Part shown: in pieces, positions 1 through 37,419 of the stretch | Numbering within the stretch: position 1 is the first letter of the stretch | How the letters are laid out: the number at the start of each line of letters is the position of its first letter | Virus genome (UHGV): UHGV-0125336 | Strand: one strand, 5' to 3' | DNA: 37,419 bases | DNA from: a virus | Made by a program: the position numbers and the translations under genes | Notes under the pieces: model-generated | What the model saw: the letters and a program-made list of their open reading frames with translations, nothing else | What the model was told of the DNA's origin: nothing | Databases searched by the model: none

Positions 1-239
1 AAATCCTTTTATATCAAAAGATTAAACCACTATTATTTTCCTCAACAAGGATTTTTAACCCTTTTTCAGTCTCTGACAATCTAAGGCTCCTTTATCAACA
101 AACGCCCATTTGCAAACTGCTGTTTAATCTGAAAAAAAACATTAATAATCATACAGATAACAACATAACCATTTAGACGGGCAATACTGAAAAATTGTTA
201 TTCAGTATCGCCCTTTAAGCCGTTTCAGGCTATATAAAA

Positions 240-1244
240 TTAATCCCCCGTGGACACTGCGTGGACACTTACGCCACCTTTCAGCGGATTAAGGGCCACC
301 GCATCCTGCAGGTAATCCGGTGCAAAATGCGCATATGCCATTGTTTGCTGAATGGTTGCGTGACCAAGAATCTTCTGAAGCGCAATAATGTTTCCTCCGT
401 TCATCACAAAATGGCTGGCGAACGTATGCCGCAGCACATGTGCAGCCTGGCCTTTTGGTAAATCGGGCTTAACTCTTTTCAGCGCCAGGCAGAATTCCCG
501 GTACTTCACCTCAAACAAGCCGCCTGTTTCTCTGGTTTTGATCGCCTCACAAACTGCCTGCGAAATTGGCACTGTTCTCTTCCGGCCATTTTTGGTTTCA
601 AGAAACGTTACACGGTTATGAACTATCTGTTCACCACGAAGCTTACAAGCTTCACTCCAGCGCGCCCCTGTGCTTAAACACAAAAGCGCAACACGCCAGT
701 AGTCGCCCTCCAGTGTATCGAGCAATAGCGCCACTTCCTTCTGTGACAGGAACGCCATTTCTCGTGGAGATACATAAAGAATAGAAATTCCCCTTACTGG
801 ATGTTCTGCATCCCAAAGACCTATTTTTTTCAGCACGGTAAACATTCCGGATAACCGATTCATGTACCTGTTAGCAGATGACGGTTTCAATCCTTCAGCT
901 ATCTTTTGAGAACGCCACGCGATAATTTTCAGCTTATCAAGATCCACAGCCTGCATATCAGCGCCAAGCTCATTGATTATGTTGCGCAGTTGTTTTCGGT
1001 CTTCTTCCGCCTTACGCCTGTGCTGGCCGTGATACATCCACCACAACTCAAGCAAATCATTTAGCGTTCGACGATCACGGTAGCCCTGTATATATTCCCG
1101 CTTTTCAGCGTTCGCCATGATGTAGCGTTCAGTGGCCACCGCTACCGATTTTTTGTCAAATACCTTACGCACGCGCTTTCCCTTGCGTCCGTTCGGCCTG
1201 ATGTCCAGCAAATAACGACCATCTTCGAGCTTCTTAATCGACAT
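240..1244 (-). CDS. int: Tyrosine integrase, P2 Int-like (site-specific recombinase)
   Basis: Translation from ATG at 1244 (MSIKKLEDGRY...) matches P2 Int as recalled, including the C-terminal HxLRHTFASH...ILGH...YAHF catalytic region. GGAGGG RBS 8 nt upstream. The ORF-track start at 1259 is probably 5 codons too far upstream. Confidence 0.9.
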   Translation of the reverse strand: MSIKKLEDGRYLLDIRPNGRKGKRVRKVFDKKSVAVATERYIMANAEKREYIQGYRDRRTLNDLLELWWMYHGQHRRKAEEDRKQLRNIINELGADMQAVDLDKLKIIAWRSQKIAEGLKPSSANRYMNRLSGMFTVLKKIGLWDAEHPVRGISILYVSPREMAFLSQKEVALLLDTLEGDYWRVALLCLSTGARWSEACKLRGEQIVHNRVTFLETKNGRKRTVPISQAVCEAIKTRETGGLFEVKYREFCLALKRVKPDLPKGQAAHVLRHTFASHFVMNGGNIIALQKILGHATIQQTMAYAHFAPDYLQDAVALNPLKGGVSVHAVSTGD

Positions 1245-1340
1245 TACGAAGCCCTCCAATGAACCGCTCTACAATTTCTCCAGCCTCTTTCCAGCAATAA
1301 TCAGACCAGACAAAAAGCAGGTCTAACCAGTTTTCTGGCC

Positions 1341-1661
1341 TCAGCGGGATAATTTTTGGATTGTTTCGGTTGAAACGCGATCTCCCTCCGAATTGCAGGA
1401 ACCATCAAGAGAGAGAGCCGGAGAAATTTGCCCGACCTCCGGCATCGTTTCATCTGTTGATAACCAATAAGCATACTTCTTAAATTTAGGGTGTTTCGTA
1501 ACCTTAAGTAAGGCACCCTCTGTTACTTGCTTCCCCCTCACCTCATAGTTAGTTACCGTCCCATAAGGCAGCCCAACACAATCCGCAAACTCCTGGCGGG
1601 TCATACCTTCTGCTTCACGAATCAGGCGAAATTTTTCACCCATGCTTGACAAAGATGCCAT
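1341..1661 (-). CDS. C: Immunity repressor, P2 C-like
   Basis: Segment ...FADCVGLPYGTVTNYE...KFKKYAYWL...GQISPAL aligns with recalled P2 C (LADLTGVPYGTLSYYE...QFTKYTLWF...GQIAPAL). Placed between int and cox, divergent from cox as in P2. Start chosen at MASLSS; upstream ATGs at 1670 and 1715 are possible. Confidence 0.8.
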   Translation of the reverse strand: MASLSSMGEKFRLIREAEGMTRQEFADCVGLPYGTVTNYEVRGKQVTEGALLKVTKHPKFKKYAYWLSTDETMPEVGQISPALSLDGSCNSEGDRVSTETIQKLSR

Positions 1662-1720
1662 ATCGGGCATATCCTCCATCGCAACATGCCACATCGGGCA
1701 CAAACATAAAAACACTCAAA

Positions 1721-1750
1721 TAAGCCGATATAAGCCATTTTGAGCCATTC
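1721..1750. promoter_or_regulatory. Candidate operator: three direct repeats at exact 10-bp phasing in the C/cox divergent promoter region
   Basis: TAAGCCGATA (1721), TAAGCCATTT (1731), TGAGCCATTC (1741). Sits between the C start and the cox start, where P2 has Pe/Pc and the C operators. Confidence 0.4.
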
Positions 1751-1774
1751 GAACGAATTAGGGAGATTACCACA

Positions 1775-2062
1775 ATGAGCGAATCAGAGCTTGGGGGGTT
1801 CATTCAGGTAGCACCATATCCACTTGAAGCGGTGCCATATCAACTATTCGCCAAGATGATCGGCCGCAAGGAATCCACAGTCAGAACCATGATTGACGCA
1901 GCAAAGCTACCGACAATTGACTTTGTGAAACCAGGTTCAGTAAAGACGCGTGCATCAGAAAACTGGGTATATCTGCCAGCATTTAACGAAGGCATGCGCA
2001 AAGCGTTTTTTGAGCAACCGAAAGAACGCCGCGACGCATGGTTGTTGTGGCTGGGACTTTAG
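1775..2062 (+). CDS. cox: Cox-like excisionase/early regulator
   Basis: ...PYQLFAKMIGRKESTVRTMIDAAKLPTIDF...NWVYLPAFNEGMRKAFFEQPKERRDAWLLWLGL matches recalled P2 Cox (...PYQEFAKLIG...RRMIDKGKLPVIDM...YWVYLPAWNNG...RPKEIRDGWLMWLGL). Confidence 0.85.
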   Translation: MSESELGGFIQVAPYPLEAVPYQLFAKMIGRKESTVRTMIDAAKLPTIDFVKPGSVKTRASENWVYLPAFNEGMRKAFFEQPKERRDAWLLWLGL

Positions 2063-2068
2063 TCATAA

Positions 2069-2275
2069 ATGACCAGCCATATCATCAGCGCCATTCTGAC
2101 CCTTGTTTTTATTGAGATAGGCGTAATAGAGATCTATTTGTTTCGCAAGTTAACGGGACATGAAGAACGCTTTATTGAACTCAGCATTGAATATATCGCC
2201 GCTTATACCAAAGGACTTTTCCCGGCAGCTATTGGGGCGATGTTTATAGCGTTTGTTATCTGGTTTATCGGGTGA
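2069..2275 (+). CDS. Small hydrophobic (membrane) protein, unknown function
   Basis: 68-aa ORF directly after cox. Two hydrophobic stretches (ISAILTLVFIEIGVIEI and AAIGAMFIAFVIWFIG). No recognised family. Confidence 0.45.
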   Translation: MTSHIISAILTLVFIEIGVIEIYLFRKLTGHEERFIELSIEYIAAYTKGLFPAAIGAMFIAFVIWFIG

Positions 2276-2418
2276 GAAACCTGACAACCCACAACTACTG
2301 CAATGAGGGTAATTATGTGTGGCATGGACAAATTGGACCTTATGTTAATTGTAATACTATCAATTAACTTCGGTTACCTCTTAAGCGGCGCAATTCTCAT
2401 GTGCGGAGGCAAACGAAA

Positions 2419-2526
2419 ATGAACCAGCAGTCCGCAAAACGTGAAAACAATGCGATGCGATTTAATCGCAAATATTTTGAGTTCGGCCTCTATGCCGGAA
2501 TAATTAAATCTGTACAGAGTCTTTAA
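2419..2526 (+). CDS. Small ORF (35 aa), hypothetical
   Basis: ATG 9 nt after a GGAGG RBS (2405-2409). Stop sits 1 nt before the start of the next gene. Not in the ORF track because it is under 60 aa. Confidence 0.3.
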   Translation: MNQQSAKRENNAMRFNRKYFEFGLYAGIIKSVQSL

Positions 2527-2527
2527 C

Positions 2528-2869
2528 ATGAAACAGCAACGTAATTCACGCTTTCGCAATGGTGCAGAACGCCACGCTAACCGTTTTGCTACCAGTGCAT
2601 CACGCAGCAACATCCGCTACAGCCTGAGTGATACACACGCAACGCCGGATGGCTACCCAGTAAAACAAATCGGCGAGCATGCCTGGCTGATTGAGAAAGC
2701 TGGAATCGTGATCCACAAATGCCCACGCAATCCGTTTACCGGAAACCGCATTTTTGCTCTAAGCAGTGGCGACAATCAGTTCGGGCAGGATTTCACATTA
2801 TACGAAGCACTTCGCACGGTTGATCGTCTGCTTCGCGGGCAAAGTTTTATTAAACAGGCTGATTTATAA
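2528..2869 (+). CDS. Phage early protein, unknown function
   Basis: 113-aa ORF in the early operon between cox and A. No recognised family. Confidence 0.55.
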   Translation: MKQQRNSRFRNGAERHANRFATSASRSNIRYSLSDTHATPDGYPVKQIGEHAWLIEKAGIVIHKCPRNPFTGNRIFALSSGDNQFGQDFTLYEALRTVDRLLRGQSFIKQADL

Positions 2870-2879
2870 CAGGTGCTTT

Positions 2880-3167
2880 ATGACCAAAGACCATGCACAA
2901 GGTGTATTTATCCGTTTTATTGATTTTCGCGGTGAACTGTTATTACGTGCATCCGCTATTGACGGAGTAACTCCGGCGGGTAAAAACGGAGCCGACGAAG
3001 CCACTTACGTTTATCTGAACGGTACGCGACTGCTTTTGGAACTTCCGTACCAGACCGTACGAGAAATCATTAGCGAAGCTGAAAAGGCACGCCAGGTTAA
3101 TGGCGATGAACCCTATATCGAAATTATTTGTATGGATTCAGAAGCTGAAATACAGAAAGCAGATTAA
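2880..3167 (+). CDS. Phage early protein, unknown function
   Basis: The ORF-track frame 2766..3167 overlaps the previous gene. The first ATG clear of that gene is 2880 (MTKDHAQGVF...). Confidence 0.5.
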   Translation: MTKDHAQGVFIRFIDFRGELLLRASAIDGVTPAGKNGADEATYVYLNGTRLLLELPYQTVREIISEAEKARQVNGDEPYIEIICMDSEAEIQKAD

Positions 3168-3178
3168 AGGGCGTTGTG

Positions 3179-3421
3179 ATGGGCAAAGAATATAAAACTC
3201 TCATTAACAAAGCACTTGAGCGTTTTTATTTTCGCTTAAGTGCATCAGGCGCTCATGCTGAACGTGCGGCCCGTGACTCATTGACCAGAGCAATCCGAAG
3301 TCTGTATGACGTGGCTTTTTACGCTGATGATCTGGATGCACTTAACGAACTTTCCGAGCTGATCTGTGCCGCAGAGTGCGGGGAACATATTGAACCGTAT
3401 AAGCTGGGGAATATCGCATGA
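3179..3421 (+). CDS. Phage early protein, unknown function
   Basis: 80-aa ORF (MGKEYKTLINKALERF...) in the early operon. Confidence 0.5.
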   Translation: MGKEYKTLINKALERFYFRLSASGAHAERAARDSLTRAIRSLYDVAFYADDLDALNELSELICAAECGEHIEPYKLGNIA

Positions 3422-3531
3422 GTATATTTATCTCATGGCTTGTTCTGATTATTTCGGTGGCCTGCGCTATTGGGATTATGCGAATTATTCATTCAATAAA
3501 AAAGATTGAACGCTTTTTCACTGGCGAATAA
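3418..3531 (+). CDS. Small membrane peptide (37 aa), hypothetical
   Basis: ATGA start/stop overlap with the upstream gene suggests translational coupling. Single hydrophobic helix (IFISWLVLIISVACAIGIM). Under 60 aa, so absent from the ORF track. Confidence 0.4.
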   Translation: MSIFISWLVLIISVACAIGIMRIIHSIKKIERFFTGE

Positions 3532-3616
3532 CAGAGCAAATAAAACCACAGATTAAATAAGAAAATGTAAAACAATCCGCATTCGCGGAGGTATTCGCAC
3601 ACGCCAAGGAGGCGTA

Positions 3617-3820
3617 ATGGCAATTAAGCATTTTCCTGTCGTTCGTTTTACCTCCAGAGGGCGTGAATACGAAGTCGACGAACGCCTGATTACCACAATC
3701 GACAAACACCGTTCAGAAAAGGATGCACATCACATCTATCTCACTGACGGCACTTACTTCTGCGCCACGAATGTGGTGCGGGTGAACCTTATCCGACAGG
3801 TACAGGAGTCACGCAGATGA
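3617..3820 (+). CDS. Phage early protein, unknown function
   Basis: 67-aa ORF preceded by AAGGAGG. Confidence 0.5.
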   Translation: MAIKHFPVVRFTSRGREYEVDERLITTIDKHRSEKDAHHIYLTDGTYFCATNVVRVNLIRQVQESRR

Positions 3821-4062
3821 CCATTCTGGACTATATCGCCGCCAATCCGGGGTGTAGCGGTGGAGAAATCGCCGCAGCACTGAATACCCCAACCACAGCC
3901 ATTAATGTGGAGTTACGCCGACTCTGGCGCAGCGGTTCAGTCATAAGAAAAGAGCGCAAAACAGGCGGTCGCTTTTCTTACCAGATAAACCCGATGCCGT
4001 TCGGGTGCGGCAATCCACTTACCAACATGTTTAACCAGCTACTGAAGGAAGCCAGAGCATGA
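3817..4062 (+). CDS. Small phage protein, possible winged-helix DNA-binding fold
   Basis: MTILDYIAANPGCSGGEIAAALNTPTTAINVELRRLWRSGSVIRK resembles a wHTH pattern. Start overlaps the stop of the upstream ORF. Confidence 0.5.
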   Translation: MTILDYIAANPGCSGGEIAAALNTPTTAINVELRRLWRSGSVIRKERKTGGRFSYQINPMPFGCGNPLTNMFNQLLKEARA

Positions 4063-4358
4063 GCGCCATCAACCACCAGGAATTACGCGAACTGGCGACT
4101 GACCTGCAACGAATGGCAACGCCTCAAAAATTACTGGCGTTTCGCGCAATGCTCTCGCCGTCTGCTGTGCTGGCGCTGCTGGATGAGCTGGAGCACGCCA
4201 GAACCACACCTCTCGCCATTCGCCTGACGCTCCGTCATGAAATCGAGGATTTCTGCGCGACGTTGGAGGCGCCAGGCGAACCGGAAACGCCGGAAGCAAT
4301 ACAGCAAGAGCTGCTGCAACGCATTGACAAGGTTTTTGATTTTTTTCTGAACCACTAA
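4059..4358 (+). CDS. Phage early protein, unknown function
   Basis: 99-aa acidic, helical ORF. Start overlaps the upstream stop. Confidence 0.5.
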   Translation: MSAINHQELRELATDLQRMATPQKLLAFRAMLSPSAVLALLDELEHARTTPLAIRLTLRHEIEDFCATLEAPGEPETPEAIQQELLQRIDKVFDFFLNH

Positions 4359-4480
4359 GAAACCAGAACATGCACACACAAAAAAACCGCTTGCCATGCC
4401 GCAATCAGTCAGGTTACATTTCCGCTGCACCTCACAAAACGGGTGCCGGGTTTCGCAGCCTGCTGACTACACAAGCGCAC

Positions 4481-4502
4481 AACCGCGCCAGCGGTTTTTT
4501 TG
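4481..4502 (+). terminator. Candidate intrinsic terminator inside the early operon
   Basis: AACCGC-GCCA-GCGGTT hairpin followed by a T7 run, within the 320-bp non-coding gap 4359..4680. Confidence 0.4.
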
Positions 4503-4680
4503 TGCGTACTGTATTGCCACGTTTTTTTCGCGTCAGAATTATGGCGGGGCGTACGGGGCCGACTTCGGTCGGGCCGGGTTCTTGTGTAGCCGGTACTGCG
4601 AACCTCGTACGTCTCGCCACCCACAGTTTCGCAGCTCTGGATGGTGAGTTTTCACAACTTACTACACAAGGGGCCACACC

Positions 4681-4911
4681 ATGGCAAACCGCAAACCACA
4701 CCGCGCTATCGCGGAGCGTCGTCACATCCAGACTGAAATCAACCGCAGACTTTCCCGCGCATCACGCGTCGCGCAAATCATGCACATCAATATGCTGCAT
4801 GAGCGCAGCCACGCACTATCAAACATTTATTCCGCCTCTGTTTTCAGCTATCTGGCGGATGATCTGCACGAGCTTCAACAGCTCATCCAGCAGCAAAACA
4901 AACTCCATTAA
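4681..4911 (+). CDS. Phage early protein, unknown function
   Basis: 76-aa ORF with AAGGGG RBS 8 nt upstream. Confidence 0.5.
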   Translation: MANRKPHRAIAERRHIQTEINRRLSRASRVAQIMHINMLHERSHALSNIYSASVFSYLADDLHELQQLIQQQNKLH

Positions 4912-4983
4912 CTCCTGTTCCGGGCCTTTCCTGCACCTTGCGGCGGGAGGCCTTCGCACATCTGTAACAAGAGGATTGCCGCA

Positions 4984-5349
4984 ATGATTCTCGCCAACGA
5001 CTTTCTTGAATACCTGCTCAACACAGAACGTGATCTTGCCGCTCGCGTGCGTGATCGTTATGACATGTACCTGAAATCCCTGCCTGTACCGCAGCTCGCT
5101 GACGGAAAGATTGTTATTGATGGTCGCTACATGATTGACAGCCACGAGGGAAATTACAGGCTTTACCGCATTGAAGGTGGCACCCCGTCCGTTATTGGCA
5201 TTTACCAGCGCCCATCCACTGCAATCGTCGATGTGATTGCCGACAGCATCCGCATCACACATCGCCATGCCGACACAGAAGACACCGTGCTGGAAATTCA
5301 GCGGCTGGCTACAGTCTGCCGCGACACCCTGAATGGCATGACGAAGTAA
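4984..5349 (+). CDS. Phage early protein, unknown function
   Basis: 121-aa ORF immediately upstream of gene A. Confidence 0.55.
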   Translation: MILANDFLEYLLNTERDLAARVRDRYDMYLKSLPVPQLADGKIVIDGRYMIDSHEGNYRLYRIEGGTPSVIGIYQRPSTAIVDVIADSIRITHRHADTEDTVLEIQRLATVCRDTLNGMTK

Positions 5350-5355
5350 ATCACT

Positions 5356-8178
5356 ATGACGGCAGAGTACATCAGGGACTGGCAACAACCGCGCCACGCA
5401 GTGGGGCGTGAAGGAACGGGGATCCCCGCTCCTGAATCCGCGCTTTCCTCCTGGCTGGATGCCTACCGGGTAGAGAACGAGCACCGCCAGGAAATGGCTG
5501 ATGCGGCGTTCTCCGCAACGCTGCTGGGCAACCTGATTAATAAAAGCCTGGACGCACAGGAAAAACAGGACAAAACCATCACACTGGCAGGAGACGCCAG
5601 AAAACAGGCACGCGGCGCGGTGGATGAAGCCATGGCCTCGCTGCGCCTGCTGCCGTCCTATCTGCGCGATCCGCTTATTCGCCACCTCTCCTTCCTGCGC
5701 AAAAAACAGGAAGCCGATCGCCGGAAAGGCAAAAAGAGCTGGCAGGCTGAACACTACGCGCGCGGAACCCTGCGCAAAATATTCGAACGTCTGGATCGCA
5801 CTGACAGACGCTGGCTGACACCGGGTTATCGCTCCCTTGCCGGACGCGAACGCCTGGACGATTTGCTTTACCTGCCGCAGCTCAACAAACACCAGATACA
5901 GACGCTGGCCACCATGACGGCGGCGATGTTCAGCAGCACCTTCGAAAAACTCTGCGATGGCTTTGGCGCGACTGATGGCGAACTGACCATGGATGTAACG
6001 CTGAAGGCGTATCAGATGCTGGCCCGCATGGCGTTACACCTGCACGCCATGCCTCCACATTATGACGCACTGACAACAGACAAAGACCGGAGGAACGAAC
6101 CGGACACGGAGCTGCTGCCGGGCGCAATCCTCCGCCTGACCTGTGCGGAATGGTGGAAACGCAAACTGTGGCTGTTACGTTGCGAGTGGAGAGAAGAACA
6201 ACTCCGCGCCGCCTGTCTGGTTTCCAGAAAAACATCGCCCTATCTGAGCCAGGACGCGTTAAGCGAGTTTCGCGCACAGCGCGAGAAAACACGCGATTTC
6301 CTGAAAAGTTTCATGCTGGAAAATGAAGACGGGTTCACGATTGATCTCGAGACGGTGTATTACGCGGGAGTAAGTAACCCGGTTCACCGTAAGGCAGAAA
6401 TGATGGCCACCATGAAGGGACTGGAACTTCTGGCCGAAGCCCGTAGCGACAGAGCGGTGTTTCTGACCGTCACCTGCCCGTCAAAATACCACGCAACAAC
6501 GGAGAACGGTCATCCGAACCCCAAATGGAACGGGGCCACCATGCGCGACTCCAGCGATTACCTGGTTAACACGTTTTTTGCGGCAGTCCGCAAAAAACTG
6601 AACCGCGACGGCCTGCGCTGGTATGGCATCCGCACGGTGGAGCCTCACCATGACGGCACCGTGCACTGGCATATGATGGTCTTTGCTCATCCGGAAGAAA
6701 TCGACAGCATCGTGGCCATCACCCGCGATATTGCCATTCAGGAAGATCGTCACGAACTGGGCGATGATATTACTCCGCGCTTTAAGGCGGAGTATGTCGA
6801 CGGCTCAAAAGGCACACCAACCAGCTATATCGCGACCTACATCGGAAAAAACCTGGACAGCCGCGCCGTAGATGGCATCGACCCGAAAACGGGCAAGCCA
6901 CGCGTTGACCACGAAACCGGAAAATCAATGGCCGAGAGCGTGGAGCGCGCCATTGGCTGGGCGCGTCTTCATCGGGTCCGCCAGTTCCAGTTCTTTGGCA
7001 TCCCCTCCCGTCAGGTATGGCGTGAACTCCGCCGCCTTGCCAGCCAGATGGCACGCAACCCGGAAGGCCCGCAACGGCTGAAGGATGATGCAATGGATGC
7101 GGTACTCGCTGCCGCTGATGCCGGGTGTTTTGCCTCCTACATTGAAAAACAGGGTGGCGTGCTTGTTCCACGCAAGGACTACCTGATTCGCACCGCCTAC
7201 GACCTCGCAGATGAGCTGAACGATTACGGCGAACAGAGCGTACAGATTTACGGGATCTGGTCACCACTCATCGGGGAATCCTCCCGTGTGTGCACGCATC
7301 CGGATAACTGGAAGCTGGTAAGACGTAAACCGGAAGCGGAAGACAGCGCCCGCGAAAATGGTTTTGACCTTCAGGGCGGCCCTGCCGCCCCTTGGACTCG
7401 TGGCAATAACTGTCCCCGTGTACAGGAAACGGACAACAACGGGACAGAACAGCCGGAAGAACGGCCAGCACCGTGGCCGCAGCTTCCTGACGGCGTTGAC
7501 GTGAACGAATGGATGCGCTCACTGAAACGGCACGAACGCCGGGCGCTGATGCGTTCGCTTCGTGACAAACAGGCAAAAAACAGCAGTGATGAAATGCAGA
7601 GCTGGACACAGAGCCGCAAACAGCAGCGGCCTTTGCCTGATAACCACGAATTACTCGCTAAAGAATGGCGGGAATCTGCCGAATCTCTCGGCCTGCATAT
7701 CGGTGAACAGCAGATGCAGCACCTGTTACGGGGCGGCAGTCTGTACGTTGACGGCAGCATCATTGCACCGCAGGGATTTGAAATTGTACGCAAACCGGAT
7801 ACCCGACCGGACAGCCGAATCACGCAGCTCTGGCAGCGCCTGAGCCGTAACCACGGCGTAAGCAGTACGGAGATCCGCCATAACCCGGTCGCCAGCTATC
7901 TGGAACAGCTGAGGGCATCAGACCCCGAAGCCGCCGCACGCCTGGCATCCACACTTCAGCAAGACCAGAACACCATGAAAACACCCGTTACCGTGCTTTC
8001 TGACATGCTGCGCGCCATCCGCGACGCAGAGCACGCACAGAGAATCAGTGAAACCACTGAACGCGCCCGCCGCAAAGCAGACCTGCTGCGGGGTGGCCTG
8101 ACCAGTGGAAACAAAAAACAGACAGAAACGGGATTCACAAATCCCGTAAATGAGCAAAAAACGCGCCGCGATATATGA
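5356..8178 (+). CDS. A: Replication initiation endonuclease, P2 gpA-like (rolling-circle)
   Basis: 940-aa ORF in the A position. Contains an HHDGTVHWHMMVF metal-binding HxH-type motif and downstream tyrosines typical of HUH rolling-circle initiators. Confidence 0.9.
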   Translation: MTAEYIRDWQQPRHAVGREGTGIPAPESALSSWLDAYRVENEHRQEMADAAFSATLLGNLINKSLDAQEKQDKTITLAGDARKQARGAVDEAMASLRLLPSYLRDPLIRHLSFLRKKQEADRRKGKKSWQAEHYARGTLRKIFERLDRTDRRWLTPGYRSLAGRERLDDLLYLPQLNKHQIQTLATMTAAMFSSTFEKLCDGFGATDGELTMDVTLKAYQMLARMALHLHAMPPHYDALTTDKDRRNEPDTELLPGAILRLTCAEWWKRKLWLLRCEWREEQLRAACLVSRKTSPYLSQDALSEFRAQREKTRDFLKSFMLENEDGFTIDLETVYYAGVSNPVHRKAEMMATMKGLELLAEARSDRAVFLTVTCPSKYHATTENGHPNPKWNGATMRDSSDYLVNTFFAAVRKKLNRDGLRWYGIRTVEPHHDGTVHWHMMVFAHPEEIDSIVAITRDIAIQEDRHELGDDITPRFKAEYVDGSKGTPTSYIATYIGKNLDSRAVDGIDPKTGKPRVDHETGKSMAESVERAIGWARLHRVRQFQFFGIPSRQVWRELRRLASQMARNPEGPQRLKDDAMDAVLAAADAGCFASYIEKQGGVLVPRKDYLIRTAYDLADELNDYGEQSVQIYGIWSPLIGESSRVCTHPDNWKLVRRKPEAEDSARENGFDLQGGPAAPWTRGNNCPRVQETDNNGTEQPEERPAPWPQLPDGVDVNEWMRSLKRHERRALMRSLRDKQAKNSSDEMQSWTQSRKQQRPLPDNHELLAKEWRESAESLGLHIGEQQMQHLLRGGSLYVDGSIIAPQGFEIVRKPDTRPDSRITQLWQRLSRNHGVSSTEIRHNPVASYLEQLRASDPEAAARLASTLQQDQNTMKTPVTVLSDMLRAIRDAEHAQRISETTERARRKADLLRGGLTSGNKKQTETGFTNPVNEQKTRRDI

Positions 8179-8226
8179 AGCGCGCATAAAACAGGCAAAA
8201 ACGGGATTTCAGAATCCCGTAAACGA
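8115..8226. repeat. Two 39-bp direct repeats, each with a 7-bp inverted repeat (ACGGGAT-N6-ATCCCGT); candidate ParR-binding centromere/operator
   Basis: Copy 1 at 8115..8153 lies inside the A 3' end. Copy 2 at 8188..8226 lies between A and the parM-like gene. Palindrome centres are 73 bp apart (about 7 helical turns). Confidence 0.45.
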
Positions 8227-8254
8227 TTAATTAATCAACATAAGGAAAAGCGAC

Positions 8255-9214
8255 ATGAAAATTTGTATCGATGACGGCTCCACCAACATCAAGCTGGCAT
8301 GGACTGAGAACGGCGAACGCCGCAACGCCATCAGCCCGAACAGCTTCAAGTCGGAATGGTCTGCGCCGTTCGGTGGCACGCAGCCCGCGAACTACATGCT
8401 TGATGGCGTGCGCTATGGTTTTGATCCGGTCAGCGATCGCTTTGTCCAGACGACTGACACGCAATACCAGTACAGCGATGTGAATGTCATTGCCATTCAT
8501 CACGCGCTGGTCAAATCAGGCATCACGCCACAGGAGGTGGATGTGGTTGTCACCCTGCCACTGAGCGAGTATTTCGACACAAACGCACAGCCGGACATAG
8601 CCAACATCAACCGCAAAAAAGCGAACGTTATGCGCCCGGTGGAGTACCAGAACGGCGAAGCATTCACTATCCGTAACGTACGGGTTATGCCTGAATCCAT
8701 TCCGGCTGGCTTTAAGGCACTGGCTGACATGAGTCCGTTTGAATCCCTGCTGATTGTGGATTTAGGCGGAACCACGCTGGATGTGGCAAAGGTTCAGGGA
8801 CAACTGGCAGGTATCAGCCAGGTGTTTTGCGATCCACACGTAGGCGTTTCCCTGATGGCCGATGCCGTACTGTCGGTGATGGCCACTAACGGTATGCGTA
8901 CCAGTCACCACATCGCCAATACCATTATCGAACATCGCCATGATGAAGCCTGGCTGCGCCAGCACATCCACAATGACGCGCATTACGCCAGCCTGATGGC
9001 GGTTATTCGTGAAAAGGAAGAAACACTGAAACAACGCGTGATCCGCGCGCTGGCGGGTTTTTCGGGTTACGGGCGGGTGATGGTTGTCGGTGGCGGGGCA
9101 GAGATTGTGGCACCCGCTATCCGCGAAGCCTGCGGAGTTAATGCGACTTTCATCGCGGACGGGGTGCCACAGTTTGCTCTGGTTAATGGGCTGTACGCAA
9201 TGGGCAAGGAGTAA
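8255..9214 (+). CDS. parM: ParM/StbA-like actin-type segregation ATPase
   Basis: Collinear similarity to plasmid R1 ParM as recalled: N-terminal IDDGSTNIKL, YSDVNV..HHAL, KKAN, VMPESIPAG, DLGGTTLD, GVSL, VGGGAE, LVNG. Confidence 0.8.
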   Translation: MKICIDDGSTNIKLAWTENGERRNAISPNSFKSEWSAPFGGTQPANYMLDGVRYGFDPVSDRFVQTTDTQYQYSDVNVIAIHHALVKSGITPQEVDVVVTLPLSEYFDTNAQPDIANINRKKANVMRPVEYQNGEAFTIRNVRVMPESIPAGFKALADMSPFESLLIVDLGGTTLDVAKVQGQLAGISQVFCDPHVGVSLMADAVLSVMATNGMRTSHHIANTIIEHRHDEAWLRQHIHNDAHYASLMAVIREKEETLKQRVIRALAGFSGYGRVMVVGGGAEIVAPAIREACGVNATFIADGVPQFALVNGLYAMGKE

Positions 9215-9218
9215 ACCA

Positions 9219-9530
9219 ATGACGACACCAACCAGACGGATAAGTTTCTATCTGAAGCCCGCCGCCGTCAAGAACGAAGGCGAAGCATGCGCCTGGCTGG
9301 ACAGCCTTACACCAGAAGCCCGCAAAAGTGGTCAACGCGTGGCTTTTCTGGCCGGGCTGGCACTACTGAAAATGAATCCGGCAGAGGCTTACCGACTGGC
9401 TGCATGGGCTGATGATGAGGCGTTATCAATGACACAAACCAGGACAGAACGCCCCGCGTCACAGCCAGTATCAGCCGCACAGATAACCAGTCAGATGGCC
9501 GGAAATATCCGGGCGTTATTTCCCGAATAA
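9219..9530 (+). CDS. parR: ParR-like centromere-binding adaptor
   Basis: ISFYLKPAAV...LDSLTPEARKSGQRVAFLAGLALL...IRALFPE parallels recalled R1 ParR (IAFKLNPDV...LDSIPQGERSRLNRAALTAGLALY...LRSLFPK). AAGGAG RBS, 5 bp after parM. Confidence 0.6.
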   Translation: MTTPTRRISFYLKPAAVKNEGEACAWLDSLTPEARKSGQRVAFLAGLALLKMNPAEAYRLAAWADDEALSMTQTRTERPASQPVSAAQITSQMAGNIRALFPE

Positions 9531-9535
9531 CACAA

Positions 9536-9559
9536 CATCAGGGCGCATCCGCCCTGATG
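9536..9559. promoter_or_regulatory. Perfect 10-bp stem-loop between parR-like and the next gene
   Basis: CATCAGGGCG-CATC-CGCCCTGATG, 6 nt after the parR stop. No T-run follows, so it is a candidate operator or RNA structure, not a clean terminator. Confidence 0.35.
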
Positions 9560-9593
9560 ACTTTAACCCGGGAGCATAAACAAGGGGGACACA

Positions 9594-9926
9594 ATGCAAC
9601 ACATTGACAGAGAAAAAGCGCAGCGACTGATTGAGCGGATGGAAGCGCTGGCGAAAGAAGAAAATGTCAACATCCAAAAAATAGCTGAATGTGGCCAGAT
9701 AGTTCTTCGTCGTGAAAAAGACCTCAAACAACTGATGTCTGGCGAAACCAGCAAAACATGGACTTCAGGCGAGAAGACGGTTTATTGCAGCTTCTGCAAT
9801 AAATCCCAGTACGAAGTCACAAAGGTGATTGCCGGACCGTCTGTTTACATCTGCAATGAGTGCGTGGATTTGTGCAATGAAATTATCAGGAAAGAAGTGA
9901 CAGACAAAAAGGAAAAAAACGCATGA
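9594..9926 (+). CDS. Small protein with a C-terminal ClpX N-terminal zinc-binding-domain (C4) homolog
   Basis: The C-terminal 40 aa ([40 protein letters not shown]) is near-identical in pattern to the E. coli ClpX ZBD as recalled ([40 protein letters not shown]). No AAA+ domain follows. N-terminal 60 aa are helical and unrelated. Confidence 0.7.
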
Positions 9927-10237
9927 ACAGAAAACAGAAACAAGAGTTGAAATACTTCTTACGTAAAGAAATTGCCAGGCTTGAAGATGCAGAGTCACAA
10001 TCATCAGAAATTCCGTTCGGAATGGATATCAACGACGCCCGTATGCTCCAGGCATACCGCATAGCTCAGGCTGCACTACAGGCAAAACCGTCAGATGGAC
10101 TGGTTAGAGCAGTACATTTCTATGAACAGGTAAAGCGTGAGAATCCGCCAGTCGAAACCGGAGCATGGAAAGACGCTGTTGACTGGGTGCTCAAAGAGGC
10201 TTGCCAGTCTGTAAACATTGGCATCAAAGGAGAGTGA
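9923..10237 (+). CDS. Hypothetical protein
   Basis: 104-aa ORF. Start overlaps the upstream stop. Ends ...IGIKGE. Confidence 0.5.
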
Positions 10238-10239
10238 GA

Positions 10240-10731
10240 ATGCAAATTTCACCGGTTACTCTTCGTGTTGCGAAGGCGTTTATATCCAGACATCACCGAC
10301 ACAATAAACCCCCGGTGGGGCATAAATTCAGCATTGGTCTGAGAAATGATGCCGGAGAATTGATAGGTGTGGCGACAGCCGGTAGACCTGTTGCACGACA
10401 TTTGGACGATGGATTAACGCTTGAAGTAAATCGCACATGTACCACAGGAGAACGCAACGCTAACAGCGCGCTTTATGGTGCTGTCTGGCGGGCAGCAAAG
10501 GCTATGGGTTATCAACGTTGTATTACGTACACCCAGGCAGATGAATCAGGAGCATCTCTCCGCGCAGCTGGTTTTGTTCGTGTGAAAGAGCTTCCTCCAA
10601 GAAAAAGCTGGGCGGAATCAAGCGTCGCCCTGCGGAGTAAACGCGATCCGGTCGGAAACGGTGGTGTTCCTCGTGTGCTCTGGGAAATCAGGAGAATGAG
10701 TACCACTGGCATTCGCATCAAAGGAGAGTGA
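10240..10731 (+). CDS. Hypothetical protein
   Basis: 163 aa from ATG 10240, with AAGGAG RBS. Ends ...GIRIKGE. No motif identified with confidence. Confidence 0.5.
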   Translation: MQISPVTLRVAKAFISRHHRHNKPPVGHKFSIGLRNDAGELIGVATAGRPVARHLDDGLTLEVNRTCTTGERNANSALYGAVWRAAKAMGYQRCITYTQADESGASLRAAGFVRVKELPPRKSWAESSVALRSKRDPVGNGGVPRVLWEIRRMSTTGIRIKGE

Positions 10732-10732
10732 T

Positions 10733-10996
10733 ATGGCAACTTTGACAAAAAAAGAACAAGCATGGTTGAGCGAATTACAGGACGTTCTTGATCGCTGTCC
10801 ATCACCGAAAAAAATTGGTTTTTACACCATTGGCGATAAAAGCATTTACCTGTATGACCTGCGCCGCATGGATGAAATCATGGAGGCTCTTGATAATCGT
10901 TCGTCAATGGATTGGTGTGTTGCTGTCCATGATATGAATGCAGGGTTTGATGAAAAGATTTTGTTCCCCTCATCAGTTGAAAGCACAGCAGGATAA
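10733..10996 (+). CDS. Hypothetical protein
   Basis: 87-aa ORF starting 2 nt after the previous stop, behind the same duplicated junction sequence. Confidence 0.5.
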   Translation: MATLTKKEQAWLSELQDVLDRCPSPKKIGFYTIGDKSIYLYDLRRMDEIMEALDNRSSMDWCVAVHDMNAGFDEKILFPSSVESTAG

Positions 10997-11040
10997 GGAC
11001 CCAGCAAATATACACAACCTATAAAACACTAAAGCGCCTC

Positions 11041-11065
11041 AGGGGCGCTTTTTGTTTGCACAAAA
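11041..11065 (+). terminator. Intrinsic terminator closing the accessory operon
   Basis: AGCGCC-TCAG-GGGCGCT hairpin followed by TTTTTGTTT. Confidence 0.55.
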
Positions 11066-11091
11066 GTGCACAAATTTGCACAATTTTTTTG
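11065..11091. repeat. Three TGCACAA direct repeats at exact 10-bp phasing
   Basis: TGCACAA at 11065, 11075 and 11085, with a fourth copy at 11149. Candidate protein-binding array beside the cos region. Confidence 0.4.
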
Positions 11092-11099
11092 AACGACTT

Positions 11100-11507
11100 T
11101 TTACCCTTCCGGCCCGCATGGCGGCTGGATCCGTCAAGGATCCGTGCGTGCACAAAAAAACGCGCTTTTTCTGCGCGCAGGTGACGGGGGAACAGCCCGC
11201 GTTTCAGGGGGTAAATAGCATCCCCTGAACGATGTCGCAGCGACACAACAGAATGGCTGTATTTCTCACGCTGAGCGTGAAAAAGACGTGAGGGCTTTTG
11301 ATTTGATGGAGTGGAAGATAAGGCCGTCAAAATCGCACTGAGGCGGCGAGAACATGCAGTCAACGCGGTGGGATTGTGTAAGAGTCTGACTGTCGATGAT
11401 GGCAATCAGCAGGAAAGCATCGTGAAATTATCTGACTGATACAGGAGCTGGAGAGTCGGGGCATAAATTTTTTATGCCCCGGCGAAGCAGCAGACAAGCG
11501 AAGCGCG
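11100..11507. other. Putative cos / packaging region
   Basis: About 400 bp non-coding between the accessory operon terminator and the Q stop, matching the P2 cos position. GC-rich, several hairpins (11161-11180, 11202-11232, 11453-11478). Exact cohesive end not identified. Confidence 0.3.
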
Positions 11508-12554
11508 TCAGGATGTGGGCTGGGTGTCTAACAGTGCGTAAGGGTTAAAGCGGATCACCTCTTCGCCAAGCCAGTCATTGATGTGCTTCATGGCCTCCAT
11601 GACGGGCATCAGCTCGTTAATTGCGTAAACCCGCGCGGCCTTCTCCACATCACCAAACGCACTTTTTTCGCCCGGCATCGCCCCCATCAGTTGCGGCGGA
11701 ACGCGGTGCGCAGCCAGCACATCATCACGGGATGCCGCCTTAACATTCATGAACTCATCCTTTGCGGTGATCTGCTGGAACGGCAAAATTTGCACCCCCT
11801 CTTTGCCCCCGTTAGGCGCATGAATGAGCACGTTTTTAAACGCACCACCACCACGTGCCCCCTGTAGCGTTTCTTTCAGGGAGTCCATGCTTTCGCGGTT
11901 TACCTGCGCTGCACCGATGTAGATGATGCACCCGGCGTGGGATCCATTGTCGTAATACAGTTTTCTGAACATGTCCGCCGAATGAGACAGGCTGGCCGAG
12001 AGTAATGCGCCGAGATATTCCGGCATGCCGTAGATTTCCTGGTTAATGTCAGGATTCATCAGGTGGCACACTTTGCCAGGGCGAAACTGAAACGCGTCCT
12101 TGCCATCCTGCACATACCACCATGATTCAAGATCGCTTCCGCGTCGCATGTATTTCGCCAGGGCGTGCCGTAATTTAAGCGGTTCGCCGAGCATATTGCT
12201 TCGAAGCTCAAGGAATGCGTTACCGAACACAAACCAGTCCAGCGCCAGCGCCGAGAAATCCTGCCGGGAAAGCAACGGGTGCGGGATGTAGCAACCGAGT
12301 AATACATTGCGCTTAAAGTAAAGCGCAGACTGATGCCAGGACGTTTGCCGGGCAGCTCTTGCCAGACCGTACCAGTCCACCGGGGTTTCATACCACCGCC
12401 CGTTATCAGCACAGTACATATTGTCCAGCAGGTCATGCCCGGTCAGGCGATAAGGACCATCAAATGTGAATGCACTGAGCGATGATTCTTTCCTGAGCGC
12501 ATCAGCGAGATCAATGCGTGAACTCATGCGCACTTTTTTATTTTTTCTGCTCAT
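11508..12554 (-). CDS. Q: Portal protein, P2 gpQ-like
   Basis: 348-aa ORF with P2-typical position and orientation (Q and P leftward, divergent from O). Confidence 0.85.
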   Translation of the reverse strand: MSRKNKKVRMSSRIDLADALRKESSLSAFTFDGPYRLTGHDLLDNMYCADNGRWYETPVDWYGLARAARQTSWHQSALYFKRNVLLGCYIPHPLLSRQDFSALALDWFVFGNAFLELRSNMLGEPLKLRHALAKYMRRGSDLESWWYVQDGKDAFQFRPGKVCHLMNPDINQEIYGMPEYLGALLSASLSHSADMFRKLYYDNGSHAGCIIYIGAAQVNRESMDSLKETLQGARGGGAFKNVLIHAPNGGKEGVQILPFQQITAKDEFMNVKAASRDDVLAAHRVPPQLMGAMPGEKSAFGDVEKAARVYAINELMPVMEAMKHINDWLGEEVIRFNPYALLDTQPTS

Positions 12555-14305
12555 CAGAACTCCATAACCGTGAAACGCTCGTTTTCTCCTTCGCCGCCAA
12601 TCGGTTCGTTAATGACAGCAAGCATGGTTGCCCACGCAAGGTCGCCGTGGCTGATCCCCCTCGCACGGTCCGTTTCGTAAGTGATAAAGCCGCCCGGTGT
12701 TTTCACCTTACGCACGGCGTTAAAGGCCGCGACCAGCTCGCGTTCGGCGCGATCGTATTCCCACCGCCCGGCACGCATTATTTGCAGCATTTTCAGTACC
12801 AGCGACCGTTTTGATGACAGCGTGAAGGTGTACGGAATAGCGGCAGGGAAAAACCGTTTCACTATCTGATAAACAGCCTCCCCGTTCCCGCCCGTCACAT
12901 CAATGCCGATGTGTTCCACGTTGTAGCGACACGTGAACTCTTCAATGACTCTGGCCTGTTCTTCAAACTCCAGCCCCTGAACGCGTCGCGTCTCCACCGT
13001 TCGAAAACGGCCACCAGGAACAGCCGGAGGAACCACCACGGATACAGCGCCGCTGTCGCCGTTGCCACTGCTGCCGTTTGCGTCATATCCAATCCATACC
13101 GGACGATTTCCCATCGGGCGGGGAGCAAAAGGTTTCCAGTCTTTCCAGTCGTCGTATCCGTCAACACCGCAGCCAATCAGGATATTCAGGTTAAATGCCG
13201 ATTCCCCTTCGCGGACAAACTCACACATATAGAGATTGAGGAACTCGTCTTCGGTGTTTTCATCACGAATTTCGTCGATATCGGTGTGTTCCCAGCCGTG
13301 ATTAACCACATCTTCCAGCGTGACAATTTGCCGCCACGTCCGGTCAGGGCAGATAAGCCCGTTATGCAGCGTTTTCCAGTCCACAGAAAAACGCTGGCGT
13401 TTATGCGTGGCCTTTTTCTCGTTCCAGCGGTCGCCGTTCCAGTAGGCGTATGCCTCGTGCGTTTCGGTGGATGGCGTGGAGAAGTAGGTGCGCCGCAGTC
13501 CGCTGAGGGTTGCCATAGCGCCAGCCACTTTGCGCAGTTCAGCAAAGCGACTGACCCAGAAAAATTCATCAAAATAAAAATTGCCCGTATAGGACTGTGC
13601 CGACGCAGCAGAAGTGCCGAGAAAATGCAGCTCTGCGCCGTTGGAGAGGATGATTTTATCGCCCCCTTTCAGCTCCACATCAACTTCAGCCGCGGCCTTC
13701 TGAATAATGCTTTTAAACTGGAACGCCTGACGACGCGACGCAGACAAAAAAATCTGGTTACGCTGGTAAGGTTGCGCCACATCGTCACGCAGCGCCATCA
13801 GCAGCGCTTCCTGTGCAAAATACCAGGTCGCCCCAATCTGTCGGGATTTCAGGATCATCCTGTTACGTATCCCTGCTTCCCTGCAAAGGGTCAGGGAGTC
13901 AAACCAGCCCCGCTGATGCCACTCCAGCCTGCTGATGATTTTTTCCCGCAGTGCGGCAATCTGTTCCGGCGTGAAATGATTTTTAAGCTTTTTCGCCCGG
14001 CCTTTCTTTCCTGTGGCCGTCGCATCCGGCTGGCCATCATGCAGTTTTTTAAGCTGCCGGGTCAGCAGGTCTATTTCCTTGAAGTCACCACCTGTTTTAT
14101 TCTGTTTTTCAGTGAGCTGGATGAGGCGCGCATCGATGGACTGCGTGACACGCTGCACGGGTGGCGTTTCATCCCACTGGTCGCGTTTTTTCCACGCATA
14201 AATCGTGTTCGGGTTTATTCCCATCAGACGTGATATTTCTGCGGGCGGATAACCCTGCCAGTAAAGTTGCCGCGCACGCTGGCGCACAAAAGCGTCCTGA
14301 ATCAT
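12554..14305 (-). CDS. P: Terminase large (ATPase) subunit, P2 gpP-like
   Basis: 583-aa ORF immediately upstream of Q on the same strand. Confidence 0.9.
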   Translation of the reverse strand: MIQDAFVRQRARQLYWQGYPPAEISRLMGINPNTIYAWKKRDQWDETPPVQRVTQSIDARLIQLTEKQNKTGGDFKEIDLLTRQLKKLHDGQPDATATGKKGRAKKLKNHFTPEQIAALREKIISRLEWHQRGWFDSLTLCREAGIRNRMILKSRQIGATWYFAQEALLMALRDDVAQPYQRNQIFLSASRRQAFQFKSIIQKAAAEVDVELKGGDKIILSNGAELHFLGTSAASAQSYTGNFYFDEFFWVSRFAELRKVAGAMATLSGLRRTYFSTPSTETHEAYAYWNGDRWNEKKATHKRQRFSVDWKTLHNGLICPDRTWRQIVTLEDVVNHGWEHTDIDEIRDENTEDEFLNLYMCEFVREGESAFNLNILIGCGVDGYDDWKDWKPFAPRPMGNRPVWIGYDANGSSGNGDSGAVSVVVPPAVPGGRFRTVETRRVQGLEFEEQARVIEEFTCRYNVEHIGIDVTGGNGEAVYQIVKRFFPAAIPYTFTLSSKRSLVLKMLQIMRAGRWEYDRAERELVAAFNAVRKVKTPGGFITYETDRARGISHGDLAWATMLAVINEPIGGEGENERFTVMEF

Positions 14306-14459
14306 TGCTCCCCCTGAGTAATTACAGGAAGATTACCCGCGCGCGAAACTGTTCTCCTTAACCCCCTGTTCTGGCCGTTTTCTTACAACAAAAGCCCTTT
14401 GTATCAGCCTGTTACGCTTTGCCATCATGACTGAAGAACCAGTCAGAGGGGCAAAAACT

Positions 14460-15296
14460 ATGGCTAATGAAAAAAAGACATCCCGCAAAAAGTTTCGCGT
14501 GGCTGTCTCCGGTGTAACGGCAGACGGGCGCGAAATCAACGGCGACATGCTGAAAGCTGCCGCCACCAGTTATAACCCGTCCGTTTATGGTGCACGTGTG
14601 AATATTGAGCACATCCTGTCACCACTCCCCGGTAGCGAGTTTTCCGCTATGGGCGATGTTGTGGGGTTGAGCACCGAAGACATAACCGATGGCCCGCTGG
14701 CAGGCCGCACGGCACTGTATGCCGAAATTGAGCCGACCGCTCGCATGATGTCCCTGCTTAACGATGGTAAAAAAATTTACTCCAGTATTGAGCTGGAACC
14801 ACAGTCAACCATCACGGGAGGCCCTTACCTGCGCGGGCTGGCAATGACCGACACCCCTGCCAGCCTGGGCACGGAACGTCTGGCCTTTGCGGCACAACAA
14901 CGTATGCAACTGATGACATTCAACTGTCAGCAGGGAGACGTGGCGATGTTTACCGCCGCTATGGAGTCAGAACTTATCGAACTCACCGAACAACGTCAGG
15001 AAGAAGGCACCCAGTGGTTTAACCGCGTTATGGGGATTATTGGCCGTGGCCGCAAAGCGGATGACGCCAGTTTCTCCCGTATTCAGGAAGCGGTGGAAGG
15101 TGTCGCAACGTCACAGGCCGACATTATCGACCGTTTTAATGTGCTGGAAACCCGCCATCAGCAGGACAGCCAGAAAATCACTTTACTGACCACAGAGCTG
15201 GCAGCACTGAAGGAAAAACTGCGCACGCAGGACGGCGATCCGCAGAACCGGTTCACCGCAACAGGTGCAGCCTCCGACCAGCTGGCTGACTTCTGA
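14460..15296 (+). CDS. O: Capsid scaffolding protein, P2 gpO-like
   Basis: From ATG 14460 (MANEKKTSRKKFRVAVSGVTADGREI...) it resembles recalled gpO (MAKKVSKFFRIGVEGDTCDGRVI...), including TDxPASLGTE..L.F.AQQ. The ORF-track start at 14427 is likely too far upstream. Confidence 0.85.
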   Translation: MANEKKTSRKKFRVAVSGVTADGREINGDMLKAAATSYNPSVYGARVNIEHILSPLPGSEFSAMGDVVGLSTEDITDGPLAGRTALYAEIEPTARMMSLLNDGKKIYSSIELEPQSTITGGPYLRGLAMTDTPASLGTERLAFAAQQRMQLMTFNCQQGDVAMFTAAMESELIELTEQRQEEGTQWFNRVMGIIGRGRKADDASFSRIQEAVEGVATSQADIIDRFNVLETRHQQDSQKITLLTTELAALKEKLRTQDGDPQNRFTATGAASDQLADF

Positions 15297-15319
15297 TAAG
15301 ACAAAGGAGCAAATTTTTT

Positions 15320-16372
15320 ATGAATCTGGTGATGTCAGATATTACCCGCAACAAGCTGGGTTGCTATATGGCGCAGCAGGCGTCGCTTAACAATATCCCG
15401 GTTTCTGCACTGGTATCGCGATTTACCGTGGAACCCGCGGTGCAGCAGCGTTTTGAAAACGCCTCAAAGGAAAGTACCGAATTTACGAAAAGAATTAACG
15501 TGATCGGCGTGACCGACCAGAAAGGCGAAAAAATCCTCCTGGACACCACCGGGCCAATTGCACGCACGAATACCAGTTATGACGGCACAAAACGCCGTAA
15601 CCCGAATAACGTGGTTGATCTGAAAAACCGCAAATACCAGTGCGAACAGGTGAACTACGACACGTTTATTTCGTATCCGCAGCTTGATGCCTGGTCGGCA
15701 CACCCTGATTTTCAGTCCCGCATCAGCGCACAGATTGCCCGACAGGTGGCGCTTGACCGCATCATGATCGGTTTCAACGGCACGTCTCACGCGGATGAGT
15801 CCAACTTCAGCACCAACAAGCTGCTTCAGGACGTTAACGTGGGATGGCTGGAGCACATCAGAACCGACGCCAGCGAGCGCGTAATGAATGACGTGACACT
15901 GACCTCCCGCAACATGGACAACACTGTGGCGCACGCGGGTAGGTATGCGAATCCCGATGCTCTGGTACAGGATGCACGCTCATCCCTGCTGGATGAATGG
16001 CACAAGGAAGCTGACGACCTCGTGGTGATTATGGGGCGCAACCTGTTTAACTCGCTGCGTCTGCCCGTGCTGAACAGCATCAGCGGCCAGAATCCCAATG
16101 CGGAATTACTTGCCGGGCAGCTCATCCTGTCATCGCGCACCATTGGCGGGCTGGGCGTGTTCCTTGCGCCGTTCTTCCCGGATGCAACGATGCTGATCAC
16201 CTCGTTCAACAACCTGTCGATTTACTGGCAGAAAGGTTCAATGCGTCGCCTGATGAAAGACGAACCGGAATACAACCGCATCGCCACCTACCAGTCCATC
16301 AATGACGCTTATGTCGTTGAAGACTATGGCAAGTGCGCGATGGTCACTGGCCTGAAGTTCGCCGACAGCTAA
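15320..16372 (+). CDS. N: Major capsid protein, P2 gpN-like
   Basis: 350-aa ORF. ...RFTVEPAVQQ...ESTEFTKRINVIGVTDQKGEKI matches the gpN N-terminal region as recalled. Confidence 0.9.
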   Translation: MNLVMSDITRNKLGCYMAQQASLNNIPVSALVSRFTVEPAVQQRFENASKESTEFTKRINVIGVTDQKGEKILLDTTGPIARTNTSYDGTKRRNPNNVVDLKNRKYQCEQVNYDTFISYPQLDAWSAHPDFQSRISAQIARQVALDRIMIGFNGTSHADESNFSTNKLLQDVNVGWLEHIRTDASERVMNDVTLTSRNMDNTVAHAGRYANPDALVQDARSSLLDEWHKEADDLVVIMGRNLFNSLRLPVLNSISGQNPNAELLAGQLILSSRTIGGLGVFLAPFFPDATMLITSFNNLSIYWQKGSMRRLMKDEPEYNRIATYQSINDAYVVEDYGKCAMVTGLKFADS

Positions 16373-16417
16373 TCAACTCACGGCGGGCATCATACCCGCC
16401 TGTAACGGAGAGAAAAA

Positions 16418-17218
16418 ATGATTACTCCTGCACAGCAACACTGGCAGAACGTGATGGCACAGCGCGCAGGCCGGGCGAATGAAGGCGTGGACCACGCCGC
16501 GCGTACCGCGCATGAAGAGGTGCTGTATCGTCTGCGTCTGGCACAGGCCCGGCTTAAGGGCGTACAGGCCAGAAGCGCGAAAGCCGCCATCAAAAAAGAG
16601 TTATTGCCGGACTTTTCCGGCTGGATTGAGGGAACGCTGGAGGCTGACGGCGGGCAGCAGGATGAAGTGATTGCCACGCTGATGGTGTGGGCGATTGACT
16701 GCAGCGATCTTCCGCTGGCGCTGCGTATTGGTGCGTATGTGGTCCGTCACAACCTCATCATGCCGGATAACTTTGGCCGTACTGCTGCCACGGTACTGAC
16801 CGAAGAAATCTGCAATCCGGTACTGACGCAGGCCGGGACGGATGCCGACGCGGATTTGTCCGCCTTTATCGAACCACTGGACACCCTCCGGGAGATTGTC
16901 ACCGACCAGGACATGCCGGACGAAGTGCGCGCCAAATTATGCAAGGCGTGCGCCTTTGCCCGCCGTGGCCTGAGCGATGCGGACAGCATGGCCTCATCAC
17001 TGAAGCTGCTGCGCGAAGCGATGCACCTGAACCCGAACGCAGGTGTGAAACGCGAGATTGCAACCCTTTCCCGCGCCCTGAAAAAAGCTGATTCCGCAGC
17101 CGCACCAGAAGATGCCAGCACACCGCAGACGCAGGACGAAAGCAGCAAAAGTAAAAAGACAACGCGGAAGCCTGCAACACGAAAAACCACCGCGACGCAG
17201 AAGGCGAAGCGCGGTTAA
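16418..17218 (+). CDS. M: Terminase small (endonuclease) subunit, P2 gpM-like
   Basis: 266-aa ORF after N, with basic C-terminal tail. Confidence 0.8.
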   Translation: MITPAQQHWQNVMAQRAGRANEGVDHAARTAHEEVLYRLRLAQARLKGVQARSAKAAIKKELLPDFSGWIEGTLEADGGQQDEVIATLMVWAIDCSDLPLALRIGAYVVRHNLIMPDNFGRTAATVLTEEICNPVLTQAGTDADADLSAFIEPLDTLREIVTDQDMPDEVRAKLCKACAFARRGLSDADSMASSLKLLREAMHLNPNAGVKREIATLSRALKKADSAAAPEDASTPQTQDESSKSKKTTRKPATRKTTATQKAKRG

Positions 17219-17234
17219 CGACTGACCCCGTCAG

Positions 17235-17305
17235 CGGGCGGCGTGCGCGGTGTTCCGGTTTGACTCCGTGACCGTTTACACCGCGCACCCACCGCCCGAT
17301 TTTTT
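17235..17305 (+). terminator. Long imperfect hairpin plus T-run between M and L (possible attenuator)
   Basis: GCGGGCGGCGTGCGCGGTG (17235-17253) pairs imperfectly with CACCGCGCACCCACCGCCCG (17279-17298), followed by ATTTTTT just before the L RBS. Confidence 0.3.
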
Positions 17306-17310
17306 CAGGA

Positions 17311-17814
17311 GTGAACCCCATGAGTATGGTTGCCAGAACTGAACCCGGACCCGCAGAGGACGACATCACCGATACCGATGATGGTGATACCCGTATTTCA
17401 GCGGGCGCATTCTGGCCGGATATTGTGCTGCGTGAGCTGCGTCTGGCGATACGACTGCCGGGCCGTGTGACCACCTCCCGCCTGCTGCATACCGCCACCG
17501 GGGCCGTGGCACACGTTACCCGCGAACTGGAAGCGTGGCAGCAGGAACAGCAGGCGGCTGGCCATCAGACGCTGGCCGATGTTCCGGCACCCGTAATTAA
17601 CGGAGAAAGCGTCAATCTCTGGCACTGGCGCAATGCCGTTTATACCGCCACACGCGCCCTGATTCTGGAGCGTTACCGCGATGCGGACACAACGGACAAG
17701 GGCGACCGCCGGGCGGACGCACTGGATATACAGACATCGGATTTGTGGCGAGATGTGAGCTGGGCCATCTCTGACATTCTGTGCCGCCCGCGAATCTTTG
17801 CGGAGTTGTGCTGA
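17311..17814 (+). CDS. L: Head completion/stabilisation protein, P2 gpL-like
   Basis: 167-aa ORF in the L position. Confidence 0.8.
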   Translation: MNPMSMVARTEPGPAEDDITDTDDGDTRISAGAFWPDIVLRELRLAIRLPGRVTTSRLLHTATGAVAHVTRELEAWQQEQQAAGHQTLADVPAPVINGESVNLWHWRNAVYTATRALILERYRDADTTDKGDRRADALDIQTSDLWRDVSWAISDILCRPRIFAELC

Positions 17815-18014
17815 TGAAAGTGAAGGCACTGGAAGGCGACACCGTGGATTCGCTCTGTTTTCGGTACTACGGCACGACGCAGGGCGTCACCGAAAAGGTG
17901 CTGGATGCCAACCCCGGACTCTGTCAGCAGGTATTTCTGGACGCCGGGCAGGAAGTGGAGATGCCGGAGCCGGAGAAGAAGAAACGAGAAATGATTCAGT
18001 TGTGGGGGGAGTAG
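17814..18014 (+). CDS. X: Tail protein X-like (LysM-type)
   Basis: ATGA overlap with the L stop. MKVKALEGDTVDSLCFRYYG... start is typical of gpX. Confidence 0.7.
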   Translation: MKVKALEGDTVDSLCFRYYGTTQGVTEKVLDANPGLCQQVFLDAGQEVEMPEPEKKKREMIQLWGE

Positions 18015-18016
18015 TA

Positions 18017-18340
18017 GTGAGCACCATTCAAACAGGGATCACAGAGCAGGTTATTGCGTGGCTCTTTGACCACCTGCCAACGGTGTATGCAGCAGGCGCG
18101 GCGGTCAGCATTTCCGCGCTGATGAGTCTTTATGACGGACGAACGCTGGTTCAGACCGTAACGGGATCGCTGGCGTGCGGCGTTCTTGCCATGGCCGTGG
18201 CTGGGTCGTTGCGCTTCTTCGGAGTTCCTGAAGATGCCGTGACGTTTTTCGGCGCATCTATCGGTTTTATGGGCGCAGAAAAAGCACGCGACAAGATCAT
18301 TGCCGCCTTTAACCGCATAACCCAAAAGGGAGATGAATAA
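18017..18340 (+). CDS. Y: Holin, P2 gpY-like
   Basis: GTG start after a GGGGGGAG RBS. Hydrophobic TM stretches (AAGAAVSISALMSL and GSLACGVLAMAVAGSL). Sits in the lysis cassette. Confidence 0.6.
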   Translation: MSTIQTGITEQVIAWLFDHLPTVYAAGAAVSISALMSLYDGRTLVQTVTGSLACGVLAMAVAGSLRFFGVPEDAVTFFGASIGFMGAEKARDKIIAAFNRITQKGDE

Positions 18341-18394
18341 ATCGCAGGCTTAAAGCCGGTAATCACCATAAAAATCATTCACAGAGGTGACGAA

Positions 18395-18940
18395 ATGAAA
18401 TCGAAAGACGAAATTTTTGATGCCGTTCTTGGCAAAGAAGGCGGCTACGTCAATCACCCGGATGACAGAGGCGGTCCGACAAAATGGGGCATCACTGAAA
18501 AGGTGGCACGGGCGCACGGATACCGTGGCGATATGCGTGATTTAACGCGCGGACAGGCACTGGAAATCCTTGAAGCTGATTACTGGTACGGACCGCGTTT
18601 TGATCAGATAGCGAAGCTGTCCCCGGATATTGCCGCAGAACTGTGTGACACCGGAGTAAATATGGGACCGTCTGTGGCAACCAGAATGCTTCAGCGCTGG
18701 CTGAACGCATTCAATCAGGGCGGGAAACTGTATCCCGATATGGACACGGACGGACGCACCGGCCCACGCACGATTAACGCATTGCGTGCATATCTGGAAA
18801 AACGCGGTCGGGACGGCGAGATGGTGATGTTAACAGCACTGAACTGTACACAGGGTGAACGCTATCTGGAGCTGGCGGAAAAACGCGAAGCCAACGAATC
18901 GTTTGTCTACGGCTGGATAAAGGAACGCGTGGCAGCATGA
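18395..18940 (+). CDS. K: Endolysin (GH108-like N-terminus with peptidoglycan-binding C-terminus)
   Basis: EGGYVNHPDDRGGPTKWGIT motif near the N-terminus. Position after the holin. Confidence 0.8.
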   Translation: MKSKDEIFDAVLGKEGGYVNHPDDRGGPTKWGITEKVARAHGYRGDMRDLTRGQALEILEADYWYGPRFDQIAKLSPDIAAELCDTGVNMGPSVATRMLQRWLNAFNQGGKLYPDMDTDGRTGPRTINALRAYLEKRGRDGEMVMLTALNCTQGERYLELAEKREANESFVYGWIKERVAA

Positions 18941-19344
18941 AGTTATGGACTTCTCTGGGCGTCGCTTTTCTTCTGATTGCCGCATGGGGAACATCCATGC
19001 GTCTGTCGTGGTCGCTGGGCCGGGAGAACGCCAGAAACGAAGCGCAGGCCAGCACCCTGAAAAGTACCGCCGACACCCTGAATATCATCAGCGCCGGGGT
19101 ACAGGATATGCAGCAGGTGCTGGCGCAACTCCGCGTGGAAAATCAGCAACGCAATCAGGACGGAGAGGTAAGACGTGAACAGCTACGCAACGATATTGCA
19201 AAAGATGAATGCGCCCACGCTTTGCCTGACGCTCGTTTTACTGACAGGCTGCGCAGGCACGCAGAACGCGCCACTGCCAGCGCCGTCAGTCCGGCTTATA
19301 CCGCAGACGCTGACCATACCGGTAACGCCTCCCCCCTTCCCTGA
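18937..19344 (+). CDS. lysB: Inner-membrane spanin component, LysB/Rz-like
   Basis: N-terminal TM segment followed by a coiled-coil-rich region. Overlaps the endolysin stop. Confidence 0.6.
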   Translation: MKLWTSLGVAFLLIAAWGTSMRLSWSLGRENARNEAQASTLKSTADTLNIISAGVQDMQQVLAQLRVENQQRNQDGEVRREQLRNDIAKDECAHALPDARFTDRLRRHAERATASAVSPAYTADADHTGNASPLP

Positions 19345-19495
19345 CACTCCCACATGGGGAAATCTCGGTATATGGGGCGACCGCCTTCTGGATGCACTGG
19401 AAACCTGTAACGCGGATAAACGGGCCATTGAATTACTGGAACAGCGCAGGCTGCAACGACTGAACAACGAGGACAACAACCATGCTGAAAACTGA
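19205..19495 (+). CDS. lysC: Outer-membrane spanin lipoprotein, LysC/Rz1-like
   Basis: Begins inside lysB in another frame. Lipobox LLTGCAG followed by Pro-rich sequence. An upstream in-frame ATG at 19175 is also possible. Confidence 0.55.
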   Translation: MNAPTLCLTLVLLTGCAGTQNAPLPAPSVRLIPQTLTIPVTPPPFPDTPTWGNLGIWGDRLLDALETCNADKRAIELLEQRRLQRLNNEDNNHAEN

Positions 19496-19949
19496 TTCCC
19501 TGCGTGAAGCCATGACCCGTTCATGCCGATGGTGTCAGGCTAACCCGGAAAAATTCACCATTTTCGTGGAGAGCGGCAACATTGAAACGACCGGAGAAAC
19601 GCCCTCGTTTGTTTACCGCTATCAGATGGTGATGTTTGTCATGGATTACGCCGGAGAGCTGGACGACCTCACGCTGCCGCTGCTGGCGTGGTTATCCGAA
19701 AATCAGCCACAGTTGTTGCTCAATCCGGAGCGTAATCAGGACATCAAATTCTCCGCCGTTATCAATGACGATGACAGCGCCGATCTCCTGTTTACGCTCC
19801 CCCTGCGGGAACGCGTTCGCATCACGCGCAGCAGTCAGGGCACACCGCAGGCAGAACACCTGCCGGAGCCAAAACCCCGCCTGCCCTCTTCCGAAGGCGA
19901 CTGGTCGCATGTATTCCAGGATGTGACGTGGGGTGAAAGCGATGGATAA
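19482..19949 (+). CDS. R: Tail completion protein, P2 gpR-like
   Basis: 155-aa ORF in the R position. Confidence 0.8.
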   Translation: MLKTDSLREAMTRSCRWCQANPEKFTIFVESGNIETTGETPSFVYRYQMVMFVMDYAGELDDLTLPLLAWLSENQPQLLLNPERNQDIKFSAVINDDDSADLLFTLPLRERVRITRSSQGTPQAEHLPEPKPRLPSSEGDWSHVFQDVTWGESDG

Positions 19950-20577
19950 GGCATTCACCCGCGTGGATGAAACCTTTGAGGCCATCCGCGACAGCCTGAA
20001 TCAGCAGGCCATCAATAACATCGCCAGAAAGCTGGCACAGGATTTACGCCGCGCCCAGCAGGCACGTATCCGGTCACAGAAAGCGCCGGACGGGACCGCA
20101 TGGACACCACGCAGACGCCGCGTAACCCGGATACAGGAGCGCATTCGCTTTATCTGGAATAACGAAGCACGCACGCTGAAAAACTGGCATCACGACACGG
20201 GGAAATACGGGCGAACCATTACCGGGTGGGATGAGGATAAAAACAATATCCGCACGTTTTACCGGGATGACATCGACCGTTTTCTGGAAATACGCACCCG
20301 GCGCATCAACCAGGACAGCACAAAGCGCGTCCCCATGTTCGTAAAACTGCGCACCACCCGCTACCTGAAAGCACGAGCGGATGCTTCCGGTGTGACGGTG
20401 GGTTACAGCGGTGTGGCTGCACGTATTGCACGCGTTCATCAGTTCGGTGAGCGCGATCAGGTTGCGCCAGGCATTTTCACCGATTACCCGGTACGTGAGC
20501 TGTTGGGCATCAGTCAGGCAGATGAACGCCTGATTTATAACACGGTGCTGGGCCGGATTGCGGAGGCTGTACGGTGA
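19933..20577 (+). CDS. S: Tail completion protein, P2 gpS-like
   Basis: 214-aa ORF overlapping the R end. Confidence 0.8.
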   Translation: MKAMDKAFTRVDETFEAIRDSLNQQAINNIARKLAQDLRRAQQARIRSQKAPDGTAWTPRRRRVTRIQERIRFIWNNEARTLKNWHHDTGKYGRTITGWDEDKNNIRTFYRDDIDRFLEIRTRRINQDSTKRVPMFVKLRTTRYLKARADASGVTVGYSGVAARIARVHQFGERDQVAPGIFTDYPVRELLGISQADERLIYNTVLGRIAEAVR

Positions 20578-21155
20578 GCGCAGAACTCATGCGACTGCTG
20601 AGCAACATCATCCGCACCGGGATCATCTCTGAAGTTGATGAGAAGTCCTGGCGCGTGCGCGTTCGCAGCGGCGAACTGGAAACAGGCTGGTTGCGCTGGA
20701 ACACCACGCGCGCGGGAGCCTTCAATGTGTGGCTGCCGCCATCACCCGGCGAACAGGTGGTAATTGCCTGCATTGGCGGCAACCCGGAAACCGCCATGAT
20801 AATTGGCAGCCTGTGGAGTGATGCCAATCCGGCCCCCGGCAAAAGCCTGAAGGAAATCGTGGTCACAGCGCCTGACGGCGCGGTGTTCCGCTACGATGCG
20901 GACGCAGGTGCACTGAGCGCCACCGGAATCAGAACCGCCACCATTCAGGCCGGAACGGGCGTGACGCTGGACACCCCCACCGTCACCTGCACAAATCATC
21001 TGAAGACGGCAACGTTTGAGGTGACAGAAGGCGGAACCCTGAGCGGCAATATCTCGCACAGCGGCGGTGATTTCACCTCCAACGGTGTGACGCTGCACAC
21101 ACACAAACACAGTGGCGTGAAGAGCGGCGGCGACACCACAGGAGGCCCGCAGTGA
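20574..21155 (+). CDS. V: Baseplate spike/assembly protein, P2 gpV-like
   Basis: 193-aa ORF with GTG start overlapping the S stop. Confidence 0.8.
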   Translation: MSAELMRLLSNIIRTGIISEVDEKSWRVRVRSGELETGWLRWNTTRAGAFNVWLPPSPGEQVVIACIGGNPETAMIIGSLWSDANPAPGKSLKEIVVTAPDGAVFRYDADAGALSATGIRTATIQAGTGVTLDTPTVTCTNHLKTATFEVTEGGTLSGNISHSGGDFTSNGVTLHTHKHSGVKSGGDTTGGPQ

Positions 21156-21517
21156 GTGCACGTTTTCTGGGGATGAACCCCGAAGCCACCGGCACGCTCA
21201 GCGACACGGACCATCTGTGGAACAGCGTGAGGGATATTCTGCTGACACCGCTCGCCAGCCGGGTGATGCGCCGGGAATACGGCAGCCTGCTGCCGGATTT
21301 GCTGGATGCACCGATGAATGCCACAACCCGCCTTCAGTGCATGAGTGCCGTGGTGATTGCCCTGACGCAGTGGGAGCCGCGCATCGCCCTGAATGCCGTT
21401 GACATTCAGTGGGAGGCGGGCGGAAAAGCCGTTATCACCCTCACCGGCACACTGACAGAAAGCATGGAAACCGTACAGAACACACTGACACTCGGGAGCG
21501 ACAATGCCAGCCGTTGA
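21152..21517 (+). CDS. W: Baseplate wedge protein, P2 gpW-like
   Basis: 121-aa ORF with GGAGG RBS, overlapping the V stop. Confidence 0.8.
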   Translation: MSARFLGMNPEATGTLSDTDHLWNSVRDILLTPLASRVMRREYGSLLPDLLDAPMNATTRLQCMSAVVIALTQWEPRIALNAVDIQWEAGGKAVITLTGTLTESMETVQNTLTLGSDNASR

Positions 21518-22400
21518 CCTGTCGGAACTGCCGACACCACAGATTATTGAAACGCCGGATTTTGAAGTCATCCTGGAAGACGTAAAAGAAAGCATGATTA
21601 CGGCATTCCCGCAGACACAACAGGCTGCCGTCCGGTCAGCCATGGCGCTCGAGTCCGAACCGCTCACGGTCATCGCTCAGGCATTTGCACTGCGTGAGTT
21701 GCTGCTTCGCCAGCGAATTAATGAAGGGGCAGCGGCCTGTATGCTGAGCCATTCCACAGGTGACGACCTGGATAACCTCGCCGCCAACATGAACACCGCG
21801 CGACTGGTCATCACACCGGCCACGGACACCGCGGAGGCCGTCATGGAAAGCGACACAGCCCTGCGGCTGCGTGCACAGTCTGCGTTTGATGGCCTCAGCG
21901 TGGCCGGTCCCACCGGGGCGTATGAATATTTTGCCCGCAGTGCCAGCGGTCAGGTGGCGGACGCACGCGCTACCAGCCCCGCACCGGCGGAAGTGGTGGT
22001 GGCGGTGCTGTCCACGGAAGGCGACGGTACGGCGACCGAAGCACTCCTGACGACGGTCAGAAATGCGCTGAATGCCGAAGACGTTCGCCCGGTCGGTGAC
22101 CGTCTGACGGTGCAGAGCGCAGAAATCATCCGGTATCAGATTGATGCCCGGCTTTACTTTTATCCGGGGCCGGAGTCGGAACCTATCCTGAATGCCGCCA
22201 GAAACAATCTGGAAACCTGGCTTGCCGAACAGGGCAAAATCGGTCGCGATGTGGCGCTTTCCGCCATCATGGCCGCGCTGCATGTTCAGGGCGTTCAGCG
22301 CGTGGAACTGACCAGCCCCGCACAGAATATTGTTATCAGTGATGTGCAGTCAGCGTACTGCACATCGTTTTCGGTCAGCGCAGGGGGAACCAATGAGTGA
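21504..22400 (+). CDS. J: Baseplate protein, P2 gpJ-like
   Basis: 298-aa ORF in the J position. Confidence 0.85.
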   Translation: MPAVDLSELPTPQIIETPDFEVILEDVKESMITAFPQTQQAAVRSAMALESEPLTVIAQAFALRELLLRQRINEGAAACMLSHSTGDDLDNLAANMNTARLVITPATDTAEAVMESDTALRLRAQSAFDGLSVAGPTGAYEYFARSASGQVADARATSPAPAEVVVAVLSTEGDGTATEALLTTVRNALNAEDVRPVGDRLTVQSAEIIRYQIDARLYFYPGPESEPILNAARNNLETWLAEQGKIGRDVALSAIMAALHVQGVQRVELTSPAQNIVISDVQSAYCTSFSVSAGGTNE

Positions 22401-22932
22401 ACCGTCACTTCTCCCCCCTTCAGCCAGCGATTTCATGCGCTGCGTGGAGCGGGGGGCTACCCGGTTGTCAGCATTACCTGTCAGCCTTAATCAGCTCTGG
22501 GATCCTGACACCTGCCCGGTGGCCCTGCTGCCTTATCTGGCGTGGGCGCTGTCCGTGGACAGGTGGGATCGTGACTGGACGGAAGAAACAAAGCGCCAGG
22601 TGATCCGTGATGCCTGGGCAATCCACCGCCATAAGGGAACCATCAGCGCCATCAGGCGTGTGGTTGAACCCTTTGGCTATGTCATTAACGTGACGGAATG
22701 GTGGGAAACCGGCGATCCGCGAGGGACTTTCCGGCTGGACATCGGTGTACTGGATACCGGTATCTCCGCTGCGACCTATACCGAGCTGGAGCGCCTCATC
22801 GATGATGCCCGCCCGGTGAGTCGCCATCTTACCGGATTAAATATTGTGCAGGACATTTACGGGGATGTGTACGCCGGCGGGGCGGTATTTTGCGGCGACA
22901 CTATTGAGGTTTATCCGGGAGAGGTTGTCTGA
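22393..22932 (+). CDS. I: Baseplate protein, P2 gpI-like
   Basis: Start at MSEPSLLPP (22393), overlapping the J stop. The ORF-track start at 22330 is likely too far upstream. Confidence 0.75.
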   Translation: MSEPSLLPPSASDFMRCVERGATRLSALPVSLNQLWDPDTCPVALLPYLAWALSVDRWDRDWTEETKRQVIRDAWAIHRHKGTISAIRRVVEPFGYVINVTEWWETGDPRGTFRLDIGVLDTGISAATYTELERLIDDARPVSRHLTGLNIVQDIYGDVYAGGAVFCGDTIEVYPGEVV

Positions 22933-22934
22933 AT

Positions 22935-25781
22935 ATGAAATATGGTGCCATTATCACAGCGGCTGGCGCTGCCAGGCTTGCTGCAGCCACAACAGCAACA
23001 GGCCAGAAGCTGAACATCACTCACATGGCCGTGGGAGATGGTAATGGAAATCTCCCGGAACCATCGGCCTCACAGACCGCCCTGAACAATGAAGTCTGGC
23101 GCGGGACGCTGAATAAAATTACACAGAACAGCAAAGCGCCAAATCAGGTGATTGCGGAACTGGTTATTCCTCCGGAAGTTGGCGGCTTCTGGATGCGGGA
23201 GCTGGGGTTGTATGACGACAGCGGAACCCTGATTGCCGTCGCCAATATGGCAGAAAGCTACAAGCCGTTACTCGCCGAAGGTTCGGGGCGCTCAATGGTC
23301 TGCCGCATGTTCATCATCATCAGCGATATGAACGCGGTGAATCTGTCAGTGGACAGCAGCGTCATTGCCGCAACACAGGAATATGTTAACGAAGCCATCT
23401 CCGGCCTGCACCGCGCCATCATTGATGATGTGGTTCTTCAGCATAAAGTTGTCCACGATATTGACTACACCGGGATTTTTGACGGCGCGGATAAGATGAG
23501 CCAGGGGTTCTGTATCTGTGATACGCCGCAGGGAACCCGAATGTTTCTGCATCAGCCTGTATCGGGTGGCGTAAGGATTGTTGAAACGACATTTAACCCT
23601 GACGGAGAAAACGAAAACCCGACGGTCATTTCGTTTTCTCCCGTTTTCGCTGATATTGGTCACCAGAGTATCGGGGCCGTATGTGAAGACGGTCGCGTGA
23701 TGCTGTATACCCCGACCGCTGACGGCAAGGGTGTGAATATCATCAACTGGAATGGGGCTGACACCAGTCTGACAGATGTCACCCGTACGGAGATTTTCAC
23801 CTCTGACTTTTTTACCGGGGATGAAATTATAACGGTGGCATTGTCGGTAGACGGAAGCCTGTTGATTGTTCAGTCAAGTAATGAAGCCGTCCATCTTCAT
23901 TACAACAGGGATGACCGCCGCACAGTTTATGTTTTCGATCGCGCTTCTCTGACGTTTAAACACCGGATTTATCTGTCCACCCAGTCAATGGTGTCGCAGG
24001 CATTTCAGGGGATGGCCAGCGATGGTCATTATCTGTTTGCTTATTACGGTTATACAGGCGTATTTCTGACTCACCGCATTGTTGTATATAACCTGTCAAC
24101 GGGCGAAGTTGTCAGACAGTTCAATGTGGATGGCGTTCGTGCCAGGTATGGCCGCCAGAAAATGCTGGGGAATGCAGAGCTGGGGTATCCCGTTTTGCAG
24201 GAAGCCGAAGGGCTGGCTCTTCATAACGGAAAACTGTATCTGCTCGATATGGATTTCTGGTGTCAGACAGCCGATGTGGTTTCTTTTGAGGGGGCATACT
24301 TTGCAGCACGTGCAACAAATTTTTCTGGCCGTTCCCCGGTGAATCCATCTTACTGGACGCCTACAGCATATGGAACGGCGGCTGCAACGAAATATGATGC
24401 CACGAAGTCTTATACGTGTGGCGTGGCGACAAAACGCAGCAAAGCTGTGGTTTCCGTGGAGGCTTACGACGGCACAGGCTATCTGGTGGACTCCGGCGTG
24501 GCGTTTCCTGACAGCCATGCCAGCCTTTTTCTGAGTCCCAATGCTGTAAATATAGCCCTGTCACCCAATGAAGACTTCCAGGTGGCAGCCTATGAGCAGA
24601 ATCTGCGCTCGCATCGCCCGTTATTTGAGGTCAGAAAGGAGGCTCCGGATACAGACACTTCTGCTGCTGTTTTTCGTTTGTACGGGGATGCGTTCCGAAC
24701 CGGAGAATACACAGGCCGCTTCGTTCAGTGGAAACACCGACTGAACGCCGTGCACGATTGTCTGGAAATACGCGCTGACGTGGATTTGTTGAGCGGTGGC
24801 GGAATTAACCTTTACTCAATGAACGATACTCAGTCGGCGGGACGCACAAGGCTTTATTGCACCGATGGCAGTGAGACCTGGTCTGTATTATTGAGTCCGG
24901 TCTCGCCGTCATTTCATCCCGACCAGGACAAGGCAATGAATCTGGGGTCATCGCCAAATCGCTGGAATGTGGCATACCTGCAGGGCGTGAATATTAAATC
25001 GGATGACGAAACCCAGAAGCGCATGGCCATCAGCACCACGCTGAAGGCGGGAGCTTTCCAGGTATCAACAGCCGGGAATCTGGGTATTTATGACGATTCT
25101 GCTGACGCTTATGTAATTGCAGCCCGTAGTGACGGCACTGCATTCATGCAGATGGATACAGATATTAACGGTGCATTCCGGCCATCGGTTAACAATACCA
25201 GCGACCTGGGTGCGCCCAACAAAGCGTTCCGGAGCGTGTATCTCTGCAACTCGCCGACCGTTGTGTCGGATGCGACGTTAAAGGATACACCGCGCGATGC
25301 GACAACAGCCGAAAACGCGGCATTTGCAGAAATAGCACGACTTCCGGGCGTGTGGCGCTGGTTACAGAGAATTGAGGAGGAGGGCGAGGACGCGCGTCTG
25401 CACGCCGGGCCGACAGTCCAGGCCGCGATAGCGGTGATGGAGAAACACGGTCTGGACTGGCGGAAATACAGCGCATTTTGTCTGGATTCGTGGGAAGCGG
25501 AGGAGGCACAGTACGAAGATATGCCGGAAGAGTATGAAGATATTCCGGTTCAGCCTGCGATTTATTCGGATGAAGGGGAGCTGTTGAGCGGGACAACCCG
25601 TGTGCTTACCCGACAGGCGGAAAGGGTTCTTGTTCGCCCTGCAACCGAAGCAGGAAGCCGTTATCGCTTCCGGAAAGAGGAGCTTCTCTGGTGGTGTCTG
25701 CGTGCTGTTGTCAGCCAGGTGGATGCGCTGACAGAGAGCATCAGCGCACTTACCCGCCGTGTTGATTTACTGGAGGAATAA
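22935..25781 (+). CDS. H: Tail fibre, P2 gpH-like N-terminus with divergent receptor-binding region and C-terminal intramolecular-chaperone-like domain
   Basis: N-terminal 150 aa conserved gpH anchor. C-terminal 170 aa begin at SDATLKD (25263-25286) and show the auto-cleaving chaperone pattern (..VWRW.., ..GPTVQAAIAVMEKHG.., terminal coiled coil). Confidence 0.85.
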   Translation: MKYGAIITAAGAARLAAATTATGQKLNITHMAVGDGNGNLPEPSASQTALNNEVWRGTLNKITQNSKAPNQVIAELVIPPEVGGFWMRELGLYDDSGTLIAVANMAESYKPLLAEGSGRSMVCRMFIIISDMNAVNLSVDSSVIAATQEYVNEAISGLHRAIIDDVVLQHKVVHDIDYTGIFDGADKMSQGFCICDTPQGTRMFLHQPVSGGVRIVETTFNPDGENENPTVISFSPVFADIGHQSIGAVCEDGRVMLYTPTADGKGVNIINWNGADTSLTDVTRTEIFTSDFFTGDEIITVALSVDGSLLIVQSSNEAVHLHYNRDDRRTVYVFDRASLTFKHRIYLSTQSMVSQAFQGMASDGHYLFAYYGYTGVFLTHRIVVYNLSTGEVVRQFNVDGVRARYGRQKMLGNAELGYPVLQEAEGLALHNGKLYLLDMDFWCQTADVVSFEGAYFAARATNFSGRSPVNPSYWTPTAYGTAAATKYDATKSYTCGVATKRSKAVVSVEAYDGTGYLVDSGVAFPDSHASLFLSPNAVNIALSPNEDFQVAAYEQNLRSHRPLFEVRKEAPDTDTSAAVFRLYGDAFRTGEYTGRFVQWKHRLNAVHDCLEIRADVDLLSGGGINLYSMNDTQSAGRTRLYCTDGSETWSVLLSPVSPSFHPDQDKAMNLGSSPNRWNVAYLQGVNIKSDDETQKRMAISTTLKAGAFQVSTAGNLGIYDDSADAYVIAARSDGTAFMQMDTDINGAFRPSVNNTSDLGAPNKAFRSVYLCNSPTVVSDATLKDTPRDATTAENAAFAEIARLPGVWRWLQRIEEEGEDARLHAGPTVQAAIAVMEKHGLDWRKYSAFCLDSWEAEEAQYEDMPEEYEDIPVQPAIYSDEGELLSGTTRVLTRQAERVLVRPATEAGSRYRFRKEELLWWCLRAVVSQVDALTESISALTRRVDLLEE

Positions 25782-25783
25782 TT

Positions 25784-26068
25784 ATGGACTTAACCCCGGT
25801 GTTCCATGCACTTTGTGCGGTGGCCACTCAGTTTCTGGTAGGTCTTTTTACCGGAAACTGGGCTTACGGAGCGATAGCCGGTTGTACGTTCTTCATTGCG
25901 CGTGAACACACCCAGGCAGAATATCGCTGGATTGAAATGTTCGGGCATGGCAGGCGTATGAATATGCCGTGGTGGGGCGGTTTTGACCCACGCGCGTGGG
26001 ATATGGCAAGTCTGATGGATTTTGCAGTGCCGGTGGTGGCATGTCTGCTGGTCTGGCTGGTCGTATGA
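25784..26068 (+). CDS. Small two-TM membrane protein in the position normally held by gpG
   Basis: 94-aa ORF starting 2 nt after the H stop. Two hydrophobic segments. Not gpG-like. Confidence 0.5.
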   Translation: MDLTPVFHALCAVATQFLVGLFTGNWAYGAIAGCTFFIAREHTQAEYRWIEMFGHGRRMNMPWWGGFDPRAWDMASLMDFAVPVVACLLVWLVV

Positions 26069-26080
26069 CGTAGCAGGAAA

Positions 26081-26105
26081 CAGGGGGATTTGCCCCTGTT
26101 TTTTT
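26081..26105 (+). terminator. Intrinsic terminator of the H operon
   Basis: CAGGGG-GATTTG-CCCCTG hairpin followed by a T7 run. Confidence 0.55.
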
Positions 26106-26222
26106 GTTCAGAATGCAGCCTTCACCATTCGTCTCTAATCGTATTCAGTAATTCGCCCGCAGAAACAAACTAAAATTCATCCCCCACATCACGCCACTGA
26201 AAGCAGACGGTAAACTCCAGAT
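26106..26222 (-). pseudogene. Degenerate remnant of a gpU 3' end
   Basis: About 75-80% identical by eye to 26888..27010 (the intact U 3' end) in the same orientation. Reading frame preserved at the stop (RMVKAAF* versus KMATAAF*), but an in-frame TAG lies upstream. Confidence 0.6.
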
Positions 26223-26525
26223 TTTCAAACCAGCGTCAGAAGTATTTAAATGGCACCAGATGTAATATGCAGGCGATTAATATGGTGTGCTTAAAGATCA
26301 TAAAAGCGGGCAACATTAAAACTCCGGGCTGTGTAAATTACCGCCACTCATAATCAGAGATGAAAACAGAATTAAACTGGCGGCGTGGATTGTATACATA
26401 AAATAAGTTCAGTTGTTGACTTTCACTTCCGTGAGTTGATGAAGGTTATTACAATACACCGGTATGATCTCTCCTCCTTAAAAGGGAGGACTTTTCAGAA
26501 CGCAGAAATTATTTATAATCCCGTA

Positions 26526-26576
26526 GTGTTCTACACATGCCAACATTCTTTGCCCGCCCCGTGCGGGCTTTTTTTT
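26526..26576 (+). ncRNA. Candidate small RNA 1 (about 50 nt)
   Basis: Weak promoter (TTTTCA-N16-TATAAT, -10 at 26514-26519) upstream of a strong terminator (GCCCGC-CCCGT-GCGGGC plus T8, 26552-26576). No convincing ORF. Confidence 0.25.
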
Positions 26577-26666
26577 GCCATAAAGACACAGTAACAAACA
26601 GAATTGTAATCAGAGCAATAAAATCATGAAAAACATTTTCATTGATGACGATAACAATTAAAAATA

Positions 26667-26696
26667 TTGCATTAAATGATTCCCGTTCAATATAAT
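26667..26696 (+). promoter_or_regulatory. Sigma70-like promoter (TTGCAT-N18-TATAAT)
   Basis: -35 TTGCAT at 26667-26672 and -10 TATAAT at 26691-26696. Drives the short transcript ending at the 26740-26763 terminator. Confidence 0.45.
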
Positions 26697-26703
26697 CCCC
26701 CTG

Positions 26704-26763
26704 CAACCAGAAAAATTAAATCTTCACACAATGCATGTTGCCCTCTTTATGAGGGCTTTTTTA
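26704..26763 (+). ncRNA. Candidate small RNA 2 (about 60 nt)
   Basis: Between the TTGCAT/TATAAT promoter and the terminator GCCCTC-TTTAT-GAGGGC plus T6. No ORF. Shares a CACA-ATGC-TTGCCC motif with candidate 1. Confidence 0.35.
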
Positions 26764-26854
26764 TTTCCCGAATATCACCATTGCCATCATCGGGCGATTT
26801 ATATATAGTCAGAATGTATTGACAACATTTTGCTTCTTTTCCATGAAGGCCATA

Positions 26855-26886
26855 AGGGAGTGCTTTTTACACTCCCTCTTTTTTTA
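26855..26886 (+). terminator. Intrinsic terminator abutting the U stop codon
   Basis: AGGGAGTG-CTTTTTA-CACTCCCT followed by a T8 run. Plus-strand oriented. Confidence 0.6.
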
Positions 26887-26887
26887 T

Positions 26888-27352
26888 TCAGAATGCCGCT
26901 GTCGCCATTTTGTCTTTAAGCGTGTTCAGTAATTCGCCCGCAGAAGCAGACTGAAACCTCTCCCTCATATCCTCATCACACCGCTGAAAGCTGATGGAGA
27001 ACTCAATCTTTTTTGCCTTTCCGTAACGATCCAGTTCGGAGCGGGTGGTCTGTAATCCCGTAATCACGTACATTCCGTAAATCTGCCCCGTGCCATCAAT
27101 CAGCGGCCAGGGACATCCTGTGTAGGCCTGGGTGTTCAGTAGTGTCAGCGACACCTCACCGCCGGTAATTTCCGGGTACAGCAAACCGGACAGCGTGATC
27201 TGGTCATCACCTGCGCCGATATACTGCCAGGCCGCAGAGCGGTTAATGCGCTCATTTTTCACATGTCGCCATGTTTTGCTCTGCTGGATCTGCTGATGTG
27301 GCAGCGTGCGCAGCTCAAAAACAAACATGCCGTAGATCATCATCATGGTCAT
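26888..27352 (-). CDS. U: Tail protein, P2 gpU-like
   Basis: ...ITLSGLLYPEITGGEVSL...IDGTG... parallels recalled gpU (...VTLSGTLYPELTGGRLSL...IEGTG...). Confidence 0.85.
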   Translation of the reverse strand: MTMMMIYGMFVFELRTLPHQQIQQSKTWRHVKNERINRSAAWQYIGAGDDQITLSGLLYPEITGGEVSLTLLNTQAYTGCPWPLIDGTGQIYGMYVITGLQTTRSELDRYGKAKKIEFSISFQRCDEDMRERFQSASAGELLNTLKDKMATAAF

Positions 27353-27358
27353 GACTCC

Positions 27359-30199
27359 TCAATCTTTATCGTAAAAACTGCCACGCCCGACACGGGCGCG
27401 CCGTTCCATTTCTGCCCTGACCATTTCACCGACCAGTTTCGCCAGTTCGCGGGGATTCTGCGTAACAACGTTATGCAGATGAACATGAATTTCACCACCA
27501 AATCCGGAGGCAACAGGCTCCCGGTTACGGGAAGTTACAGGAACTGATGCCACTGGAGATCGTATGGCCTCCGCCACCGGGCGGGAGCTGGCCGCAACAA
27601 CAGGGACCAGCGCCGGAGGCAGCGGAGCCGGGACCACGGGTGTGATATTAATTGCGGGGGGCTTACTGACCTGCGCAATCTTCCGCTCCTGCCACTCCCC
27701 ACGAACGGCAAGTGCGCGGGGCAGGTTCTTAAAGACAATATCACCGGGGCCAATGCGTTTTTTCGTCTCATCAACCAGCTTACCTGTGTTATCAGCAATT
27801 TTGCTGAGTCTGCGCAGCGTACCGGTATTGCTGTCTGTGAGTGGTTTATTGTCTTTGGGTTTATCACCTCCCGTGCCATTGCCATTTTCCACAGGCTTCG
27901 GCGGATTGATTTTCGCCAGGTCCCCCTGAAGCAAGGCAACCTTGTCCTGAAGAATGGCCGCACGCTGTGCGTCTTCGATTTTCTTGCGCGCCCTTTCCGC
28001 TTCATCCGGAAGGACGCCAAGTTTTTCAAGTATCCACGCCAGCGTATCCAGCAACATTTTTGCAGGCGTCAGAACAAGCTGTAGCGCGCCACCAAGAGCG
28101 TTACCGAATATCTCGCCAGCACTGGTACATTTATCCAGCGTTTCCTTGCTGGACTCCATCGGTGACAGCAGCGATTTAAACCAGTTAAACACCTGGCTGA
28201 TCCCGCTTCCGATTGCGTCAAAAACAGGACCAAACCGTTCAAAGGTTTCACGCAACGGGTTCAGCCTTTCCATAATCCCGCTGAACACCCCGGCAAAAAA
28301 TGCCCTGATGGGATCCCAGTATTTCCAGATAAGAACGGCAGCTCCGGCAAGCGCAGCCACGATAAGACCAACCGGACTGAACAGCGCCCCGATAGCGCCT
28401 CCCAGCAAAGAAACGGAACCCGTCACCATTCCCCACAGCGCAGGCAACACCCTGACGACATTCATTGACCGGGTAAGAATGTCAAAACCAAGACGCAGGG
28501 TGGCCAGCTTCCCGTAAAGCACCCCAATAACCAGCGACAACGAGCCAATCGTTGCAGTCATTGCCAGCAACGCACCGCCTGCTATCAGTAGCTGGCGCGT
28601 CAGTACCGGATGGGCCTGCGCCAGCGAGGTGATTTTTTCAAGCACCCGCGTGAGCCACTGCGTGACAGAACGCAGCGGACCGTCAACCAGATCACTGATG
28701 CGAATACGAAGACCTTCCCATGCGCTGTCGAGATTTTTCAGGTCCCCATCAAGATTATCGGCCATTACTTTTGCAACGCGATCGGCCTCTCCCCTTGCCC
28801 CCTGCAATTCTCTGGTCAGTTTTTGCAGCTCTCCTGAACCAGCCGCCGCAACAAGCGTCTGCAAACCAACGAACGCCTCTTCTCCGGCGATGTCCTTGAA
28901 GAAGGAGACCTGGTCCACCTGTCCGTATTTTTGTGTCGCCTTATAGAGATCAAGCAGCACATCCTCCATCGGGCGCATTTTGCCTCTGGCGTCAGCAACT
29001 GACACCCCCAGCTCTTTCAGCGCATCAGCCGCAGCTTTTGGCGGTGATGCAAGGCGGGACAGACTTGCGCGCATGGCCGTACCAGCATCGCTTCCACGAA
29101 GACCATTATTGGCAAGCATCCCGGCCATGGCTGCCGCTTCTTCAAGACTGATACCAAGTTTTGCGGCAACCGGACCGGTATACTTCATGGTTTCGCCCAG
29201 CGCGCGTAAATCAGTATTGGTCCGGGTGAATGCCGCTGTCAGCGTATCGCCAACCCGGTCCATTTGATCGGCTGTCAGGTTGAACTGTGTGAGGATATTG
29301 GAGCCTATATCCGCCGTCTCGCCGAGTTCGACGCCACCTGCCAGCGCCATATTAAGAACACCGGGCAATGCGGCCTGAATGGCCTGCGGAGTAAAACCAG
29401 CCATTGCCAGAAAGCTCTGCCCACTGGCGGCATCACTCGCAGTAAACTGTGTTTCAGAACCAAGTTTTAACGCCTGCTCACGCAGCGCCTTAAACTGCGG
29501 GCTGTTTTTGTCGATTCGCGTCAGTGCCTGAACGCGGGACATCTCTTTGCCGAACCCGATCGCAGGCTGCAAAAAACGCCCGGAAGCATAGCCGCCAGCC
29601 GCTGCAGCACCAATTGCCAGCGCACCACCTGTTTTCAGTTTTCCCGCGGTTTCCTGCGCGCGCGAATACCGCTCACGCGCCCGCGTTACACGCGCAAGCG
29701 CCTGCCGTTCGCGTTCAAGCTGGTTGTTGTACTGTTCGGTGCGTCTGATGGCCTGCTGGATTGTGTTATCGCTGCCTGTCAGGGAAATGCCGTGGCGTTT
29801 CAGCTCTCCGCCAAGTTCCCGCATTTTCTGAATTTCCCGTGTGCGCGATTCATTCAGGCGTTCAAGCCGGGTGCTTAACTGCTGCATCAGCTTTTGTTGT
29901 TTTTCGCTGAGCACTGTACCCGTGCGTTGTAACTGATTAAGGGCGTTAAGCTGGCGTCGTGCTTTCACGATGCCAGCATCCGCTTTACTGACAGCGTCGC
30001 GGGCGCGCTCAAATGATCGCGCCTGACGCTCGAGATTTTTGATCGCCCCCTGCGTTCGCTGGATGGAGTCACCAAACTGCCCCATCAGGCGGCGGGCGTT
30101 TTCGGCAGGCCGGGTCAGCCTGTCAACGGCGCTGAAAGCGACCCGGATATCAAGAGTCTTCATTGTCTGCATTCCCGCTGCGAAGTGCCGCCCGCTCAC
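27359..30199 (-). CDS. T: Tail tape-measure protein, P2 gpT-like
   Basis: 946-aa ORF, helix-rich with Ala/Gly-rich hydrophobic central segments, between E/E' and U. Confidence 0.85.
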   Translation of the reverse strand: MSGRHFAAGMQTMKTLDIRVAFSAVDRLTRPAENARRLMGQFGDSIQRTQGAIKNLERQARSFERARDAVSKADAGIVKARRQLNALNQLQRTGTVLSEKQQKLMQQLSTRLERLNESRTREIQKMRELGGELKRHGISLTGSDNTIQQAIRRTEQYNNQLERERQALARVTRARERYSRAQETAGKLKTGGALAIGAAAAGGYASGRFLQPAIGFGKEMSRVQALTRIDKNSPQFKALREQALKLGSETQFTASDAASGQSFLAMAGFTPQAIQAALPGVLNMALAGGVELGETADIGSNILTQFNLTADQMDRVGDTLTAAFTRTNTDLRALGETMKYTGPVAAKLGISLEEAAAMAGMLANNGLRGSDAGTAMRASLSRLASPPKAAADALKELGVSVADARGKMRPMEDVLLDLYKATQKYGQVDQVSFFKDIAGEEAFVGLQTLVAAAGSGELQKLTRELQGARGEADRVAKVMADNLDGDLKNLDSAWEGLRIRISDLVDGPLRSVTQWLTRVLEKITSLAQAHPVLTRQLLIAGGALLAMTATIGSLSLVIGVLYGKLATLRLGFDILTRSMNVVRVLPALWGMVTGSVSLLGGAIGALFSPVGLIVAALAGAAVLIWKYWDPIRAFFAGVFSGIMERLNPLRETFERFGPVFDAIGSGISQVFNWFKSLLSPMESSKETLDKCTSAGEIFGNALGGALQLVLTPAKMLLDTLAWILEKLGVLPDEAERARKKIEDAQRAAILQDKVALLQGDLAKINPPKPVENGNGTGGDKPKDNKPLTDSNTGTLRRLSKIADNTGKLVDETKKRIGPGDIVFKNLPRALAVRGEWQERKIAQVSKPPAINITPVVPAPLPPALVPVVAASSRPVAEAIRSPVASVPVTSRNREPVASGFGGEIHVHLHNVVTQNPRELAKLVGEMVRAEMERRARVGRGSFYDKD

Positions 30200-30368
30200 G
30201 CCAGCTAACCACTTCGCCGGGCGTCATCATGAAGATTTCGGCGGGCGACCAGTTAAAAATGGCGGCAATATCCGCCACAAAGTCTTCTATGTGCTCAAAG
30301 CACACAACCGTGATCAGGCTTCCGTCGCCTGTTCGTTCTTCCCGCCAGAGTCCGCACCGCTCAAAAAA
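30150..30368 (-). CDS. E' extension, reached by programmed -1 frameshift from E (E+E' product)
   Basis: Minus-strand heptamer TTTTTTG (plus coordinates 30362-30368) lies in-frame in E as AAT-TTT-TTG. The -1 frame continues as ERCGLWREER... to a stop at 30150, as in P2 E/E'. Confidence 0.65.
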   Translation of the reverse strand, partial: FFERCGLWREERTGDGSLITVVCFEHIEDFVADIAAIFNWSPAEIFMMTPGEVVSWRERAALRSGNADNEDS

Positions 30369-30679
30369 TTTACGGCAACCACACATAACTGAATAAAGTC
30401 ACGGGATGCCATTTTTTTGATCGTCACTTCATCCAGTCGCGGTGATGTCACGCGTGACAGCAGCGTAAACATGGATTCCGCTTTCAGATTCAGCACATCA
30501 GACAGCGACAAATCTCGCAGAGATCCAGCCTGCTCAATAGCCCCGGTGATCTCCACATACGTGATTTTTTCGCCGCCTCGCTCAATTGGTTGGGTAAGTT
30601 TTACGCCACGCTCACTGGTTTCTTTCACAGTGTCAGTAACTACCGTGTTTTCGGTATCGATGTTTTTCGTCTCTTTCAT
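30314..30679 (-). CDS. E: Tail assembly chaperone, P2 gpE-like
   Basis: 121-aa ORF upstream of T. Contains the slippery site used for E+E'. Confidence 0.8.
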   Translation of the reverse strand: MKETKNIDTENTVVTDTVKETSERGVKLTQPIERGGEKITYVEITGAIEQAGSLRDLSLSDVLNLKAESMFTLLSRVTSPRLDEVTIKKMASRDFIQLCVVAVNFLSGADSGGKNEQATEA

Positions 30680-30733
30680 CAGGAAACTCCTTTCAGTCAG
30701 AGGCGACGCACTGCGCCGCCTGCATATTACTTA

Positions 30734-31246
30734 TCAGCCAAGCCCGAGCGCGGAACGGATGCGATCGGGCACAATGTCCTTGCCGTCCTTCCGGTAAATG
30801 AAGTTCAGCAGGTCAATCTCCCACAACGGGCGATCGTTAACACTCAGCTTGTAGTAGGTGTTTTTAATGGCGTAAGTGTGTGATGTGGCTTCGCCCTGTT
30901 TGGCTTCCCCCATATCAATTTCCGTCACACGTCCGCGCATTTCGACTTCATACAGGTCGCTTTCTGCATCGGTGTAGTATTCACCCGCAAAACGCAGCAG
31001 CGTGCCGTCAATCGTGCCGCCATACTTAAGGAACAGCTCACGAACTGCGCCCCCCATGACAAAGCTCGCATCAAGCGCGGAGTCGTCCAGACCGAGATCA
31101 ATACTTACCGCACCCATCATGCCACCACCCCGGTAGCTGTCGGTTTTGCGCGTCAGCTTAGGCAGAGTGACGGACGTCACCTTACCCACTTCGTTTTCAC
31201 CATCCACAAACAGCGTAAAAAAGCGAAGATGTTTTGGTACAGCCAT
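30734..31246 (-). CDS. FII: Tail tube protein, P2 gpFII-like
   Basis: 170-aa ORF immediately downstream of the sheath gene on the same strand. Confidence 0.85.
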   Translation of the reverse strand: MAVPKHLRFFTLFVDGENEVGKVTSVTLPKLTRKTDSYRGGGMMGAVSIDLGLDDSALDASFVMGGAVRELFLKYGGTIDGTLLRFAGEYYTDAESDLYEVEMRGRVTEIDMGEAKQGEATSHTYAIKNTYYKLSVNDRPLWEIDLLNFIYRKDGKDIVPDRIRSALGLG

Positions 31247-32430
31247 CAGGCACCTCCCAGCACCGCAAATGCGGGACCAAAGAATTCATCAGTAAACGAC
31301 TGGTAAAGCTCCATGTCTTCCAGCGGGGGAACAGGCGTATATTTGTAGCGAATACGCACGCGCCCCTGACGTAAATTCGTGGTGCCGTTATCCACCACGT
31401 CATACCAGCACGACGCCCCAATCAGTTTCCCGGCAGTAACCAGTGAATCCAGTTTTGCCCTGATGGCACTGATAACATCTTTCACGTTCGCAGGCGTCAG
31501 TGGACTGTCGATGGTTTCAAACTGCGCTTCCGCAATTGAATCAGCCAGCACCTGTGCGGTTCGGGTATACACCTCAAAGATGTAGGCGTTCGTTTCCGGT
31601 GTGCGGTTGCCCCAGAAGCGGAACCCGTTGCGACGAATAATGGTCGTGATTTCTTTGTTGTTGAGGCTGTTGGCATCACTGTCTTCGGCCTGCAACGACC
31701 AGAACACATGCCTGGACATCCCCAGCACATTTTTAACCGGAACGTTGGACAGCGATTTGTGCCAGCCCTGCTCATGGTCAATGTACGCACGAAGGCCGCA
31801 CGCATAGGCAGGCGCGGGGAACGTTTCGTTTTTGCCACTTTTCGGGTTGTAGGCGATGAAGTCCGGCCATAAGAGCATCACCTCACGTTCGTTGAATTTC
31901 TGGCGGTAGGTAATCGCCTCAGCCATCGTGTTACAGCCGTGACATGAGGCATACACAAACGCGCGCAGTTTACCCGCAATCACGCACAGGGATTTTGTTA
32001 CCGCCTCCGTGTCCAGCTCCGGCGCGGCCAGAATACGCGGACGGTATCCGATGCTTTCATCCTGCTCTGCAACAAGCAGCGCATACATCCCCGTATAGCT
32101 GCCGTCAGATTCAGAACCACCGATAACCAGTTGATCCTGCGTTTTTCCGTCTTCTTCTTTGTGTTCAGCCACGCGAACGACGATCACCTTTGTGCTCACC
32201 TGGTCTGCGATGGCCTTAAGCGCACGATAAAGCGTCCCCGTTGTTCCGCATTTTCCCAGCACGTCATTGACGCGGGTCAGCAGTGTGGGCTTGTTCAGCG
32301 GGAACAGCTCCGCATCCGCATCATCCGCCGTTGCCACGATACCGATAACACTGGAATCAACATCGTTAATCGCTGTTACCAGGTCGGTATTTTCCGTAAC
32401 ACGGGCACCATGAAAACGAGTTTCACTCAT
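31246..32430 (-). CDS. FI: Tail sheath protein, P2 gpFI-like
   Basis: ...DADAELFPLNKP...RAF.Y......EA..YRQ.F..RE.M..WPDF.A....EQGWHK(T/S)LSNV...FWGNRT...YTRTAQV...YTPVPPLE... matches recalled gpFI. Confidence 0.9.
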   Translation of the reverse strand: MSETRFHGARVTENTDLVTAINDVDSSVIGIVATADDADAELFPLNKPTLLTRVNDVLGKCGTTGTLYRALKAIADQVSTKVIVVRVAEHKEEDGKTQDQLVIGGSESDGSYTGMYALLVAEQDESIGYRPRILAAPELDTEAVTKSLCVIAGKLRAFVYASCHGCNTMAEAITYRQKFNEREVMLLWPDFIAYNPKSGKNETFPAPAYACGLRAYIDHEQGWHKSLSNVPVKNVLGMSRHVFWSLQAEDSDANSLNNKEITTIIRRNGFRFWGNRTPETNAYIFEVYTRTAQVLADSIAEAQFETIDSPLTPANVKDVISAIRAKLDSLVTAGKLIGASCWYDVVDNGTTNLRQGRVRIRYKYTPVPPLEDMELYQSFTDEFFGPAFAVLGGA

Positions 32431-32586
32431 AGCTTCAGCCCCTTGTATCCGTTAAATGATTCGGCAACAATCATCACCCACCACGCGCGTAATCTCACCC
32501 CTGCGCCGTTCTCCCGCCACGGCGACAACAAAAAGCAGTAACCCCCTACGCACGCACATGCGACCATGCCGCACAGGGAGGGAACA

Positions 32587-33697
32587 GATGACCGATACCA
32601 CCATGCAATTGCTCAGTCAGAGCACAGACCCCGTGAAAATGCCGGATTTTGATATTCTCGCGGAGGGGGAAACACTGTCCGGCGTGGCAGAGCGCCTGAT
32701 GAGCCTGTCACTGACCGACAACCGGGGATTTGAAGCGGACCAGCTCACCATCACGCTGGATGATGCGGATGGTCAGTTGCAGCTACCGCCACGGGGCGCG
32801 CGCCTGACGGTTCTCATTGGCTGGAAAGGAGAACCGCTGACAGAAAAAGGCACTTACATTGTTGATGAAATCGCACACGAAGGACCGCCGGACAGGCTGA
32901 CTGTTTCAGCCAGAAGCGCAGATTTTCGGGATGAATTTAACGTTAAACGTGAGGTGTCCTGGCATGATGTGACCGTTGAGCGCGTGGTATCCGCCATCGC
33001 TCATCGGTACGGTCTGAAACCACAAATCAGCGAAATGCTGATGGATATTGAAATCGACCACGCCGACCAGACCGAAGAAAGCGACATGTCCTTCCTTACG
33101 CGCATGGCGGAAATGCTGGGCGCAATCACTACGGTAAAAAGCGGTAATCTGTTATTCATCATGCCAGGCGGTGGCGTGAACGCACAAGGCCAGCCGTTGC
33201 CCTCGTTCGCCATCACGCGCAGCAGTGGCGATCGCCATCAGTTCCGCATTGCTGACCGCGAAGCGTATACGGGGGTACGCGCTTACTGGCTTGATCTTAA
33301 TTACGGGAAAAAGAAAAAAGTCAGCGTGAAACGCCGCAAACCGCCAAAACCCAAAAAGGAGAAAAGCAGCAGCCGTGAAGGTGATTATATGGAAGGCGCG
33401 GAAGGCAATGTGTTTGTGTTACGCAAGGCTTATCAGAACGAGCAGGCAGCAAGACGCGCAGCGGCGGCAAAGTGGCAGCAGCTACAACGCGGAGCCGCAT
33501 CATTTTCCATCACGCTGGCGCGTGGACGTGCAGAACTCTACCCCGAAATGCATGGCACGGTAACAGGATTTAAAAGCGAGATTGATAATCAGGACTGGAT
33601 TATTGCGAAAGCCGAGCACACCATTGATAACAGCGGCTTTACCACGCAGCTTGAGCTTGAAGCAAAAATCCCGGAATGGATAGCAGAAACAGAGTGA
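32587..33697 (+). CDS. D: Tail/late protein, P2 gpD-like
   Basis: ...LAEGETLSGVAERLMSLSLTDNRG.EADQL.I.L.D.DG.L.LP.RGARLTVLIGW.GE.LT... matches recalled gpD. Start at 32587 after an AGGGAGG RBS. On the opposite strand to FI. Confidence 0.85.
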
Positions 33698-33739
33698 GCA
33701 ACTTAGAATAGCGGCAGCACCACGTTAAGGGAGGTCGCT

Positions 33740-34000
33740 ATGTTCCGTTGTCCGCTTTGTGGCGCATCTGCCCGTATCCGCACCAGTCGTTCGGAAAATG
33801 ATTCAAACACCGTACGGAAAAAATATTACCAGTGTAACAACCTGGAATGCGGCATAAGTTTCTCAACACTGGAAGCTTTCCATAAATTCACATCGAAACA
33901 CGCCCCCGGCGTTCACTCTTCAGAAGGTATCCCGTGGCATGAGTTGCCAGCTTCACACAGGGGAAACAATCAGATGAGTTTGCCTTTACCTCAGAATTAA
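33740..34000 (+). CDS. ogr: Ogr/Delta-family zinc-finger late-gene activator
   Basis: MFRCPLCG...YYQCNNLEC: a CxxC...CxxxxC zinc finger at the N-terminus as in P2 Ogr (MFHCPLC...YHQCQNVNC as recalled). Longer C-terminal tail than P2 Ogr. Confidence 0.75.
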   Translation: MFRCPLCGASARIRTSRSENDSNTVRKKYYQCNNLECGISFSTLEAFHKFTSKHAPGVHSSEGIPWHELPASHRGNNQMSLPLPQN

Positions 34001-34190
34001 CAGGCAGAATTGCCGGAGTAACAAAAAAGCGATAGATTACGCGCGGGTGCCTTTCGGCTGATGGTCGGAGGGAATACCCGAAGGCCAGATGTGGAAAGGC
34101 CCCGGAAAACATTTCTGTTTAACCGAGGCCCTAACCGTCTAACCTTAGCAAGTGATAGGTTAGCGCCTCCCTGAAAAAGGAGCAAGCGCT

Positions 34191-34331
34191 ATGTCGCAAA
34201 AATCGCTTACGGCCATCACGTTCTGCGTGACGGCAATCCTCATCATCTGGATGCTGCACGGTTCGCTGTGCGAAATACGGATGAGCTTCTGGGGAGCGGA
34301 GTTTGCGGCGTTCTTACAGTGTAAGCAGTAA
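34191..34331 (+). CDS. hok: Hok/Gef-family type I toxin (46 aa)
   Basis: MSQKSLTAITFCVTAILIIWMLHGSLCEIRMSFWGAEFAAFLQCKQ: one TM helix, then the SLCEI motif and an AAFL.CK C-terminus, closest to HokA as recalled. SD AAGGAG (34177-34182) sits in a hairpin. A GNRA-loop hairpin follows the stop (34341-34362). Confidence 0.7.
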   Translation: MSQKSLTAITFCVTAILIIWMLHGSLCEIRMSFWGAEFAAFLQCKQ

Positions 34332-34393
34332 GGAAACCGCGACGGGGGAGCAATCCCCCGTCAATCGGTTGCCAGGGTAAGGTCGATAAGGCA

Positions 34394-34404
34394 CCCTATC
34401 TCAC
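34394..34404. repeat. Left target-site duplication (CCCTATCTCAC)
   Basis: Perfect 11-bp direct repeat of 35890..35900, immediately outside the left inverted repeat. Confidence 0.6.
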
Positions 34405-34545
34405 CAATGCCGTTCAGTTAGTTAAGGAATTGAGGTTCGATAGCCCGAACCTCGCGCAGAGGCAATATGACCGAAAGCCTGATTCCTTAATGCCCAAGAT
34501 GAGTCTCTATTCATAAAAGCGCTTAACTACTCGACATTGGCGGTG
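34405..34545. repeat. Left terminal inverted repeat (about 140 bp)
   Basis: Contains nested hairpins (TTAAGGAAT...ATTCCTTAA and GAGGTTCG-ATAGCC-CGAACCTC). Inverse match to 35750..35889. Confidence 0.6.
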
Positions 34546-34740
34546 TATCCCCCGCATTGTCTGAATGCCGCCTCTTACCTTTCGCGGTCAACTGACGACT
34601 TCTAGTTCTAGAACGCCTTGATTTTTTGTACTTGTACATTGAAAAATAACCATAAATTGTTAGCCTGTGCAGTAGACTCAGTGGCGGTAACTGGTCAGCA
34701 TGAAGTGTAAAGTGAATAACGAAGCTCTAAAATTATAGGG

Positions 34741-35574
34741 ATGGTCATGAATAATAAGCTAAAGGTAATTGAGTTAAATAGTCTTGATCTGTTTCGTAAA
34801 GAATTACTAACTACTATAAAGCCAGAGAAAGTAGAGAAATTACTTAGATGGTATCTTCAATCATATGGCGGTGTTAATTTCAAGTTCGGTTATGACAGAC
34901 CAATTTTTAGAGCGCGAAAGTGCCCAAATGAATGCGGATATAATAACATCAGTGAGATATATCCCCCTCCACCAGAAAAATGTAAAATAGGCCGAATGAA
35001 TGATGATGGACAAGCTATCTTCTATGGCGCTTATAGTATCGGAACAGCTTTAGCCGAAATTAATGCAAAAGAAGGGGATTATGTTCACATAGCTCACTTT
35101 AAGATGCCGGAAAATTCAGAGTCTGGAATGCGATGTTTTGCTATCGGTGAGGTCTTTAATGTGTATCACGGTGTAAATACAATTTCAATTGAAGTGTTTA
35201 ATGAAATTCGCGACATCATTAGCAGAATTGGTAAGGACGACATCCGAGCTTTGCTATCATATTTGTATATGGATGCCCTTTCTGCTGAGTTGCTTAATAG
35301 TATCAATGCCCATGAGGTAAATTATATTTACTCAAGAATTTTTTGCCGTCTTCTTCTTGATAAATACCCTGATGTTGATGGTCTTATTTATCCTAGCGCT
35401 AAAATAAAAGGGGCCTCAAATATCGCTTTGCGCACAGAAACAGTTAAATCGAGAATGCATTTAGTTGCTAATCTTGTGTTTAAAGTAAATAAAATTTATC
35501 CATATGGAATAGTAGATTTCAGTATAGTAAAACAAGCCAAAGGACATACATCAGATGGGCGCATCGTTTGGTGA
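34741..35574 (+). CDS. RES-domain-like protein (putative NAD+-targeting toxin fold) with an N-terminal extension
   Basis: KIGRMNDDGQAIFYGAYSIGTALAEI fits the RES pattern (G-R-W/M-N..G...Y.A.S...A..E), and DGLIYPSAKIKGASNIAL fits the second conserved block. No adjacent Xre/antitoxin-like ORF. AT-rich. Confidence 0.5.
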   Translation: MVMNNKLKVIELNSLDLFRKELLTTIKPEKVEKLLRWYLQSYGGVNFKFGYDRPIFRARKCPNECGYNNISEIYPPPPEKCKIGRMNDDGQAIFYGAYSIGTALAEINAKEGDYVHIAHFKMPENSESGMRCFAIGEVFNVYHGVNTISIEVFNEIRDIISRIGKDDIRALLSYLYMDALSAELLNSINAHEVNYIYSRIFCRLLLDKYPDVDGLIYPSAKIKGASNIALRTETVKSRMHLVANLVFKVNKIYPYGIVDFSIVKQAKGHTSDGRIVW

Positions 35575-35749
35575 GCCAAACTTTTAGTTAGCTGATTGAA
35601 AAACCGATGCGTCAGTTTGCACTGCATGTGGTGTATGGGAAGCGCGGGCTTGTAGTGCAGGTCATTTCAGAAGAAGCTAACGAGAAAGCTTAGACATACT
35701 GTGACTACTAAACAAGCAGAAAGCCCGTGTTTATGGGGGGCAATCCACA

Positions 35750-35889
35750 CAACAGGCGATGTCGATTAGTTAATACACTTGTATGAATAGAGACTCATTT
35801 TTGTGCATTAAGGAATCAGGCTTTCAGTCATCTTGCCTCTGCGCGAGGTTCGGGCTATCGAACCTCAATTCCTTAACTGAACTACATTG
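35750..35889. repeat. Right terminal inverted repeat (about 140 bp)
   Basis: Reverse complement aligns with 34405..34545, with a 4-bp indel and scattered mismatches. Confidence 0.6.
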
Positions 35890-35900
35890 CCCTATCTCAC
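35890..35900. repeat. Right target-site duplication (CCCTATCTCAC)
   Basis: Perfect 11-bp direct repeat of 34394..34404, immediately outside the right inverted repeat. Confidence 0.6.
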
Positions 35901-36087
35901 AGCTCTAAATGCAAAAATCCCATGAAACTGTGGGTATTTCATTACACACTGACACTGCTCTACCTTTCTATATGTATCACTCTAAACCAGTTAATCAATT
36001 GGCACTTATCAACAACAAAAAATCTGATAAAATCAAAATGTTTTGTAACAAATTTCAGCTTGTAGTGTTCCAAAGGAGACGGATTAC

Positions 36088-36420
36088 ATGGCATTAATCA
36101 AATGTCCTGAATGCCAGAAAGAGGTCAGCGATTCAGCATTATGTTGCCCTGCTTGTGGTAAACAACTGAAAAAACTTAAGCGTTCATTTTTTGGAAAACT
36201 CATTAAATGGGCTTTTATATTTTTTAATATTTTTATGATCTATACACTTTTAGTTGGACTAGGAGGCGCTGATGAAATAATAAACAATACCACATCCGAT
36301 GCCGAAAAAGCTGGGGCAGTTATTGGTACGGGCTTAGGTTTAATTGCCATTGGAGGCTTATGGGTTATTGGCGATATAATTATCGGAATTTTAGTGTTTC
36401 TTACTAAACCAAAGGGATAA
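36088..36420 (+). CDS. Zinc-ribbon membrane protein, unknown function
   Basis: N-terminal CPEC...CPAC zinc ribbon followed by two hydrophobic helices. AAGGAG RBS. AT-rich. Confidence 0.6.
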   Translation: MALIKCPECQKEVSDSALCCPACGKQLKKLKRSFFGKLIKWAFIFFNIFMIYTLLVGLGGADEIINNTTSDAEKAGAVIGTGLGLIAIGGLWVIGDIIIGILVFLTKPKG

Positions 36421-36424
36421 TAAA

Positions 36425-37318
36425 ATGAAAAATATGATTTTTTCTATAGGTGCATTATTTATATCAATTAGTGTACTGCCTGTTCACGCAGCAACTGAAC
36501 ATAAGAATTTCAATGCAGTGCTCCAGTGCCGAGCGATAGAAAACAATAAAGACAGACTTTCTTGTTACGATAAGTCAATACAACCGACTCGAACGAAAGT
36601 TGCTGAAAAATTTGAAAGCAGGGATCAATGCCCTGATGAGAAAGATGATGACAAACGTTTATCTTGTTATGATCGTTTTTTTTCTCCAACATTTACTCCA
36701 TCTGTAAACTCAAAATCTAAAACGGAAAAGCTAGTAACAACAGAGGCTCAGCAACCAAATCTTTCTGAAATATCTAAATGCCGAGCAGAAAATGATAAAG
36801 AAGCCAGACTAAACTGCTACGATAAACTATTCCCACAGAATGAAGCTGTTCAATCTGAATCACAATTAGAGAAAGCCACAGATGCAGGAAAATGGCACAC
36901 GTCCATTACTACATCGCCAATTGATGATTCGAAAAATGTAATTTTATCGTTAGAAAGTGATGATTATATCAGAACTCCATTTGGAGAAGCTGTTACTCCC
37001 ACTCTGTTTATAGCTTGCCGAGAAAAGAAAACCGAAGTATTTCTTAGTTGGGATGTATATTTAGGCCTTGAACAAACCAGCATGCTGTATCGTCTTGATA
37101 AACAGAAAGCAGTTGAAAGAAACTGGCTAATATCTACAGATACAAAGGCTGTTTTTTATAAAGGTAATGATATTGATTTCATAAGAAAACTTGCCAACTC
37201 ACATAAAATGTACACAAAAATAACCCCCTATAATGAAAGCCCTGTAAGTGCAACTTTCAATTTAAGCGGCCTGTCAAATGCACTAAAACCGCTTCAAGAT
37301 GCTTGTAACTGGAAATAG
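36425..37318 (+). CDS. Secreted protein with three 20-aa Cys-pair repeats, unknown function
   Basis: Signal-peptide-like N-terminus (MKNMIFSIGALFISISVLPVHAA). Repeats LQCRAIENNKDRLSCYDK, DQCPDEKDDDKRLSCYDR, SKCRAENDKEARLNCYDK. Starts 4 nt after the upstream gene. Confidence 0.6.
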   Translation: MKNMIFSIGALFISISVLPVHAATEHKNFNAVLQCRAIENNKDRLSCYDKSIQPTRTKVAEKFESRDQCPDEKDDDKRLSCYDRFFSPTFTPSVNSKSKTEKLVTTEAQQPNLSEISKCRAENDKEARLNCYDKLFPQNEAVQSESQLEKATDAGKWHTSITTSPIDDSKNVILSLESDDYIRTPFGEAVTPTLFIACREKKTEVFLSWDVYLGLEQTSMLYRLDKQKAVERNWLISTDTKAVFYKGNDIDFIRKLANSHKMYTKITPYNESPVSATFNLSGLSNALKPLQDACNWK

Positions 37319-37336
37319 TATATACCTCCCCAATAT

Positions 37337-37378
37337 CAGATGACAAAACGCCCGTGAAAACGGGCGTTTTGTCATCTG
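37337..37378. terminator. Perfect 18-bp-stem palindrome, candidate bidirectional terminator
   Basis: CAGATGACAAAACGCCCG-TGAAAA-CGGGCGTTTTGTCATCTG, with A/T runs inside both arms. Lies between the converging plus-strand operon and the minus-strand partial ORF. Confidence 0.55.
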
Positions 37379-37419
37379 TAACTCGAAAATGTGGTCATTG
37401 CGTGGACATACGATGATAT
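37372..37419 (-). CDS. Partial ORF (C-terminal 15 codons); possibly the 3' end of a second integrase gene
   Basis: Minus-strand translation ...ISSYVHAMTTFSSYR* resembles the int C-terminus in this window (...VSVHAVSTGD*). DNA 37392-37409 matches 251-268 at 15 of 18 positions. Too short to be sure. Confidence 0.2.
   Translation of the reverse strand: MSSYVHAMTTFSSYR

What the first reader, a model, noticed from the sequence alone, without database searches (positions are those of the whole stretch)
2419..3531. Two unannotated small ORFs (35 and 37 aa) coupled to early genes
Both fall below the 60-aa cutoff of the ORF track. The first (2419-2526) has a GGAGG RBS at ideal spacing. The second (3418-3531) starts by ATGA overlap and encodes a single TM helix. 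Small membrane peptides in phage early operons often act on host targets.
Basis: seen in the sequence. Interest (0 to 1): 0.3.

Follow-up and report, generated by a model that had tools for sequence, protein, structure and literature searches.

The report
Small coupled ORFs in prophage early operon

Summary
The window is a complete P88-like (Xuanwuvirus, P2 family) prophage beside pdxB. Both ORFs exist exactly as described.

ORF2 (3418-3531, 37 aa) is a real gene.
- It is open in 163 of 163 related loci, with the ATGA overlap onto DUF4754 in 162.
- It keeps that overlap in a Salmonella prophage that is far more divergent in DUF4754.
- In-frame pN/pS is 0.27, against 1.2-1.3 off-frame and 0.21 for DUF4754.
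- It is not unannotated. RefSeq calls it WP_000021652.1, and it occurs in 1384 of 5426 complete E. coli genomes.

ORF1 (2419-2526, 35 aa) is weaker.
- It occurs only in one immunity-module lineage (235 of 5426 genomes, all at least 97% identical), and PGAP does not call it.
- Its only relative is an in-frame N-terminal extension of DUF4761 in a sister lineage.
- Between lineages the first 27 codons look coding (pN/pS 0.49, P about 0.04). Within the lineage there are 1 synonymous and 4 non-synonymous changes, plus one frameshifted allele.
- It is most likely a translated relay ORF.

A third ORF, ORF0 (2315-2422, 35 aa, one TM helix), overlaps ORF1's start by ATGA and is conserved in another module.

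No known protein or RNA family matches any of the three. Functions remain inferred.

The parts
2069..2275 (+). orf68: a 68-aa hydrophobic protein (phrog_14475). [quoted passage not shown] Listed for context.
   Evidence: Within-lineage polymorphism is 2 synonymous to 7 non-synonymous.
2305..2309 (+). GAGGG Shine-Dalgarno-like element 5 nt before the ORF0 start.
   Evidence: Read. The 148-nt-type homologue has AAGGAG 7 nt before the equivalent ATG.
2315..2422 (+). ORF0: 35 aa, MCGMDKLDLMLIVILSINFGYLLSGAILMCGGKRK. One TM helix (residues 11-29) and a basic C-terminus. Its stop overlaps the ORF1 start (ATGA).
   Evidence: Annotated as NC_049391 gp42. A 35-aa homologue (66-67% nt identity) in L184 and L186 overlaps the DUF4761 start by ATGA. 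pN/pS is 0.41-0.46 in frame against 0.7-2.4 off-frame, P = 0.007-0.026.
2405..2409 (+). GGAGG Shine-Dalgarno element for ORF1, 9 nt before the ATG. It lies inside the ORF0 coding sequence.
2419..2526 (+). ORF1: 35 aa, hydrophilic and basic. Flanked by ATGA (with ORF0) and by TAA-C-ATG (with DUF4761). It ends in CTT TAA C.
2528..2869 (+). DUF4761 gene (113 aa), immediately downstream of ORF1. Its 5' end is the recombination junction between immunity modules.
   Evidence: Pfam PF15958, E = 2e-69. At least 10 different upstream arrangements were seen.
3179..3421 (+). DUF4754 gene (80 aa, predicted helical hairpin). It is the upstream coupling partner of ORF2.
   Evidence: Pfam PF15946, E = 3e-54. 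AF2 pLDDT 88.8 with helices 4-48 and 52-66. No PDB fold match.
3406..3409 (+). GGGG purine-rich Shine-Dalgarno-like element 8 nt before the ORF2 ATG, inside the Leu-Gly codons of DUF4754.
   Evidence: The Gly codon is GGG or GGA in the sequences printed for 162 of 163 loci (one printed blank) and is never GGY.
3418..3531 (+). ORF2: 37 aa, MSIFISWLVLIISVACAIGIMRIIHSIKKIERFFTGE. TM helix at residues 3-21 (nt 3424-3480), then a basic juxtamembrane stretch and a short tail.

Best explanation
The interval is part of the Pe-driven early lytic operon (cox to gene A) of a P88-like P2-family prophage. It holds three short cistrons strung together by start/stop overlaps.

ORF2:
- Shown: it is a bona fide gene for a 37-aa single-pass membrane protein, always placed directly behind DUF4754 with an ATGA overlap and under purifying selection.
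- Inferred: it is translated by termination-reinitiation coupling, so it is made together with DUF4754.
- Inferred: it inserts into the inner membrane N-out/C-in by the positive-inside rule. The conserved R-I-I-x-S-x-K-K-I-E tail would then face the cytoplasm.
- Inferred: it acts early in lytic growth as a membrane-anchored accessory factor. The most likely role is tethering or working with the acidic helical DUF4754 protein, or modulating a host membrane protein.
- Inferred: because the repressor C shuts off Pe in the lysogen, it is a lytic-cycle function and not a lysogenic-conversion function.

ORF0 is a second micro-protein of the same kind. It is an optional cassette between orf68 and DUF4761.

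ORF1:
- Inferred: it is probably translated, given its GGAGG site and its ATGA overlap with ORF0. It would hand ribosomes on to DUF4761 through TAA-C-ATG.
- Shown: it is a lineage-specific piece of the recombination junction in front of DUF4761, and the same sequence forms an in-frame N-terminal extension of DUF4761 in a sister lineage.
- Inferred: the peptide itself is at most weakly functional.
For: Context:
- The window is 99.8-100% identical over 1700-4100 to Xuanwuvirus P884B11 and to an E. coli chromosome. The gene order is int, C, cox, small genes, A, then late genes.

ORF2:
- Open in 163 of 163 loci at 30-45 aa, with ATGA in 162 and GTGA in 1.
- pN/pS 0.27 in frame, 1.27 and 1.19 off-frame, and 0.21 for DUF4754.
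- Substitutions in the TM segment stay hydrophobic (I/V/L/M/F/A).
- Positional homologues keep the 4-nt overlap: a 50-aa form in a Salmonella prophage whose DUF4754 protein is highly divergent and a 41-aa form in a divergent assembly.
- The Shine-Dalgarno-like purines are kept at a synonymous site.
- PGAP annotates it, and it is in 1384 of 5426 genomes.

ORF0:
- A 35-aa homologue with its own Shine-Dalgarno element and an ATGA overlap exists in another module type. The in-frame synonymous excess gives P = 0.007-0.026.

ORF1:
- Intact in 28 of 29 window-type viral loci.
- Against the 152-aa-type extension, the first 27 codons give pN/pS 0.49 (0.26 for codons 15-27) versus about 1 off-frame, P = 0.04 and 0.02.
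- No RNA structure or Rfam family competes for the sequence.
Against: - No experiment, expression data or family membership supports any function. PHROGs, Pfam, NCBIfam and PDB give nothing for the three peptides. A profile search of 1.84 billion representatives finds only the same narrow family.
- ORF2's last residues tolerate frameshift variants of 34, 41 and 45 aa, some of them common. This weakens a tail-binding model.
- The DUF4754 partnership rests only on invariant adjacency.
- ORF1 is absent from most relatives. DUF4761 follows cox, orf68 or ORF0 directly in those.
- ORF1 within-lineage polymorphism is 1 synonymous to 4 non-synonymous, against 43 to 13 in cox plus DUF4761 (Fisher P = 0.019).
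- One ORF1 allele is frameshifted (L181, P0099).
- ORF1's last 8 codons are out of frame relative to its only homologue.
- PGAP never calls ORF1.
Confidence: 0.6

Rival explanations
1. One reading: both peptides are host-directed effectors of early phage development (for example toxic or growth-arresting small proteins hitting a host target), each acting on its own.
For: - ORF2 and ORF0 are conserved membrane micro-proteins in an early operon whose other small genes have no assigned function in the libraries searched.
- The orf68-ORF0-ORF1 module shows an excess of amino-acid-changing polymorphism, 3 synonymous to 12 non-synonymous against 43 to 13 in the flanks (P = 9e-5). An arms-race gene could produce that pattern.
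Against: - No similarity to any known effector or toxin family.
- ORF1 has no TM segment, is missing from most relatives and is fused to DUF4761 in its only relative.
- The excess of non-synonymous change sits on very low synonymous diversity (3 sites in 423 nt). That is also what recent spread with lagging purifying selection would give.
Confidence: 0.2
2. ORF1 is not a gene. It is a chance open frame in a recombination scar between the immunity module and DUF4761, and it is not meaningfully translated.
For: - Open-frame length is not significant (P = 0.19).
- Only two lineages exist anywhere in the viral and metagenome scans.
- Within-lineage changes are mostly non-synonymous, and one allele is frameshifted.
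- PGAP leaves it out in all 25 RefSeq genomes listed, sampled evenly across the 235 that carry it.
- Only the first 12 nt resemble the DUF4761 start, which suits a junction repeat.
Against: - A GGAGG site 9 nt upstream, an exact ATGA overlap with ORF0 and a stop 1 nt before the next start make an arrangement typical of coupled cistrons.
- The excess of synonymous differences in frame against the sister lineage includes five silent changes across the conserved F-R-YFE-G-YAG motif.
Confidence: 0.25
3. ORF1 and DUF4761 are joined by a programmed +1 ribosomal frameshift at CUU UAA C (2521-2527), as in prfB. This would give a 149-aa long form equivalent to the 152-aa in-frame protein of the sister lineage, alongside the 113-aa short form.
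For: - ORF1 ends CTT TAA C. A +1 slip from CUU to UUU reads AAC ATG AAA, which is in frame with DUF4761.
- In the sister lineage the homologous sequence is fused in frame with no stop.
- CTTTAA is kept in all window-type sequences seen.
Against: - The Shine-Dalgarno-like stimulator placed 3 nt upstream of the slippery codon in prfB is absent here; the sequence is GUACAGAGU.
- From textbook knowledge, UAA is an efficient stop.
- All window-type sequences are at least 97% identical, so keeping the site proves nothing.
- PGAP starts DUF4761 at the internal ATG even in the in-frame lineage, and that ATG has its own GGAG site.
Confidence: 0.04
4. ORF2 (or ORF0) is a type I toxin-like or holin-like killing peptide.
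For: Size and a single hydrophobic helix with a basic C-terminus resemble such peptides.
Against: - It is translationally coupled inside a polycistron rather than carried on its own mRNA.
- No antisense RNA family and no significant structure were found.
- The prophage's lysis cassette (holin, M15 endolysin, DUF2570) lies elsewhere, at window positions about 17161-18277.
- A separate Hok/Gef gene is present in the window and is unrelated.
Confidence: 0.03

Closest known systems
Phage P88 gp07 'membrane protein' (YP_009113050.1), RefSeq WP_000021652.1 / WP_000021667.1 'hypothetical protein'
   Same: This is the same gene as ORF2 (97-100% identity), in the same position behind DUF4754 with the same 4-nt overlap.
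   Different: Nothing differs. The entries carry no function, and no Pfam, PHROG or NCBIfam family covers them.
Xuanwuvirus P884B11 HYP18_gp42 and gp43 (NC_049391), and the equivalent ORFs of Escherichia phage PhiR44_2
   Same: Identical or 97%-identical calls of ORF0 and ORF1 as 'hypothetical protein'.
   Different: These are automatic annotations. RefSeq PGAP omits both ORFs in the 25 E. coli genomes listed, sampled evenly across the 235 that carry the segment.
N-terminal extension of DUF4761 in the '152-aa type' P88-like prophages (e.g. L191; E. coli 02E060)
   Same: It is homologous to ORF1 over the first 27 codons (59% nt identity, motif F-R-YFE-G-YAG) and has the same start context after orf68 or ORF0.
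   Different: It is in frame with DUF4761 and has no stop. A 1-nt length difference puts ORF1's last 8 codons in another frame. PGAP does not include the extension.
Chromosomal single-TM micro-proteins that modulate larger membrane proteins (AcrZ, MgrB, MgtS, SgrT). Recalled from general knowledge, not tested here.
   Same: Size of 30-50 aa, one TM helix and a short charged cytoplasmic tail.
   Different: No sequence similarity was found. Those genes have their own promoters and known partners. ORF2 is phage-borne, sits in an operon and has no known partner.
prfB (RF2) +1 frameshift site CUU UGA C. Recalled from general knowledge.
   Same: ORF1 ends CUU UAA C, and a +1 shift would join it to the next gene.
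   Different: The upstream Shine-Dalgarno-like stimulator is missing, and the stop is UAA rather than UGA. There is no evidence for a fused product.

Membership tests
ORF2 family (P88 gp07 / WP_000021652-like small membrane proteins; not a curated family) | Sequence similarity over the TM helix plus the R-I-I-x-S-x-K juxtamembrane motif. | tested here: met
   97-100% identity to P88 gp07 and WP_000021652.1. The profile search retrieves the same family only.
ORF2 family (P88 gp07 / WP_000021652-like small membrane proteins; not a curated family) | Position directly downstream of DUF4754 with a 4-nt start/stop overlap. | tested here: met
   162 of 163 loci have ATGA and 1 has GTGA. The overlap is also present in Salmonella L207 and in L227.
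   pN/pS 0.27 in frame against 1.19-1.27 off-frame; the neighbouring gene gives 0.21.
   Between lineages pN/pS is 0.49 (P = 0.04) over 27 codons. Within the lineage there are 1 synonymous and 4 non-synonymous changes plus a frameshift allele. ORF1 is absent from most relatives, and its 3' end is out of frame with its homologue.
Type I toxin-antitoxin toxins (Hok, Ldr, Ibs, TisB and similar) | Own transcript with a cis or nearby antisense RNA and structured mRNA control. | tested here: not met
   No Rfam hit in 2300-3600. Folding z-score is -1.1. The ORF is coupled by ATGA inside a polycistron.
Holins and other lysis-cassette peptides | Location next to the endolysin in the late lysis cassette. 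| tested here: not met
   The holin, M15 peptidase and DUF2570 genes lie at window positions about 17161-18277. ORF2 is in the early operon.
Bacterial lipoproteins | A lipobox with an invariant Cys after a signal peptide that has a basic n-region. | tested here: not met
   ORF2 has S-V-A-C at 13-16 but no basic n-region. The Cys is replaced by M, F or S in divergent members.
Leader peptide or attenuator uORF | A short ORF whose translation controls alternative RNA structures or a terminator ahead of the regulated gene (tested for ORF1). | tested here: not met
   The 2276-2570 fold has a z-score of -0.67. Only a weak 6-bp hairpin lies at 2451-2470.
prfB-type programmed +1 frameshift | A slippery CUU followed by a stop codon and C. 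| tested here: met
   CTT TAA C at 2521-2527.
prfB-type programmed +1 frameshift | A Shine-Dalgarno-like stimulator about 3 nt upstream of the slippery codon. | tested here: not met
   The upstream sequence is GTACAGAGT, with no AGGGGG- or GGAGG-like element.
prfB-type programmed +1 frameshift | Detection of the trans-frame fusion product. | not testable with these tools
   This needs a western blot, mass spectrometry or a reporter assay.

The most novel reading that the evidence does not exclude
ORF2 and DUF4754 could form an obligate two-part early module, a membrane anchor plus an acidic helical-hairpin partner. This pair is strictly co-inherited with a fixed 4-nt overlap in all 165 loci examined, of Escherichia and Salmonella prophages and one unassigned metagenome assembly. 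It would act on the host envelope or on a membrane-bound host machine during P88-like lytic development. Separately, the ORF1-DUF4761 pair could be read as one protein through a prfB-like +1 shift at CUU UAA C.
Probability: 0.1. Interest if true: 0.45.

Novelty: new member of a known kind. Interest (0 to 1): 0.2.

Why it matters
- P88-like prophages sit in about a quarter of complete E. coli genomes (1384 of 5426). ORF2 is therefore one of the commoner uncharacterised micro-proteins of the species, and it is clearly a real gene.
- Showing that ORF2 is real, and already annotated, removes a false 'unannotated' lead.
- ORF0 and ORF1 mark a small gap in PGAP annotation in 235 complete genomes.
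- The cox-DUF4761 junction is a tidy example of cassette-wise gain, loss, splitting and fusion of tiny ORFs.
- None of this changes current understanding of phage biology unless a function is found.

Tried and rejected
1. Family searches. PHROGs, Pfam, NCBIfam and PDB sequence searches for ORF0, ORF1 and ORF2 gave no hits.
2. Homologue searches.
   - The 41-aa versions found only close relatives.
   - The profile search of 1.84 billion representatives gave 18 hits, all from the same family.
3. Context through DUF4754 structure. The AF2 model is confident (pLDDT 88.8) but is a plain helical hairpin. Foldseek against PDB gave nothing below E = 2.
4. RNA explanations. There are no Rfam hits in the interval. 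Folding z-scores are -0.67 and -1.11. Promoter-like sites are at chance level.
5. ORF1 as a tandem duplicate of the DUF4761 5' end. Only the first 12 nt (ATGAAnCAGCAr) match, and the remainder gives P = 0.24.
6. A weak DUF4761 Shine-Dalgarno element (AGAG) compensated by an upstream coupled ORF. The L077-type has the same weak element and no upstream ORF, so this is not supported as a rule.
7. Wider taxonomic reach. The species-representative genome scan with a DUF4761 profile gave only Salmonella, E. albertii and a probably contaminated Vagococcus assembly.
8. One viral scan was partly wasted on a pattern that excluded the window type.
9. Literature. There are no papers on DUF4754 or DUF4761 and nothing on these ORFs.
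10. A lipoprotein reading of ORF2 was rejected.
Full report
**Identity of the window**

- Positions 1700-4100 are 100% identical to an E. coli chromosome (strain UTME-6) and 99.8% identical to Xuanwuvirus P884B11. They are 93% identical to phage P88 from position 2549 onward.
- The RefSeq annotation of the identical chromosome segment shows a complete P2-family prophage next to pdxB. Its order is:
  - integrase, C-type repressor, cox;
  - a run of small early genes;
  - the gene A replication endonuclease;
  - ParM-like partition genes;
  - P2-type head, lysis and tail genes, and ogr.
- The finding lies in the rightward early operon, between cox (1775-2062) and gene A (5356-8178).

**Check of the observation**

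- ORF1:
  - ATG at 2419 and TAA at 2524-2526.
  - GGAGG at 2405-2409, so the spacer is 9 nt.
  - The stop is followed by one base and then the ATG of the DUF4761 gene (2528).
- ORF2:
  - ATG at 3418, overlapping the TGA of the DUF4754 gene (ATGA).
  - Residues 3-21 are strongly hydrophobic (mean Kyte-Doolittle 2.68).
  - ORF0 has its own GAGGG element 5 nt upstream.
  - It has one hydrophobic helix (residues 11-29, KD 2.13) and a KRK C-terminus.
- Length alone proves nothing. From a fixed start, shuffled sequence stays open as long in 11-19% of trials.

**Annotation status**

- ORF2 is annotated by PGAP (WP_000021652.1) in the identical chromosome. It is gp07 'membrane protein' in phage P88.
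- A segment matching ORF2 occurs in 1384 of 5426 complete E. coli genomes. It carries a 'hypothetical protein' call in every listed row that covers it.
- ORF0 and ORF1 are called only in NC_049391 (gp42, gp43) and in PhiR44_2.
- The 252-nt segment that holds them occurs in 235 of 5426 genomes, always at 97% identity or more. Nothing is annotated under it in the 25 rows listed, which were sampled evenly across the 235.
- All three exact peptides are present in the public protein collection as 'hypothetical' or 'uncharacterised' proteins. ORF2 is sometimes labelled 'prophage membrane protein'.

**ORF2 is a real gene**

- I anchored on DUF4754 and on three of its divergent versions and collected 163 loci.
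- Every locus has an open frame starting at the DUF4754 stop. The start is ATGA in 162 and GTGA in 1. Lengths are 37 aa in most, 45 aa in 9, 41 aa in 2 and 30 aa in 3.
- Over the shared first 30 codons of 53 distinct haplotypes, pN/pS is 0.27 in frame. It is 1.27 and 1.19 in the other two frames. The accepted neighbour DUF4754 gives 0.21 in frame and 1.1-1.5 off-frame.
- Replacements in the helix are hydrophobic for hydrophobic.
- The arrangement survives greater divergence.
  - A Salmonella prophage with a far more divergent DUF4754 protein has a 50-aa TM peptide starting at the same ATGA.
  - A divergent assembly has a 41-aa version with the same 4-nt overlap.
- The Gly codon 8 nt upstream is GGG or GGA in the sequences printed for 162 of the 163 loci, which keeps a purine-rich Shine-Dalgarno-like element.
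- The extreme C-terminus is less constrained. One-base indels give 34-, 41- and 45-aa forms, some of them frequent. More distant members nevertheless keep a K-x-I-E-x-L/F-F-T-G-D/E tail.
- The family is small and narrow. It comprises Escherichia, Shigella and Salmonella prophages and P88-like phages. Only 18 hits came from 1.84 billion representatives.

**ORF1 is a weaker case**

- The space between the gene upstream and DUF4761 is a swapping point. Among 58 loci that carry orf68, the spacer takes many lengths: 14, 119, 148, 251/252, 570, 739, 782 or 1586 nt. Other loci join cox or unrelated genes directly to DUF4761.
- All four combinations of the two small ORFs exist:
  - neither ORF (14 nt);
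  - ORF0 only (148 nt, with ORF0's ATGA on the DUF4761 start);
  - ORF1-like only (119 nt);
  - both ORFs (252 nt, the window type).
- In the 119-nt type the ORF1 homologue (MNKQQRNGKPHNTGFRRNYFENGRYAGEVNRYGVFD) runs in frame into DUF4761 and gives a 152-aa open frame. PGAP starts that gene at the internal ATG, which has its own GGAG site.
- Pattern scans of the viral and metagenome collections for the conserved F-x-R-x-YFE-x-G-x-YAG core found only these two lineages.
- Between the two lineages, the first 27 codons are 59% identical in DNA.
  - pN/pS is 0.49, and 0.26 for codons 15-27.
  - The off-frame values are about 1.
  - The one-sided binomial test gives P = 0.04 and 0.02.
- After codon 27 a 1-nt length difference puts the window's last 8 codons (IIKSVQSL) in another frame. 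The DNA there is the conserved ribosome-binding region of DUF4761.
- Within the window lineage, 15 haplotypes show 1 synonymous and 4 non-synonymous changes in ORF1. Codon 24 alone is L, R, I or S.
- The flanking genes cox plus DUF4761 show 43 synonymous to 13 non-synonymous changes (Fisher P = 0.019).
- One allele (L181, also E. coli TA008) carries a frameshift.
- The whole orf68-ORF0-ORF1 block has very low synonymous diversity (3 sites in 423 nt) and 12 non-synonymous sites.
  - This fits recent spread with lagging selection.
  - It also fits relaxed or diversifying selection.
  - The data do not separate these.

**ORF0**

- Compared with its 148-nt-type homologue (35 aa, 66-67% DNA identity, same start context and same ATGA onto the next gene), pN/pS is 0.41-0.46 in frame against 0.7-2.4 off-frame. 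P is 0.007-0.026.
- ORF0 is better supported as a gene than ORF1.

**What it is not**

- No Rfam family lies in the interval and neither region folds better than shuffles. Promoter-like matches are at chance level.
- ORF2 is not in the lysis cassette, which sits at about 17.2-18.3 kb.
- ORF2 is not organised like a type I toxin.
- The Cys in S-V-A-C is replaced in divergent members, so ORF2 is not a lipoprotein.
- ORF1 is not a detectable duplicate of the DUF4761 5' end beyond a shared 12-nt start.
- DUF4754 models as a confident helical hairpin with no informative structural neighbour.
- No paper in the held library mentions DUF4754 or DUF4761.
- Searches for P88, Xuanwuvirus and small membrane proteins of P2-like early operons returned no paper whose title or abstract concerns these ORFs.

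**Mechanism**

- Shown:
  - gene order;
  - the start/stop overlaps;
  - conservation and selection for ORF2, and more weakly for ORF0;
  - the hydrophobic helices;
  - the split or fused state of ORF1.
- Inferred:
  - Translation by termination-reinitiation along ORF0, ORF1 and DUF4761, and from DUF4754 to ORF2.
  - N-out/C-in insertion of ORF0 and ORF2, from the basic C-termini.
  - Expression only when the C repressor releases Pe. This follows from the established P2 switch (background in PMC3448106).
  - ORF2 acting at the inner membrane together with DUF4754 or on a host membrane protein.
- I put ORF2 being a translated membrane protein at about 0.9. I put any specific partner or target at 0.3 or less.
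- For ORF1, I put translation at about 0.6 and an independent peptide function at about 0.3.
- The prfB-like reading of CUU UAA C is kept as a long shot (about 0.04) because the upstream stimulator is absent.

**Verdict**

- This is an ordinary feature of a common prophage.
- ORF2 is a real, already catalogued micro-protein gene of unknown function.
- ORF1 is a marginal, lineage-specific ORF best read as a relay or junction remnant.
- ORF0 is a small omission in RefSeq annotation.
- Interest is low (0.2). The case is a new member of a known kind.

Noticed in passing
window 4427-4501 and 4537-4624 (+): Rfam finds isrK (64 bits) and C4 antisense RNA (83 bits) inside the early operon. The 205-aa ORF at 4370-4987, annotated as 'transcriptional regulator' in NC_049391, therefore covers RNA genes and is probably spurious. 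PGAP annotates only a 76-aa ORF (4681-4911) and a 121-aa ORF (4984-5349) after them. This looks like a P1/P7-style c4-type antisense immunity or antirepressor unit in a P2-family phage. A divergent relative (L227) has a weak 'Derepression' Pfam hit at the equivalent place.
   Followed up: partly
window 2063-2527 and related loci L004-L227: The cox-DUF4761 junction is a module-swapping hotspot. At least ten different upstream arrangements were seen, and the spacers after orf68 are 14, 119, 148, 252, 570, 739, 782 or 1586 nt. ORF0 and ORF1 behave as optional cassettes bounded by the repeated start ATGAAnCAGCAr.
   Followed up: yes
window 2069-2526: The orf68-ORF0-ORF1 block has 3 synonymous and 12 non-synonymous segregating sites, against 43 and 13 in the flanking cox and DUF4761 (P = 9e-5). 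Codon 24 of ORF1 (2488-2490) alone is L, R, I or S.
   Followed up: partly
window 3505-3531 and ORF2 homologues: One-base indels near codon 28-33 of ORF2 give common alternative tails such as ...KRLNAFSLANN... and ...RFSLVNNDTNKTSN, in forms of 34 to 50 aa. The last few residues therefore appear dispensable or interchangeable.
   Followed up: partly
window about 34176-34316 and 34732-35559 (from coordinates): Beyond ogr, at the far end of the window, RefSeq annotates a Hok/Gef family gene and a RES-family NAD+ phosphorylase. A zinc-ribbon gene and a TagO gene follow. This may be prophage-end cargo or a neighbouring island.
   Followed up: no
window about 8255-9530: A ParM-like segregation gene and a 'plasmid partitioning/stability family' gene lie directly after gene A, at a P2 cargo hotspot position.
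   Followed up: no
L209 (Vagococcus sp. WN89Y contig NZ_JBQPOM010000071.1): An assembly labelled as the Gram-positive Vagococcus carries a P88-like early region with an ORF2 peptide identical to common E. coli variants. This is most likely contamination with enterobacterial DNA.
   Followed up: no
window 2451-2470: A 6-bp inverted repeat (TGCGATGCGATTTAATCGCA) lies inside ORF1 and is followed by T-rich sequence on both strands. It scores as terminator-like on both strands but is weak, and the region's folding energy is not unusual.
   Followed up: partly

What the first reader, a model, noticed from the sequence alone, without database searches (positions are those of the whole stretch)
4359..4680. 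Structured 320-bp non-coding island within the early operon
The gap between two early genes contains an intrinsic terminator (4481-4502), a GC-rich UUCG-tetraloop hairpin (about 4560-4580), and the motif ACTACACAAG twice direct (4466, 4661) and once inverted (4581-4589), each direct copy preceded by GTTTCGCAGC. This pattern suggests a regulatory RNA or a protein-binding control region between cox-proximal genes and A. The overlapping GC-rich ORFs are very likely artefacts.
Basis: seen in the sequence. Interest (0 to 1): 0.45.

Follow-up and report, generated by a model that had tools for sequence, protein, structure and literature searches.

The report
P4-type antisense RNA immunity switch
The 320-bp "gap" in this P2-like E. 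coli prophage holds a known kind of RNA switch: a small antisense RNA (C4/CI type) plus its leader (isrK/seqA type) that together shut off the next gene, a relative of the phage P4 anti-repressor, so the finding is real but is an unannotated member of a known system.

Summary
Window 4427-4501 matches Rfam isrK (64 bits, cut-off 50). Window 4537-4624 matches Rfam C4 antisense RNA (83 bits, cut-off 45).

The repeated motifs are antisense/target pairs. CTTGTGTAG (b') lies in the C4 loop and CTGCGAA (a') in its 3' junction. They pair with GTTTCGCAG...CTACACAAG upstream (a1, b1, inside isrK) and downstream (a2, b2). Site b2 abuts the Shine-Dalgarno sequence of the 76-aa gene at 4681.

Across 161 related loci there are about 13 b' loop variants and 5 a' variants. 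All three sites co-vary, with G.U pairs tolerated (98-99% paired, 0 of 500 shuffles as good). This indicates RNA-RNA pairing and argues against a protein-binding site.

The layout matches P4 immunity (PLE-seqA-cI-seqC), P1 c4-icd-ant and Gifsy-1 IsrK. The controlled gene is a distant homologue of P4 epsilon, the anti-repressor of P2 C.

One claim needs correcting. The + strand 205-aa ORF (4370-4987) that crosses the RNAs hits Pfam Phage_ASH and stays open in relatives. It resembles P4 eta, whose translation prevents termination. Verdict: a new, unannotated member of a known kind, of modest interest.

The parts
4370..4987 (+). 205-aa ORF crossing the promoter, both RNAs, the targets and the whole 76-aa gene (in that gene's +1 frame). 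Its stop overlaps the ATG of the next gene (ATGA at 4984-4987). Proposed eta-like read-through ORF.
   Evidence: Pfam Phage_ASH 26.5 bits, cut-off 26, residues 16-109; open in at least 83 of 95 unique relatives; ATG kept in 5 upstream contexts.
4391..4420 (+). Sigma-70-like promoter (TTGCCA, 18 nt, TACATT). The predicted start is about G4427, the first base of the isrK match. It is positionally equivalent to P4 PLE.
   Evidence: It sits at the same aligned position in P4, mEp460 and ST64B and is conserved in relatives. Activity was not tested.
4427..4501 (+). isrK-like leader RNA, the P4 seqA equivalent: hairpin 1, hairpin 2 presenting a1, single-stranded b1, then the terminator.
   Evidence: Rfam RF01394, 64.1 bits, cut-off 50. 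Fold.
4450..4459 (+). Upstream target a1 (GTTTCGCAGC).
4466..4475 (+). Upstream target b1 (ACTACACAAG).
4481..4502 (+). Intrinsic terminator of the isrK-like leader, the P4 t1 equivalent.
   Evidence: It is the 3' hairpin of the Rfam isrK model.
4537..4624 (+). C4/CI-type antisense RNA. A 17-bp closing stem (4542-4558 with 4603-4619) encloses the UUCG hairpin (4559-4572) and hairpin 2 (4573-4594).
   Evidence: Rfam RF01695, 83.2 bits, cut-off 45. MFE -47.6 kcal/mol, z -4.06. 99.8% of cells paired and 11 compensatory pairs.
4581..4589 (+). Antisense element b' (CTTGTGTAG) in the loop of hairpin 2.
4596..4602 (+). Antisense element a' (CTGCGAA) in the single-stranded junction 3' of hairpin 2.
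4626..4635 (+). Downstream target a2 (GTTTCGCAGC).
4661..4673 (+). Downstream target b2 (ACTACACAAG, 4661-4670), overlapping the Shine-Dalgarno-like AAGGGG (4668-4673) of the gene starting at 4681.
   Evidence: The same b2-SD-ATG layout is found in P4, mEp460 and ST64B.
4681..4911 (+). 76-aa gene, a distant homologue of the P4 epsilon (E) anti-repressor. Proposed as the regulated gene.
   Evidence: Pfam PF25738 Derepression, 32.5 bits, cut-off 27. 29% identity over 66 aa to P4 epsilon, E 4e-9. Reciprocal PHROG hits.
4984..5349 (+). 121-aa gene of unknown function (phrog_3237). Its ATG overlaps the stop of the crossing ORF.
5356..8178 (+). Replication gene A, the essential gene that lies downstream of the switch.
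   Evidence: Pfam Phage_GPA, 432.8 bits.

Best explanation
The gap is a P4/P1-type antisense-RNA immunity module inside the early operon of a P88-like (Xuanwuvirus, P2-family) prophage.

**Shown by sequence and comparison**
- A promoter-like site (4391-4420) sits just upstream of an isrK/seqA-type leader (4427-4501). The leader carries target sites a1 and b1 and ends in an intrinsic terminator.
- After a 35-nt spacer comes a C4/CI-type RNA (about 4542-4623). It exposes b' in a hairpin loop and a' in a single-stranded junction.
- A second pair of targets follows. Site a2 is at 4626-4635, and b2 at 4661-4670 abuts the Shine-Dalgarno sequence of a 76-aa homologue of the P4 epsilon anti-repressor.
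- a'/b' and both target pairs co-vary across relatives, giving many specificity types.

**Inferred from the P4, P1 and Gifsy-1 systems**
- In a lysogen the internal promoter makes the leader plus C4, and C4 is cut out of read-through transcripts. In P1 and P4 this cut is made by RNase P.
- C4 pairs with a1/b1 and strengthens termination at 4502.
- C4 also pairs with a2/b2 and blocks ribosome binding at 4681. The untranslated RNA is then prone to Rho termination.
- The anti-repressor homologue, the 121-aa gene and A therefore stay off, and a superinfecting phage of the same specificity is blocked.
- During lytic growth, transcripts from the early promoter Pe carry the ATG at 4370. That ATG lies upstream of the internal start site, so only Pe transcripts have it.
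- Ribosomes translating the 205-aa crossing ORF would run over the terminator, C4 and the targets. This would make Pe transcripts insensitive to the switch and hand over to the next gene at the ATGA overlap, as reported for P4 eta.
For: **RNA identity**
- Rfam isrK and C4 both match above their gathering scores in the window. The same pair is found in P88, Shae_phiSM and P4, in mEp460, ST64B and Stx2a_1447, and in E. albertii L004 and E. coli L085.
- The C4 fold has MFE -47.6 kcal/mol and z -4.06. Its stems are 99.8% paired with 11 compensatory pairs, and 0 of 500 shuffles match this.

**Three-site covariation**
- In 161 loci (95 unique sequences) there are about 13 genuine b' loops (14 strings including the L075 duplication) and 5 a' elements.
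- Nearly all cognate pairs form 8-9 of 9 pairs, some with G.U. L100 is the one mismatched exception.
- Formal counts: 98.8% paired upstream and 98.0% downstream. Covariation scores are 0.66 against 0.13 for shuffles, with 0 of 500 shuffles as high. Slid registers pair only 26-52%.
- Duplex energy is -23.6 kcal/mol for cognate pairs and -10.9 for non-cognate pairs.

**Layout and regulated gene**
- The a1 b1 / b' a' / a2 b2-SD-ATG layout and the promoter position are the same in P4, mEp460 and ST64B.
- The regulated gene hits the Pfam Derepression family and resembles P4 epsilon.

**Crossing ORF**
- It hits Phage_ASH and reads the RNAs in the same frame as the mEp460 Rha long ORF.
- P4 has an equivalent 214-aa ORF at 8812-8168.
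- In 78 gap-free relatives it has only 3 singleton stops over 618 nt, against 19-24 stop positions in three of the other frames.
- Given the protein sequence and the phage's codon usage, the +1 frame of the epsilon-like gene would stay open with probability 0.046 (window allele) or 0.007 (Shae allele).

**Literature**
- The homology of IsrK to seqA and of C4 to CI, and of the P4, P1, P7 and N15 systems: PMC3632133.
- The P4 eta mechanism: PMC10111431, summarising Forti 1999.
- Gifsy-1 IsrK, orf45 and STnc1160: PMC4825925.
- P4 E binds P2 C: PMC2995052.
Against: - Nothing was measured. No transcript ends, processing, termination or translation data exist for this phage.
- The promoter is only a 9-of-12 consensus match.
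- Similarity of the 76-aa protein to P4 epsilon is weak (29% identity, 32.5 bits), and its target repressor is unknown.
- Unlike P4 and the lambdoid phages, the crossing ORF is not in frame with the regulated gene. There is also no Icd/Kil-like first gene.
- The stop-avoidance test is not decisive. One minus-strand frame is also open across 4432-4762 in all relatives. With the gene's own codons permuted, the +1 frame stays open 19-29% of the time. The ORF is broken in 3 of 95 unique relatives and shortened in one.
- The Gifsy-1 work gives the short IsrK RNA an activating role, not a repressing one.
Confidence: 0.8

Rival explanations
1. Gifsy-1-type activation. The short terminated isrK-like RNA acts in trans as an anti-antisense. 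Its a1/b1 sites bind the a'/b' segment of the read-through transcript or of free C4. This releases a2/b2 and the ribosome-binding site, so the leader switches the anti-repressor gene on rather than helping to keep it off.
For: - In Gifsy-1, IsrK expressed in trans raises anrP translation more than 100-fold. Compensatory mutations (G28A/C162U and G31A/C159U) show pairing between the middle of IsrK and the region corresponding to C4 (PMC4825925).
- The window has the same parts, including an in-frame AUG at 4541 at the 5' end of C4, where Gifsy-1 orf45 starts.
- Sites a1/b1 and a2/b2 are near-identical competitors for a'/b'.
Against: - In P4 the same upstream site is needed for CI-dependent termination and for establishing immunity (PMC3632133, PMC4825925 discussion).
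- The activation was seen with over-expressed IsrK.
- The two roles are not exclusive, because the outcome depends on the IsrK:C4 ratio. Nothing in the sequence discriminates between them.
Confidence: 0.3
2. The region is protein-coding. The 205-aa 'Ash family' ORF encodes a functional protein, and the RNA-model matches and repeats are by-products.
For: - The ORF hits Pfam Phage_ASH at the cut-off, and PGAP labels the region 'ash family protein'.
- It is open in most relatives.
Against: - Where the RNA may vary, the peptide changes freely, for example GFRSLLTTQ, GISTPLTTT and GIGTPLTTK.
- Substitutions in the stems are compensatory for pairing.
- Three separated sites co-vary as complements.
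- The translation is low-complexity (rich in S, T, R and P) and diverges as fast as the overlapped epsilon-like frame.
- The ORF is broken in some otherwise intact-looking relatives.
- Phage_ASH matches exactly the isrK-C4 span in unrelated long ORFs, as expected if it is simply the translation of a conserved RNA.
Confidence: 0.05
3. The repeats are DNA operators for a phage protein, for example the 76-aa product or the winged-helix protein at 3817-4062.
For: There are direct and inverted copies of 9-10-bp motifs within 250 bp, and DNA-binding-type genes lie nearby.
Against: - Variants keep complementarity, not identity, between the inverted copy and the direct copies, and they tolerate G.U but not A.C (L076, L085). 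This is meaningless for duplex DNA.
- The inverted copies sit exactly in the loop and junction of a high-scoring C4 structure.
- P4 E has no DNA-binding capacity of its own (PMC2995052).
Confidence: 0.02
4. Chance repeats in a GC-rich spacer.
For: The motif count alone is only marginal.
Against: Two independent Rfam hits have E-values of 1e-11 and 4e-15. No shuffle reached the observed covariation on three structures.
Confidence: 0.01

Closest known systems
Satellite phage P4 immunity region (PLE - seqA - cI/CI RNA - seqC - kil/eta - epsilon - ... - alpha)
   Same: - The order of parts and the aligned positions match: promoter, isrK-type leader with a1/b1 and an intrinsic terminator, C4-type RNA with b' and a', then a2 and b2-SD-ATG.
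- A long ORF starts upstream of the internal promoter and reads across both RNAs (P4 8812-8168, 214 aa; window 4370-4987, 205 aa).
- An epsilon-family gene and then the replication gene lie downstream.
   Different: - The host element is a complete P2-family phage, not a satellite.
- The first gene after b2 is the epsilon homologue itself. There is no Icd-like kil.
- The crossing ORF is out of frame with that gene and overlaps all of it, ending at the next gene's ATG. It is not nested in frame.
- The C4-to-ATG distance is 56 nt here, against about 55 nt to kil and 245 nt to epsilon in P4.
- The specificity sequences differ (b TTCACAGG in P4).
- The replication gene is A (rolling-circle type), not the alpha primase.
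Phage P1/P7 immI operon (c4 - icd - ant)
   Same: A C4 antisense RNA of the same Rfam family is co-transcribed with its target. It has two antisense elements complementary to sites up- and downstream. The downstream site covers the ribosome-binding site of the first gene. The output is control of an anti-repressor (Rfam; Citron & Schuster 1990 as cited in PMC3632133; details of a2/b2 and the icd RBS are from my own knowledge).
   Different: The anti-repressor here is epsilon-type, not Ant, and there is no icd. The module sits inside a P2-type early operon upstream of the replication gene.
Gifsy-1 isrK - STnc1160 - orf45 - anrP locus (Salmonella)
   Same: It has an isrK-family leader with terminator read-through, a processed RNA downstream, an ORF starting at the AUG at the 5' end of the C4-like RNA, and an anti-repressor-like gene as the output (PMC4825925).
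   Different: The published role of short IsrK is activation in trans. The downstream gene is AnrP (a Rha/anti-repressor-like protein acting on AntQ), and the host is a lambdoid prophage.
Lambdoid phages mEp460, ST64B and Stx2a_1447 ('Rha/antirepressor' gene)
   Same: They carry the isrK + C4 pair with their own a/b specificities and a b2-SD-ATG layout. A long ORF crosses the RNAs in the same frame, 43% identical to the window's ORF over 88 aa, and hits Phage_ASH.
   Different: There the crossing ORF is fused in frame to a Rha domain, giving a 383-aa annotated protein. The module lies between cII and the replication genes.
Phage-plasmid N15 anti-immunity (CA RNA - antC)
   Same: A small processed RNA controls an anti-repressor (Ravin 1999 as cited in PMC3632133).
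   Different: It was not analysed here. The anti-repressor and the genome type are different.

Membership tests
Rfam RF01695 C4 antisense RNA | Covariance-model score at or above the gathering score, full length | tested here: met
   83.2 bits against 45, model positions 1-87 of 87, E 4.3e-15.
Rfam RF01695 C4 antisense RNA | Long closing stem enclosing two hairpins, supported by compensatory changes | tested here: met
   27 pairs, 99.8% of cells paired, 11 pairs with changes on both sides, 0 of 500 shuffles as high. Slid registers pair 33-46%.
Rfam RF01695 C4 antisense RNA | Two exposed elements (a', b') complementary to sites upstream and downstream on the same transcript | tested here: met
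   b' is in the loop and a' in the junction of the MFE fold.
Rfam RF01695 C4 antisense RNA | Downstream target overlaps the ribosome-binding site of the first downstream gene | tested here: met
   b2 at 4662-4670, AAGGGG at 4668-4673, ATG at 4681. The same holds in P4, mEp460 and ST64B.
Rfam RF01695 C4 antisense RNA | Matured from a longer transcript by RNase P | not testable with these tools
   Only the tRNA-acceptor-like stem followed by ACCC (4619-4622) can be seen.
Rfam RF01394 isrK / P4 seqA leader | Covariance-model score at or above the gathering score | tested here: met
   64.1 bits against 50, model positions 1-77 of 77.
Rfam RF01394 isrK / P4 seqA leader | Begins at a promoter and ends in a Rho-independent terminator | tested here: met
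   TTGCCA-18-TACATT ends 7 nt before the first base of the match. The terminator is at 4481-4501. The promoter aligns with those of P4, mEp460 and ST64B. This is sequence-level evidence only.
Rfam RF01394 isrK / P4 seqA leader | Hfq binding | not testable with these tools
   -
P4-type immunity region | Order: promoter, seqA, t1, cI, seqC, first translated gene | tested here: met
P4-type immunity region | Long ORF (eta) starting upstream of the internal promoter and reading across the RNAs | tested here: met
   ORF 4370-4987. It hits Phage_ASH, is open in at least 83 of 95 unique relatives, and P4 has an equivalent at 8812-8168. Translation itself was not tested.
P4-type immunity region | First gene after seqC (kil, Icd-like) is the in-frame terminal part of eta (nested genes) | tested here: not met
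   The first gene is epsilon-like and lies in a different frame from the crossing ORF. There is no phage_ICD_like hit, whereas the P4 ORF hits it at 73.9 bits.
P4-type immunity region | Rho-dependent terminator (timm) in the first gene | not testable with these tools
   The P4 timm coordinates are from PMC3177188. There is no predictor here.
P4-type immunity region | Resides in a P4-like satellite | tested here: not met
   The window is a complete P88-like P2-family phage with capsid, portal, terminase and A genes.
Pfam PF25738 Derepression protein (P4 epsilon/E) | HMM score at or above the gathering score | tested here: met
   32.5 bits against 27. BLASTP to P4 epsilon gives 29% identity over 66 aa, E 4e-9. 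PHROGs 3688 and 10016 hit each other's members.
Pfam PF25738 Derepression protein (P4 epsilon/E) | Binds and inactivates a P2-family C repressor | not testable with these tools
   The function is known for P4 E only (PMC2995052).
Pfam PF10554 Phage_ASH | HMM score at or above the gathering score | tested here: met
   26.5 bits against 26, which is marginal, over residues 16-109 (nt 4415-4696).

The most novel reading that the evidence does not exclude
The 205-aa ORF is a new variant of the P4 eta device: a 'bypass' reading frame whose product is irrelevant. It starts upstream of the internal promoter, so only early-promoter (Pe) transcripts can translate it.

On those transcripts, ribosomes would run over the terminator, the C4 RNA and both target sites. 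Unlike eta, they would then continue out of frame through the entire anti-repressor gene and deliver themselves to the next gene at an ATGA overlap. Lytic transcripts would therefore reach replication gene A regardless of RNA immunity, and might at the same time not make the anti-repressor.

The Pfam family Phage_ASH would then be the translation of an RNA module that has to stay open in one frame. P4's immunity-epsilon block would share ancestry with a block of genuine P2-family helper-type phages.
Probability: 0.4. Interest if true: 0.5.

Novelty: new member of a known kind. Interest (0 to 1): 0.3.

Why it matters
**Annotation.** At least 80% of window 4360-4990 is present in 1153 of 5426 complete E. 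coli genomes. The window's exact specificity is in 401 of them. The RNAs are rarely annotated: the listed records show 'none', 'hypothetical protein' or a pseudo 'ash family protein'.

**Biology.**
- It places a P1/P4-style second, RNA-based layer of immunity in front of an epsilon-type anti-repressor and the replication gene of a P2-family phage.
- Near-identical phages carry about 13 b and 5 a specificities that reassort. This is a natural set of orthogonal antisense/target pairs and a likely basis for heteroimmunity among these prophages.
- The P4 immunity-plus-epsilon block has a counterpart in helper-type phages. A survey of P4-like elements found delta to be the only P4-specific gene with clear homologues in P2-like phages (PMC8628076).

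**Caution for others.** Pfam PF10554, used as the 'epsilon' marker in that survey, actually matches the translation of the isrK-C4 region. It also hits P88-like phages and lambdoid Rha genes.

Tried and rejected
- **Genome-contig scan** with the 76-aa protein gave only one locus, E. albertii. IMG/VR gave the usable set.
- **Forti 1999** (PMC94026) is not held. The eta mechanism is therefore cited through PMC10111431.
- **Inverted repeat I1** (4374-4394 with 4487-4507, 21 nt, 90% complementary) was considered as a Pe-specific antiterminator and dropped. It is essentially an A7CCGC run facing the terminator's GCGGU7. The A-tract lies 41-47 nt upstream of the predicted start, where a promoter UP element would sit, and P4 has no counterpart.
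- **Second promoter-like site** (4514-4542) would start inside the C4 stem and is weaker in P88, so it was not adopted.
- **SNP-in-reference-background test** for stop avoidance was uninformative: 6 observed against 9.4 expected. Counting real stops per frame was clearer, but it showed that minus frame 2 is also open, so the test is suggestive only.
- **BLASTP comparisons.** The crossing ORF against P4 eta is not significant. The 121-aa ORF is not like P4 orf151.
- **Family searches.** NCBIfam has no model for the 76-aa, 121-aa or 205-aa products. No tRNA or tmRNA is present.
- **Literature.** No paper describing this module in P88-like phages was found.
- **Not run.** The large protein searches and structure prediction would not have changed the verdict.
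Full report
**1. What is in the sequence**

The window is a P88-like (Xuanwuvirus, P2-family) prophage.
- Window 1-25000 matches phages PhiR44_2, Shae_phiSM and P88 at 93-95% identity over 75-85% of its length.
- Window 4300-4950 is 100% identical to Xuanwuvirus P884B11.
- The left end has an integrase (240-1259, minus strand) and a C-type repressor (1341-1715, minus strand). The early operon follows on the plus strand: cox (1775-2062), several small genes, a winged-helix protein (3817-4062) and a weak Ead/Ea22-like ORF (4059-4358).
- After the gap come a 76-aa ORF (4681-4911), a 121-aa ORF (4984-5349) and replication gene A (5356-8178).

- The terminator is AACCGC/GCGGTT at 4481-4496 plus a U run.
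- The UUCG hairpin is at 4559-4572.
- ACTACACAAG is at 4466 and 4661, with its complement at 4581-4589.
- GTTTCGCAGC is at 4450 and 4626.

**2. What it is**

A search of the whole window against Rfam gave exactly two hits above the curated cut-offs, both inside the gap on the plus strand.
- isrK (RF01394) at 4427-4501: 64.1 bits, cut-off 50.
- C4 antisense RNA (RF01695) at 4537-4624: 83.2 bits, cut-off 45.

- The terminator is the 3' hairpin of isrK.
- The UUCG hairpin is the first inner hairpin of C4.
- The inverted motif CTTGTGTAG (b') is the loop of the second inner hairpin.
- CTGCGAA (a') is the single-stranded junction before the 3' strand of the closing stem (fold: -47.6 kcal/mol, z -4.06).
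- The direct copies are targets. Sites a1 and b1 lie inside the isrK-like leader. Sites a2 and b2 lie downstream of C4, with b2 (4662-4670) running into the AAGGGG Shine-Dalgarno-like sequence 8 nt before the ATG at 4681.
- A sigma-70-like promoter (TTGCCA at 4391, 18 nt, TACATT ending at 4420) ends 7 nt before the first base of the isrK match.

**3. Comparative evidence**

The same isrK + C4 pair is found in the following.
- P88, Citrobacter phage Shae_phiSM and satellite phage P4 (isrK 8692-8615, C4 8507-8420, minus strand).
- The lambdoid phages mEp460, ST64B and Stx2a_1447.
- E. albertii (L004) and E. coli (L085).

Alignments show the same order in all of them, each with its own sequences: promoter, a1, b1, terminator, C4 with b' and a', a2, then b2-SD-ATG.

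I collected 161 P88-like loci, 95 of them unique.
- The set holds 21 specificity combinations, built from about 13 genuine b' loops (14 strings, one being the L075 duplication) and 5 a' elements. The a and b types reassort.
- Nearly all cognate b':b1 and b':b2 duplexes form 8-9 of 9 pairs, including G.U wobble in L076 and L085. In the first set of loci, non-cognate combinations averaged 5.9 of 9.

Formal counts were made on a 16-sequence gap-free alignment (A6).

| Pairing | Cells paired | Cells changed on both sides | Covariation score (shuffles) | Shuffles as high | Slid registers |
|---|---|---|---|---|---|
| Upstream (a':a1, b':b1), | 98.8% | 60 | 0.664 (0.130) | 0/500 | 26-52% |
| Downstream (a':a2, b':b2), | 98.0% | 60 | 0.655 (0.128) | 0/500 | 36-50% |

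- Predicted duplex energies are -23.6 kcal/mol for cognate pairs and -10.9 kcal/mol for non-cognate pairs.
- The C4 stems are 99.8% paired, with 11 pairs showing compensatory change.

This pattern is the signature of RNA-RNA recognition. It argues against DNA operators, against a protein-coding explanation of the repeats, and against chance.

**4. The regulated gene**

The 76-aa product reaches the cut-off of the Pfam family 'Derepression protein' (PF25738, 32.5 bits against 27). It aligns with P4 epsilon at 29% identity over 66 residues, E 4e-9. The two PHROG families hit each other's members. P4 epsilon (E) is an anti-repressor that binds the P2 C repressor and does not bind DNA itself (PMC2995052).

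In P4 the gene order after the RNAs is kil, epsilon, orf151, cnr, alpha. Here it is the epsilon-like gene, orf121, then A. orf121 is not similar to P4 orf151.

**5. The overlapping ORFs**

The minus-strand ORFs have no family match and are probably artefacts. This includes the 'hypothetical protein' annotated in P88 at 5033-5221.

The plus-strand ORF 4370-4987 (205 aa) is different.
- Its residues 16-109, which are exactly the isrK-C4 span, reach the Pfam Phage_ASH cut-off (26.5 bits against 26).
- It aligns with residues 117-201 of the 383-aa 'Rha' protein of mEp460 (43% identity, E 1e-15). In mEp460, ST64B and Stx2a_1447 the isrK-C4 pair lies inside that annotated gene. The gene is Phage_ASH followed by a Rha domain.
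- P4 has an equivalent 214-aa ORF (8812-8168). It starts upstream of the internal promoter, crosses both RNAs and ends as the Icd-like kil.

The literature describes this P4 ORF as eta. It can be translated only from the upstream promoter and is translationally coupled to the preceding gene. 'Eta translation prevents termination', so upstream transcripts read through (PMC10111431, summarising Forti et al. 1999, which I could not open). In Gifsy-1, orf45 starts at the AUG at the 5' end of the C4-like RNA, and its translation is needed for expression of the downstream gene (PMC4825925). The window has that AUG at 4541, in frame with the 205-aa ORF.

Tests of the ORF in relatives gave the following.
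- It runs from an ATG at -311 or -314 (relative to the epsilon-like ATG) to a stop that overlaps the next gene's ATG (ATGA) in at least 83 of 95 unique sequences. It is broken in three and shortened in one.
- The ATG is retained at the left edge of the module in at least five different upstream gene contexts. Several of these have a Shine-Dalgarno-like motif or an upstream stop codon 8-12 nt away.
- In 78 gap-free sequences this frame has only three singleton stops in 618 nt. Three of the other frames have 19-24 stop positions. However, one minus-strand frame is also open over 4432-4762.
- Resampling synonymous codons with the phage's own usage leaves the +1 frame of the epsilon-like gene open in 4.6% of trials (window allele) and 0.7% (Shae allele). 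Permuting the gene's own codons leaves it open in 29% and 19%.
- Where the RNA varies, the peptide varies freely.

My reading is that the frame is kept open and is probably translated, with probability about 0.5. Its amino-acid 'conservation' follows the RNA, and the product itself is unlikely to matter.

**6. How it most likely works**

*Shown:* the parts, their order, the pairing potential and its covariation, and the homology of the downstream gene.

*Inferred from P4, P1 and Gifsy-1:*
- In a lysogen C represses Pe, but the internal promoter stays active. Most of its transcripts end at 4502.
- Read-through transcripts yield C4 by processing.
- C4 pairs with a1/b1, which strengthens termination. 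In P4, CI RNA plus seqA enhance termination at t1 (Briani 2000, cited in PMC4825925).
- C4 also pairs with a2/b2, which occludes the ribosome-binding site at 4681 and exposes the RNA to Rho.
- The epsilon-like anti-repressor, orf121 and A are thus kept off. An incoming phage of the same a/b type is held in check, while other types escape, giving heteroimmunity.
- In lytic growth, Pe transcripts carry ATG 4370, and translating ribosomes override the switch.

The short isrK-like RNA may in addition titrate C4 and act positively, as in the Gifsy-1 model. The sequence cannot decide between these roles.

**7. Comparison and novelty**

Barquist et al. (PMC3632133) already equated IsrK with P4 seqA and C4 with P4 CI RNA. 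They also noted such pairs in P1, P7, N15 and lambdoid prophages. The kind is therefore known, and membership of both Rfam families is met.

It is not a member of the P4 element class, for three reasons.
- The host is a full P2-family phage.
- There is no kil.
- The crossing ORF is out of frame with the regulated gene.

I found no paper describing the module in P88-like phages. The database records examined do not annotate the RNAs.

Verdict: a real feature and a new, unannotated member of a known kind. There are two modestly interesting twists: an epsilon-type anti-repressor as the output in a helper-type phage, and an out-of-frame eta-like bypass ORF. There is also a rich natural set of specificity variants. 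Interest 0.3.

Noticed in passing
L100 (IMGVR_UViG_2565956729_000013), region equivalent to window 4467-4670: A natural mismatch. Targets b1 and b2 are CAACCAAAG, but the C4 loop is CTGTAGTTG (P88 type), giving only 7 of 9 pairs, while a/a' are cognate. It looks like a recombinant whose C4 no longer matches its own targets, possibly immunity-defective or an escape variant.
   Followed up: no
L075 (IMGVR_UViG_2582580934_000004), region equivalent to window 4573-4594: The C4 hairpin 2 carries a 17-nt insertion. Two b' loops of different specificity sit in tandem: CTTTGCTCT (L031 type), then CTTGTGTAG (window type). This may be a dual-specificity antisense RNA.
   Followed up: no
window 4415-4696 (residues 16-109 of ORF 4370-4987); L086 1141-2292; L003 8168-8584: Pfam PF10554 (Phage_ASH) matches the translation of the isrK-C4 RNA region in P88-like phages, lambdoid Rha genes and P4. 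A published survey of P4-like satellites used PF10554 as its 'epsilon' marker (PMC8628076). The true epsilon family is PF25738.
   Followed up: partly
L086 1141-2292, L087 1147-2304, L088 1146-2297: In lambdoid phages mEp460, ST64B and Stx2a_1447 the whole isrK-C4 pair, with its promoter and terminator, lies inside a single annotated 383-385-aa 'Rha/antirepressor' CDS. This implies nested long and short forms like P4 eta and kil.
   Followed up: partly
L001 (P88, KP063541) 5033-5221 minus strand; RefSeq E. coli records: GenBank annotates a minus-strand 'hypothetical protein' over the RNA genes in P88. RefSeq genomes mostly show nothing, 'hypothetical protein', or a pseudo 'ash family protein' there, so the two RNAs appear unannotated in the records examined.
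   Followed up: partly
window 4640-4649 and 4613-4619: GAUGGUGAG just downstream of a2 can pair with the 3' strand of the C4 closing stem (CUCGCCA; perfect in P88, where the strand is CUCACCA). This would be an alternative structure competing with C4 folding, like the A/B conformers described for Gifsy-1. It was seen by eye in alignments A1 and A6 and not tested.
   Followed up: no
window 4374-4394 and 4487-4507: A 21-nt inverted repeat (90% complementary) pairs the A-tract upstream of the internal promoter with the terminator's 3' half and U run. It is most simply a promoter UP-like A-tract facing a U-tract. An antiterminator role in Pe transcripts was not excluded.
   Followed up: partly
window 4819-5892 minus strand: A 357-aa ORF lies antisense to orf121 and the start of gene A. 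It is almost certainly spurious and shows that long open frames arise by chance in this GC-rich DNA.
   Followed up: no
window 5356-8178: The A protein is 940 aa, but the Phage_GPA domain covers only residues 179-503. The N-terminal 178 and C-terminal roughly 440 residues are unassigned.
   Followed up: no
window 4359-4377 and equivalents in L001, L002, L033, L081: The module is a mobile cassette. Homology among relatives begins at or just before the ATG at 4370, downstream of at least five unrelated upstream genes, including Ead/Ea22-like and SPFH-domain genes and an annotated 'DNA binding protein'.
   Followed up: partly

What the first reader, a model, noticed from the sequence alone, without database searches (positions are those of the whole stretch)
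8115..10996. Accessory slot between A and cos carries a parMR-like module, a ClpX zinc-finger mimic and three unknown genes instead of tin/old
In P2 the interval between replication gene A and cos holds tin and old, and in related prophages it is a known hot spot for anti-phage and accessory cargo. Here it holds a six-gene, same-strand, tightly coupled operon that ends at a strong terminator (11041-11065). None of the six genes looks like a recognised defence system. The mix of a segrosome pair, an isolated ClpX N-domain homolog and three unknowns has no precedent that I can recall and could be a functional unit.
Basis: partly seen in the sequence, partly recalled or inferred. Interest (0 to 1): 0.85.

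Follow-up and report, generated by a model that had tools for sequence, protein, structure and literature searches.

The report
Catalogued prophage partition module plus shuffled cargo
The region is a plasmid-type DNA-partition gene pair that is standard in this common family of E. coli prophages, followed by four small accessory genes that shuffle independently between phages, and the whole arrangement was already listed in a published survey, so it is ordinary rather than a new six-gene system.

Summary

The interpretation ("no precedent", "could be a functional unit") is not supported:

- **Backbone, not cargo.** The window is a P88-like (Xuanwuvirus) prophage, not P2. A–parM–parR is conserved backbone in this group and occurs in 1307 of 5426 complete E. 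coli genomes.
- **Small variable slot.** Only about 1.5 kb (9560–11055) varies between relatives.
- **Independent genes.** The four cargo genes have separate distributions: 170, 154 and 978 genomes for g3, g5 and g6, against 52 for the full set. They are joined by a 17-nt linker that also ends genes in the ea22 region of lambdoid phages.
- **One "unknown" now has a family assignment.** g5 is an XF1762-family GNAT whose model best matches phage Mu Mom. It lacks Mom's essential insertion.
- **Already published.** Rousset et al. 2022 reported that about a quarter of P2-like phages carry a partition system in this hotspot. Their Table S5 lists "StbA + Plasmid_stab_B + zf-C4_ClpX + 3 hypothetical" with the same ParR and ClpX-finger accessions.
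- **No defence match.** None of the six proteins hits PADLOC.

The functions of the ClpX-finger protein, XF1762 and g6 remain untested.

The parts
5356..8178 (+). Replication gene A (context). It is the left anchor of the slot, and its last 67 nt contain the first parC-like repeat.
   Evidence: Pfam Phage_GPA 9e-130; phrog_91 'nicking at origin of replication'.
8112..8153 (.). Repeat 1 of the candidate parC centromere/ParR operator. The perfect palindrome ACGGGATTCACAAATCCCGT lies at 8128-8147.
   Evidence: the repeat finder families D1/I4. The pattern occurs only twice in the window, and no shuffle of 100 gave two matches.
8185..8226 (.). Repeat 2 of the candidate parC. It is 81% identical to repeat 1 and starts 73 nt after it. 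The palindrome ACGGGATTTCAGAATCCCGT lies at 8201-8220, 35 nt upstream of the parM ATG.
   Evidence: No further half-sites cluster nearby.
8255..9214 (+). parM, the actin-like partition ATPase (319 aa).
   Evidence: StbA_N 3.6e-82 plus ParM C-terminal domain 1.3e-68. PDB 1mwk (R1 ParM) E = 2.5e-93 over the full length.
9219..9530 (+). parR (StbB family), the centromere-binding adaptor (103 aa).
   Evidence: PF10784 2.5e-24. phrog_2515 'partition protein' matched end to end, 4.4e-58. This is a phage-specific clade: only 7 of 72,556 plasmid records match.
9536..9559 (+). Strong hairpin just after the parR stop, with no downstream U-run. It marks the end of the conserved backbone and the left edge of the variable cargo.
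   Evidence: -22.9 kcal/mol, z = -4.0. Homology with other P88-like phages ends at window 9523-9556. The stem is kept and the loop varies among relatives.
9594..9926 (+). g3: 110-aa protein with a roughly 55-aa helical N-terminal region followed by a ClpX-type C4 zinc-binding domain (ZBD). It has no AAA+ module.
   Evidence: PF06689 6.8e-18. PDB 1ovx/2ds5 (E. coli ClpX ZBD) E = 7e-20, with 30 of 36 core residues identical. Full-length relatives occur only in Escherichia and Salmonella. Divergent homologs occupy the same A-portal slot in P2-like prophages that lack parMR.
9923..10237 (+). g4: 104-aa chimeric protein. Its start overlaps the g3 stop (ATGA).
   Evidence: No Pfam hit; phrog_26213, phrog_660 and phrog_250. 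The N-terminal 60 aa are 92% identical to a 135-aa slot protein of strain E423, which lacks g3. The C-terminal ~50 aa are near-identical to a protein of lambdoid phage 689R5.
10240..10731 (+). g5: XF1762-family GNAT-fold protein (163 aa), Mom-like.
   Evidence: NF045478 4.9e-61, 204.8 bits against a cutoff of 50. phrog_1384 'Mom-like DNA modification protein' 1e-41. AF2 model pLDDT 86.8. Best PDB fold match is Mu Mom 8bv8, TM 0.74. Near-identical copies lie in the early-left region of Kapi1 and Stx phages.
10733..10996 (+). g6: 87-aa acidic alpha/beta protein of unknown function.
10221..10237 (+). Cassette linker GCATCAAAGGAGAGTGA at the g4/g5 junction. It encodes ...IKGE*, the stop codon, and the ribosome-binding site for the next gene.
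   Evidence: Exact repeat, none expected by chance. Its 15-nt core (ATCAAAGGAGAGTGA) ends Ea22-like or XF1762 genes in Kapi1, 689R5 and VSe13.
10715..10731 (+). Second copy of the same cassette linker, at the g5/g6 junction.
11031..11057 (+). Intrinsic terminator that belongs to the cargo. Backbone shared with P88 resumes at about 11055.
   Evidence: Stem of 9 pairs followed by TTTTTGTTTG. z = -4.8. In the alignment with P88 and PhiR44_2, identity with P88 starts just after it.

Best explanation
The interval is two separate things joined end to end, not one six-gene system.

**(1) 8112-9560: a type II (R1-type) ParMRC partition cassette.** It is part of the conserved backbone of P88-like (Xuanwuvirus) P2-family prophages.
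- Inferred mechanism: ParR dimers bind the two 20-bp palindromes that straddle the end of gene A. ParM-ATP filaments are captured by these complexes and push sister phage circles apart, as shown for plasmid R1.
- These phages are almost always integrated, and the cassette follows A in the same orientation with no consensus promoter of its own. I therefore infer that it acts while the genome is extrachromosomal, that is after infection or excision, during A-driven replication.
- The closest precedent is AlpAC of prophage CGP3. The alternative is steady plasmid maintenance.

**(2) 9560-11055: a ~1.5-kb variable cargo of four small, independently assorting accessory genes with their own terminator.** They are drawn from the shared gene pool of enterobacterial temperate phages. 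g4's C-terminal half, g5 and g6 are cassettes of the lambdoid/P22-like exo-xis (ea22) region, exchanged through a 17-nt linker that carries RBS and stop. Most likely individual roles, all inferred:
- g3 is a free copy of the ClpX substrate/adaptor-docking domain. It would compete with or pair with host ClpX N-domains and so alter ClpXP substrate choice.
- g5 is a Mom-like GNAT transferase acting on nucleic acid.
- g4 and g6 are small early-phase modulators of unknown target.

None of the six is a recognised defence system.
For: **Backbone versus cargo.**
- A+parM+parR are 95-98% identical in P88, P884B11, Shae_phiSM, 520873, 503458 and 569R5. Sequence downstream of parR differs in each.
- Backbone resumes at about 11055.

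**Prevalence in 5426 complete E. coli genomes.**
- parMR 1307, g3 170, g5 154, g6 978, all six 52.
- 1453 of 1455 parMR places are chromosomal.

**ParMRC identity.** for ParM and ParR; for the palindromes.

**Independent assortment.**
- g3 homologs sit in the A-portal slot of prophages without parMR, g4, g5 or g6.
- Strain E423 has a clean deletion of g3 but keeps the g4 N-terminal module.
- g5 occurs without g6 in Kapi1, and g6 without g5 in VSe13 and 689R5.
- Linker motif.

**Expression.** No sigma-70 consensus site was found upstream of parM or g3.

**g3.** The ZBD core is 83% identical to E. coli ClpX.

**g5.** GNAT fold with Mom as top structural hit. H18 and R64 align with Mom H58 and the essential R111.

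**Published context.** Rousset et al. 2022. AlpAC precedent: PMC4446434 and PMC5539076. Exo-xis/ea22 genes are early-transcribed lysis-lysogeny modulators: PMC7093339 and PMC10834534.
Against: - All functional statements are inference. Nothing here shows ParR binding, filament formation, ClpX interaction or any modification.
- The candidate parC has only two sites. Characterised parC loci have many tandem iterons (R1 has 10), so it may be only an operator.
- The promoter scan is crude. A weak ParR-controlled promoter could give expression in lysogens.
- The set of six is stably kept at 97-100% identity in 52 genomes, including UTI89 and ST131. Some functional interplay inside this particular combination therefore cannot be excluded.
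- One complete 34.5-kb P88-like genome is deposited as a circular 'plasmid'. This fits the plasmid-maintenance idea of Rousset et al. as well as it fits an excised replicative form.
- g5 lacks Mom's essential HTH-like insertion and falls below Pfam's Mom threshold, so its substrate may not be DNA.
Confidence: 0.78

Rival explanations
1. One reading: all six genes form one co-evolved functional module, a new kind of segrosome-linked system occupying the tin/old slot.
For: The genes share one strand, are tightly packed and end at a single terminator. The block is kept at 97-100% identity in 52 E. coli genomes.
Against: Each gene has its own distribution. Related phages keep parMR with other cargo. 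g3 occurs without parMR. g5 and g6 occur in lambdoid phages without the rest. g3 is cleanly deleted in E423.
Confidence: 0.04
2. The four-gene cargo (or part of it) is an unrecognised anti-phage defence system expressed from the prophage, as with tin/old and the many systems found in the P2 gpA-gpQ hotspot.
For: The gpA-gpQ interval is a validated defence hotspot in P2-like phages (PMC9122126). GNAT enzymes and protease-linked proteins occur in some defence systems (own knowledge).
Against: No PADLOC hit for any protein. No own promoter was detected, and the genes are co-oriented with the early lytic operon. g5 and g6 homologs sit in the early-left lytic operon of lambdoid phages rather than in lysogen-expressed moron positions. 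The genes do not travel together.
Confidence: 0.08
3. ParMRC lets these prophages persist as low-copy plasmids (a carrier or plasmid-prophage state), as Rousset et al. suggested, rather than acting during lytic replication.
For: The cassette is a close relative of a bona fide plasmid stability system. One full-length circular 34,461-bp P88-like genome is deposited as a plasmid. The authors' suggestion is in PMC9122126.
Against: 1453 of 1455 occurrences are chromosomal. The phage genomes whose ends were examined here carry an integrase. The other plasmid-borne copy examined is a prophage integrated in a 129-kb plasmid. A repressed P2-type genome has no known theta replicon for plasmid upkeep (own knowledge of P2 biology).
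Confidence: 0.25
4. g3 is not a ClpX decoy but an adaptor. Its ZBD pairs with a ClpX N-domain, and its N-terminal helical region recruits a specific host or phage protein for degradation.
For: The ZBD is a dimerisation domain in ClpX (PDB 1ovx is a dimer; own knowledge). g3 has a conserved ~55-aa N-terminal region in addition to the ZBD, kept in divergent homologs P0016 and P0019.
Against: No partner has been identified. The N-terminal region has no family match. No experiment bears on it.
Confidence: 0.3

Closest known systems
ParMRC (StbA/StbB/parC) type II partition system of plasmid R1/NR1
   Same: ParM is full length and about 47% identical, with E = 2.5e-93 to PDB 1mwk. ParR belongs to the same Pfam family (PF10784). 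The gene order is cis-site, parM, parR.
   Different: It is carried by an integrating P2-family prophage rather than a plasmid. The cis-site is two 20-bp palindromes 73 bp apart rather than ten 11-bp iterons (R1 parC from own knowledge). ParR is too diverged to hit plasmid ParRs by tblastn: 7 of 72,556 records match.
gpA-gpQ hotspot of E. coli P2-like prophages (Rousset et al. 2022, PMC9122126)
   Same: Same interval. The paper reports a putative partition system in about a quarter of P2-like phages and lists this arrangement with the same ParR and ClpX-finger accessions.
   Different: The paper catalogued it and did not include it among the systems evaluated for defence (no StbA entry in Table S2). 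Whether the ParMRC, ClpX-finger and other genes work remains uncharacterised.
AlpAC of Corynebacterium glutamicum prophage CGP3 (PMC4446434, PMC5539076)
   Same: An integrated prophage encodes an actin-like ATPase and a DNA-binding adaptor with specific sites. These are needed for efficient viral DNA replication and transport after induction.
   Different: AlpC is a distant actin-like lineage in an actinobacterium. Here ParM is a close R1-type homolog, and no experiment exists.
Phage Mu Mom (PDB 8bv8; PMC13219725)
   Same: g5 has a GNAT fold with Mom as its best structural match, TM 0.74. Mom H58 and R111 have invariant counterparts H18 and R64.
   Different: g5 is 163 aa against the 241-aa annotated Mom ORF. 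It lacks the HTH-like insertion (Mom 175-209) that is essential for momylation. No clear R151 counterpart was found. The Pfam Mom score is below cutoff. No com-like regulator is adjacent.
N-terminal zinc-binding domain of E. coli ClpX (PDB 1ovx, 2ds5-2ds8)
   Same: All four Cys are present and 30 of 36 core residues are identical.
   Different: g3 is a stand-alone 110-aa protein with a novel N-terminal helical region and no AAA+ module.
exo-xis / ea22 region cassettes of lambdoid and P22-like phages (PMC7093339, PMC10834534)
   Same: The g4 C-terminal half, g5 and g6 are 95-98% identical to genes in that region of Kapi1, VSe13, 689R5 and Stx phages. They share the same RBS+stop linker.
   Different: Here they sit in a P2-family genome downstream of parMR. 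g4 does not reach the Pfam Ead_Ea22 model.

Membership tests
Type II ParMRC partition system | Actin-fold ParM ATPase with both domains | tested here: met
   StbA_N 3.6e-82 and ParM C-terminal domain 1.3e-68. PDB 1mwk E = 2.5e-93 over residues 2-317.
Type II ParMRC partition system | ParR/StbB adaptor gene immediately downstream of parM | tested here: met
   PF10784 2.5e-24, with a 4-nt gap after parM.
Type II ParMRC partition system | Upstream centromere made of repeated ParR-binding sites | tested here: inconclusive
   There are two 42-nt repeats, each with a perfect 20-bp palindrome. There are only two sites and no further half-sites. Binding was not tested.
Type II ParMRC partition system | Resides on and stabilises an autonomously replicating plasmid | tested here: not met
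   1453 of 1455 places in E. coli genomes are chromosomal. Plasmid-borne cases are an integrated copy and one 34.5-kb circular phage genome.
Type II ParMRC partition system | ATP-dependent filament formation and DNA segregation | not testable with these tools
   Needs microscopy or biochemistry.
ClpX AAA+ unfoldase | N-terminal C4 zinc-binding domain | tested here: met
   PF06689 6.8e-18. PDB 1ovx E = 6.9e-20.
ClpX AAA+ unfoldase | AAA+ ATPase module | tested here: not met
   The protein is 110 aa. The ClpX equivalog models match only their positions 3-54 of 414-418 and score 49.5-51 bits against cutoffs of 359-371.
Mom DNA-modification enzymes (PF25680) | GNAT fold closest to Mom | tested here: met
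   Model pLDDT 86.8. Top Foldseek hit is 8bv8 Mom, TMq 0.74, against at most 0.67 for the other listed GNAT hits.
Mom DNA-modification enzymes (PF25680) | Score at or above Pfam's gathering threshold | tested here: not met
   21.8 bits against a cutoff of 27.1. Some members of the same XF1762 family that are about 85% identical do carry the PF25680 flag.
Mom DNA-modification enzymes (PF25680) | Essential catalytic residues R111, S124 and R151 (PMC13219725) | tested here: inconclusive
   R111 aligns with invariant R64, and H58 with H18. S124 may correspond to invariant S75. By hand alignment of 'ADESG' to 'ADERCG', R151 falls on S102. The sequence alignment does not extend past Mom residue 122.
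Mom DNA-modification enzymes (PF25680) | HTH-like insertion (Mom ~175-209) required for activity | tested here: not met
   g5 is 163 aa. The model has a 26-residue, mostly coil, lower-confidence linker between strands 112-117 and 144-150, containing only a 4-residue helix.
Mom DNA-modification enzymes (PF25680) | Gly-tRNA-dependent N6-adenine modification of dsDNA | not testable with these tools
   Needs nucleoside LC-MS or a restriction-protection assay.
XF1762 family (NCBIfam NF045478) | Score above the curated cutoff | tested here: met
   204.8 bits against a cutoff of 50, E = 4.9e-61. More than 7700 relatives.
Known anti-phage defence systems (PADLOC-DB v2) | Any component protein matches a defence-system model | tested here: not met
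   No hit at E <= 0.1 for any of the six proteins.
Lambdoid exo-xis/ea22-region cassettes | Near-identical copies in that region of lambdoid or P22-like phages, joined by the shared linker | tested here: met
   This holds for the g4 C-terminal half, g5 and g6 only, not for g3 or parMR.

The most novel reading that the evidence does not exclude
Two of the cargo genes could be uncharacterised phage effectors worth testing on their own.

(a) The ClpX-finger protein recurs in the A-portal slot of diverse Escherichia and Salmonella P2-family prophages, with or without parMR. It may be a phage-made decoy or adaptor that reprogrammes host ClpXP.

(b) XF1762 is a very large, highly conserved family (more than 7700 proteins; about 70-90% identity to g5 among the 31 enterobacterial members aligned). 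It may be a minimal Mom-type transferase that makes a different nucleic-acid modification without Mom's DNA-binding insertion.

Neither has any literature in the held library.
Probability: 0.3. Interest if true: 0.55.

Novelty: already known. Interest (0 to 1): 0.2.

Why it matters
As a six-gene system it does not matter, because it is a mosaic that is already annotated and catalogued.

Three open questions remain:

1. Why do about a quarter of E. coli P2-family prophages, which integrate, keep an intact R1-type partition machine?
2. What does a free ClpX docking domain do for a phage?
3. What is the substrate of the very widespread Mom-like XF1762 enzymes?

Each question can be tested with simple genetics in well-studied strains such as UTI89 or ST131, or with phage P88.

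Tried and rejected
- **Defence system.** PADLOC gave nothing.
- **P2 proper.** No match to the P2 cos sequence recalled from memory, within 3 mismatches. DNA identity is to P88-like phages instead.
- **Sequence link between XF1762 and Mu Mom.** hhalign probability was 4% and hmmsearch scored -0.3 bits. Only the N-terminal 75 residues align, so the Mom link rests on the fold match, the PHROG hit and the sub-threshold Pfam hit.
- **g3-g4 as an obligatory translationally coupled pair.** Rejected. The g4 N-terminal module occurs without g3 in E423 and in NZ_CP148288, and g3 homologs occur without g4.
- **g5-g6 as a toxin-antitoxin pair.** Rejected, because each occurs without the other.
- **Recent capture of host clpX.** Rejected. 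Megablast of g3 hits 170 genomes, not all 5426.
- **Own promoter.** The scan found no consensus site upstream of parM or g3.
- **Rfam.** Nothing inside the region.
- **Literature.** Searches for XF1762, ClpX C4-type zinc finger/PF06689, Xuanwuvirus, and ParM in P2-like phages returned nothing relevant. The exception is Rousset et al..
- **PDB sequence search.** No hits for ParR or g5.

Full report
**What is in the sequence.**

Between replication gene A (5356-8178) and the portal gene (11508-12554, minus strand) there are six plus-strand ORFs:

| Gene | Coordinates |
|---|---|
| g1 | 8255-9214 |
| g2 | 9219-9530 |
| g3 | 9594-9926 |
| g4 | 9923-10237 |
| g5 | 10240-10731 |
| g6 | 10733-10996 |

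- The block ends at an intrinsic terminator, 11031-11051 plus a T-run. Its RNA fold has z = -4.8.
- Two 42-nt direct repeats, 8112-8153 and 8185-8226, straddle the end of gene A. Each contains a perfect palindrome ACGGGATT-N4-AATCCCGT. None of 100 shuffles gave two matches.
Two small corrections apply. The terminator lies about 10 nt to the left of the stated position. The g5 start is the ATG at 10240.

**Identities.**

- **g1** is a full-length ParM. Both Pfam domains match, at 3.6e-82 and 1.3e-68. PDB 1mwk (R1 ParM) matches at 2.5e-93.
- **g2** belongs to the ParR/StbB family: PF10784 at 2.5e-24, and phrog_2515 matched end to end.
- **g3** (110 aa) has a helical N-terminal region and a ClpX C4 zinc-binding domain. 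In the core of that domain 30 of 36 residues are identical to E. coli ClpX. There is no AAA+ module.
- **g4** has no Pfam hit.
- **g5** is an XF1762-family protein, scoring 204.8 bits against a cutoff of 50. It also matches the PHROG labelled 'Mom-like DNA modification protein' at 1e-41.
- **g6** matches only phrog_1714, which has no known function.
- None of the six proteins hits PADLOC.

**Where the window comes from.**

- Region 8100-11100 is 100% identical to Escherichia phage PhiR44_2 and to prophages in ST131 and other E. coli. It is 97.6% identical to the copy in UTI89.
- The nearest named relatives are phage P88 and other members of the genus Xuanwuvirus (Peduoviridae).
- This is a P2-family phage but not P2. 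No match to the P2 cos sequence (recalled from memory) is present.

**Backbone versus cargo.**

- In P88, P884B11, Shae_phiSM, 520873, 503458, 569R5 and four sampled E. coli chromosomes, A-parM-parR is conserved at 95-98% identity. Homology stops at window 9523-9556.
- That position is a strong hairpin (9536-9559, z = -4.0) with no U-run.
- Backbone shared with P88 resumes at about 11055, just after the terminator.
- The variable slot in this genus is therefore only about 1.5 kb (9560-11055), and parMR lies outside it.
- In relatives the slot holds one or two unrelated small genes. Examples are an ead/Ea22-like protein, a 135-aa protein, a putative membrane protein on the opposite strand, and an IS3 fragment.

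**The six genes are not co-conserved.** Counts among 5426 complete E. coli genomes:

| Element | Genomes | Note |
|---|---|---|
| parMR | 1307 | 1453 of 1455 places are chromosomal |
| g3 | 170 | |
| g5 | 154 | |
| g6 | 978 | |
| all six contiguous | 52 | |

- Divergent g3 homologs (44-54% identical) sit in the same A-portal slot of Salmonella and E. coli P2-like prophages. Those prophages have no parMR, g4, g5 or g6.
- Strain E423 shows a clean deletion of g3 but keeps the g4 N-terminal module.
- g4 is a chimera. Its first 60 residues are shared with slot proteins of P88-like phages. Its last ~50 residues are shared with a protein of lambdoid phage 689R5.
- g5 and g6 are 95-98% identical to genes in the early-left (exo-xis/ea22) region of Kapi1, VSe13, 689R5 and Stx phages, and there each occurs without the other.
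- The g4/g5 and g5/g6 junctions share an exact 17-nt linker, GCATCAAAGGAGAGTGA, which carries the RBS and the stop codon.
- Its 15-nt core (ATCAAAGGAGAGTGA) also ends Ea22-like or XF1762 genes in those lambdoid phages. I infer that it is the homology patch through which cassettes are exchanged.

**Structure-based checks.**

- The g5 model is confident, with pLDDT 86.8.
- Its best PDB match is the crystal structure of phage Mu Mom (8bv8), with TM 0.74 and E = 4.8e-8. The other listed hits, all generic GNATs, reach TM 0.67 at most.
- Mom was recently shown to transfer glycine from Gly-tRNA to N6 of adenine in dsDNA. Residues R111, S124 and R151 and an HTH-like insertion (175-209) are essential for this (PMC13219725).
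- In g5 the invariant H18 and R64 align with Mom H58 and R111.
- Against membership, g5 is 163 aa against the 241-aa annotated Mom ORF. It has only a 26-residue coil where the insertion would be. It scores below Pfam's Mom cutoff, and direct profile-sequence similarity is marginal.
- g5 therefore resembles Mom in fold but fails two membership features. I file it as XF1762, a Mom-like GNAT of unknown substrate.

**What is already known.**

- Rousset et al. 2022 (PMC9122126) analysed exactly this gpA-gpQ interval in 18,150 E. coli loci.
[quoted passage not shown] - Those are the same ParR and ClpX-finger accessions that RefSeq assigns in a genome identical to the window over 8100-11100.
- RefSeq already names four of the six genes.
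- The arrangement is therefore catalogued but functionally untested. StbA does not occur in their table of systems evaluated for defence.
- I found no paper on XF1762 or on stand-alone ClpX zinc-finger phage proteins in the held library.

**Most likely mechanism (inferred).**

- *ParMRC.* ParR binds the two palindromes. ParM-ATP filaments capture the ParR-DNA complexes and separate sister circles, as established for R1.
  - The phage integrates (integrase at 240-1259) and is chromosomal in nearly all genomes.
  - The cassette follows A in the same orientation, with no consensus promoter of its own.
  - I therefore favour action on extrachromosomal phage DNA during early or lytic replication, as for AlpAC of prophage CGP3 (PMC4446434).
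  - Plasmid-style carriage is the main rival. One 34.5-kb circular record is compatible with either reading.
  - A two-site parC is atypical and could be only an operator.
- *g3.* It is a free ClpX docking domain. It could titrate adaptors and ZBD-dependent substrates, or pair with ClpX N-domains as an adaptor.
- *g5.* It is a Mom-like acyl or aminoacyl transferase. Its many invariant basic residues would be compatible with a nucleic-acid substrate.
- *g4 and g6.* They are early-phase modulators of the exo-xis type. The best-studied gene of that region, ea22, biases the lysis-lysogeny decision (PMC7093339).

**Verdict.**

- Interest is low. The residual value lies in the individual uncharacterised genes and in the unexplained prevalence of ParMRC in integrating prophages.

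Noticed in passing
window 34191-37318: The prophage end beyond ogr (33740-34000) carries four features: a Hok/Gef ORF (34191-34331); a lone RES-domain protein (34741-35574, PF08808 4.5e-12) in 37-39% GC DNA that is absent from PhiR44_2; a zinc-ribbon membrane protein (36088-36420); and a VasI-like secreted protein (36425-37318). This end looks more like a toxin or defence cargo slot than the A-cos interval.
   Followed up: partly
window 4427-4624: Rfam finds isrK (4427-4501, 64 bits) and a C4 antisense RNA (4537-4624, 83 bits) inside the early region, overlapping the 205-aa ORF 4370-4987. This is the P1/P7-type antisense control element of an antirepressor.
   Followed up: no
L001 (PhiR44_2) about 11500-12097, against window 11500-11510: PhiR44_2 is identical to the window across the six genes but has an extra ~614-bp insert with a 525-bp ORF next to the portal gene, which the window and P88 lack. 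This is a second small variable site.
   Followed up: partly
L017 (E. coli E423) 4276-4380: This prophage keeps the post-parR hairpin and the first ~25 nt of g3, then jumps to the last ~20 nt of g3 and the g4 start. This is a clean in-frame-like deletion of the ClpX-finger gene.
   Followed up: yes
L016 (NZ_CP148288.1, whole record): A complete 34,461-bp P88-like genome with int, A, parMR and all structural genes is deposited as a circular 'plasmid' of an E. coli isolate. It is either an excised replicative form or true plasmid carriage.
   Followed up: partly
L011-L014: ClpX zinc-finger homologs (44-54% identical) recur in the A-to-portal slot of Salmonella and E. coli P2-like prophages that have no parMR. 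Each follows one or two small unknown genes after A.
   Followed up: partly
L022 (UTI89) 4408-4668: UTI89 and related strains carry the same six genes plus a seventh 86-aa gene before the backbone resumes.
   Followed up: no
L023 (NZ_CP183151.1) 1-34300: In E. coli strain 455 a P88-like prophage with the six-gene set is integrated in a 129-kb plasmid that itself encodes phage tail and baseplate genes. A second copy is in the chromosome.
   Followed up: no
window 26000-27000: GC content drops to 41% between the tail-fibre assembly gene and gpU, the position of the P2 Z/fun slot. Only short ORFs lie there.
   Followed up: no

What the first reader, a model, noticed from the sequence alone, without database searches (positions are those of the whole stretch)
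8115..9530. Actin-type ParM/ParR segregation pair with a centromere-like site inside an integrating P2-like prophage
P2-type phages integrate and are not expected to need active partition. The ParM-like protein keeps the actin-fold phosphate motifs (DDGSTNIK, DLGGTTLD) and is followed by a ParR-like adaptor. Upstream are two 39-bp repeats, each with an ACGGGAT-N6-ATCCCGT palindrome, centred 73 bp apart, the first inside the A 3' end. This suggests an episomal phase, post-induction segregation of replicating genomes, or incompatibility-based exclusion of ParMR plasmids.
Basis: partly seen in the sequence, partly recalled or inferred. Interest (0 to 1): 0.7.

Follow-up and report, generated by a model that had tools for sequence, protein, structure and literature searches.

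The report
R1-type ParMRC cassette in P2-like prophage
An integrated P2-like (P88/Xuanwuvirus) E. coli prophage carries an intact plasmid-R1-type actin segregation cassette (ParM, ParR and a likely centromere) just after its replication gene; databases already annotate the genes, but what the cassette does for an integrating phage has not been tested.

Summary
ORF 8255-9214 is a full-length ParM, 47% identical to R1/R100 ParM with the ATPase motifs intact. ORF 9219-9530 is a ParR/StbB adaptor: Pfam PF10784, best solved relative pB171 ParR. Two 42-nt repeats, each holding ACGGGAT-N6-ATCCCGT, are centred 73 bp apart upstream of parM; the first lies inside the 3' end of gene A.

The window is an integrated P88-like prophage with integrase, Cox, gpA and portal genes. 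The cassette is not a local oddity:
- It occurs in about 24% of complete E. coli genomes, almost always on the chromosome.
- It accompanies about 97% of P88-type A genes.
- parM is under strong purifying selection.
- Phage ParMs from E. coli, Hafnia, Plesiomonas, Serratia and Enterobacter form one clade, always between gpA and the portal gene. Plasmid and ICE ParMs lie outside it.
- The two-site geometry (72-73 bp) recurs in Hafnia and Plesiomonas.

RefSeq and PHROGs already annotate the genes, but I found no functional study.

My best reading is inferred, not shown. The cassette is transcribed with the early replication genes and moves excised or replicating phage circles, like AlpAC of prophage CGP3 or srpMRC of SXT/R391 ICEs. 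A stable plasmid lifestyle and exclusion of R1-type plasmids are disfavoured.

The parts
5356..8178 (+). Gene A (P2-type rolling-circle replication endonuclease, 940 aa). The cassette lies directly downstream, and the 3' end of A contains repeat copy 1.
   Evidence: Pfam Phage_GPA 9e-130. No + strand terminator-like site lies between A and parM.
8105..8235 (.). Putative centromere/operator region (parC-like): two palindromic boxes plus A-tracts phased at about 10-11 bp.
   Evidence: Repeats and palindromes. AAA periodicity in the 9.8-11.5 bp band is 8.3 against a shuffle mean of 3.4, p=0.008. The same two-box geometry is found in Hafnia and Plesiomonas loci.
8112..8153 (.). Repeat copy 1 with palindrome ACGGGATTCACAAATCCCGT (8128-8147), inside the A coding sequence.
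   Evidence: The GGGA/TCCC cores are conserved and the spacer varies among 85 E. coli-type loci.
8185..8226 (.). Repeat copy 2 with palindrome ACGGGATTTCAGAATCCCGT (8201-8220), centred 44.5 nt before the parM ATG.
8255..9214 (+). parM: actin-fold ATPase, 319 aa.
   Evidence: StbA_N plus ParM C-terminal domain. phrog_691 'partition protein' 4.1e-91. PDB 1mwk (R1 ParM) E 2.5e-93 over the full length. 47% identical to R100 ParM. Nucleotide diversity at 3rd codon positions is 0.054 against 0.0053 at 1st+2nd positions.
9219..9530 (+). parR: adaptor, 103 aa. It has an N-terminal ribbon-helix-helix-type domain (RRISFYLKP plus helices, residues 1-65), a hypervariable linker (residues 66-95) and an invariant C-terminal NI(R/Q)xLFPE motif.
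   Evidence: PF10784 2.5e-24. phrog_2515 4.4e-58. A profile of homologues hits PDB 2jd3 (pB171 ParR/StbB) best, E 0.0024. 34% identical to R100 ParR over the N-terminal domain, E 2e-08. Alignments.
9536..9559 (.). 10-bp GC-rich hairpin just after parR. It marks the end of the block conserved among P88-like prophages; variable cargo follows.
   Evidence: dG -12.7 kcal/mol, z -8.1. BLAST coverage of related prophages stops at about 9530-9560.

Best explanation
This is a genuine type II (ParMRC, plasmid-R1 class) partition cassette that has become a core module of one lineage of P2-like temperate phages. Shown by computation: an intact ParM ATPase, a ParR adaptor with the R1-like three-part layout, and a repeated palindromic site just upstream of parM. 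Inferred mechanism: ParR dimers bind the two GGGAT-N6-ATCCC boxes, which lie seven helical turns apart on phased A-tract DNA, and form a segrosome. The conserved ParR C-terminal NIxxLFPE peptide captures ParM filament ends, and ATP-driven ParM polymerisation pushes parC-bearing DNA molecules apart. The cassette sits directly after gene A on the same strand, with no terminator in between. It is therefore most likely transcribed with the early replication genes, after infection or derepression, rather than in the quiescent lysogen. Its substrate would then be the excised or replicating circular phage genome. Dispersing or partitioning those circles could make replication efficient and could ensure that both daughter cells keep a copy until integration or lysis. 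This would parallel AlpAC of prophage CGP3 and srpMRC of SXT/R391 ICEs. My confidence that it is a ParMRC cassette is about 0.95. My confidence in the proposed timing and substrate is about 0.5.
For: Identity. The phosphate-1 motif (IDDGSTNIK), MPESIPAG, phosphate-2 motif (DLGGTTLD) and GGGAE motif all align with R100 ParM. Selection and linkage: parM is 319 aa and intact in all 85 related loci; diversity at 3rd codon positions is ten times that at 1st+2nd positions; parM is present at >=80% coverage in 1279 genomes against 1321 for the P88-type A gene, out of 5426. Deep conservation: ParMs 54-63% identical from Hafnia, Plesiomonas, Serratia and Enterobacter all lie in the order gpA-ParM-ParR-cargo-portal. 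They form one clade apart from plasmid and ICE ParMs. Cis site: two boxes 73, 72 and 73 bp apart in E. coli, Plesiomonas and Hafnia; only the GGG-N10-CCC symmetry is retained, which is what a protein operator would keep and an RNA or DNA hairpin would not. Serratia and Enterobacter, whose ParR strand is RKISFYL rather than RRISFYL, share a different three-half-site layout. Two loci carry the same substitution in both boxes. Operon context: a Pe-like promoter lies at 1646-1675, the genes run co-directionally, and the first strong + strand terminator after A is at 11031-11051. Precedents: PMC4446434 and PMC4489591.
Against: There are no binding, filament, expression or phenotype data. No consensus sigma-70 promoter was found in 7900-9700, so autoregulation from within parC, as in R1, is unsupported. 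Read-through from A is inferred only from the lack of a terminator. Within E. coli the parC region is no less diverse than synonymous sites (pi 0.04-0.07), and box variants do not covary with ParR alleles. There are only four half-sites, against ten iterons in R1. P2-type replication yields many circles, and the benefit of a pairwise pushing machine for them is not obvious. The AlphaFold model of the ParR monomer had low confidence (pLDDT 57.6), so the RHH fold is not confirmed structurally.
Confidence: 0.55

Rival explanations
1. Facultative plasmid prophage: ParMRC maintains the phage as a heritable low-copy episome, either as a phage-plasmid or as a carrier state, for example in hosts that lack attB.
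For: One stand-alone 34,461-bp circular 'plasmid' record, pZ1323PEC0009-2, is a complete P88-like genome. The same prophage also encodes a Hok/Gef toxin, the other R1 stability function. A P2-like plasmid prophage exists: KS14 (PMC3091744). Phage-plasmid D6 carries a ParM 48% identical.
Against: There are 1454 chromosomal placements against 2 on plasmids in 5426 complete E. coli genomes. None of 319 genomes with this end-type shows a joined attP junction. An intact tyrosine integrase and Cox are present. The only replication function is the gpA rolling-circle endonuclease in the repressible early operon, and no plasmid-type Rep is present. KS14 uses RepB plus ParA instead. The single circular record could be an excised form captured by the assembler.
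Confidence: 0.15
2. Competition device: prophage ParR or parC causes incompatibility with, or exclusion of, ParMRC plasmids (the R1/IncF family) or superinfecting related phages.
For: The cassette lies between A and the portal gene, where the cargo downstream of parR differs between related prophages. The C-terminal ParM-binding motif is similar in phage and R100 ParR: N-[AI]-x-x-L. The reverse complement of the R100 iterons (GGGTTTTGTTT) loosely resembles the phage half-site GGGATTTGTGA.
Against: No PADLOC defence model matches. R100 parC consists of tandem A/C-rich 11-mers, not palindromes. The ParR DNA-binding domains are only 34% identical. The cassette belongs to the conserved block, not to the variable cargo. 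A full ATPase kept under purifying selection is more than titration would need.
Confidence: 0.08
3. Vestige or regulator: the cassette is an inherited plasmid remnant with no segregation role, or ParR acts only as a transcriptional repressor or roadblock at the A-parM junction.
For: No promoter or phenotype is known. The parC region is not measurably constrained within E. coli. A degraded prophage in EDL933 still carries the cassette.
Against: ParM is full length in 85 of 85 loci, with a tenfold deficit of non-synonymous-site diversity. The clade is monophyletic and syntenic down to 54% identity across genera. The ParR C-terminal ParM-binding motif is invariant while the linker evolves freely.
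Confidence: 0.07
4. The two palindromes are not a centromere. They are hairpins (minus-strand terminators or mRNA processing or stability elements), or sites for another protein.
For: In E. coli each forms an 8-bp stem (dG -8.1 and -8.2 kcal/mol, z -5.7 and -3.9) and is followed by a T-run on the minus strand, so it is scored as terminator-like.
Against: In Hafnia and Plesiomonas only 3-5 of the 8 pairs survive and the T-runs are absent, yet the 72-73 bp two-site geometry and the GGG-N10-CCC symmetry persist. No minus-strand gene reads into them. Their position directly upstream of parM is the canonical parC position, as in R100.
Confidence: 0.1
5. The cassette acts in the integrated state: a chromosome-borne parC plus ParMR influences segregation of the host chromosome region, or otherwise benefits the host.
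For: It is very prevalent in E. coli chromosomes. It is retained in a decayed prophage, EDL933.
Against: Its position at the end of the repressible early operon suggests it is silent in lysogens. It is tightly linked to the phage A gene rather than occurring alone. No precedent is known to me.
Confidence: 0.05

Closest known systems
ParMRC (parA/stb locus) of plasmids R1/R100 (type II partition)
   Same: Homologous ParM: 47% identity over the full length, same motifs. Homologous ParR in the same Pfam family, with an aligned RHH region and C-terminal motif. The gene order is cis-site, then parM, then parR.
   Different: It resides in an integrating phage, not a plasmid. The cis site is two inverted-repeat boxes 73 bp apart (four half-sites) instead of 5+5 tandem 11-bp iterons. 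No recognisable promoter lies between the boxes. It forms its own clade.
AlpAC/alpS of Corynebacterium glutamicum prophage CGP3 (PMC4446434, PMC5539076)
   Same: An actin-like protein plus a DNA-binding adaptor in an integrated prophage. The adaptor binds repeats upstream of the operon. The system is early-induced and acts on the excised circular phage DNA.
   Different: The host is a Gram-positive actinobacterium. Homology of AlpC to this ParM was not tested here. The AlpAC function is experimentally shown; here it is only inferred.
srpMRC of SXT/R391 integrative conjugative elements (PMC4489591)
   Same: A type II partition system on an element that normally sits in the chromosome. It is expressed only together with excision and replication functions, it stabilises the transient excised form, and it co-occurs with a toxin-antitoxin system.
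   Different: The element is an ICE, not a phage. SrpM is only distantly related to R1 ParM, whereas this ParM is a close R1 relative. SrpR has no recognisable ParR domain.
Plasmid prophages with partition systems (P1, and D6 with StbA/ParM; KS14, a P2-like phage with ParA)
   Same: Tailed temperate phages that encode plasmid partition genes. D6 ParM is 48% identical. KS14 shows that a P2-like virion module can go with a plasmid lifestyle.
   Different: Those phages have plasmid replicons and are found as episomes. This lineage has an integrase, gpA rolling-circle replication and almost exclusively chromosomal copies.

Membership tests
Type II (ParMRC) partition system, R1 class | Actin-fold ATPase ParM with phosphate-1, phosphate-2 and adenosine motifs | tested here: met
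   StbA_N 3.6e-82 and ParM C-terminal domain 1.3e-68. PDB 1mwk E 2.5e-93 over the full length. Motifs align with R100 ParM at 47% identity.
Type II (ParMRC) partition system, R1 class | Small ParR adaptor encoded immediately downstream of parM and belonging to the ParR/StbB family | tested here: met
   PF10784 2.5e-24. 34% identical to R100 ParR, E 2e-08. The best PDB profile hit is pB171 ParR, 2jd3, E 0.0024.
Type II (ParMRC) partition system, R1 class | ParR N-terminal ribbon-helix-helix fold | tested here: inconclusive
   The sequence aligns to the RHH domain of 2jd3. The AlphaFold monomer model had pLDDT 57.6 and predicted no strand. RHH proteins are obligate dimers.
Type II (ParMRC) partition system, R1 class | ParR C-terminal peptide that binds ParM | tested here: inconclusive
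   An invariant NI(R/Q)xLFPE motif follows a hypervariable linker and aligns with the R100 C-terminus NAMKLI-N. The interaction itself is not testable here.
Type II (ParMRC) partition system, R1 class | Cis-acting centromere of repeated ParR sites directly upstream of parM | tested here: met
   This covers the presence of repeats only: two 42-nt repeats with palindromes, unique in the window. The geometry is conserved in Hafnia and Plesiomonas. ParR binding is not testable with these tools.
Type II (ParMRC) partition system, R1 class | Promoter embedded in parC and autoregulated by ParR | tested here: inconclusive
   No sigma-70 consensus match in 7900-9700. A conserved ATTAATCAA after box 2 has unknown meaning.
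Type II (ParMRC) partition system, R1 class | ATP-dependent dynamic filaments and stabilisation of a low-copy replicon | not testable with these tools
   Needs biochemistry, imaging and plasmid-loss assays.
Phage-plasmids (P1/D6/N15/SSU5-like plasmid prophages) | Maintained extrachromosomally with a plasmid-type replicon | tested here: not met
   1454 chromosomal against 2 plasmid placements. 0 of 319 circular junctions. Integrase and Cox are present. Replication is by gpA. Only one stand-alone circular record exists in PLSDB.
Known anti-phage defence systems (PADLOC-DB) | A match of ParM, ParR or their neighbours to a defence-system protein model | tested here: not met
   No hit at E<=0.01 for six proteins encoded in 8255-10996.
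Prophage actin system AlpAC (CGP3) | Sequence homology to AlpC/AlpA, early induction, and a requirement for replication of the excised circle | not tested
   The AlpC and AlpA sequences were not compared. The analogy rests on the architecture described in PMC4446434.

The most novel reading that the evidence does not exclude
The cassette gives P88-like P2 phages a heritable extrachromosomal phase: an actively partitioned circle, guarded by Hok, that persists for generations before it integrates or lyses. These very common E. coli prophages would then be facultative phage-plasmids. Alternatively, the integrated centromere is active and alters segregation of the host chromosome.
Probability: 0.1. 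Interest if true: 0.75.

Novelty: new member of a known kind. Interest (0 to 1): 0.38.

Why it matters
About a quarter of complete E. coli genomes, including O157:H7 EDL933, carry this cassette, and I found no test of what it does. If it organises or partitions excised P2-type genomes, actin-driven DNA positioning, so far shown for one actinobacterial prophage and one ICE family, would extend to a major group of enterobacterial phages. That would bear on lysogenisation efficiency, prophage stability and induction yield. P88, PhiR44_2 and phiSM are cultivable, and R1 ParMRC assays are standard, so the question can be tested directly.

Tried and rejected
- AlphaFold of the ParR monomer from a 17-sequence alignment gave pLDDT 57.6. 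This was too poor for a fold search, so I used a profile search of the PDB instead.
- The single genome-contig scan with ParM returned only 3 near-identical loci.
- The IMG/VR scan with a ParM alignment returned 80 loci that were all 98-99% identical. They served for population statistics but not for diversity. Diversity came from the look-up of encoding contigs.
- I looked for covariation between box variants and ParR alleles within E. coli and found none.
- I tested whether the parC region is less diverse than its surroundings. It is not: pi is 0.04-0.07.
- The promoter scan found nothing in 7900-9700.
- The terminator reading of the palindromes was rejected because the stems and T-runs are not conserved across genera.
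- The defence-system reading was rejected on the lack of PADLOC hits.
- The plasmid lifestyle was rejected on the placement counts and the attP-junction search.
- Literature searches for functional work on ParM in P2-like, P88 or Xuanwuvirus phages found annotations only.
- CP025923 and CP025874, which looked like separate replicons, are linear 'phage' records and say nothing about an episomal state.

Full report
**1. What is in the sequence.**
The window is an integrated P2-like prophage.
- It encodes a tyrosine integrase (240-1259, minus strand), a C-type HTH repressor (1341-1715), Cox (1775-2062), a 940-aa gpA replication endonuclease (5356-8178) and a portal protein (11508-12554, minus strand).
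- Bases 8050-9600 are 100% identical to Escherichia phage PhiR44_2 and 98% identical to phage P88 (Xuanwuvirus, Peduoviridae).
- Window bases 1-55 recur immediately after the window end in many chromosomes, as expected of an att core.

**2.
- ORF 8255-9214 (319 aa) matches Pfam StbA_N (3.6e-82) and the ParM C-terminal domain (1.3e-68). ORF 9219-9530 (103 aa) matches Plasmid_stab_B, PF10784 (2.5e-24).
- PHROGs files both ORFs under 'partition protein'.
- The first ORF aligns over its full length with crystallised R1 ParM (1mwk, E 2.5e-93). It is 47% identical to R100 ParM, and IDDGSTNIK, MPESIPAG, DLGGTTLD and GGGAE are all conserved.
- The second ORF is 34% identical to R100 ParR over the N-terminal 56 residues. 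A profile of its homologues finds pB171 ParR/StbB (2jd3) as the best solved relative (E 0.0024).
- Alignments of ParR homologues show the classical three-part ParR layout: a conserved N-terminal domain (RRISFYLKP plus helices), a hypervariable linker, and an invariant C-terminal NI(R/Q)xLFPE that aligns with the R100 C-terminus.
- Upstream, two 42-nt repeats (8112-8153 and 8185-8226) each contain ACGGGAT-N6-ATCCCGT. These are the only two occurrences in the window, and their centres are 73 bp apart. The first lies inside gene A.
- The region also has AAA tracts phased at about 10-11 bp (p=0.008 against shuffles).

**3. It is a conserved phage module, not an accident.**
- In 5426 complete E. 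coli genomes the locus is present in 1308, with 1454 placements on chromosomes and 2 on plasmids.
- parM is covered at >=80% in 1279 genomes, against 1321 for the P88-type A gene.
- In 85 related loci parM is always 319 codons long. Nucleotide diversity is 0.054 at third codon positions and 0.0053 at first and second positions, which indicates strong purifying selection.
- ParM homologues fall from >=91% identity (E. coli clade) to 62-63% (Hafnia, Plesiomonas), 58% (Serratia) and 54% (Enterobacter). In every one of these the gene order is gpA, (small ORFs), ParM, ParR, cargo, portal/terminase.
- Homologues at <=53% identity lie next to Rep3, ParA/Sop or Tra genes, that is, on plasmids or ICEs.
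- A neighbour-joining tree places all the P2-phage ParMs in one clade, separate from R100 and the other plasmid proteins.
- Among 50,697 phage records, only Xuanwuvirus-type phages and the plasmid prophage D6 (48% identity) encode such a ParM.

**4. The cis site.**
- Plesiomonas and Hafnia loci also have two boxes, 72 and 73 bp apart, with the second box about 45-50 nt before the parM ATG. Only a GGG-N10-CCC symmetry survives there, 3-5 of the 8 stem pairs.
- Geometry and half-site cores are kept while the stem decays. This argues for a protein-binding operator and against a hairpin or terminator, even though the E. coli versions fold well and score as minus-strand terminators.
- Serratia and Enterobacter, whose ParR strand differs (RKISFYL), share a different layout of three GGGAAC-like half-sites with conserved spacings of 56 and 32 bp.
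- Within E. coli the GGGA/TCC cores are conserved and the spacers vary. Two loci show the same substitution in both boxes.
- However, box variants do not covary with ParR alleles, and the region as a whole is as diverse as synonymous sites.
- The R100 parC iterons are tandem A/C-rich 11-mers and look different.
- ParR binding therefore remains an inference.

**5. Expression context.**
- No sigma-70 consensus promoter was found in 7900-9700, and there is no + strand terminator between A and parM.
- A Pe-like promoter lies at 1646-1675. From there the genes run co-directionally, and the first strong + strand terminator after A is at 11031-11051.
- A 10-bp hairpin at 9536-9559 coincides with the end of the block conserved among related prophages; variable cargo follows it.
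- The simplest reading is that parMR forms the tail of the early replication transcription unit.

**6. Lifestyle.**
- A stable plasmid state is not supported. Placement is almost exclusively chromosomal. None of 319 genomes shows the joined attP junction. The integrase and Cox are intact. There is no plasmid-type replicon.
- PLSDB holds one stand-alone 34.5-kb circular copy that still carries the integrase. It cannot be distinguished from an excised form.
- No PADLOC defence model matches the cassette or its neighbours.

**7. Most likely mechanism and comparison with known systems.**
- The cassette is a member of the R1-class type II partition family by sequence and architecture.
- What it works like is best matched by two documented cases of actin-type partition on integrating elements. 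In AlpAC/alpS of prophage CGP3, the adaptor binds upstream repeats, the genes are induced early, and they are needed for efficient replication of the excised circle (PMC4446434). srpMRC of SXT/R391 ICEs is expressed only with the excision functions and stabilises the transient excised form (PMC4489591).
- I therefore propose that ParR loads on the two boxes and ParM filaments move excised or replicating phage circles after infection or induction.
- This is an inference, with confidence about 0.5. Identity as a ParMRC cassette has confidence about 0.95.

**8. Novelty.**
- The genes are already annotated as ParM and partition proteins by PGAP, RefSeq (P88) and PHROGs.
- The phiSM paper lists the protein only as a 'fitness' ORF.
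- Searches of the paper library found no functional study in P2-like phages.
- The finding is therefore a new member of a known kind, with an open and testable biological question. It is not a new type of system.

Noticed in passing
window 34191-34331 (+): A 46-aa Hok/Gef-family toxin ORF (PF01848, E 4.1e-07, above the Pfam cut-off). The prophage therefore carries homologues of both classical R1 stability functions, ParMRC (parA) and hok (parB). No Sok or hok RNA family reached the Rfam gathering score.
   Followed up: partly
window 4427-4501 and 4537-4624 (+): Rfam matches to isrK (64 bits) and C4 antisense RNA (83 bits), just upstream of the ORFs that precede gene A. Related loci annotate a 'derepression protein' there. 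This looks like a P1/P7-type antisense immunity or antirepressor module in a P2-like phage.
   Followed up: no
window 9273-9500 (parR linker); loci L003 and L016-L095: ParR is far more variable than ParM within E. coli: 50-100% identity against >=91%. Allele classes of 103 and 104 aa are separated by a recombination breakpoint at about residue 18. The variation is concentrated in the linker, while the N-terminal domain and the C-terminal motif stay fixed.
   Followed up: partly
window 9594-10996 (+): Cargo downstream of parR: a protein that contains only a ClpX-type C4 zinc finger (9594-9926), an XF1762-family/Mom-like protein (10240-10731) and two proteins of unknown function. This stretch differs between related prophages.
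   Followed up: no
window 34741-35574 and 36425-37318 (+): A RES-domain protein (possibly a toxin) and a VasI/TagO-like type VI secretion-associated protein, near the right prophage end.
   Followed up: no
L003 (E. coli O157:H7 EDL933, NZ_CP120944.1 2055810-2065033): A decayed P2-like prophage has an IS3 remnant directly after parR and a frameshifted tape-measure gene, yet it keeps gpA, parM and parR intact.
   Followed up: partly
window 1-55 and the sequence following 37419: The first 55 nt of the window are contiguous with the window end in chromosomal copies (query coverage 1-655 of the joined-ends query). This is consistent with a direct-repeat att core of about 55 bp.
   Followed up: partly
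L007 (Vagococcus sp. WN89Y contig NZ_JBQPOM010000071.1): A genome assembly labelled as a Gram-positive organism holds a ParM 97% identical to the E. coli prophage protein on a 226-kb contig. Assembly contamination is the likely cause.
   Followed up: no
window 11031-11051: A strong bidirectional terminator-like hairpin lies between the rightward early/cargo genes and the leftward portal gene.
   Followed up: no

Follow-up and report, generated by a model that had tools for sequence, protein, structure and literature searches.

A prophage of Escherichia coli encodes a 110-residue protein that ends in what is, judged by its residues, a canonical zinc-binding domain (ZBD) of the ClpX type, standing free of any AAA+ motor. 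We tentatively propose that this protein mimics the ClpX N-domain in soluble form; it would damp N-domain-dependent recognition by ClpX(P) and may thereby protect an early phage protein or reprogram proteolysis. The window analysed here comprises 37,419 nucleotides of the virus genome UHGV-0125336. As the initial annotation had supposed, it is a P2-like prophage: over the stretch tested it is 100% identical to Escherichia phage PhiR44_2, and it is 97% identical to phage P88, placing it among the P88-like Xuanwuvirus of the Peduoviridae. In E. coli chromosomes this prophage is integrated beside pdxB. The ZBD protein itself is 100% identical in PhiR44_2 and in E. coli chromosomes. The gene, the parts of its product and the flanking elements are listed in Table 1.

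Table 1. The ZBD gene, the segments encoding its domains and the neighbouring elements, in window coordinates.
Feature	Position	Strand	Description
Replication gene A	5356-8178		
parM/parR	8255-9530		Actin-type partition cassette, ParM/StbA and ParR/Plasmid_stab_B
Hairpin	9536-9559		Perfect 10-bp stem with 4-nt loop between parR and the ZBD gene; + strand lacks a T-run
Shine-Dalgarno-like sequence	9582-9589	+	AAGGGGGA, 4 nt 5' of the ZBD-gene ATG; read off the sequence
ZBD protein CDS	9594-9926	+	ATG start, TGA stop, 110 aa; WP_001163782.1; phrog_6797
N-terminal domain, residues 1-48	9594-9737	+	Predicted helical hairpin (H6-23, H27-48); family-specific
Flexible linker, residues 49-62	9738-9779	+	Variable length; pLDDT <50 at residues 54-60
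ClpX-type ZBD, residues 63-102	9780-9899	+	Zinc ligands C65, C68, C87, C90; pocket F67, I97
C-terminal tail and stop codon	9900-9926	+	Short, charged (TDKKEKNA); unconserved in the family alignment
orf104, 104 aa	9923-10237	+	ATG overlaps the ZBD stop (ATGA); phrog_26213 and phrog_660, both without assigned function
XF1762-family gene	10240-10731		
Bidirectional terminator-like hairpin	11031-11051		Closes the rightward string A, parM, parR, ZBD, orf104, XF1762, orf87
Portal gene	11508-12554	−	

Residues 64-99 of the product match the Pfam family zf-C4_ClpX (PF06689; E=6.8e-18, profile positions 2-38 of 39) with 64.7 bits, the curated gathering score being 27 bits, and when the PDB was searched with phmmer the E. 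coli ClpX ZBD ranked first, as 1ovx (E=6.9e-20) and 2ds5 (E=2.5e-19). The protein is covered end to end by PHROG 6797 (E=2e-58), to which PHROG assigns no function. It had been estimated from the letters that the last 40 residues resemble the ClpX ZBD at roughly 75-80% and include both cysteine pairs. By direct count, 31 of the 40 residues at positions 63-102 are identical to E. coli ClpX 13-52 in gene numbering (77.5%), and C65/C68 and C87/C90 align with ClpX C15/C18 and C37/C40 at the same CxxC-(18)-CxxC spacing, the four zinc cysteines being invariant in the alignment of the family. The initial annotation's further statement that no AAA+ module follows was borne out. The protein terminates at residue 110, 8 residues past the ZBD helix; Walker A/B, pore loops and the IGF loop are absent after the ZBD; the next ORF, orf104, bears no AAA+ signature; and the NCBIfam clpX equivalog TIGR00382 (PRK05342) yields 51 bits over profile positions 6-54 only, failing its cut-off of 370.75 bits. 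On these grounds the description of the protein as a ZBD without a motor holds.

To place the domain among bona fide ClpX ZBDs we used 24 distinct cores, each followed by a Walker A motif and taken from a genome scan that had returned mostly host clpX genes, a sample biased by its search patterns. In these ZBDs, conservation reaches 95% or more at 24 positions, of which the phage protein keeps 23, the one exception being L→V at residue 78. By alignment, F67 and I97 correspond to ClpX Phe16 and Ile46, which form the hydrophobic side pocket for λO, trigger factor, SspB and RssB (PMC7804408). The helix spanning residues 88-100, the equivalent of the C-terminal dimer helix, aligns with identity to ClpX at V91, L93, C94, I97 and I98, as do Y85 and I86 in the ZBD β-hairpin. 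The retained conserved positions and pocket equivalents thus speak for a ClpX-type ZBD over a generic C4 ribbon, and by sequence the domain is a genuine member of the canonical type; zinc binding and constitutive dimerisation would be expected of such a sequence. We also considered host-specific mimicry of enterobacterial ClpX. In the same pattern-biased sample, 26-32 of the 40 core residues are identical to ClpX of many phyla (31 for E. coli), including Psychromonas, Marinomonas, SAR86, Actinomycetota, Spirochaetia and others, and since the core is similarly identical to ClpX across phyla, the idea of a tailored enterobacterial mimic was dropped.

The remainder of the protein is specific to its family. 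AlphaFold2, run with a 15-row alignment, predicts the N-terminal helical hairpin with pLDDT 77-89 over residues 11-40. In the same monomer model, built without metal, the ZBD has the low confidence (pLDDT 58-72) to be anticipated when an obligate, metal-dependent dimer is predicted as a single chain. When 1.84 billion representative proteins were searched with a profile of the first 58 residues, 15 matches came back, all the intact ones ending in a ClpX-type ZBD, which argues for a fixed two-domain plan whose N-domain occurs nowhere else. The N-terminal domain belongs to no Pfam family, and Foldseek found no match for the hairpin in the PDB, returning only 2ds5, for the ZBD. In the family alignment, the conserved positions of the N-domain appear to be largely of a structural kind, hydrophobic and heptad-like, and little of its surface is conserved. 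We infer that the hairpin probably oligomerises.

Recent capture of the domain from host clpX was rejected. The ZBD segment shares 62% nucleotide identity with E. coli clpX, the same codon encodes only 12 of the 32 identical residues, and the proportion of synonymous differences (pS) is 0.96; the saturation of synonymous sites indicates a likeness of long standing that selection has maintained. When the E. coli member is compared with the Salmonella one, 31 of 38 ZBD residues are identical (dN 0.13, dS ~1.2), as opposed to 12 of 49 in the N-domain, and between the protein of the window and its D6 homolog the corresponding values are 25 of 38 and 20 of 49. With dN/dS of the ZBD at ~0.1-0.3, the substitution pattern points to strong purifying selection confined to the ZBD, alongside an N-domain that diverges fast. 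Linker length differs among homologs, the Salmonella member having an 11-residue insertion. Decayed members also occur: P0014 has lost 40 residues in frame, so that its first helix runs straight into the ZBD's second half, and frameshifts interrupt P0126 and P0128 beyond the N-domain. Such decayed copies, together with the majority of P2-like prophages that do without the gene, imply that it is dispensable in some lineages.

The same conservation pattern effectively refutes the reading of the gene as a clpX 5' end that was once captured and has lost its function, which we regard as extremely improbable. The three decayed members are what one would cite for it. Against it, the two-domain plan has been kept across divergence that saturates synonymous sites, the ZBD evolves at the low dN/dS given above, the ribosome-binding site is good, and intact copies are present in 112 E. 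coli genomes and in other genera.

Across 5426 complete E. coli genomes, matches to the gene fall at 233 places, 128 chromosomal and 105 on plasmids; 221 genomes have any match, and 112 have a near-full-length copy (at least 80% coverage, all contexts). The gene is thus present in ~2-4% of complete E. coli genomes, ST131 and UTI89-type strains included, as well as in P1/D6-like phage-plasmids, and relatives extend to E. albertii, Salmonella and other hosts and genera. In the window it lies between replication gene A with parM/parR on one side and the portal gene on the other, which is the cos-proximal gpA-gpQ hotspot of P2-like phages, a site of variable occupancy. According to Rousset et al. 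2022, this hotspot houses old and tin in P2 and is home to many defence systems (PMC9122126).

The surroundings of the gene change from phage to phage. In P2-like prophages of Salmonella, whose homolog (P0019) is 43% identical, and of one further host, the ZBD gene uses the same slot; it is the last rightward gene after gpA and precedes ogr and the portal gene, with other neighbours and without parMR. In D6/P1-like phage-plasmids, ~50% identical homologs lie directly 3' of an ead/Ea22-like gene, in D6 within the early accessory cluster. A lambdoid prophage carries its homolog between the replication region (replication/nin) and rusA, again directly after an ead/Ea22-like gene. The ZBD gene is therefore a mobile single-gene module downstream of replication genes in three types of temperate phage, and its placement in a rightward gene string holds wherever orientation was seen. 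No phage neighbour is conserved across the P88-like, Salmonella P2-like, D6 and lambdoid contexts, and this lack of a conserved phage partner points to a host target.

Two candidate partnerships within the window were set aside. A functional unit with parM/parR is contradicted by distribution: the parMR cassette is found in 1307 of the 5426 complete E. coli genomes, almost always chromosomal, compared with ~112, over all contexts, for the near-full-length ZBD gene, which is present in a minority of parMR-carrying prophages, and the Salmonella P2-like, D6 and lambdoid copies have no parMR. That an actin-type partition cassette resides within an integrated P2-like prophage is an observation in its own right; passages of Rousset et al. 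suggest that it may allow such prophages to persist as plasmids (PMC9122126). A unit with the overlapping orf104 is unsupported outside the P88 lineage, orf104 being absent beside the homologs in Salmonella P2-like prophages, D6 and the lambdoid prophage. The C-terminal third of orf104 matches an Ea22-type phrog, and this match, along with the ead/Ea22-like gene 5' of the homologs in D6 and the lambdoid prophage, suggests that the ZBD gene travels with Ea22-type accessory genes.

Downstream of orf104, the XF1762-family protein (NCBIfam, E=5e-61) has further matches to phrog_1384, annotated as 'Mom-like DNA modification protein', and to the Pfam Mom family, the latter a weak one. Copies of its gene that are ~97% identical in nucleotide sequence occur in lambdoid, P22-like and Kapi1-type phages, and because near-identical copies are found in such unlike phages, it looks like a shuffled accessory module, possibly with an anti-restriction role. 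The terminator-like hairpin beyond it separates the rightward accessory string from the leftward portal/terminase operon. On the other side of the ZBD gene, homology with other parMR-carrying prophages breaks at 9530-9618, around the hairpin in the intergenic gap, so that this hairpin marks a module boundary and could be a boundary, attenuator or RNA-stability element. Long hairpins that are not homologous to it also lie upstream of the ZBD gene in other P2-like loci (e.g. L009, ~5900-5960). A scan found no promoter directly upstream of the ZBD gene, and an alignment of five loci revealed no conserved one.

In the mechanism that we tentatively favour, a canonical ClpX ZBD would be displayed on a flexible tether from a small, probably oligomerising helical hairpin. 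Since it has no AAA+ motor, the protein could not itself unfold substrates or feed ClpP. Phage ZBD dimers would occupy the ligands of ClpX's own ZBDs, namely the SspB tail, RssB and trigger factor, and would also titrate substrates recognised through the N-domain, among them λO-type replication initiators, MuA and FtsZ. N-domain-dependent ClpX(P) activity would be selectively damped in this way, and degradation of pore-recognised, ssrA-type substrates would be left intact. This division follows the published requirements, in which MuA, FtsZ, SspB and RssB depend on the ClpX N-domain and ssrA does not (PMC5415555). The favoured role would be to shield a short-lived early protein of the phage, such as a replication initiator, or else to reprogram host proteolysis during lytic development. 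Protection of an early protein is suggested by the recurrent position of the gene 3' of replication genes and by the precedent of λO, the degradation of which requires the ZBD (PMC7804408).

Published biochemistry of the ZBD supplied in trans makes such a decoy plausible by analogy. The isolated ZBD dimerises and binds RssB, and when added in trans it inhibits RssB-mediated degradation of σS by ClpXP; this inhibition in vitro took 5-20 µM free ZBD against 0.6 µM ClpXP, a 10- to 30-fold excess (PMC7226468). Given that excess, a phage decoy would need either high expression or avidity, and the N-terminal hairpin may supply the latter by imitating the clustered ZBD dimers of the ClpX hexamer. In the window, the XB-like motif [LIVM]R[LIVM][LIVM][KR] has three matches, none of which falls in the ZBD ORF or in any real gene, and on its residues the protein carries the receptor and not an SspB-type ligand. 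A more elaborate form of the proposal, which we consider possible but doubtful, is a natural multivalent 'receptor-domain decoy' that switches off adaptor- or N-domain-dependent ClpXP and thereby stabilises an initiator or σS, or blocks Mu- or λ-type competitors or ClpXP-triggered abortive-infection or toxin-antitoxin systems.

Counting against a decoy, cyanobacterial sigma factors, which are unrelated to proteolysis, contain zf-C4_ClpX (PMC11119718), showing that the fold can act as a general protein-binding module. The phage protein might accordingly be a dimerisation or peptide-binding module working outside ClpXP, for instance by binding a phage replication or regulatory protein; other standalone proteins with the domain (phrog_12435 and the actinobacterial 136-aa P0049/P0098) and the constant proximity of the gene to replication genes agree with this. 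We nonetheless consider it unlikely, as no phage neighbour is conserved across contexts, no real gene of the phage encodes an XB-like motif, and the ZBD is almost identical to that of ClpX at positions important for ClpX ligands, which would be needless for a phage-specific ligand. A further reading has the phage ZBD, in place of free homodimers, pairing with the ZBD of a ClpX subunit and tethering the hairpin atop the ring, where it would either block the ring or bring in cargo to be degraded; such cargo might be a repressor, a protein of a competitor or one of the host's defence proteins. The identity of Y85, I86, V91, L93, C94, I97 and I98 to ClpX would allow for such heterodimers, a fast-evolving N-domain (12-20 of 49 residues identical) fits a module that tracks a variable target, and tethering to the ZBD suffices to trigger target degradation, as the CLIPPER degraders demonstrate (PMC12373786). 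However, ZBD dimers are constitutive, as evidenced by the rapid crosslinking of the isolated ZBD (PMC7226468), making exchange into assembled ClpX uncertain, and an adaptor would sit poorly with an N-domain in which few surface residues are conserved and a gene context that yields no cargo candidate. We judge this pairing to be rather improbable.

The genomic site invites a role in conflict between phages, either as superinfection exclusion of phages that depend on the ClpX N-domain (Mu-type transposition, λ-type replication control) or as anti-defence, with toxin-antitoxin or abortive-infection systems kept from being activated through ClpXP. The ZBD gene is variable cargo 3' of parMR, in the gpA-gpQ hotspot that it shares with old, tin and many defence systems according to passages of Rousset et al. 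(PMC9122126), and MuA recognition needs the N-domain (PMC5415555). The same passages state that the hotspot also holds non-defence cargo (PMC9122126), and members of the family are also located in early lytic regions of lambdoid prophages and D6, not in defence islands; moreover, no promoter-like site lies directly upstream to indicate expression in the lysogen. Membership in a known defence system was rejected, as PADLOC-DB 2.0 returned no match at E≤0.1 for the ZBD protein or five neighbours. A role in inter-phage conflict is thus, in our assessment, very unlikely. The soluble decoy remains the preferred reading and is set beside known systems below.

The closest relative by fold is the E. 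coli ClpX N-domain itself (residues 1-60; PDB 1OVX, 2DS5-2DS8), which belongs to the same PF06689 family and shares the core identity, cysteine spacing, and dimer-helix and pocket residues described above. The phage version differs in being encoded by a temperate phage, in lying at the C-terminus of a 110-aa protein after a hairpin and linker, and in having no AAA+ module, IGF loop or pore loops. The recombinant isolated ZBD is likewise motor-less, and its RssB binding and σS inhibition are the activity that we would propose, by analogy, for the phage protein (PMC7226468 Fig. 1d). That construct is an engineered fragment, whereas the phage protein is a natural, selected gene product and has its own N-terminal domain in addition. 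The ZBD is also carried off the motor by further zf-C4_ClpX proteins (phrog_12435 of Pseudomonas phages, proteins of Caulobacter phage Cr30, P0049/P0098 and the cyanobacterial sigma factors), but with different partner domains in a different order; the N-terminal hairpin of the present family was not found in them, and our search turned up a described function for none of these ZBD proteins. P0049 and P0098, each of 136 aa and recurrent among the homolog matches, form an unrelated standalone family with an N-terminal ClpX-type ZBD and a conserved C-terminal domain of ~60 aa.

Several small accessory proteins of phages retune ATP-dependent proteolysis in the host to the phage's advantage, by other means. 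T4 PinA and T7 Gp4.5 act on Lon, and λ RexB on ClpXP substrates. The nearest precedent found is SPO1 Gp53, which acts on ClpC (PMC6873191). Gp53, PinA, Gp4.5 and RexB are all unrelated in sequence to their targets, whereas the ZBD protein would copy the receptor domain of the protease. Among host proteins, the anti-adaptors IraD, IraM and IraP sequester RssB, a result that the phage ZBD would match if it titrated RssB; the RssB site bound by IraD overlaps that for the ZBD (PMC7226468). The Ira proteins show no sequence kinship to the phage protein, are regulated by host stress and are specific to RssB only. The ZBD gene shares its variable locus, the P2 gpA-gpQ hotspot, with old, tin, retrons and PARIS-like systems (PMC9122126), but its product matches no defence model and its family also has members outside the hotspot.

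The initial annotation treated such a protein as undescribed in P2-like prophages, which stands for its function, as far as our search went, and not for its existence. Newer PGAP records in RefSeq name it 'ClpX C4-type zinc finger protein', and the exact accession, WP_001163782, appears among the gpA-gpQ hotspot cargo in Table S5A of Rousset et al. 2022, within the entry 'StbA + Plasmid_stab_B + zf-C4_ClpX + hypothetical…', although the protein is not discussed in the examined main-text passages of that paper (PMC9122126). Older GenBank/nr records mis-name the family 'carboxylate--amine ligase', as in P88 gp19 (L004, 3001-3333), D6 orf93 (L003, 3980-4300) and P0001-P0016. Our literature search found neither a functional study of any phage standalone ClpX ZBD or of the accessions of the ZBD protein nor a phage inhibitor of ClpX. 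Hence the domain call is not new, whereas the decoy mechanism would be new among phage modulators of host proteases.

Under the control of ClpXP are σS, antitoxins, proteins of SOS mutagenesis and of cell division, and proteins by which λ and Mu replicate or transpose, and much of its specificity passes through the N-terminal zinc domain. If the decoy mechanism is true, widespread prophages carry a ready-made selective inhibitor of the N-domain-dependent functions of ClpXP, which would also be a simple genetic tool, and the protein would be a new example of phages retuning host proteolysis. It would in that case be the first protease inhibitor to mimic the protease's own substrate-docking domain. 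Even if the decoy fails, the ClpX ZBD circulates in phages as an independent protein-binding module.

What the first reader, a model, noticed from the sequence alone, without database searches (positions are those of the whole stretch)
10220..10735. Duplicated 17-bp gene junction giving two adjacent proteins the same -IKGE C-terminus
GCATCAAAGGAGAGTGA occurs at 10221-10237 and 10715-10731. Each copy encodes the last residues and stop of one gene and supplies the AGGAG RBS for the next. This points to modular cassette shuffling at a conserved junction. It also leaves two proteins, directly downstream of the ClpX-ZBD mimic, with a shared C-terminal tag that could be a recognition signal.
Basis: seen in the sequence. 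Interest (0 to 1): 0.5.

Follow-up and report, generated by a model that had tools for sequence, protein, structure and literature searches.

The report
Shared gene-junction adapter in phage cassettes
The repeated 17 bases are two copies of a roughly 30-base junction (end of one gene, ribosome-binding site, stop, start of the next) that E. coli phages, including lambda, reuse between swappable accessory genes; the shared -IKGE protein tail is most likely just that junction being translated.

Summary
GCATCAAAGGAGAGTGA occurs exactly twice (10221-10237 and 10715-10731; 0 of 100 shuffles gave two). The copies are 494 bp apart and bracket one gene, a Mom-like/XF1762 GNAT-fold protein, in the variable region of a P2-like prophage.

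The sequence is not special to this locus. It is the 3' end of phage lambda's own ea22 gene, and about 40% of complete E. coli genomes carry it, up to 11 places each. In more than 120 viral contigs it joins at least 13 upstream protein families to at least 19 downstream families, in 32 combinations. Between unrelated flanks, only about 30 bp are alike.

On the same P2-like backbone, the site between the same two flanking genes holds no insert, XF1762 (+494 bp), or an Ea22-like gene (+415 or +442 bp). The predicted precise deletion product exists.

The tail looks like a by-product. The GGAG core is kept in every variant, with Gly never GGC or GGT. The tail is absent from 116 of 120 XF1762 homologue clusters and is modelled as disordered. 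A ClpX zinc-finger gene accompanies it in only 3 of 120 loci.

Cassette shuffling is supported. The ClpX-tag idea is not supported, though it is not experimentally excluded. This is a known kind of feature: a conserved boundary sequence of mosaic phages.

The parts
10216..10242 (+). Adapter copy 1 (type A: CATTGGCATCAAAGGAGAGTGA + GA + ATG). It holds the last 7 codons and stop of the 104-aa gene, the Shine-Dalgarno (SD) sequence AAGGAG at 10227-10232, the stop at 10235-10237 and the start of the next gene at 10240.
   Evidence: The same type-A end (..V[ND]IGIKGE*) occurs in the TUM13770, AZ184 and 689R5 proteins.
10710..10735 (+). Adapter copy 2 (type B: CATTCGCATCAAAGGAGAGTGA + T + ATG). It holds the last codons and stop of the XF1762 gene, the SD AAGGAG at 10721-10726, the stop at 10729-10731 and the start of the 87-aa gene at 10733. 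It is identical to the 3' end of lambda ea22.
10240..10731 (+). The cargo cassette between the two adapters: a 163-aa XF1762-family, Mom-like GNAT-fold protein. Residues about 152-163 (RMSTTGIRIKGE) are the grafted adapter tail.
   Evidence: NCBIfam XF1762_fam scores 204.7 bits against a cut-off of 50 and covers aa 3-136. PHROG 1384 is 'Mom-like DNA modification protein'. The AF2 model has mean pLDDT 84, with the tail below 50. The best PDB match is Mu Mom 8bv8, TM 0.70. 116 of 120 homologue clusters lack the tail.
9923..10237 (+). The 104-aa gene upstream of adapter 1. It is itself mosaic: the last ~48 codons (10092-10237) form a module shared with many Ea22-like proteins of lambdoid phages.
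   Evidence: Many BLAST hits start at query 497-504, which is window 10090-10097. The TUM13770 143-aa and 689R5 119-aa proteins share only this C-terminal module. There is no Pfam or NCBIfam hit.
10733..10996 (+). The 87-aa gene downstream of adapter 2 (PHROG 1714, unknown function). This cassette has at least 10 different upstream partners in other phages.
   Evidence: (family D0).
9594..9926 (+). A 110-aa protein with a ClpX-type C4 zinc finger. It belongs to the same accessory array but is not specifically linked to the adapter.
   Evidence: Pfam zf-C4_ClpX, E = 6.8e-18. A homologue is present in only 3 of 120 adapter-bearing viral loci, where it is itself a cassette that follows an adapter (family D9, 30).
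11031..11051 (+). Terminator-like hairpin that closes the accessory-gene operon.

Best explanation
The two 17-mers are two copies of a widespread inter-cistronic adapter about 30 bp long, consensus GCTGGCATTCGCATCAAAGGAGAGTGAnATG. Its type copy is the 3' end of lambda ea22. The adapter carries four things: the last 5-9 codons of whatever gene lies upstream, a strong Shine-Dalgarno (SD) sequence AAGGAG, the stop codon, and the next gene's ATG 1-2 nt later.

Single-gene cassettes of the early accessory ('exo-xis/ea') arrays of E. coli temperate phages are joined by this adapter. Here such an array sits in the variable region of a P2-like prophage, between the ParM/StbB genes and the portal gene. 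The adapters bracket a Mom-like XF1762 cassette.

Shown: the adapter is a mosaic boundary shared by unrelated gene pairs, and this site has empty and alternative-cargo alleles.

Inferred: (i) the adapter provides ribosome binding and stop-start coupling for the downstream cistron; (ii) it acts as a short homology patch. Recombination within it, most plausibly by phage single-strand-annealing recombinases such as Red-beta or RecT, swaps cassettes in register, so every recombinant keeps a proper stop and a proper start.

On this reading the identical -IKGE tail is the translated adapter (AAA-GGA-GAG = K-G-E), a by-product rather than a tag.
For: - **Lambda origin.** Lambda ea22 ends with gctggcattcGCATCAAAGGAGAGTGA.
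- **Combinatorial partners.** 131 occurrences in 120 viral loci join 13 upstream families to 19 downstream families in 32 combinations. For 2578 pairs with unrelated flanks on both sides, identity is 72-96% only from -9 to +21 around the 17-mer and 20-35% elsewhere. Anchoring on the 87-aa gene gives at least 10 upstream partners.
- **Breakpoints at the adapter.** P88 matches only up to window ~10233. Kapi1 shares XF1762 up to GAGTGA and then diverges. TUM13770 matches the left side of J1 and the right side of J2.
- **Allelic series on one backbone.** The synthetic J1xJ2 deletion product is found as one 1013-bp contiguous match at 98.9% (H90-92). The same flanks hold inserts of +494 bp (XF1762) and +415 or +442 bp (Ea22-like); a further arrangement (+416 bp on a backbone matching only query 1-913) carries a 64-aa gene plus DUF4014.
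- **Tandem adapters recur.** 14 of 120 loci have two or more adapters 494-921 bp apart.
- **Nucleotide-level constraint.** KGE is the commonest ORF end in these loci (123 of 5171). All variants keep AAAGGAGA. Across 2.9 M viral contigs Gly is GGA or GGG, never GGC or GGT, so GGAG is always kept. The same DNA is read in another frame in L026.
- **Tail is a graft.** It is absent from 116 of 120 XF1762 homologue clusters and has pLDDT below 50.
[quoted passage not shown] Recombinase genes sit next to these arrays in lambda and Kapi1.
- **Prevalence.** The adapter is in 2165 of 5426 complete E. coli genomes, up to 11 places per genome.
Against: - No recombination event was observed; the mechanism is inferred from comparative patterns.
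- The two copies in this window share only 17 exact bases (22 with one mismatch), below the published MEPS values. This particular cassette could have moved through the longer flanking homologies: the 148-bp C-terminal module of the 104-aa gene and the 264-bp 87-aa gene.
- The ~10 nt upstream of the SD (GCTGGCATTC) are not needed for ribosome binding, and their conservation is also compatible with a peptide function.
- A diverged adapter lineage (AAGISIKGE*, GGCATCAGCATCAAGGGGGAGTGA) differs by 3 synonymous and 1 non-synonymous change. This hints weakly at peptide-level constraint.
Confidence: 0.7

Rival explanations
1. The adapter is passive. It is conserved only because it is a good translation-initiation and termination signal and a relic of an ancestral Ea22 C-terminus. 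Cassettes actually move by recombination in longer flanking gene homologies, or by illegitimate recombination followed by selection for intact genes.
For: Donor-like elements carry the whole trio of C-terminal module, XF1762 and the 87-aa gene at 97-99% identity (H2 and H43). The empty allele (AZ184) offers 148 bp plus 264 bp of flanking homology. J1 and J2 share only 17-22 bp. P88 shows an illegitimate deletion that starts inside the adapter. The illegitimate-recombination model is a standard view (PMC3233612).
Against: Among 2578 pairs with unrelated sequence on both sides, about 30 bp remain near-identical, far more than the 6-8 nt an SD needs. With no flanking homology in those pairs, something must keep or spread the extra bases. 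32 partner combinations share the same joint.
Confidence: 0.2
2. The tail (A/T)GIRIKGE is a functional C-terminal peptide, such as a degron, an adaptor-binding signal or a ClpX-related signal. It would place many unrelated early phage proteins under common control.
For: The tail is conserved on unrelated proteins. Bases upstream of the SD are also conserved. The diverged lineage keeps the peptide with 3 synonymous changes against 1 non-synonymous. The +GE motif of Ea22 proteins was noted as being of unknown significance (PMC7093339). A ClpX-ZBD gene is in the same array here.
Against: Gly is never encoded by GGC or GGT, and Lys-Gly-Glu is almost always AAA-GGA-GAG, so the conserved object is GGAG. 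Amino-acid variants of the tail are common (D, V or S for G; C or G for R; TKGD, HGKGE). The same DNA is read in another frame in L026. The tail is absent from 116 of 120 XF1762 homologue clusters and from P88, which keeps the ClpX-ZBD gene. A ClpX-ZBD gene is present in only 3 of 120 loci. An acidic C-terminus is unlike the known ClpX C-terminal motifs, LAA-type and RRKKAI-type (own knowledge of Flynn et al. 2003).
Confidence: 0.07
3. The repeats are sites of a site-specific cassette system, like integron attC sites, or a structured RNA element.
For: Direct repeats flank single-gene cassettes, and tandem cassettes occur.
Against: Neither copy has an inverted-repeat arm, and there is no folding signal (z = 0.28, 0.02 and 1.0). 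There is no Rfam match. No dedicated recombinase lies next to the arrays; the only tyrosine integrase is the prophage's own, about 9 kb away. The joint is in-frame coding sequence.
Confidence: 0.02
4. The pair is a chance repeat or a local duplication private to this genome.
For: None beyond the short length.
Against: 0 of 100 shuffles gave two matches. Each copy belongs to a separately conserved subtype that is found in many other phages.
Confidence: 0.01

Closest known systems
Short conserved boundary ('linker') sequences at module junctions of lambdoid phages (Susskind & Botstein 1978; Clark et al. 2001, HK620; summarised in PMC3233612 and PMC2327257)
   Same: A short conserved sequence sits exactly at a gene boundary. 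It is flanked by unrelated modules in different phages, and homology breakpoints fall on it. The proposed role is as a target for homologous recombination that creates mosaics.
   Different: This adapter lies inside the coding 3' end, so it imposes a common protein tail, and it includes the SD, stop and start. It is shared across phage types: lambdoid, P22-like (Kapi1), P2-like (this window, P88 relatives) and P1/P7-like or other plasmid prophages. I did not find this specific sequence described in the held literature.
The '+GE' C-terminal motif of Ea22 proteins (Dydecka et al. 2020, PMC7093339)
   Same: It is the same tripeptide (K/R-G-E) at the end of otherwise divergent Ea22 proteins. Lambda Ea22 ends ...DAGIRIKGE with the identical DNA.
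   Different: That paper treats it as a protein motif of unknown significance within Ea22. Here the motif also occurs on non-Ea22 proteins (XF1762, an HNH/AP2-like protein, small proteins) and tracks an invariant AAAGGAGAGTGA. It is therefore better explained as an in-frame Shine-Dalgarno junction.
Integron gene cassettes and attC sites
   Same: Arrays of single promoter-less genes separated by a recurring short element, with variable cargo at one site.
   Different: There is no attC hairpin, no integron integrase, the joint is in-frame coding DNA, and exchange is presumably by homologous recombination rather than site-specific recombination.
The variable accessory region of P2-like phages between the replication genes and the portal gene (tin/old region of P2; own knowledge)
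   Same: Same genome position, and the same behaviour as a hot spot for foreign, non-essential genes.
   Different: Here the cargo is a lambdoid-type ea-array segment with its adapters, so the P2-like phage draws on the lambdoid accessory-gene pool.

Membership tests
Conserved boundary/linker sequence of mosaic temperate phages | Short conserved sequence at a gene boundary between otherwise unrelated sequences | tested here: met
   2578 pairs with unrelated flanks on both sides show 72-96% identity only from -9 to +21 around the 17-mer and 20-35% elsewhere.
Conserved boundary/linker sequence of mosaic temperate phages | Different combinations of flanking modules joined by the same sequence | tested here: met
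   13 upstream families, 19 downstream families and 32 combinations. The 87-aa gene has at least 10 upstream partners.
Conserved boundary/linker sequence of mosaic temperate phages | Homology breakpoints between related genomes coincide with it | tested here: met
   Shown for P88, Kapi1, TUM13770 and U13A. The precise J1xJ2 product and alternative inserts occur on one backbone.
Conserved boundary/linker sequence of mosaic temperate phages | Homologous recombination actually occurs within it | not testable with these tools
   Only inferred. The ~27-30 bp length is comparable to the published MEPS of 23-27 bp (Red-beta) and 31-34 bp (RecA) (PMC3945230).
Translationally coupled junction with embedded Shine-Dalgarno | An SD complementary to the 16S 3' end lies 5-9 nt before the start, and the upstream stop lies within a few nt of the start | tested here: met
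   AAGGAG lies 7 nt (J1) and 6 nt (J2) before the ATG. The junctions read TGA-GA-ATG and TGA-T-ATG. 99 of 115 downstream ORFs start 1 nt after the stop. Function is inferred, not measured.
Ead/Ea22-like family (Pfam Ead_Ea22 / IPR025153) | Match to the family profile (N-terminal segment plus coiled coil) | tested here: not met
   The 104-aa and 163-aa proteins have no Ead_Ea22 hit in Pfam or NCBIfam. They share only the adapter tail, and for the 104-aa protein a C-terminal module, with Ea22-annotated proteins.
ClpX C-terminal recognition signals | C-terminal motif resembling the ssrA-type (..LAA) or MuA-type (RRKKAI) signals | tested here: not met
   The tail ends ..IKGE, an acidic C-terminus. 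The motif definitions come from my own knowledge of Flynn et al. 2003, not from a tool.
ClpX C-terminal recognition signals | ClpXP-dependent degradation or binding | not testable with these tools
   This needs stability assays. Co-occurrence of the tail with a ClpX-ZBD gene is only 3 of 120 loci.
Integron attC cassette site | Imperfect inverted repeats that fold into a hairpin, plus an adjacent IntI integrase | tested here: not met
   Folding z-scores are 0.02-1.0, no inverted repeat lies at either copy, and there is no Rfam hit.
XF1762 / Mom-like GNAT family (the cargo gene) | Profile match above the curated cut-off, and a GNAT/Mom fold | tested here: met
   NF045478 scores 204.7 bits against a cut-off of 50. 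PHROG 1384 matches at E = 4e-42. The top Foldseek hit is Mu Mom 8bv8, TM 0.70. The Pfam Mom hit is below threshold, 22.4 against 27.1.

The most novel reading that the evidence does not exclude
The 7-9-residue tail (A/T)GIRIKGE is not only a translated ribosome-binding site. It is a functional C-terminal peptide that places dozens of unrelated early accessory proteins of temperate phages under one common control, such as proteolysis, an adaptor or an assembly partner, possibly connected to phage-encoded ClpX zinc-finger proteins. The weak excess of synonymous change in a diverged adapter lineage, and the conservation of bases upstream of the SD, leave this open.
Probability: 0.07. Interest if true: 0.65.

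Novelty: new member of a known kind. Interest (0 to 1): 0.33.

Why it matters
This gives an unusually clean, very common example of a conserved boundary sequence. It is present in about 40% of complete E. coli genomes, up to 11 places each. It crosses phage families: lambdoid, P22-like, P2-like and plasmid prophages.

It offers a simple explanation for the '+GE' end of Ea22 proteins, which the literature lists as unexplained. It also provides a tractable system for an old question in phage evolution: are mosaic joints made by recombination targeted to short linkers, or by random illegitimate events filtered by selection?

Practically, it warns annotators and motif hunters that a shared C-terminal peptide can be an in-frame Shine-Dalgarno sequence. 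It also marks where accessory and anti-defence cargo, here a Mom-like DNA-modification candidate, is swapped between prophages.

Tried and rejected
- **RNA element.** An Rfam scan of 9000-11600 at E <= 1 found nothing. RNA folding of both junctions and of the lambda copy gave no signal, with z from 0.02 to 1.0. Structured-RNA and attC readings were dropped.
- **Family assignment.** Pfam and NCBIfam gave no family for the 104-aa and 87-aa proteins. PHROGs gave only families of unknown function.
- **Codon test design.** My first design of 'SD-breaking' synonymous variants (GGB for Gly, AAG for Lys) was partly flawed, because GGG and AAG-GGA still contain GGAG. The useful result is that GGC and GGT never occur.
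- **Species-level scan.** The genome-contig scan was meant to give host range. It returned mostly lambda DNA contamination of unrelated assemblies, so it says only that genuine hits are Escherichia and close relatives.
- **ClpX link.** Co-occurrence with a ClpX-ZBD gene was tested and found rare, 3 of 120 loci.
- **Literature.** Searches for the tail or junction sequence found no phage paper.
- **Hybrid adapters.** I considered reading the hybrid adapters (AAGIGIKGE, VVNIRIKGE) as crossovers within the adapter. A single G/C point change explains them equally well, so I do not count them as evidence.

Full report
**Observation.** The 17-mer GCATCAAAGGAGAGTGA occurs at 10221-10237 and 10715-10731 and nowhere else in the window, even with two mismatches allowed. 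None of 100 dinucleotide-preserving shuffles gave two copies. The repeat extends to 22 nt with one mismatch (CATT[G/C]GCATCAAAGGAGAGTGA), and the spacing is 494 bp. Copy 1 ends the 104-aa ORF 9923-10237 (...NIGIKGE*). Copy 2 ends the 163-aa ORF 10240-10731 (...GIRIKGE*). In each copy AAGGAG lies 6-7 nt before the next ATG, and the stop lies 1-2 nt before it.

**Context.** The window is a P2-like prophage, 100% identical over the queried region (9594-11100) to Escherichia phage PhiR44_2. The + strand carries, in order: replication protein, ParM, StbB, a ClpX-type zinc-finger protein (9594-9926), the 104-aa gene, the 163-aa gene, an 87-aa gene (10733-10996) and a terminator (11031-11051). The portal gene follows on the other strand. 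The bracketed gene is an XF1762-family protein (204.7 bits against a cut-off of 50). It matches the PHROG 'Mom-like DNA modification protein'. Its model (mean pLDDT 84) best matches phage Mu Mom (8bv8, TM 0.70) and then GNAT acetyltransferases.

**The junction is not local.**
- Phage lambda's own ea22 ends with gctggcattcGCATCAAAGGAGAGTGA, giving ...DAGIRIKGE*.
- In the 131 occurrences, ORFs that end at the junction fall into 13 protein families. These include Ea22-like proteins, XF1762, an HNH/AP2-like protein and small proteins.
- ORFs that start after the junction fall into 19 families, and 32 combinations occur. Of 115 downstream ORFs, 99 start 1 nt after the stop.
- For 2578 pairs whose flanks are unrelated on both sides, identity is at background (about 20-35%) except from -9 to +21 relative to the 17-mer, where it is 72-96%. 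This is an island of about 30 bp.
- Anchoring on the 87-aa gene instead of the 17-mer gives at least 10 different upstream partners among 79 near-identical copies. About 52 use this adapter, and 25 use another SD-bearing end (...PYKEN*, AAGGAAAACTGAT).
- The adapter is in 2165 of 5426 complete E. coli genomes at 80% or more coverage of a 35-nt probe, with up to 11 places per genome and some on plasmids.
- Fourteen of 120 viral loci carry two or more adapters 494-921 bp apart, which is one gene each.

**Breakpoints and alleles.** P88 matches the window only up to about 10233. There the adapter is truncated and fused to another gene end (...IKGDLAQPASKL*). Kapi1 shares XF1762 up to GAGTGA and then diverges. 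I built the product expected from recombination between copy 1 and copy 2 and searched for it. It exists as one contiguous 1013-bp match at 98.9% in three genomes (H90-92; in AZ184 the order is ClpX-ZBD | 104 aa | 87 aa). Between the same flanks, other genomes have +494 bp (XF1762) or +415 or +442 bp (an Ea22-like gene ending ...MLHGKGE*, with the upstream gene ending ...NIGTKGD*). In others a 64-aa gene plus DUF4014 fills the site (+416 bp, on a backbone matching only query 1-913), or a different gene follows directly after copy 1. Cassette exchange at this site is therefore documented on one backbone.

**Tag or junction?**
- KGE is by far the commonest ORF end in these loci (123 of 5171, against 54 for the next). 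Even tails that lack the 17-mer keep AAAGGAGA(G/C/T)TGA.
- I scanned 2.9 M viral contigs for G-I-[R/S]-I-K-G-E-stop encoded with other codons. GAA for Glu, which keeps the SD, occurs in 50 loci. GGG occurs in 5 and AAG-GGA in 1, and both still contain GGAG. GGC and GGT never occur. The invariant object is the Shine-Dalgarno core, not the peptide.
- In L026 the same DNA is read in another frame by a truncated Ea22 (...THQRRVI*).
- XF1762 homologues share a core that ends ...RVLWEI(R/K) and usually stop 1-4 residues later. Only 4 of 120 cluster representatives end in KG[ED].
- The family profile stops at residue 136, and residues 157-163 have pLDDT below 50.
- A ClpX-ZBD homologue is present in only 3 of 120 adapter-bearing viral loci, where it is itself a cassette following an adapter. 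P88 keeps the ZBD gene without the tail.
- There is no Rfam family and no unusual folding at the junction.

**Residual doubt.** The roughly 10 nt upstream of the SD are also conserved. A diverged adapter (GGCATCAGCATCAAGGGGGAGTGATGG, AAGISIKGE*) found on three different proteins differs by three synonymous changes and one non-synonymous change. Both facts fit a homology patch spread by recombination, but they do not exclude some peptide-level role. Also, the two copies in this window share only 17-22 bp. That is below the published MEPS values of 23-27 bp for Red-beta and 31-34 bp for RecA (PMC3945230). This particular cassette may therefore have moved through the longer flanking modules, since donor-like elements carry the whole trio at 97-99% identity.

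**Comparison with what is known.** The pattern fits the 'short conserved boundary sequences' model of phage mosaicism (Susskind & Botstein 1978; Clark et al. 2001, as cited in PMC3233612 and PMC2327257). Dydecka et al. 2020 noted that all Ea22 proteins end in K/R-G-E, 'significance unknown' (PMC7093339). The present data explain that motif as an in-frame SD junction that is not restricted to Ea22. No held paper mentions the sequence itself.

**Verdict.** The finding is real and well explained, and it is a new member of a known kind. The cassette-shuffling reading is supported. The ClpX-tag reading is not supported. The recombination mechanism remains inferred.

Noticed in passing
L187-L224 (genome-contig hits): 32-33 of 38 species-representative genomes that contain the junction are 99-100% identical to phage lambda over the whole overlap. 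They include Streptomyces, Bacillus, Prevotella, Shewanella, Pseudomonas and Streptococcus equinus. Many hits are ~1-kb, ~1x-coverage contigs, and several are ~48.4-48.5-kb contigs. This is lambda DNA contamination of the assemblies, not real hosts.
   Followed up: yes
window 10092-10237 (inside the 104-aa gene): There is a second mosaic joint inside the 104-aa gene. Many phage and E. coli hits begin at query 497-504. The last ~48 codons ([34 protein letters not shown]..) form a module fused to different N-terminal parts in other phages, such as the 143-aa protein of TUM13770 and the 119-aa protein of 689R5.
   Followed up: partly
L125 (P88) 2130-2468; L129 and L130 last array gene: In P88 the adapter is cut after GCATCAAAGGAGA and fused to the end of another cassette (...IKGDLAQPASKL*), which removes all downstream cassettes. 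That other gene end (cctGCATCAAAGctatag) shares the 9-mer GCATCAAAG with the adapter, read in a different frame.
   Followed up: partly
L124 (lambda) 520-560, minus strand: In lambda itself the adapter after ea22 is followed by GATCGG and about 190 nt of non-coding DNA before ea8.5. The Shine-Dalgarno there is orphaned, which looks like a deletion scar of a former downstream cassette.
   Followed up: no
L132, L134, L135 (metagenome viral contigs); XF1762 homologues P0021, P0033, P0034, P0006: Other versions of the adapter tail exist. AAGISIKGE* (GGCATCAGCATCAAGGGGGAGTGATGG) occurs on three different proteins. AAGIKVEVK*, AAGIQVIEGEDGE* and TTAGIKLQIEGE* occur after the XF1762 core in Klebsiella, Salmonella and Enterobacter. 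These may be genus-specific adapters.
   Followed up: partly
window 10240-10731: The cargo is a Mom-like GNAT-fold protein. The best PDB match is phage Mu Mom 8bv8, and the family has 5662 homologues at E <= 1e-5. It may be a DNA-modification or anti-restriction function carried as a mobile cassette. Its function was not investigated.
   Followed up: partly
window 11045-11090: Just after the operon terminator there is a run of TGCACAA-like repeats and an overlapping palindrome (tttgcacaaaagtgcacaaatttgcacaatttt; I5). It is conserved in P88, AZ184 and TUM13770. It could be a protein-binding site in the region before the portal gene.
   Followed up: no
L003 (phage 689R5), L126 (Kapi1), U13A cargo, downstream families D2, D14, D15 and D18: Many genes that follow the adapter begin with a similar N-terminus (M-[TSN]-[TA]-[IF]-T-[KD]-[EK]...) and contain an ALASLEAEP-like motif. 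For Ea22-like cassettes the conserved joint may therefore extend into the 5' end of the downstream gene.
   Followed up: no
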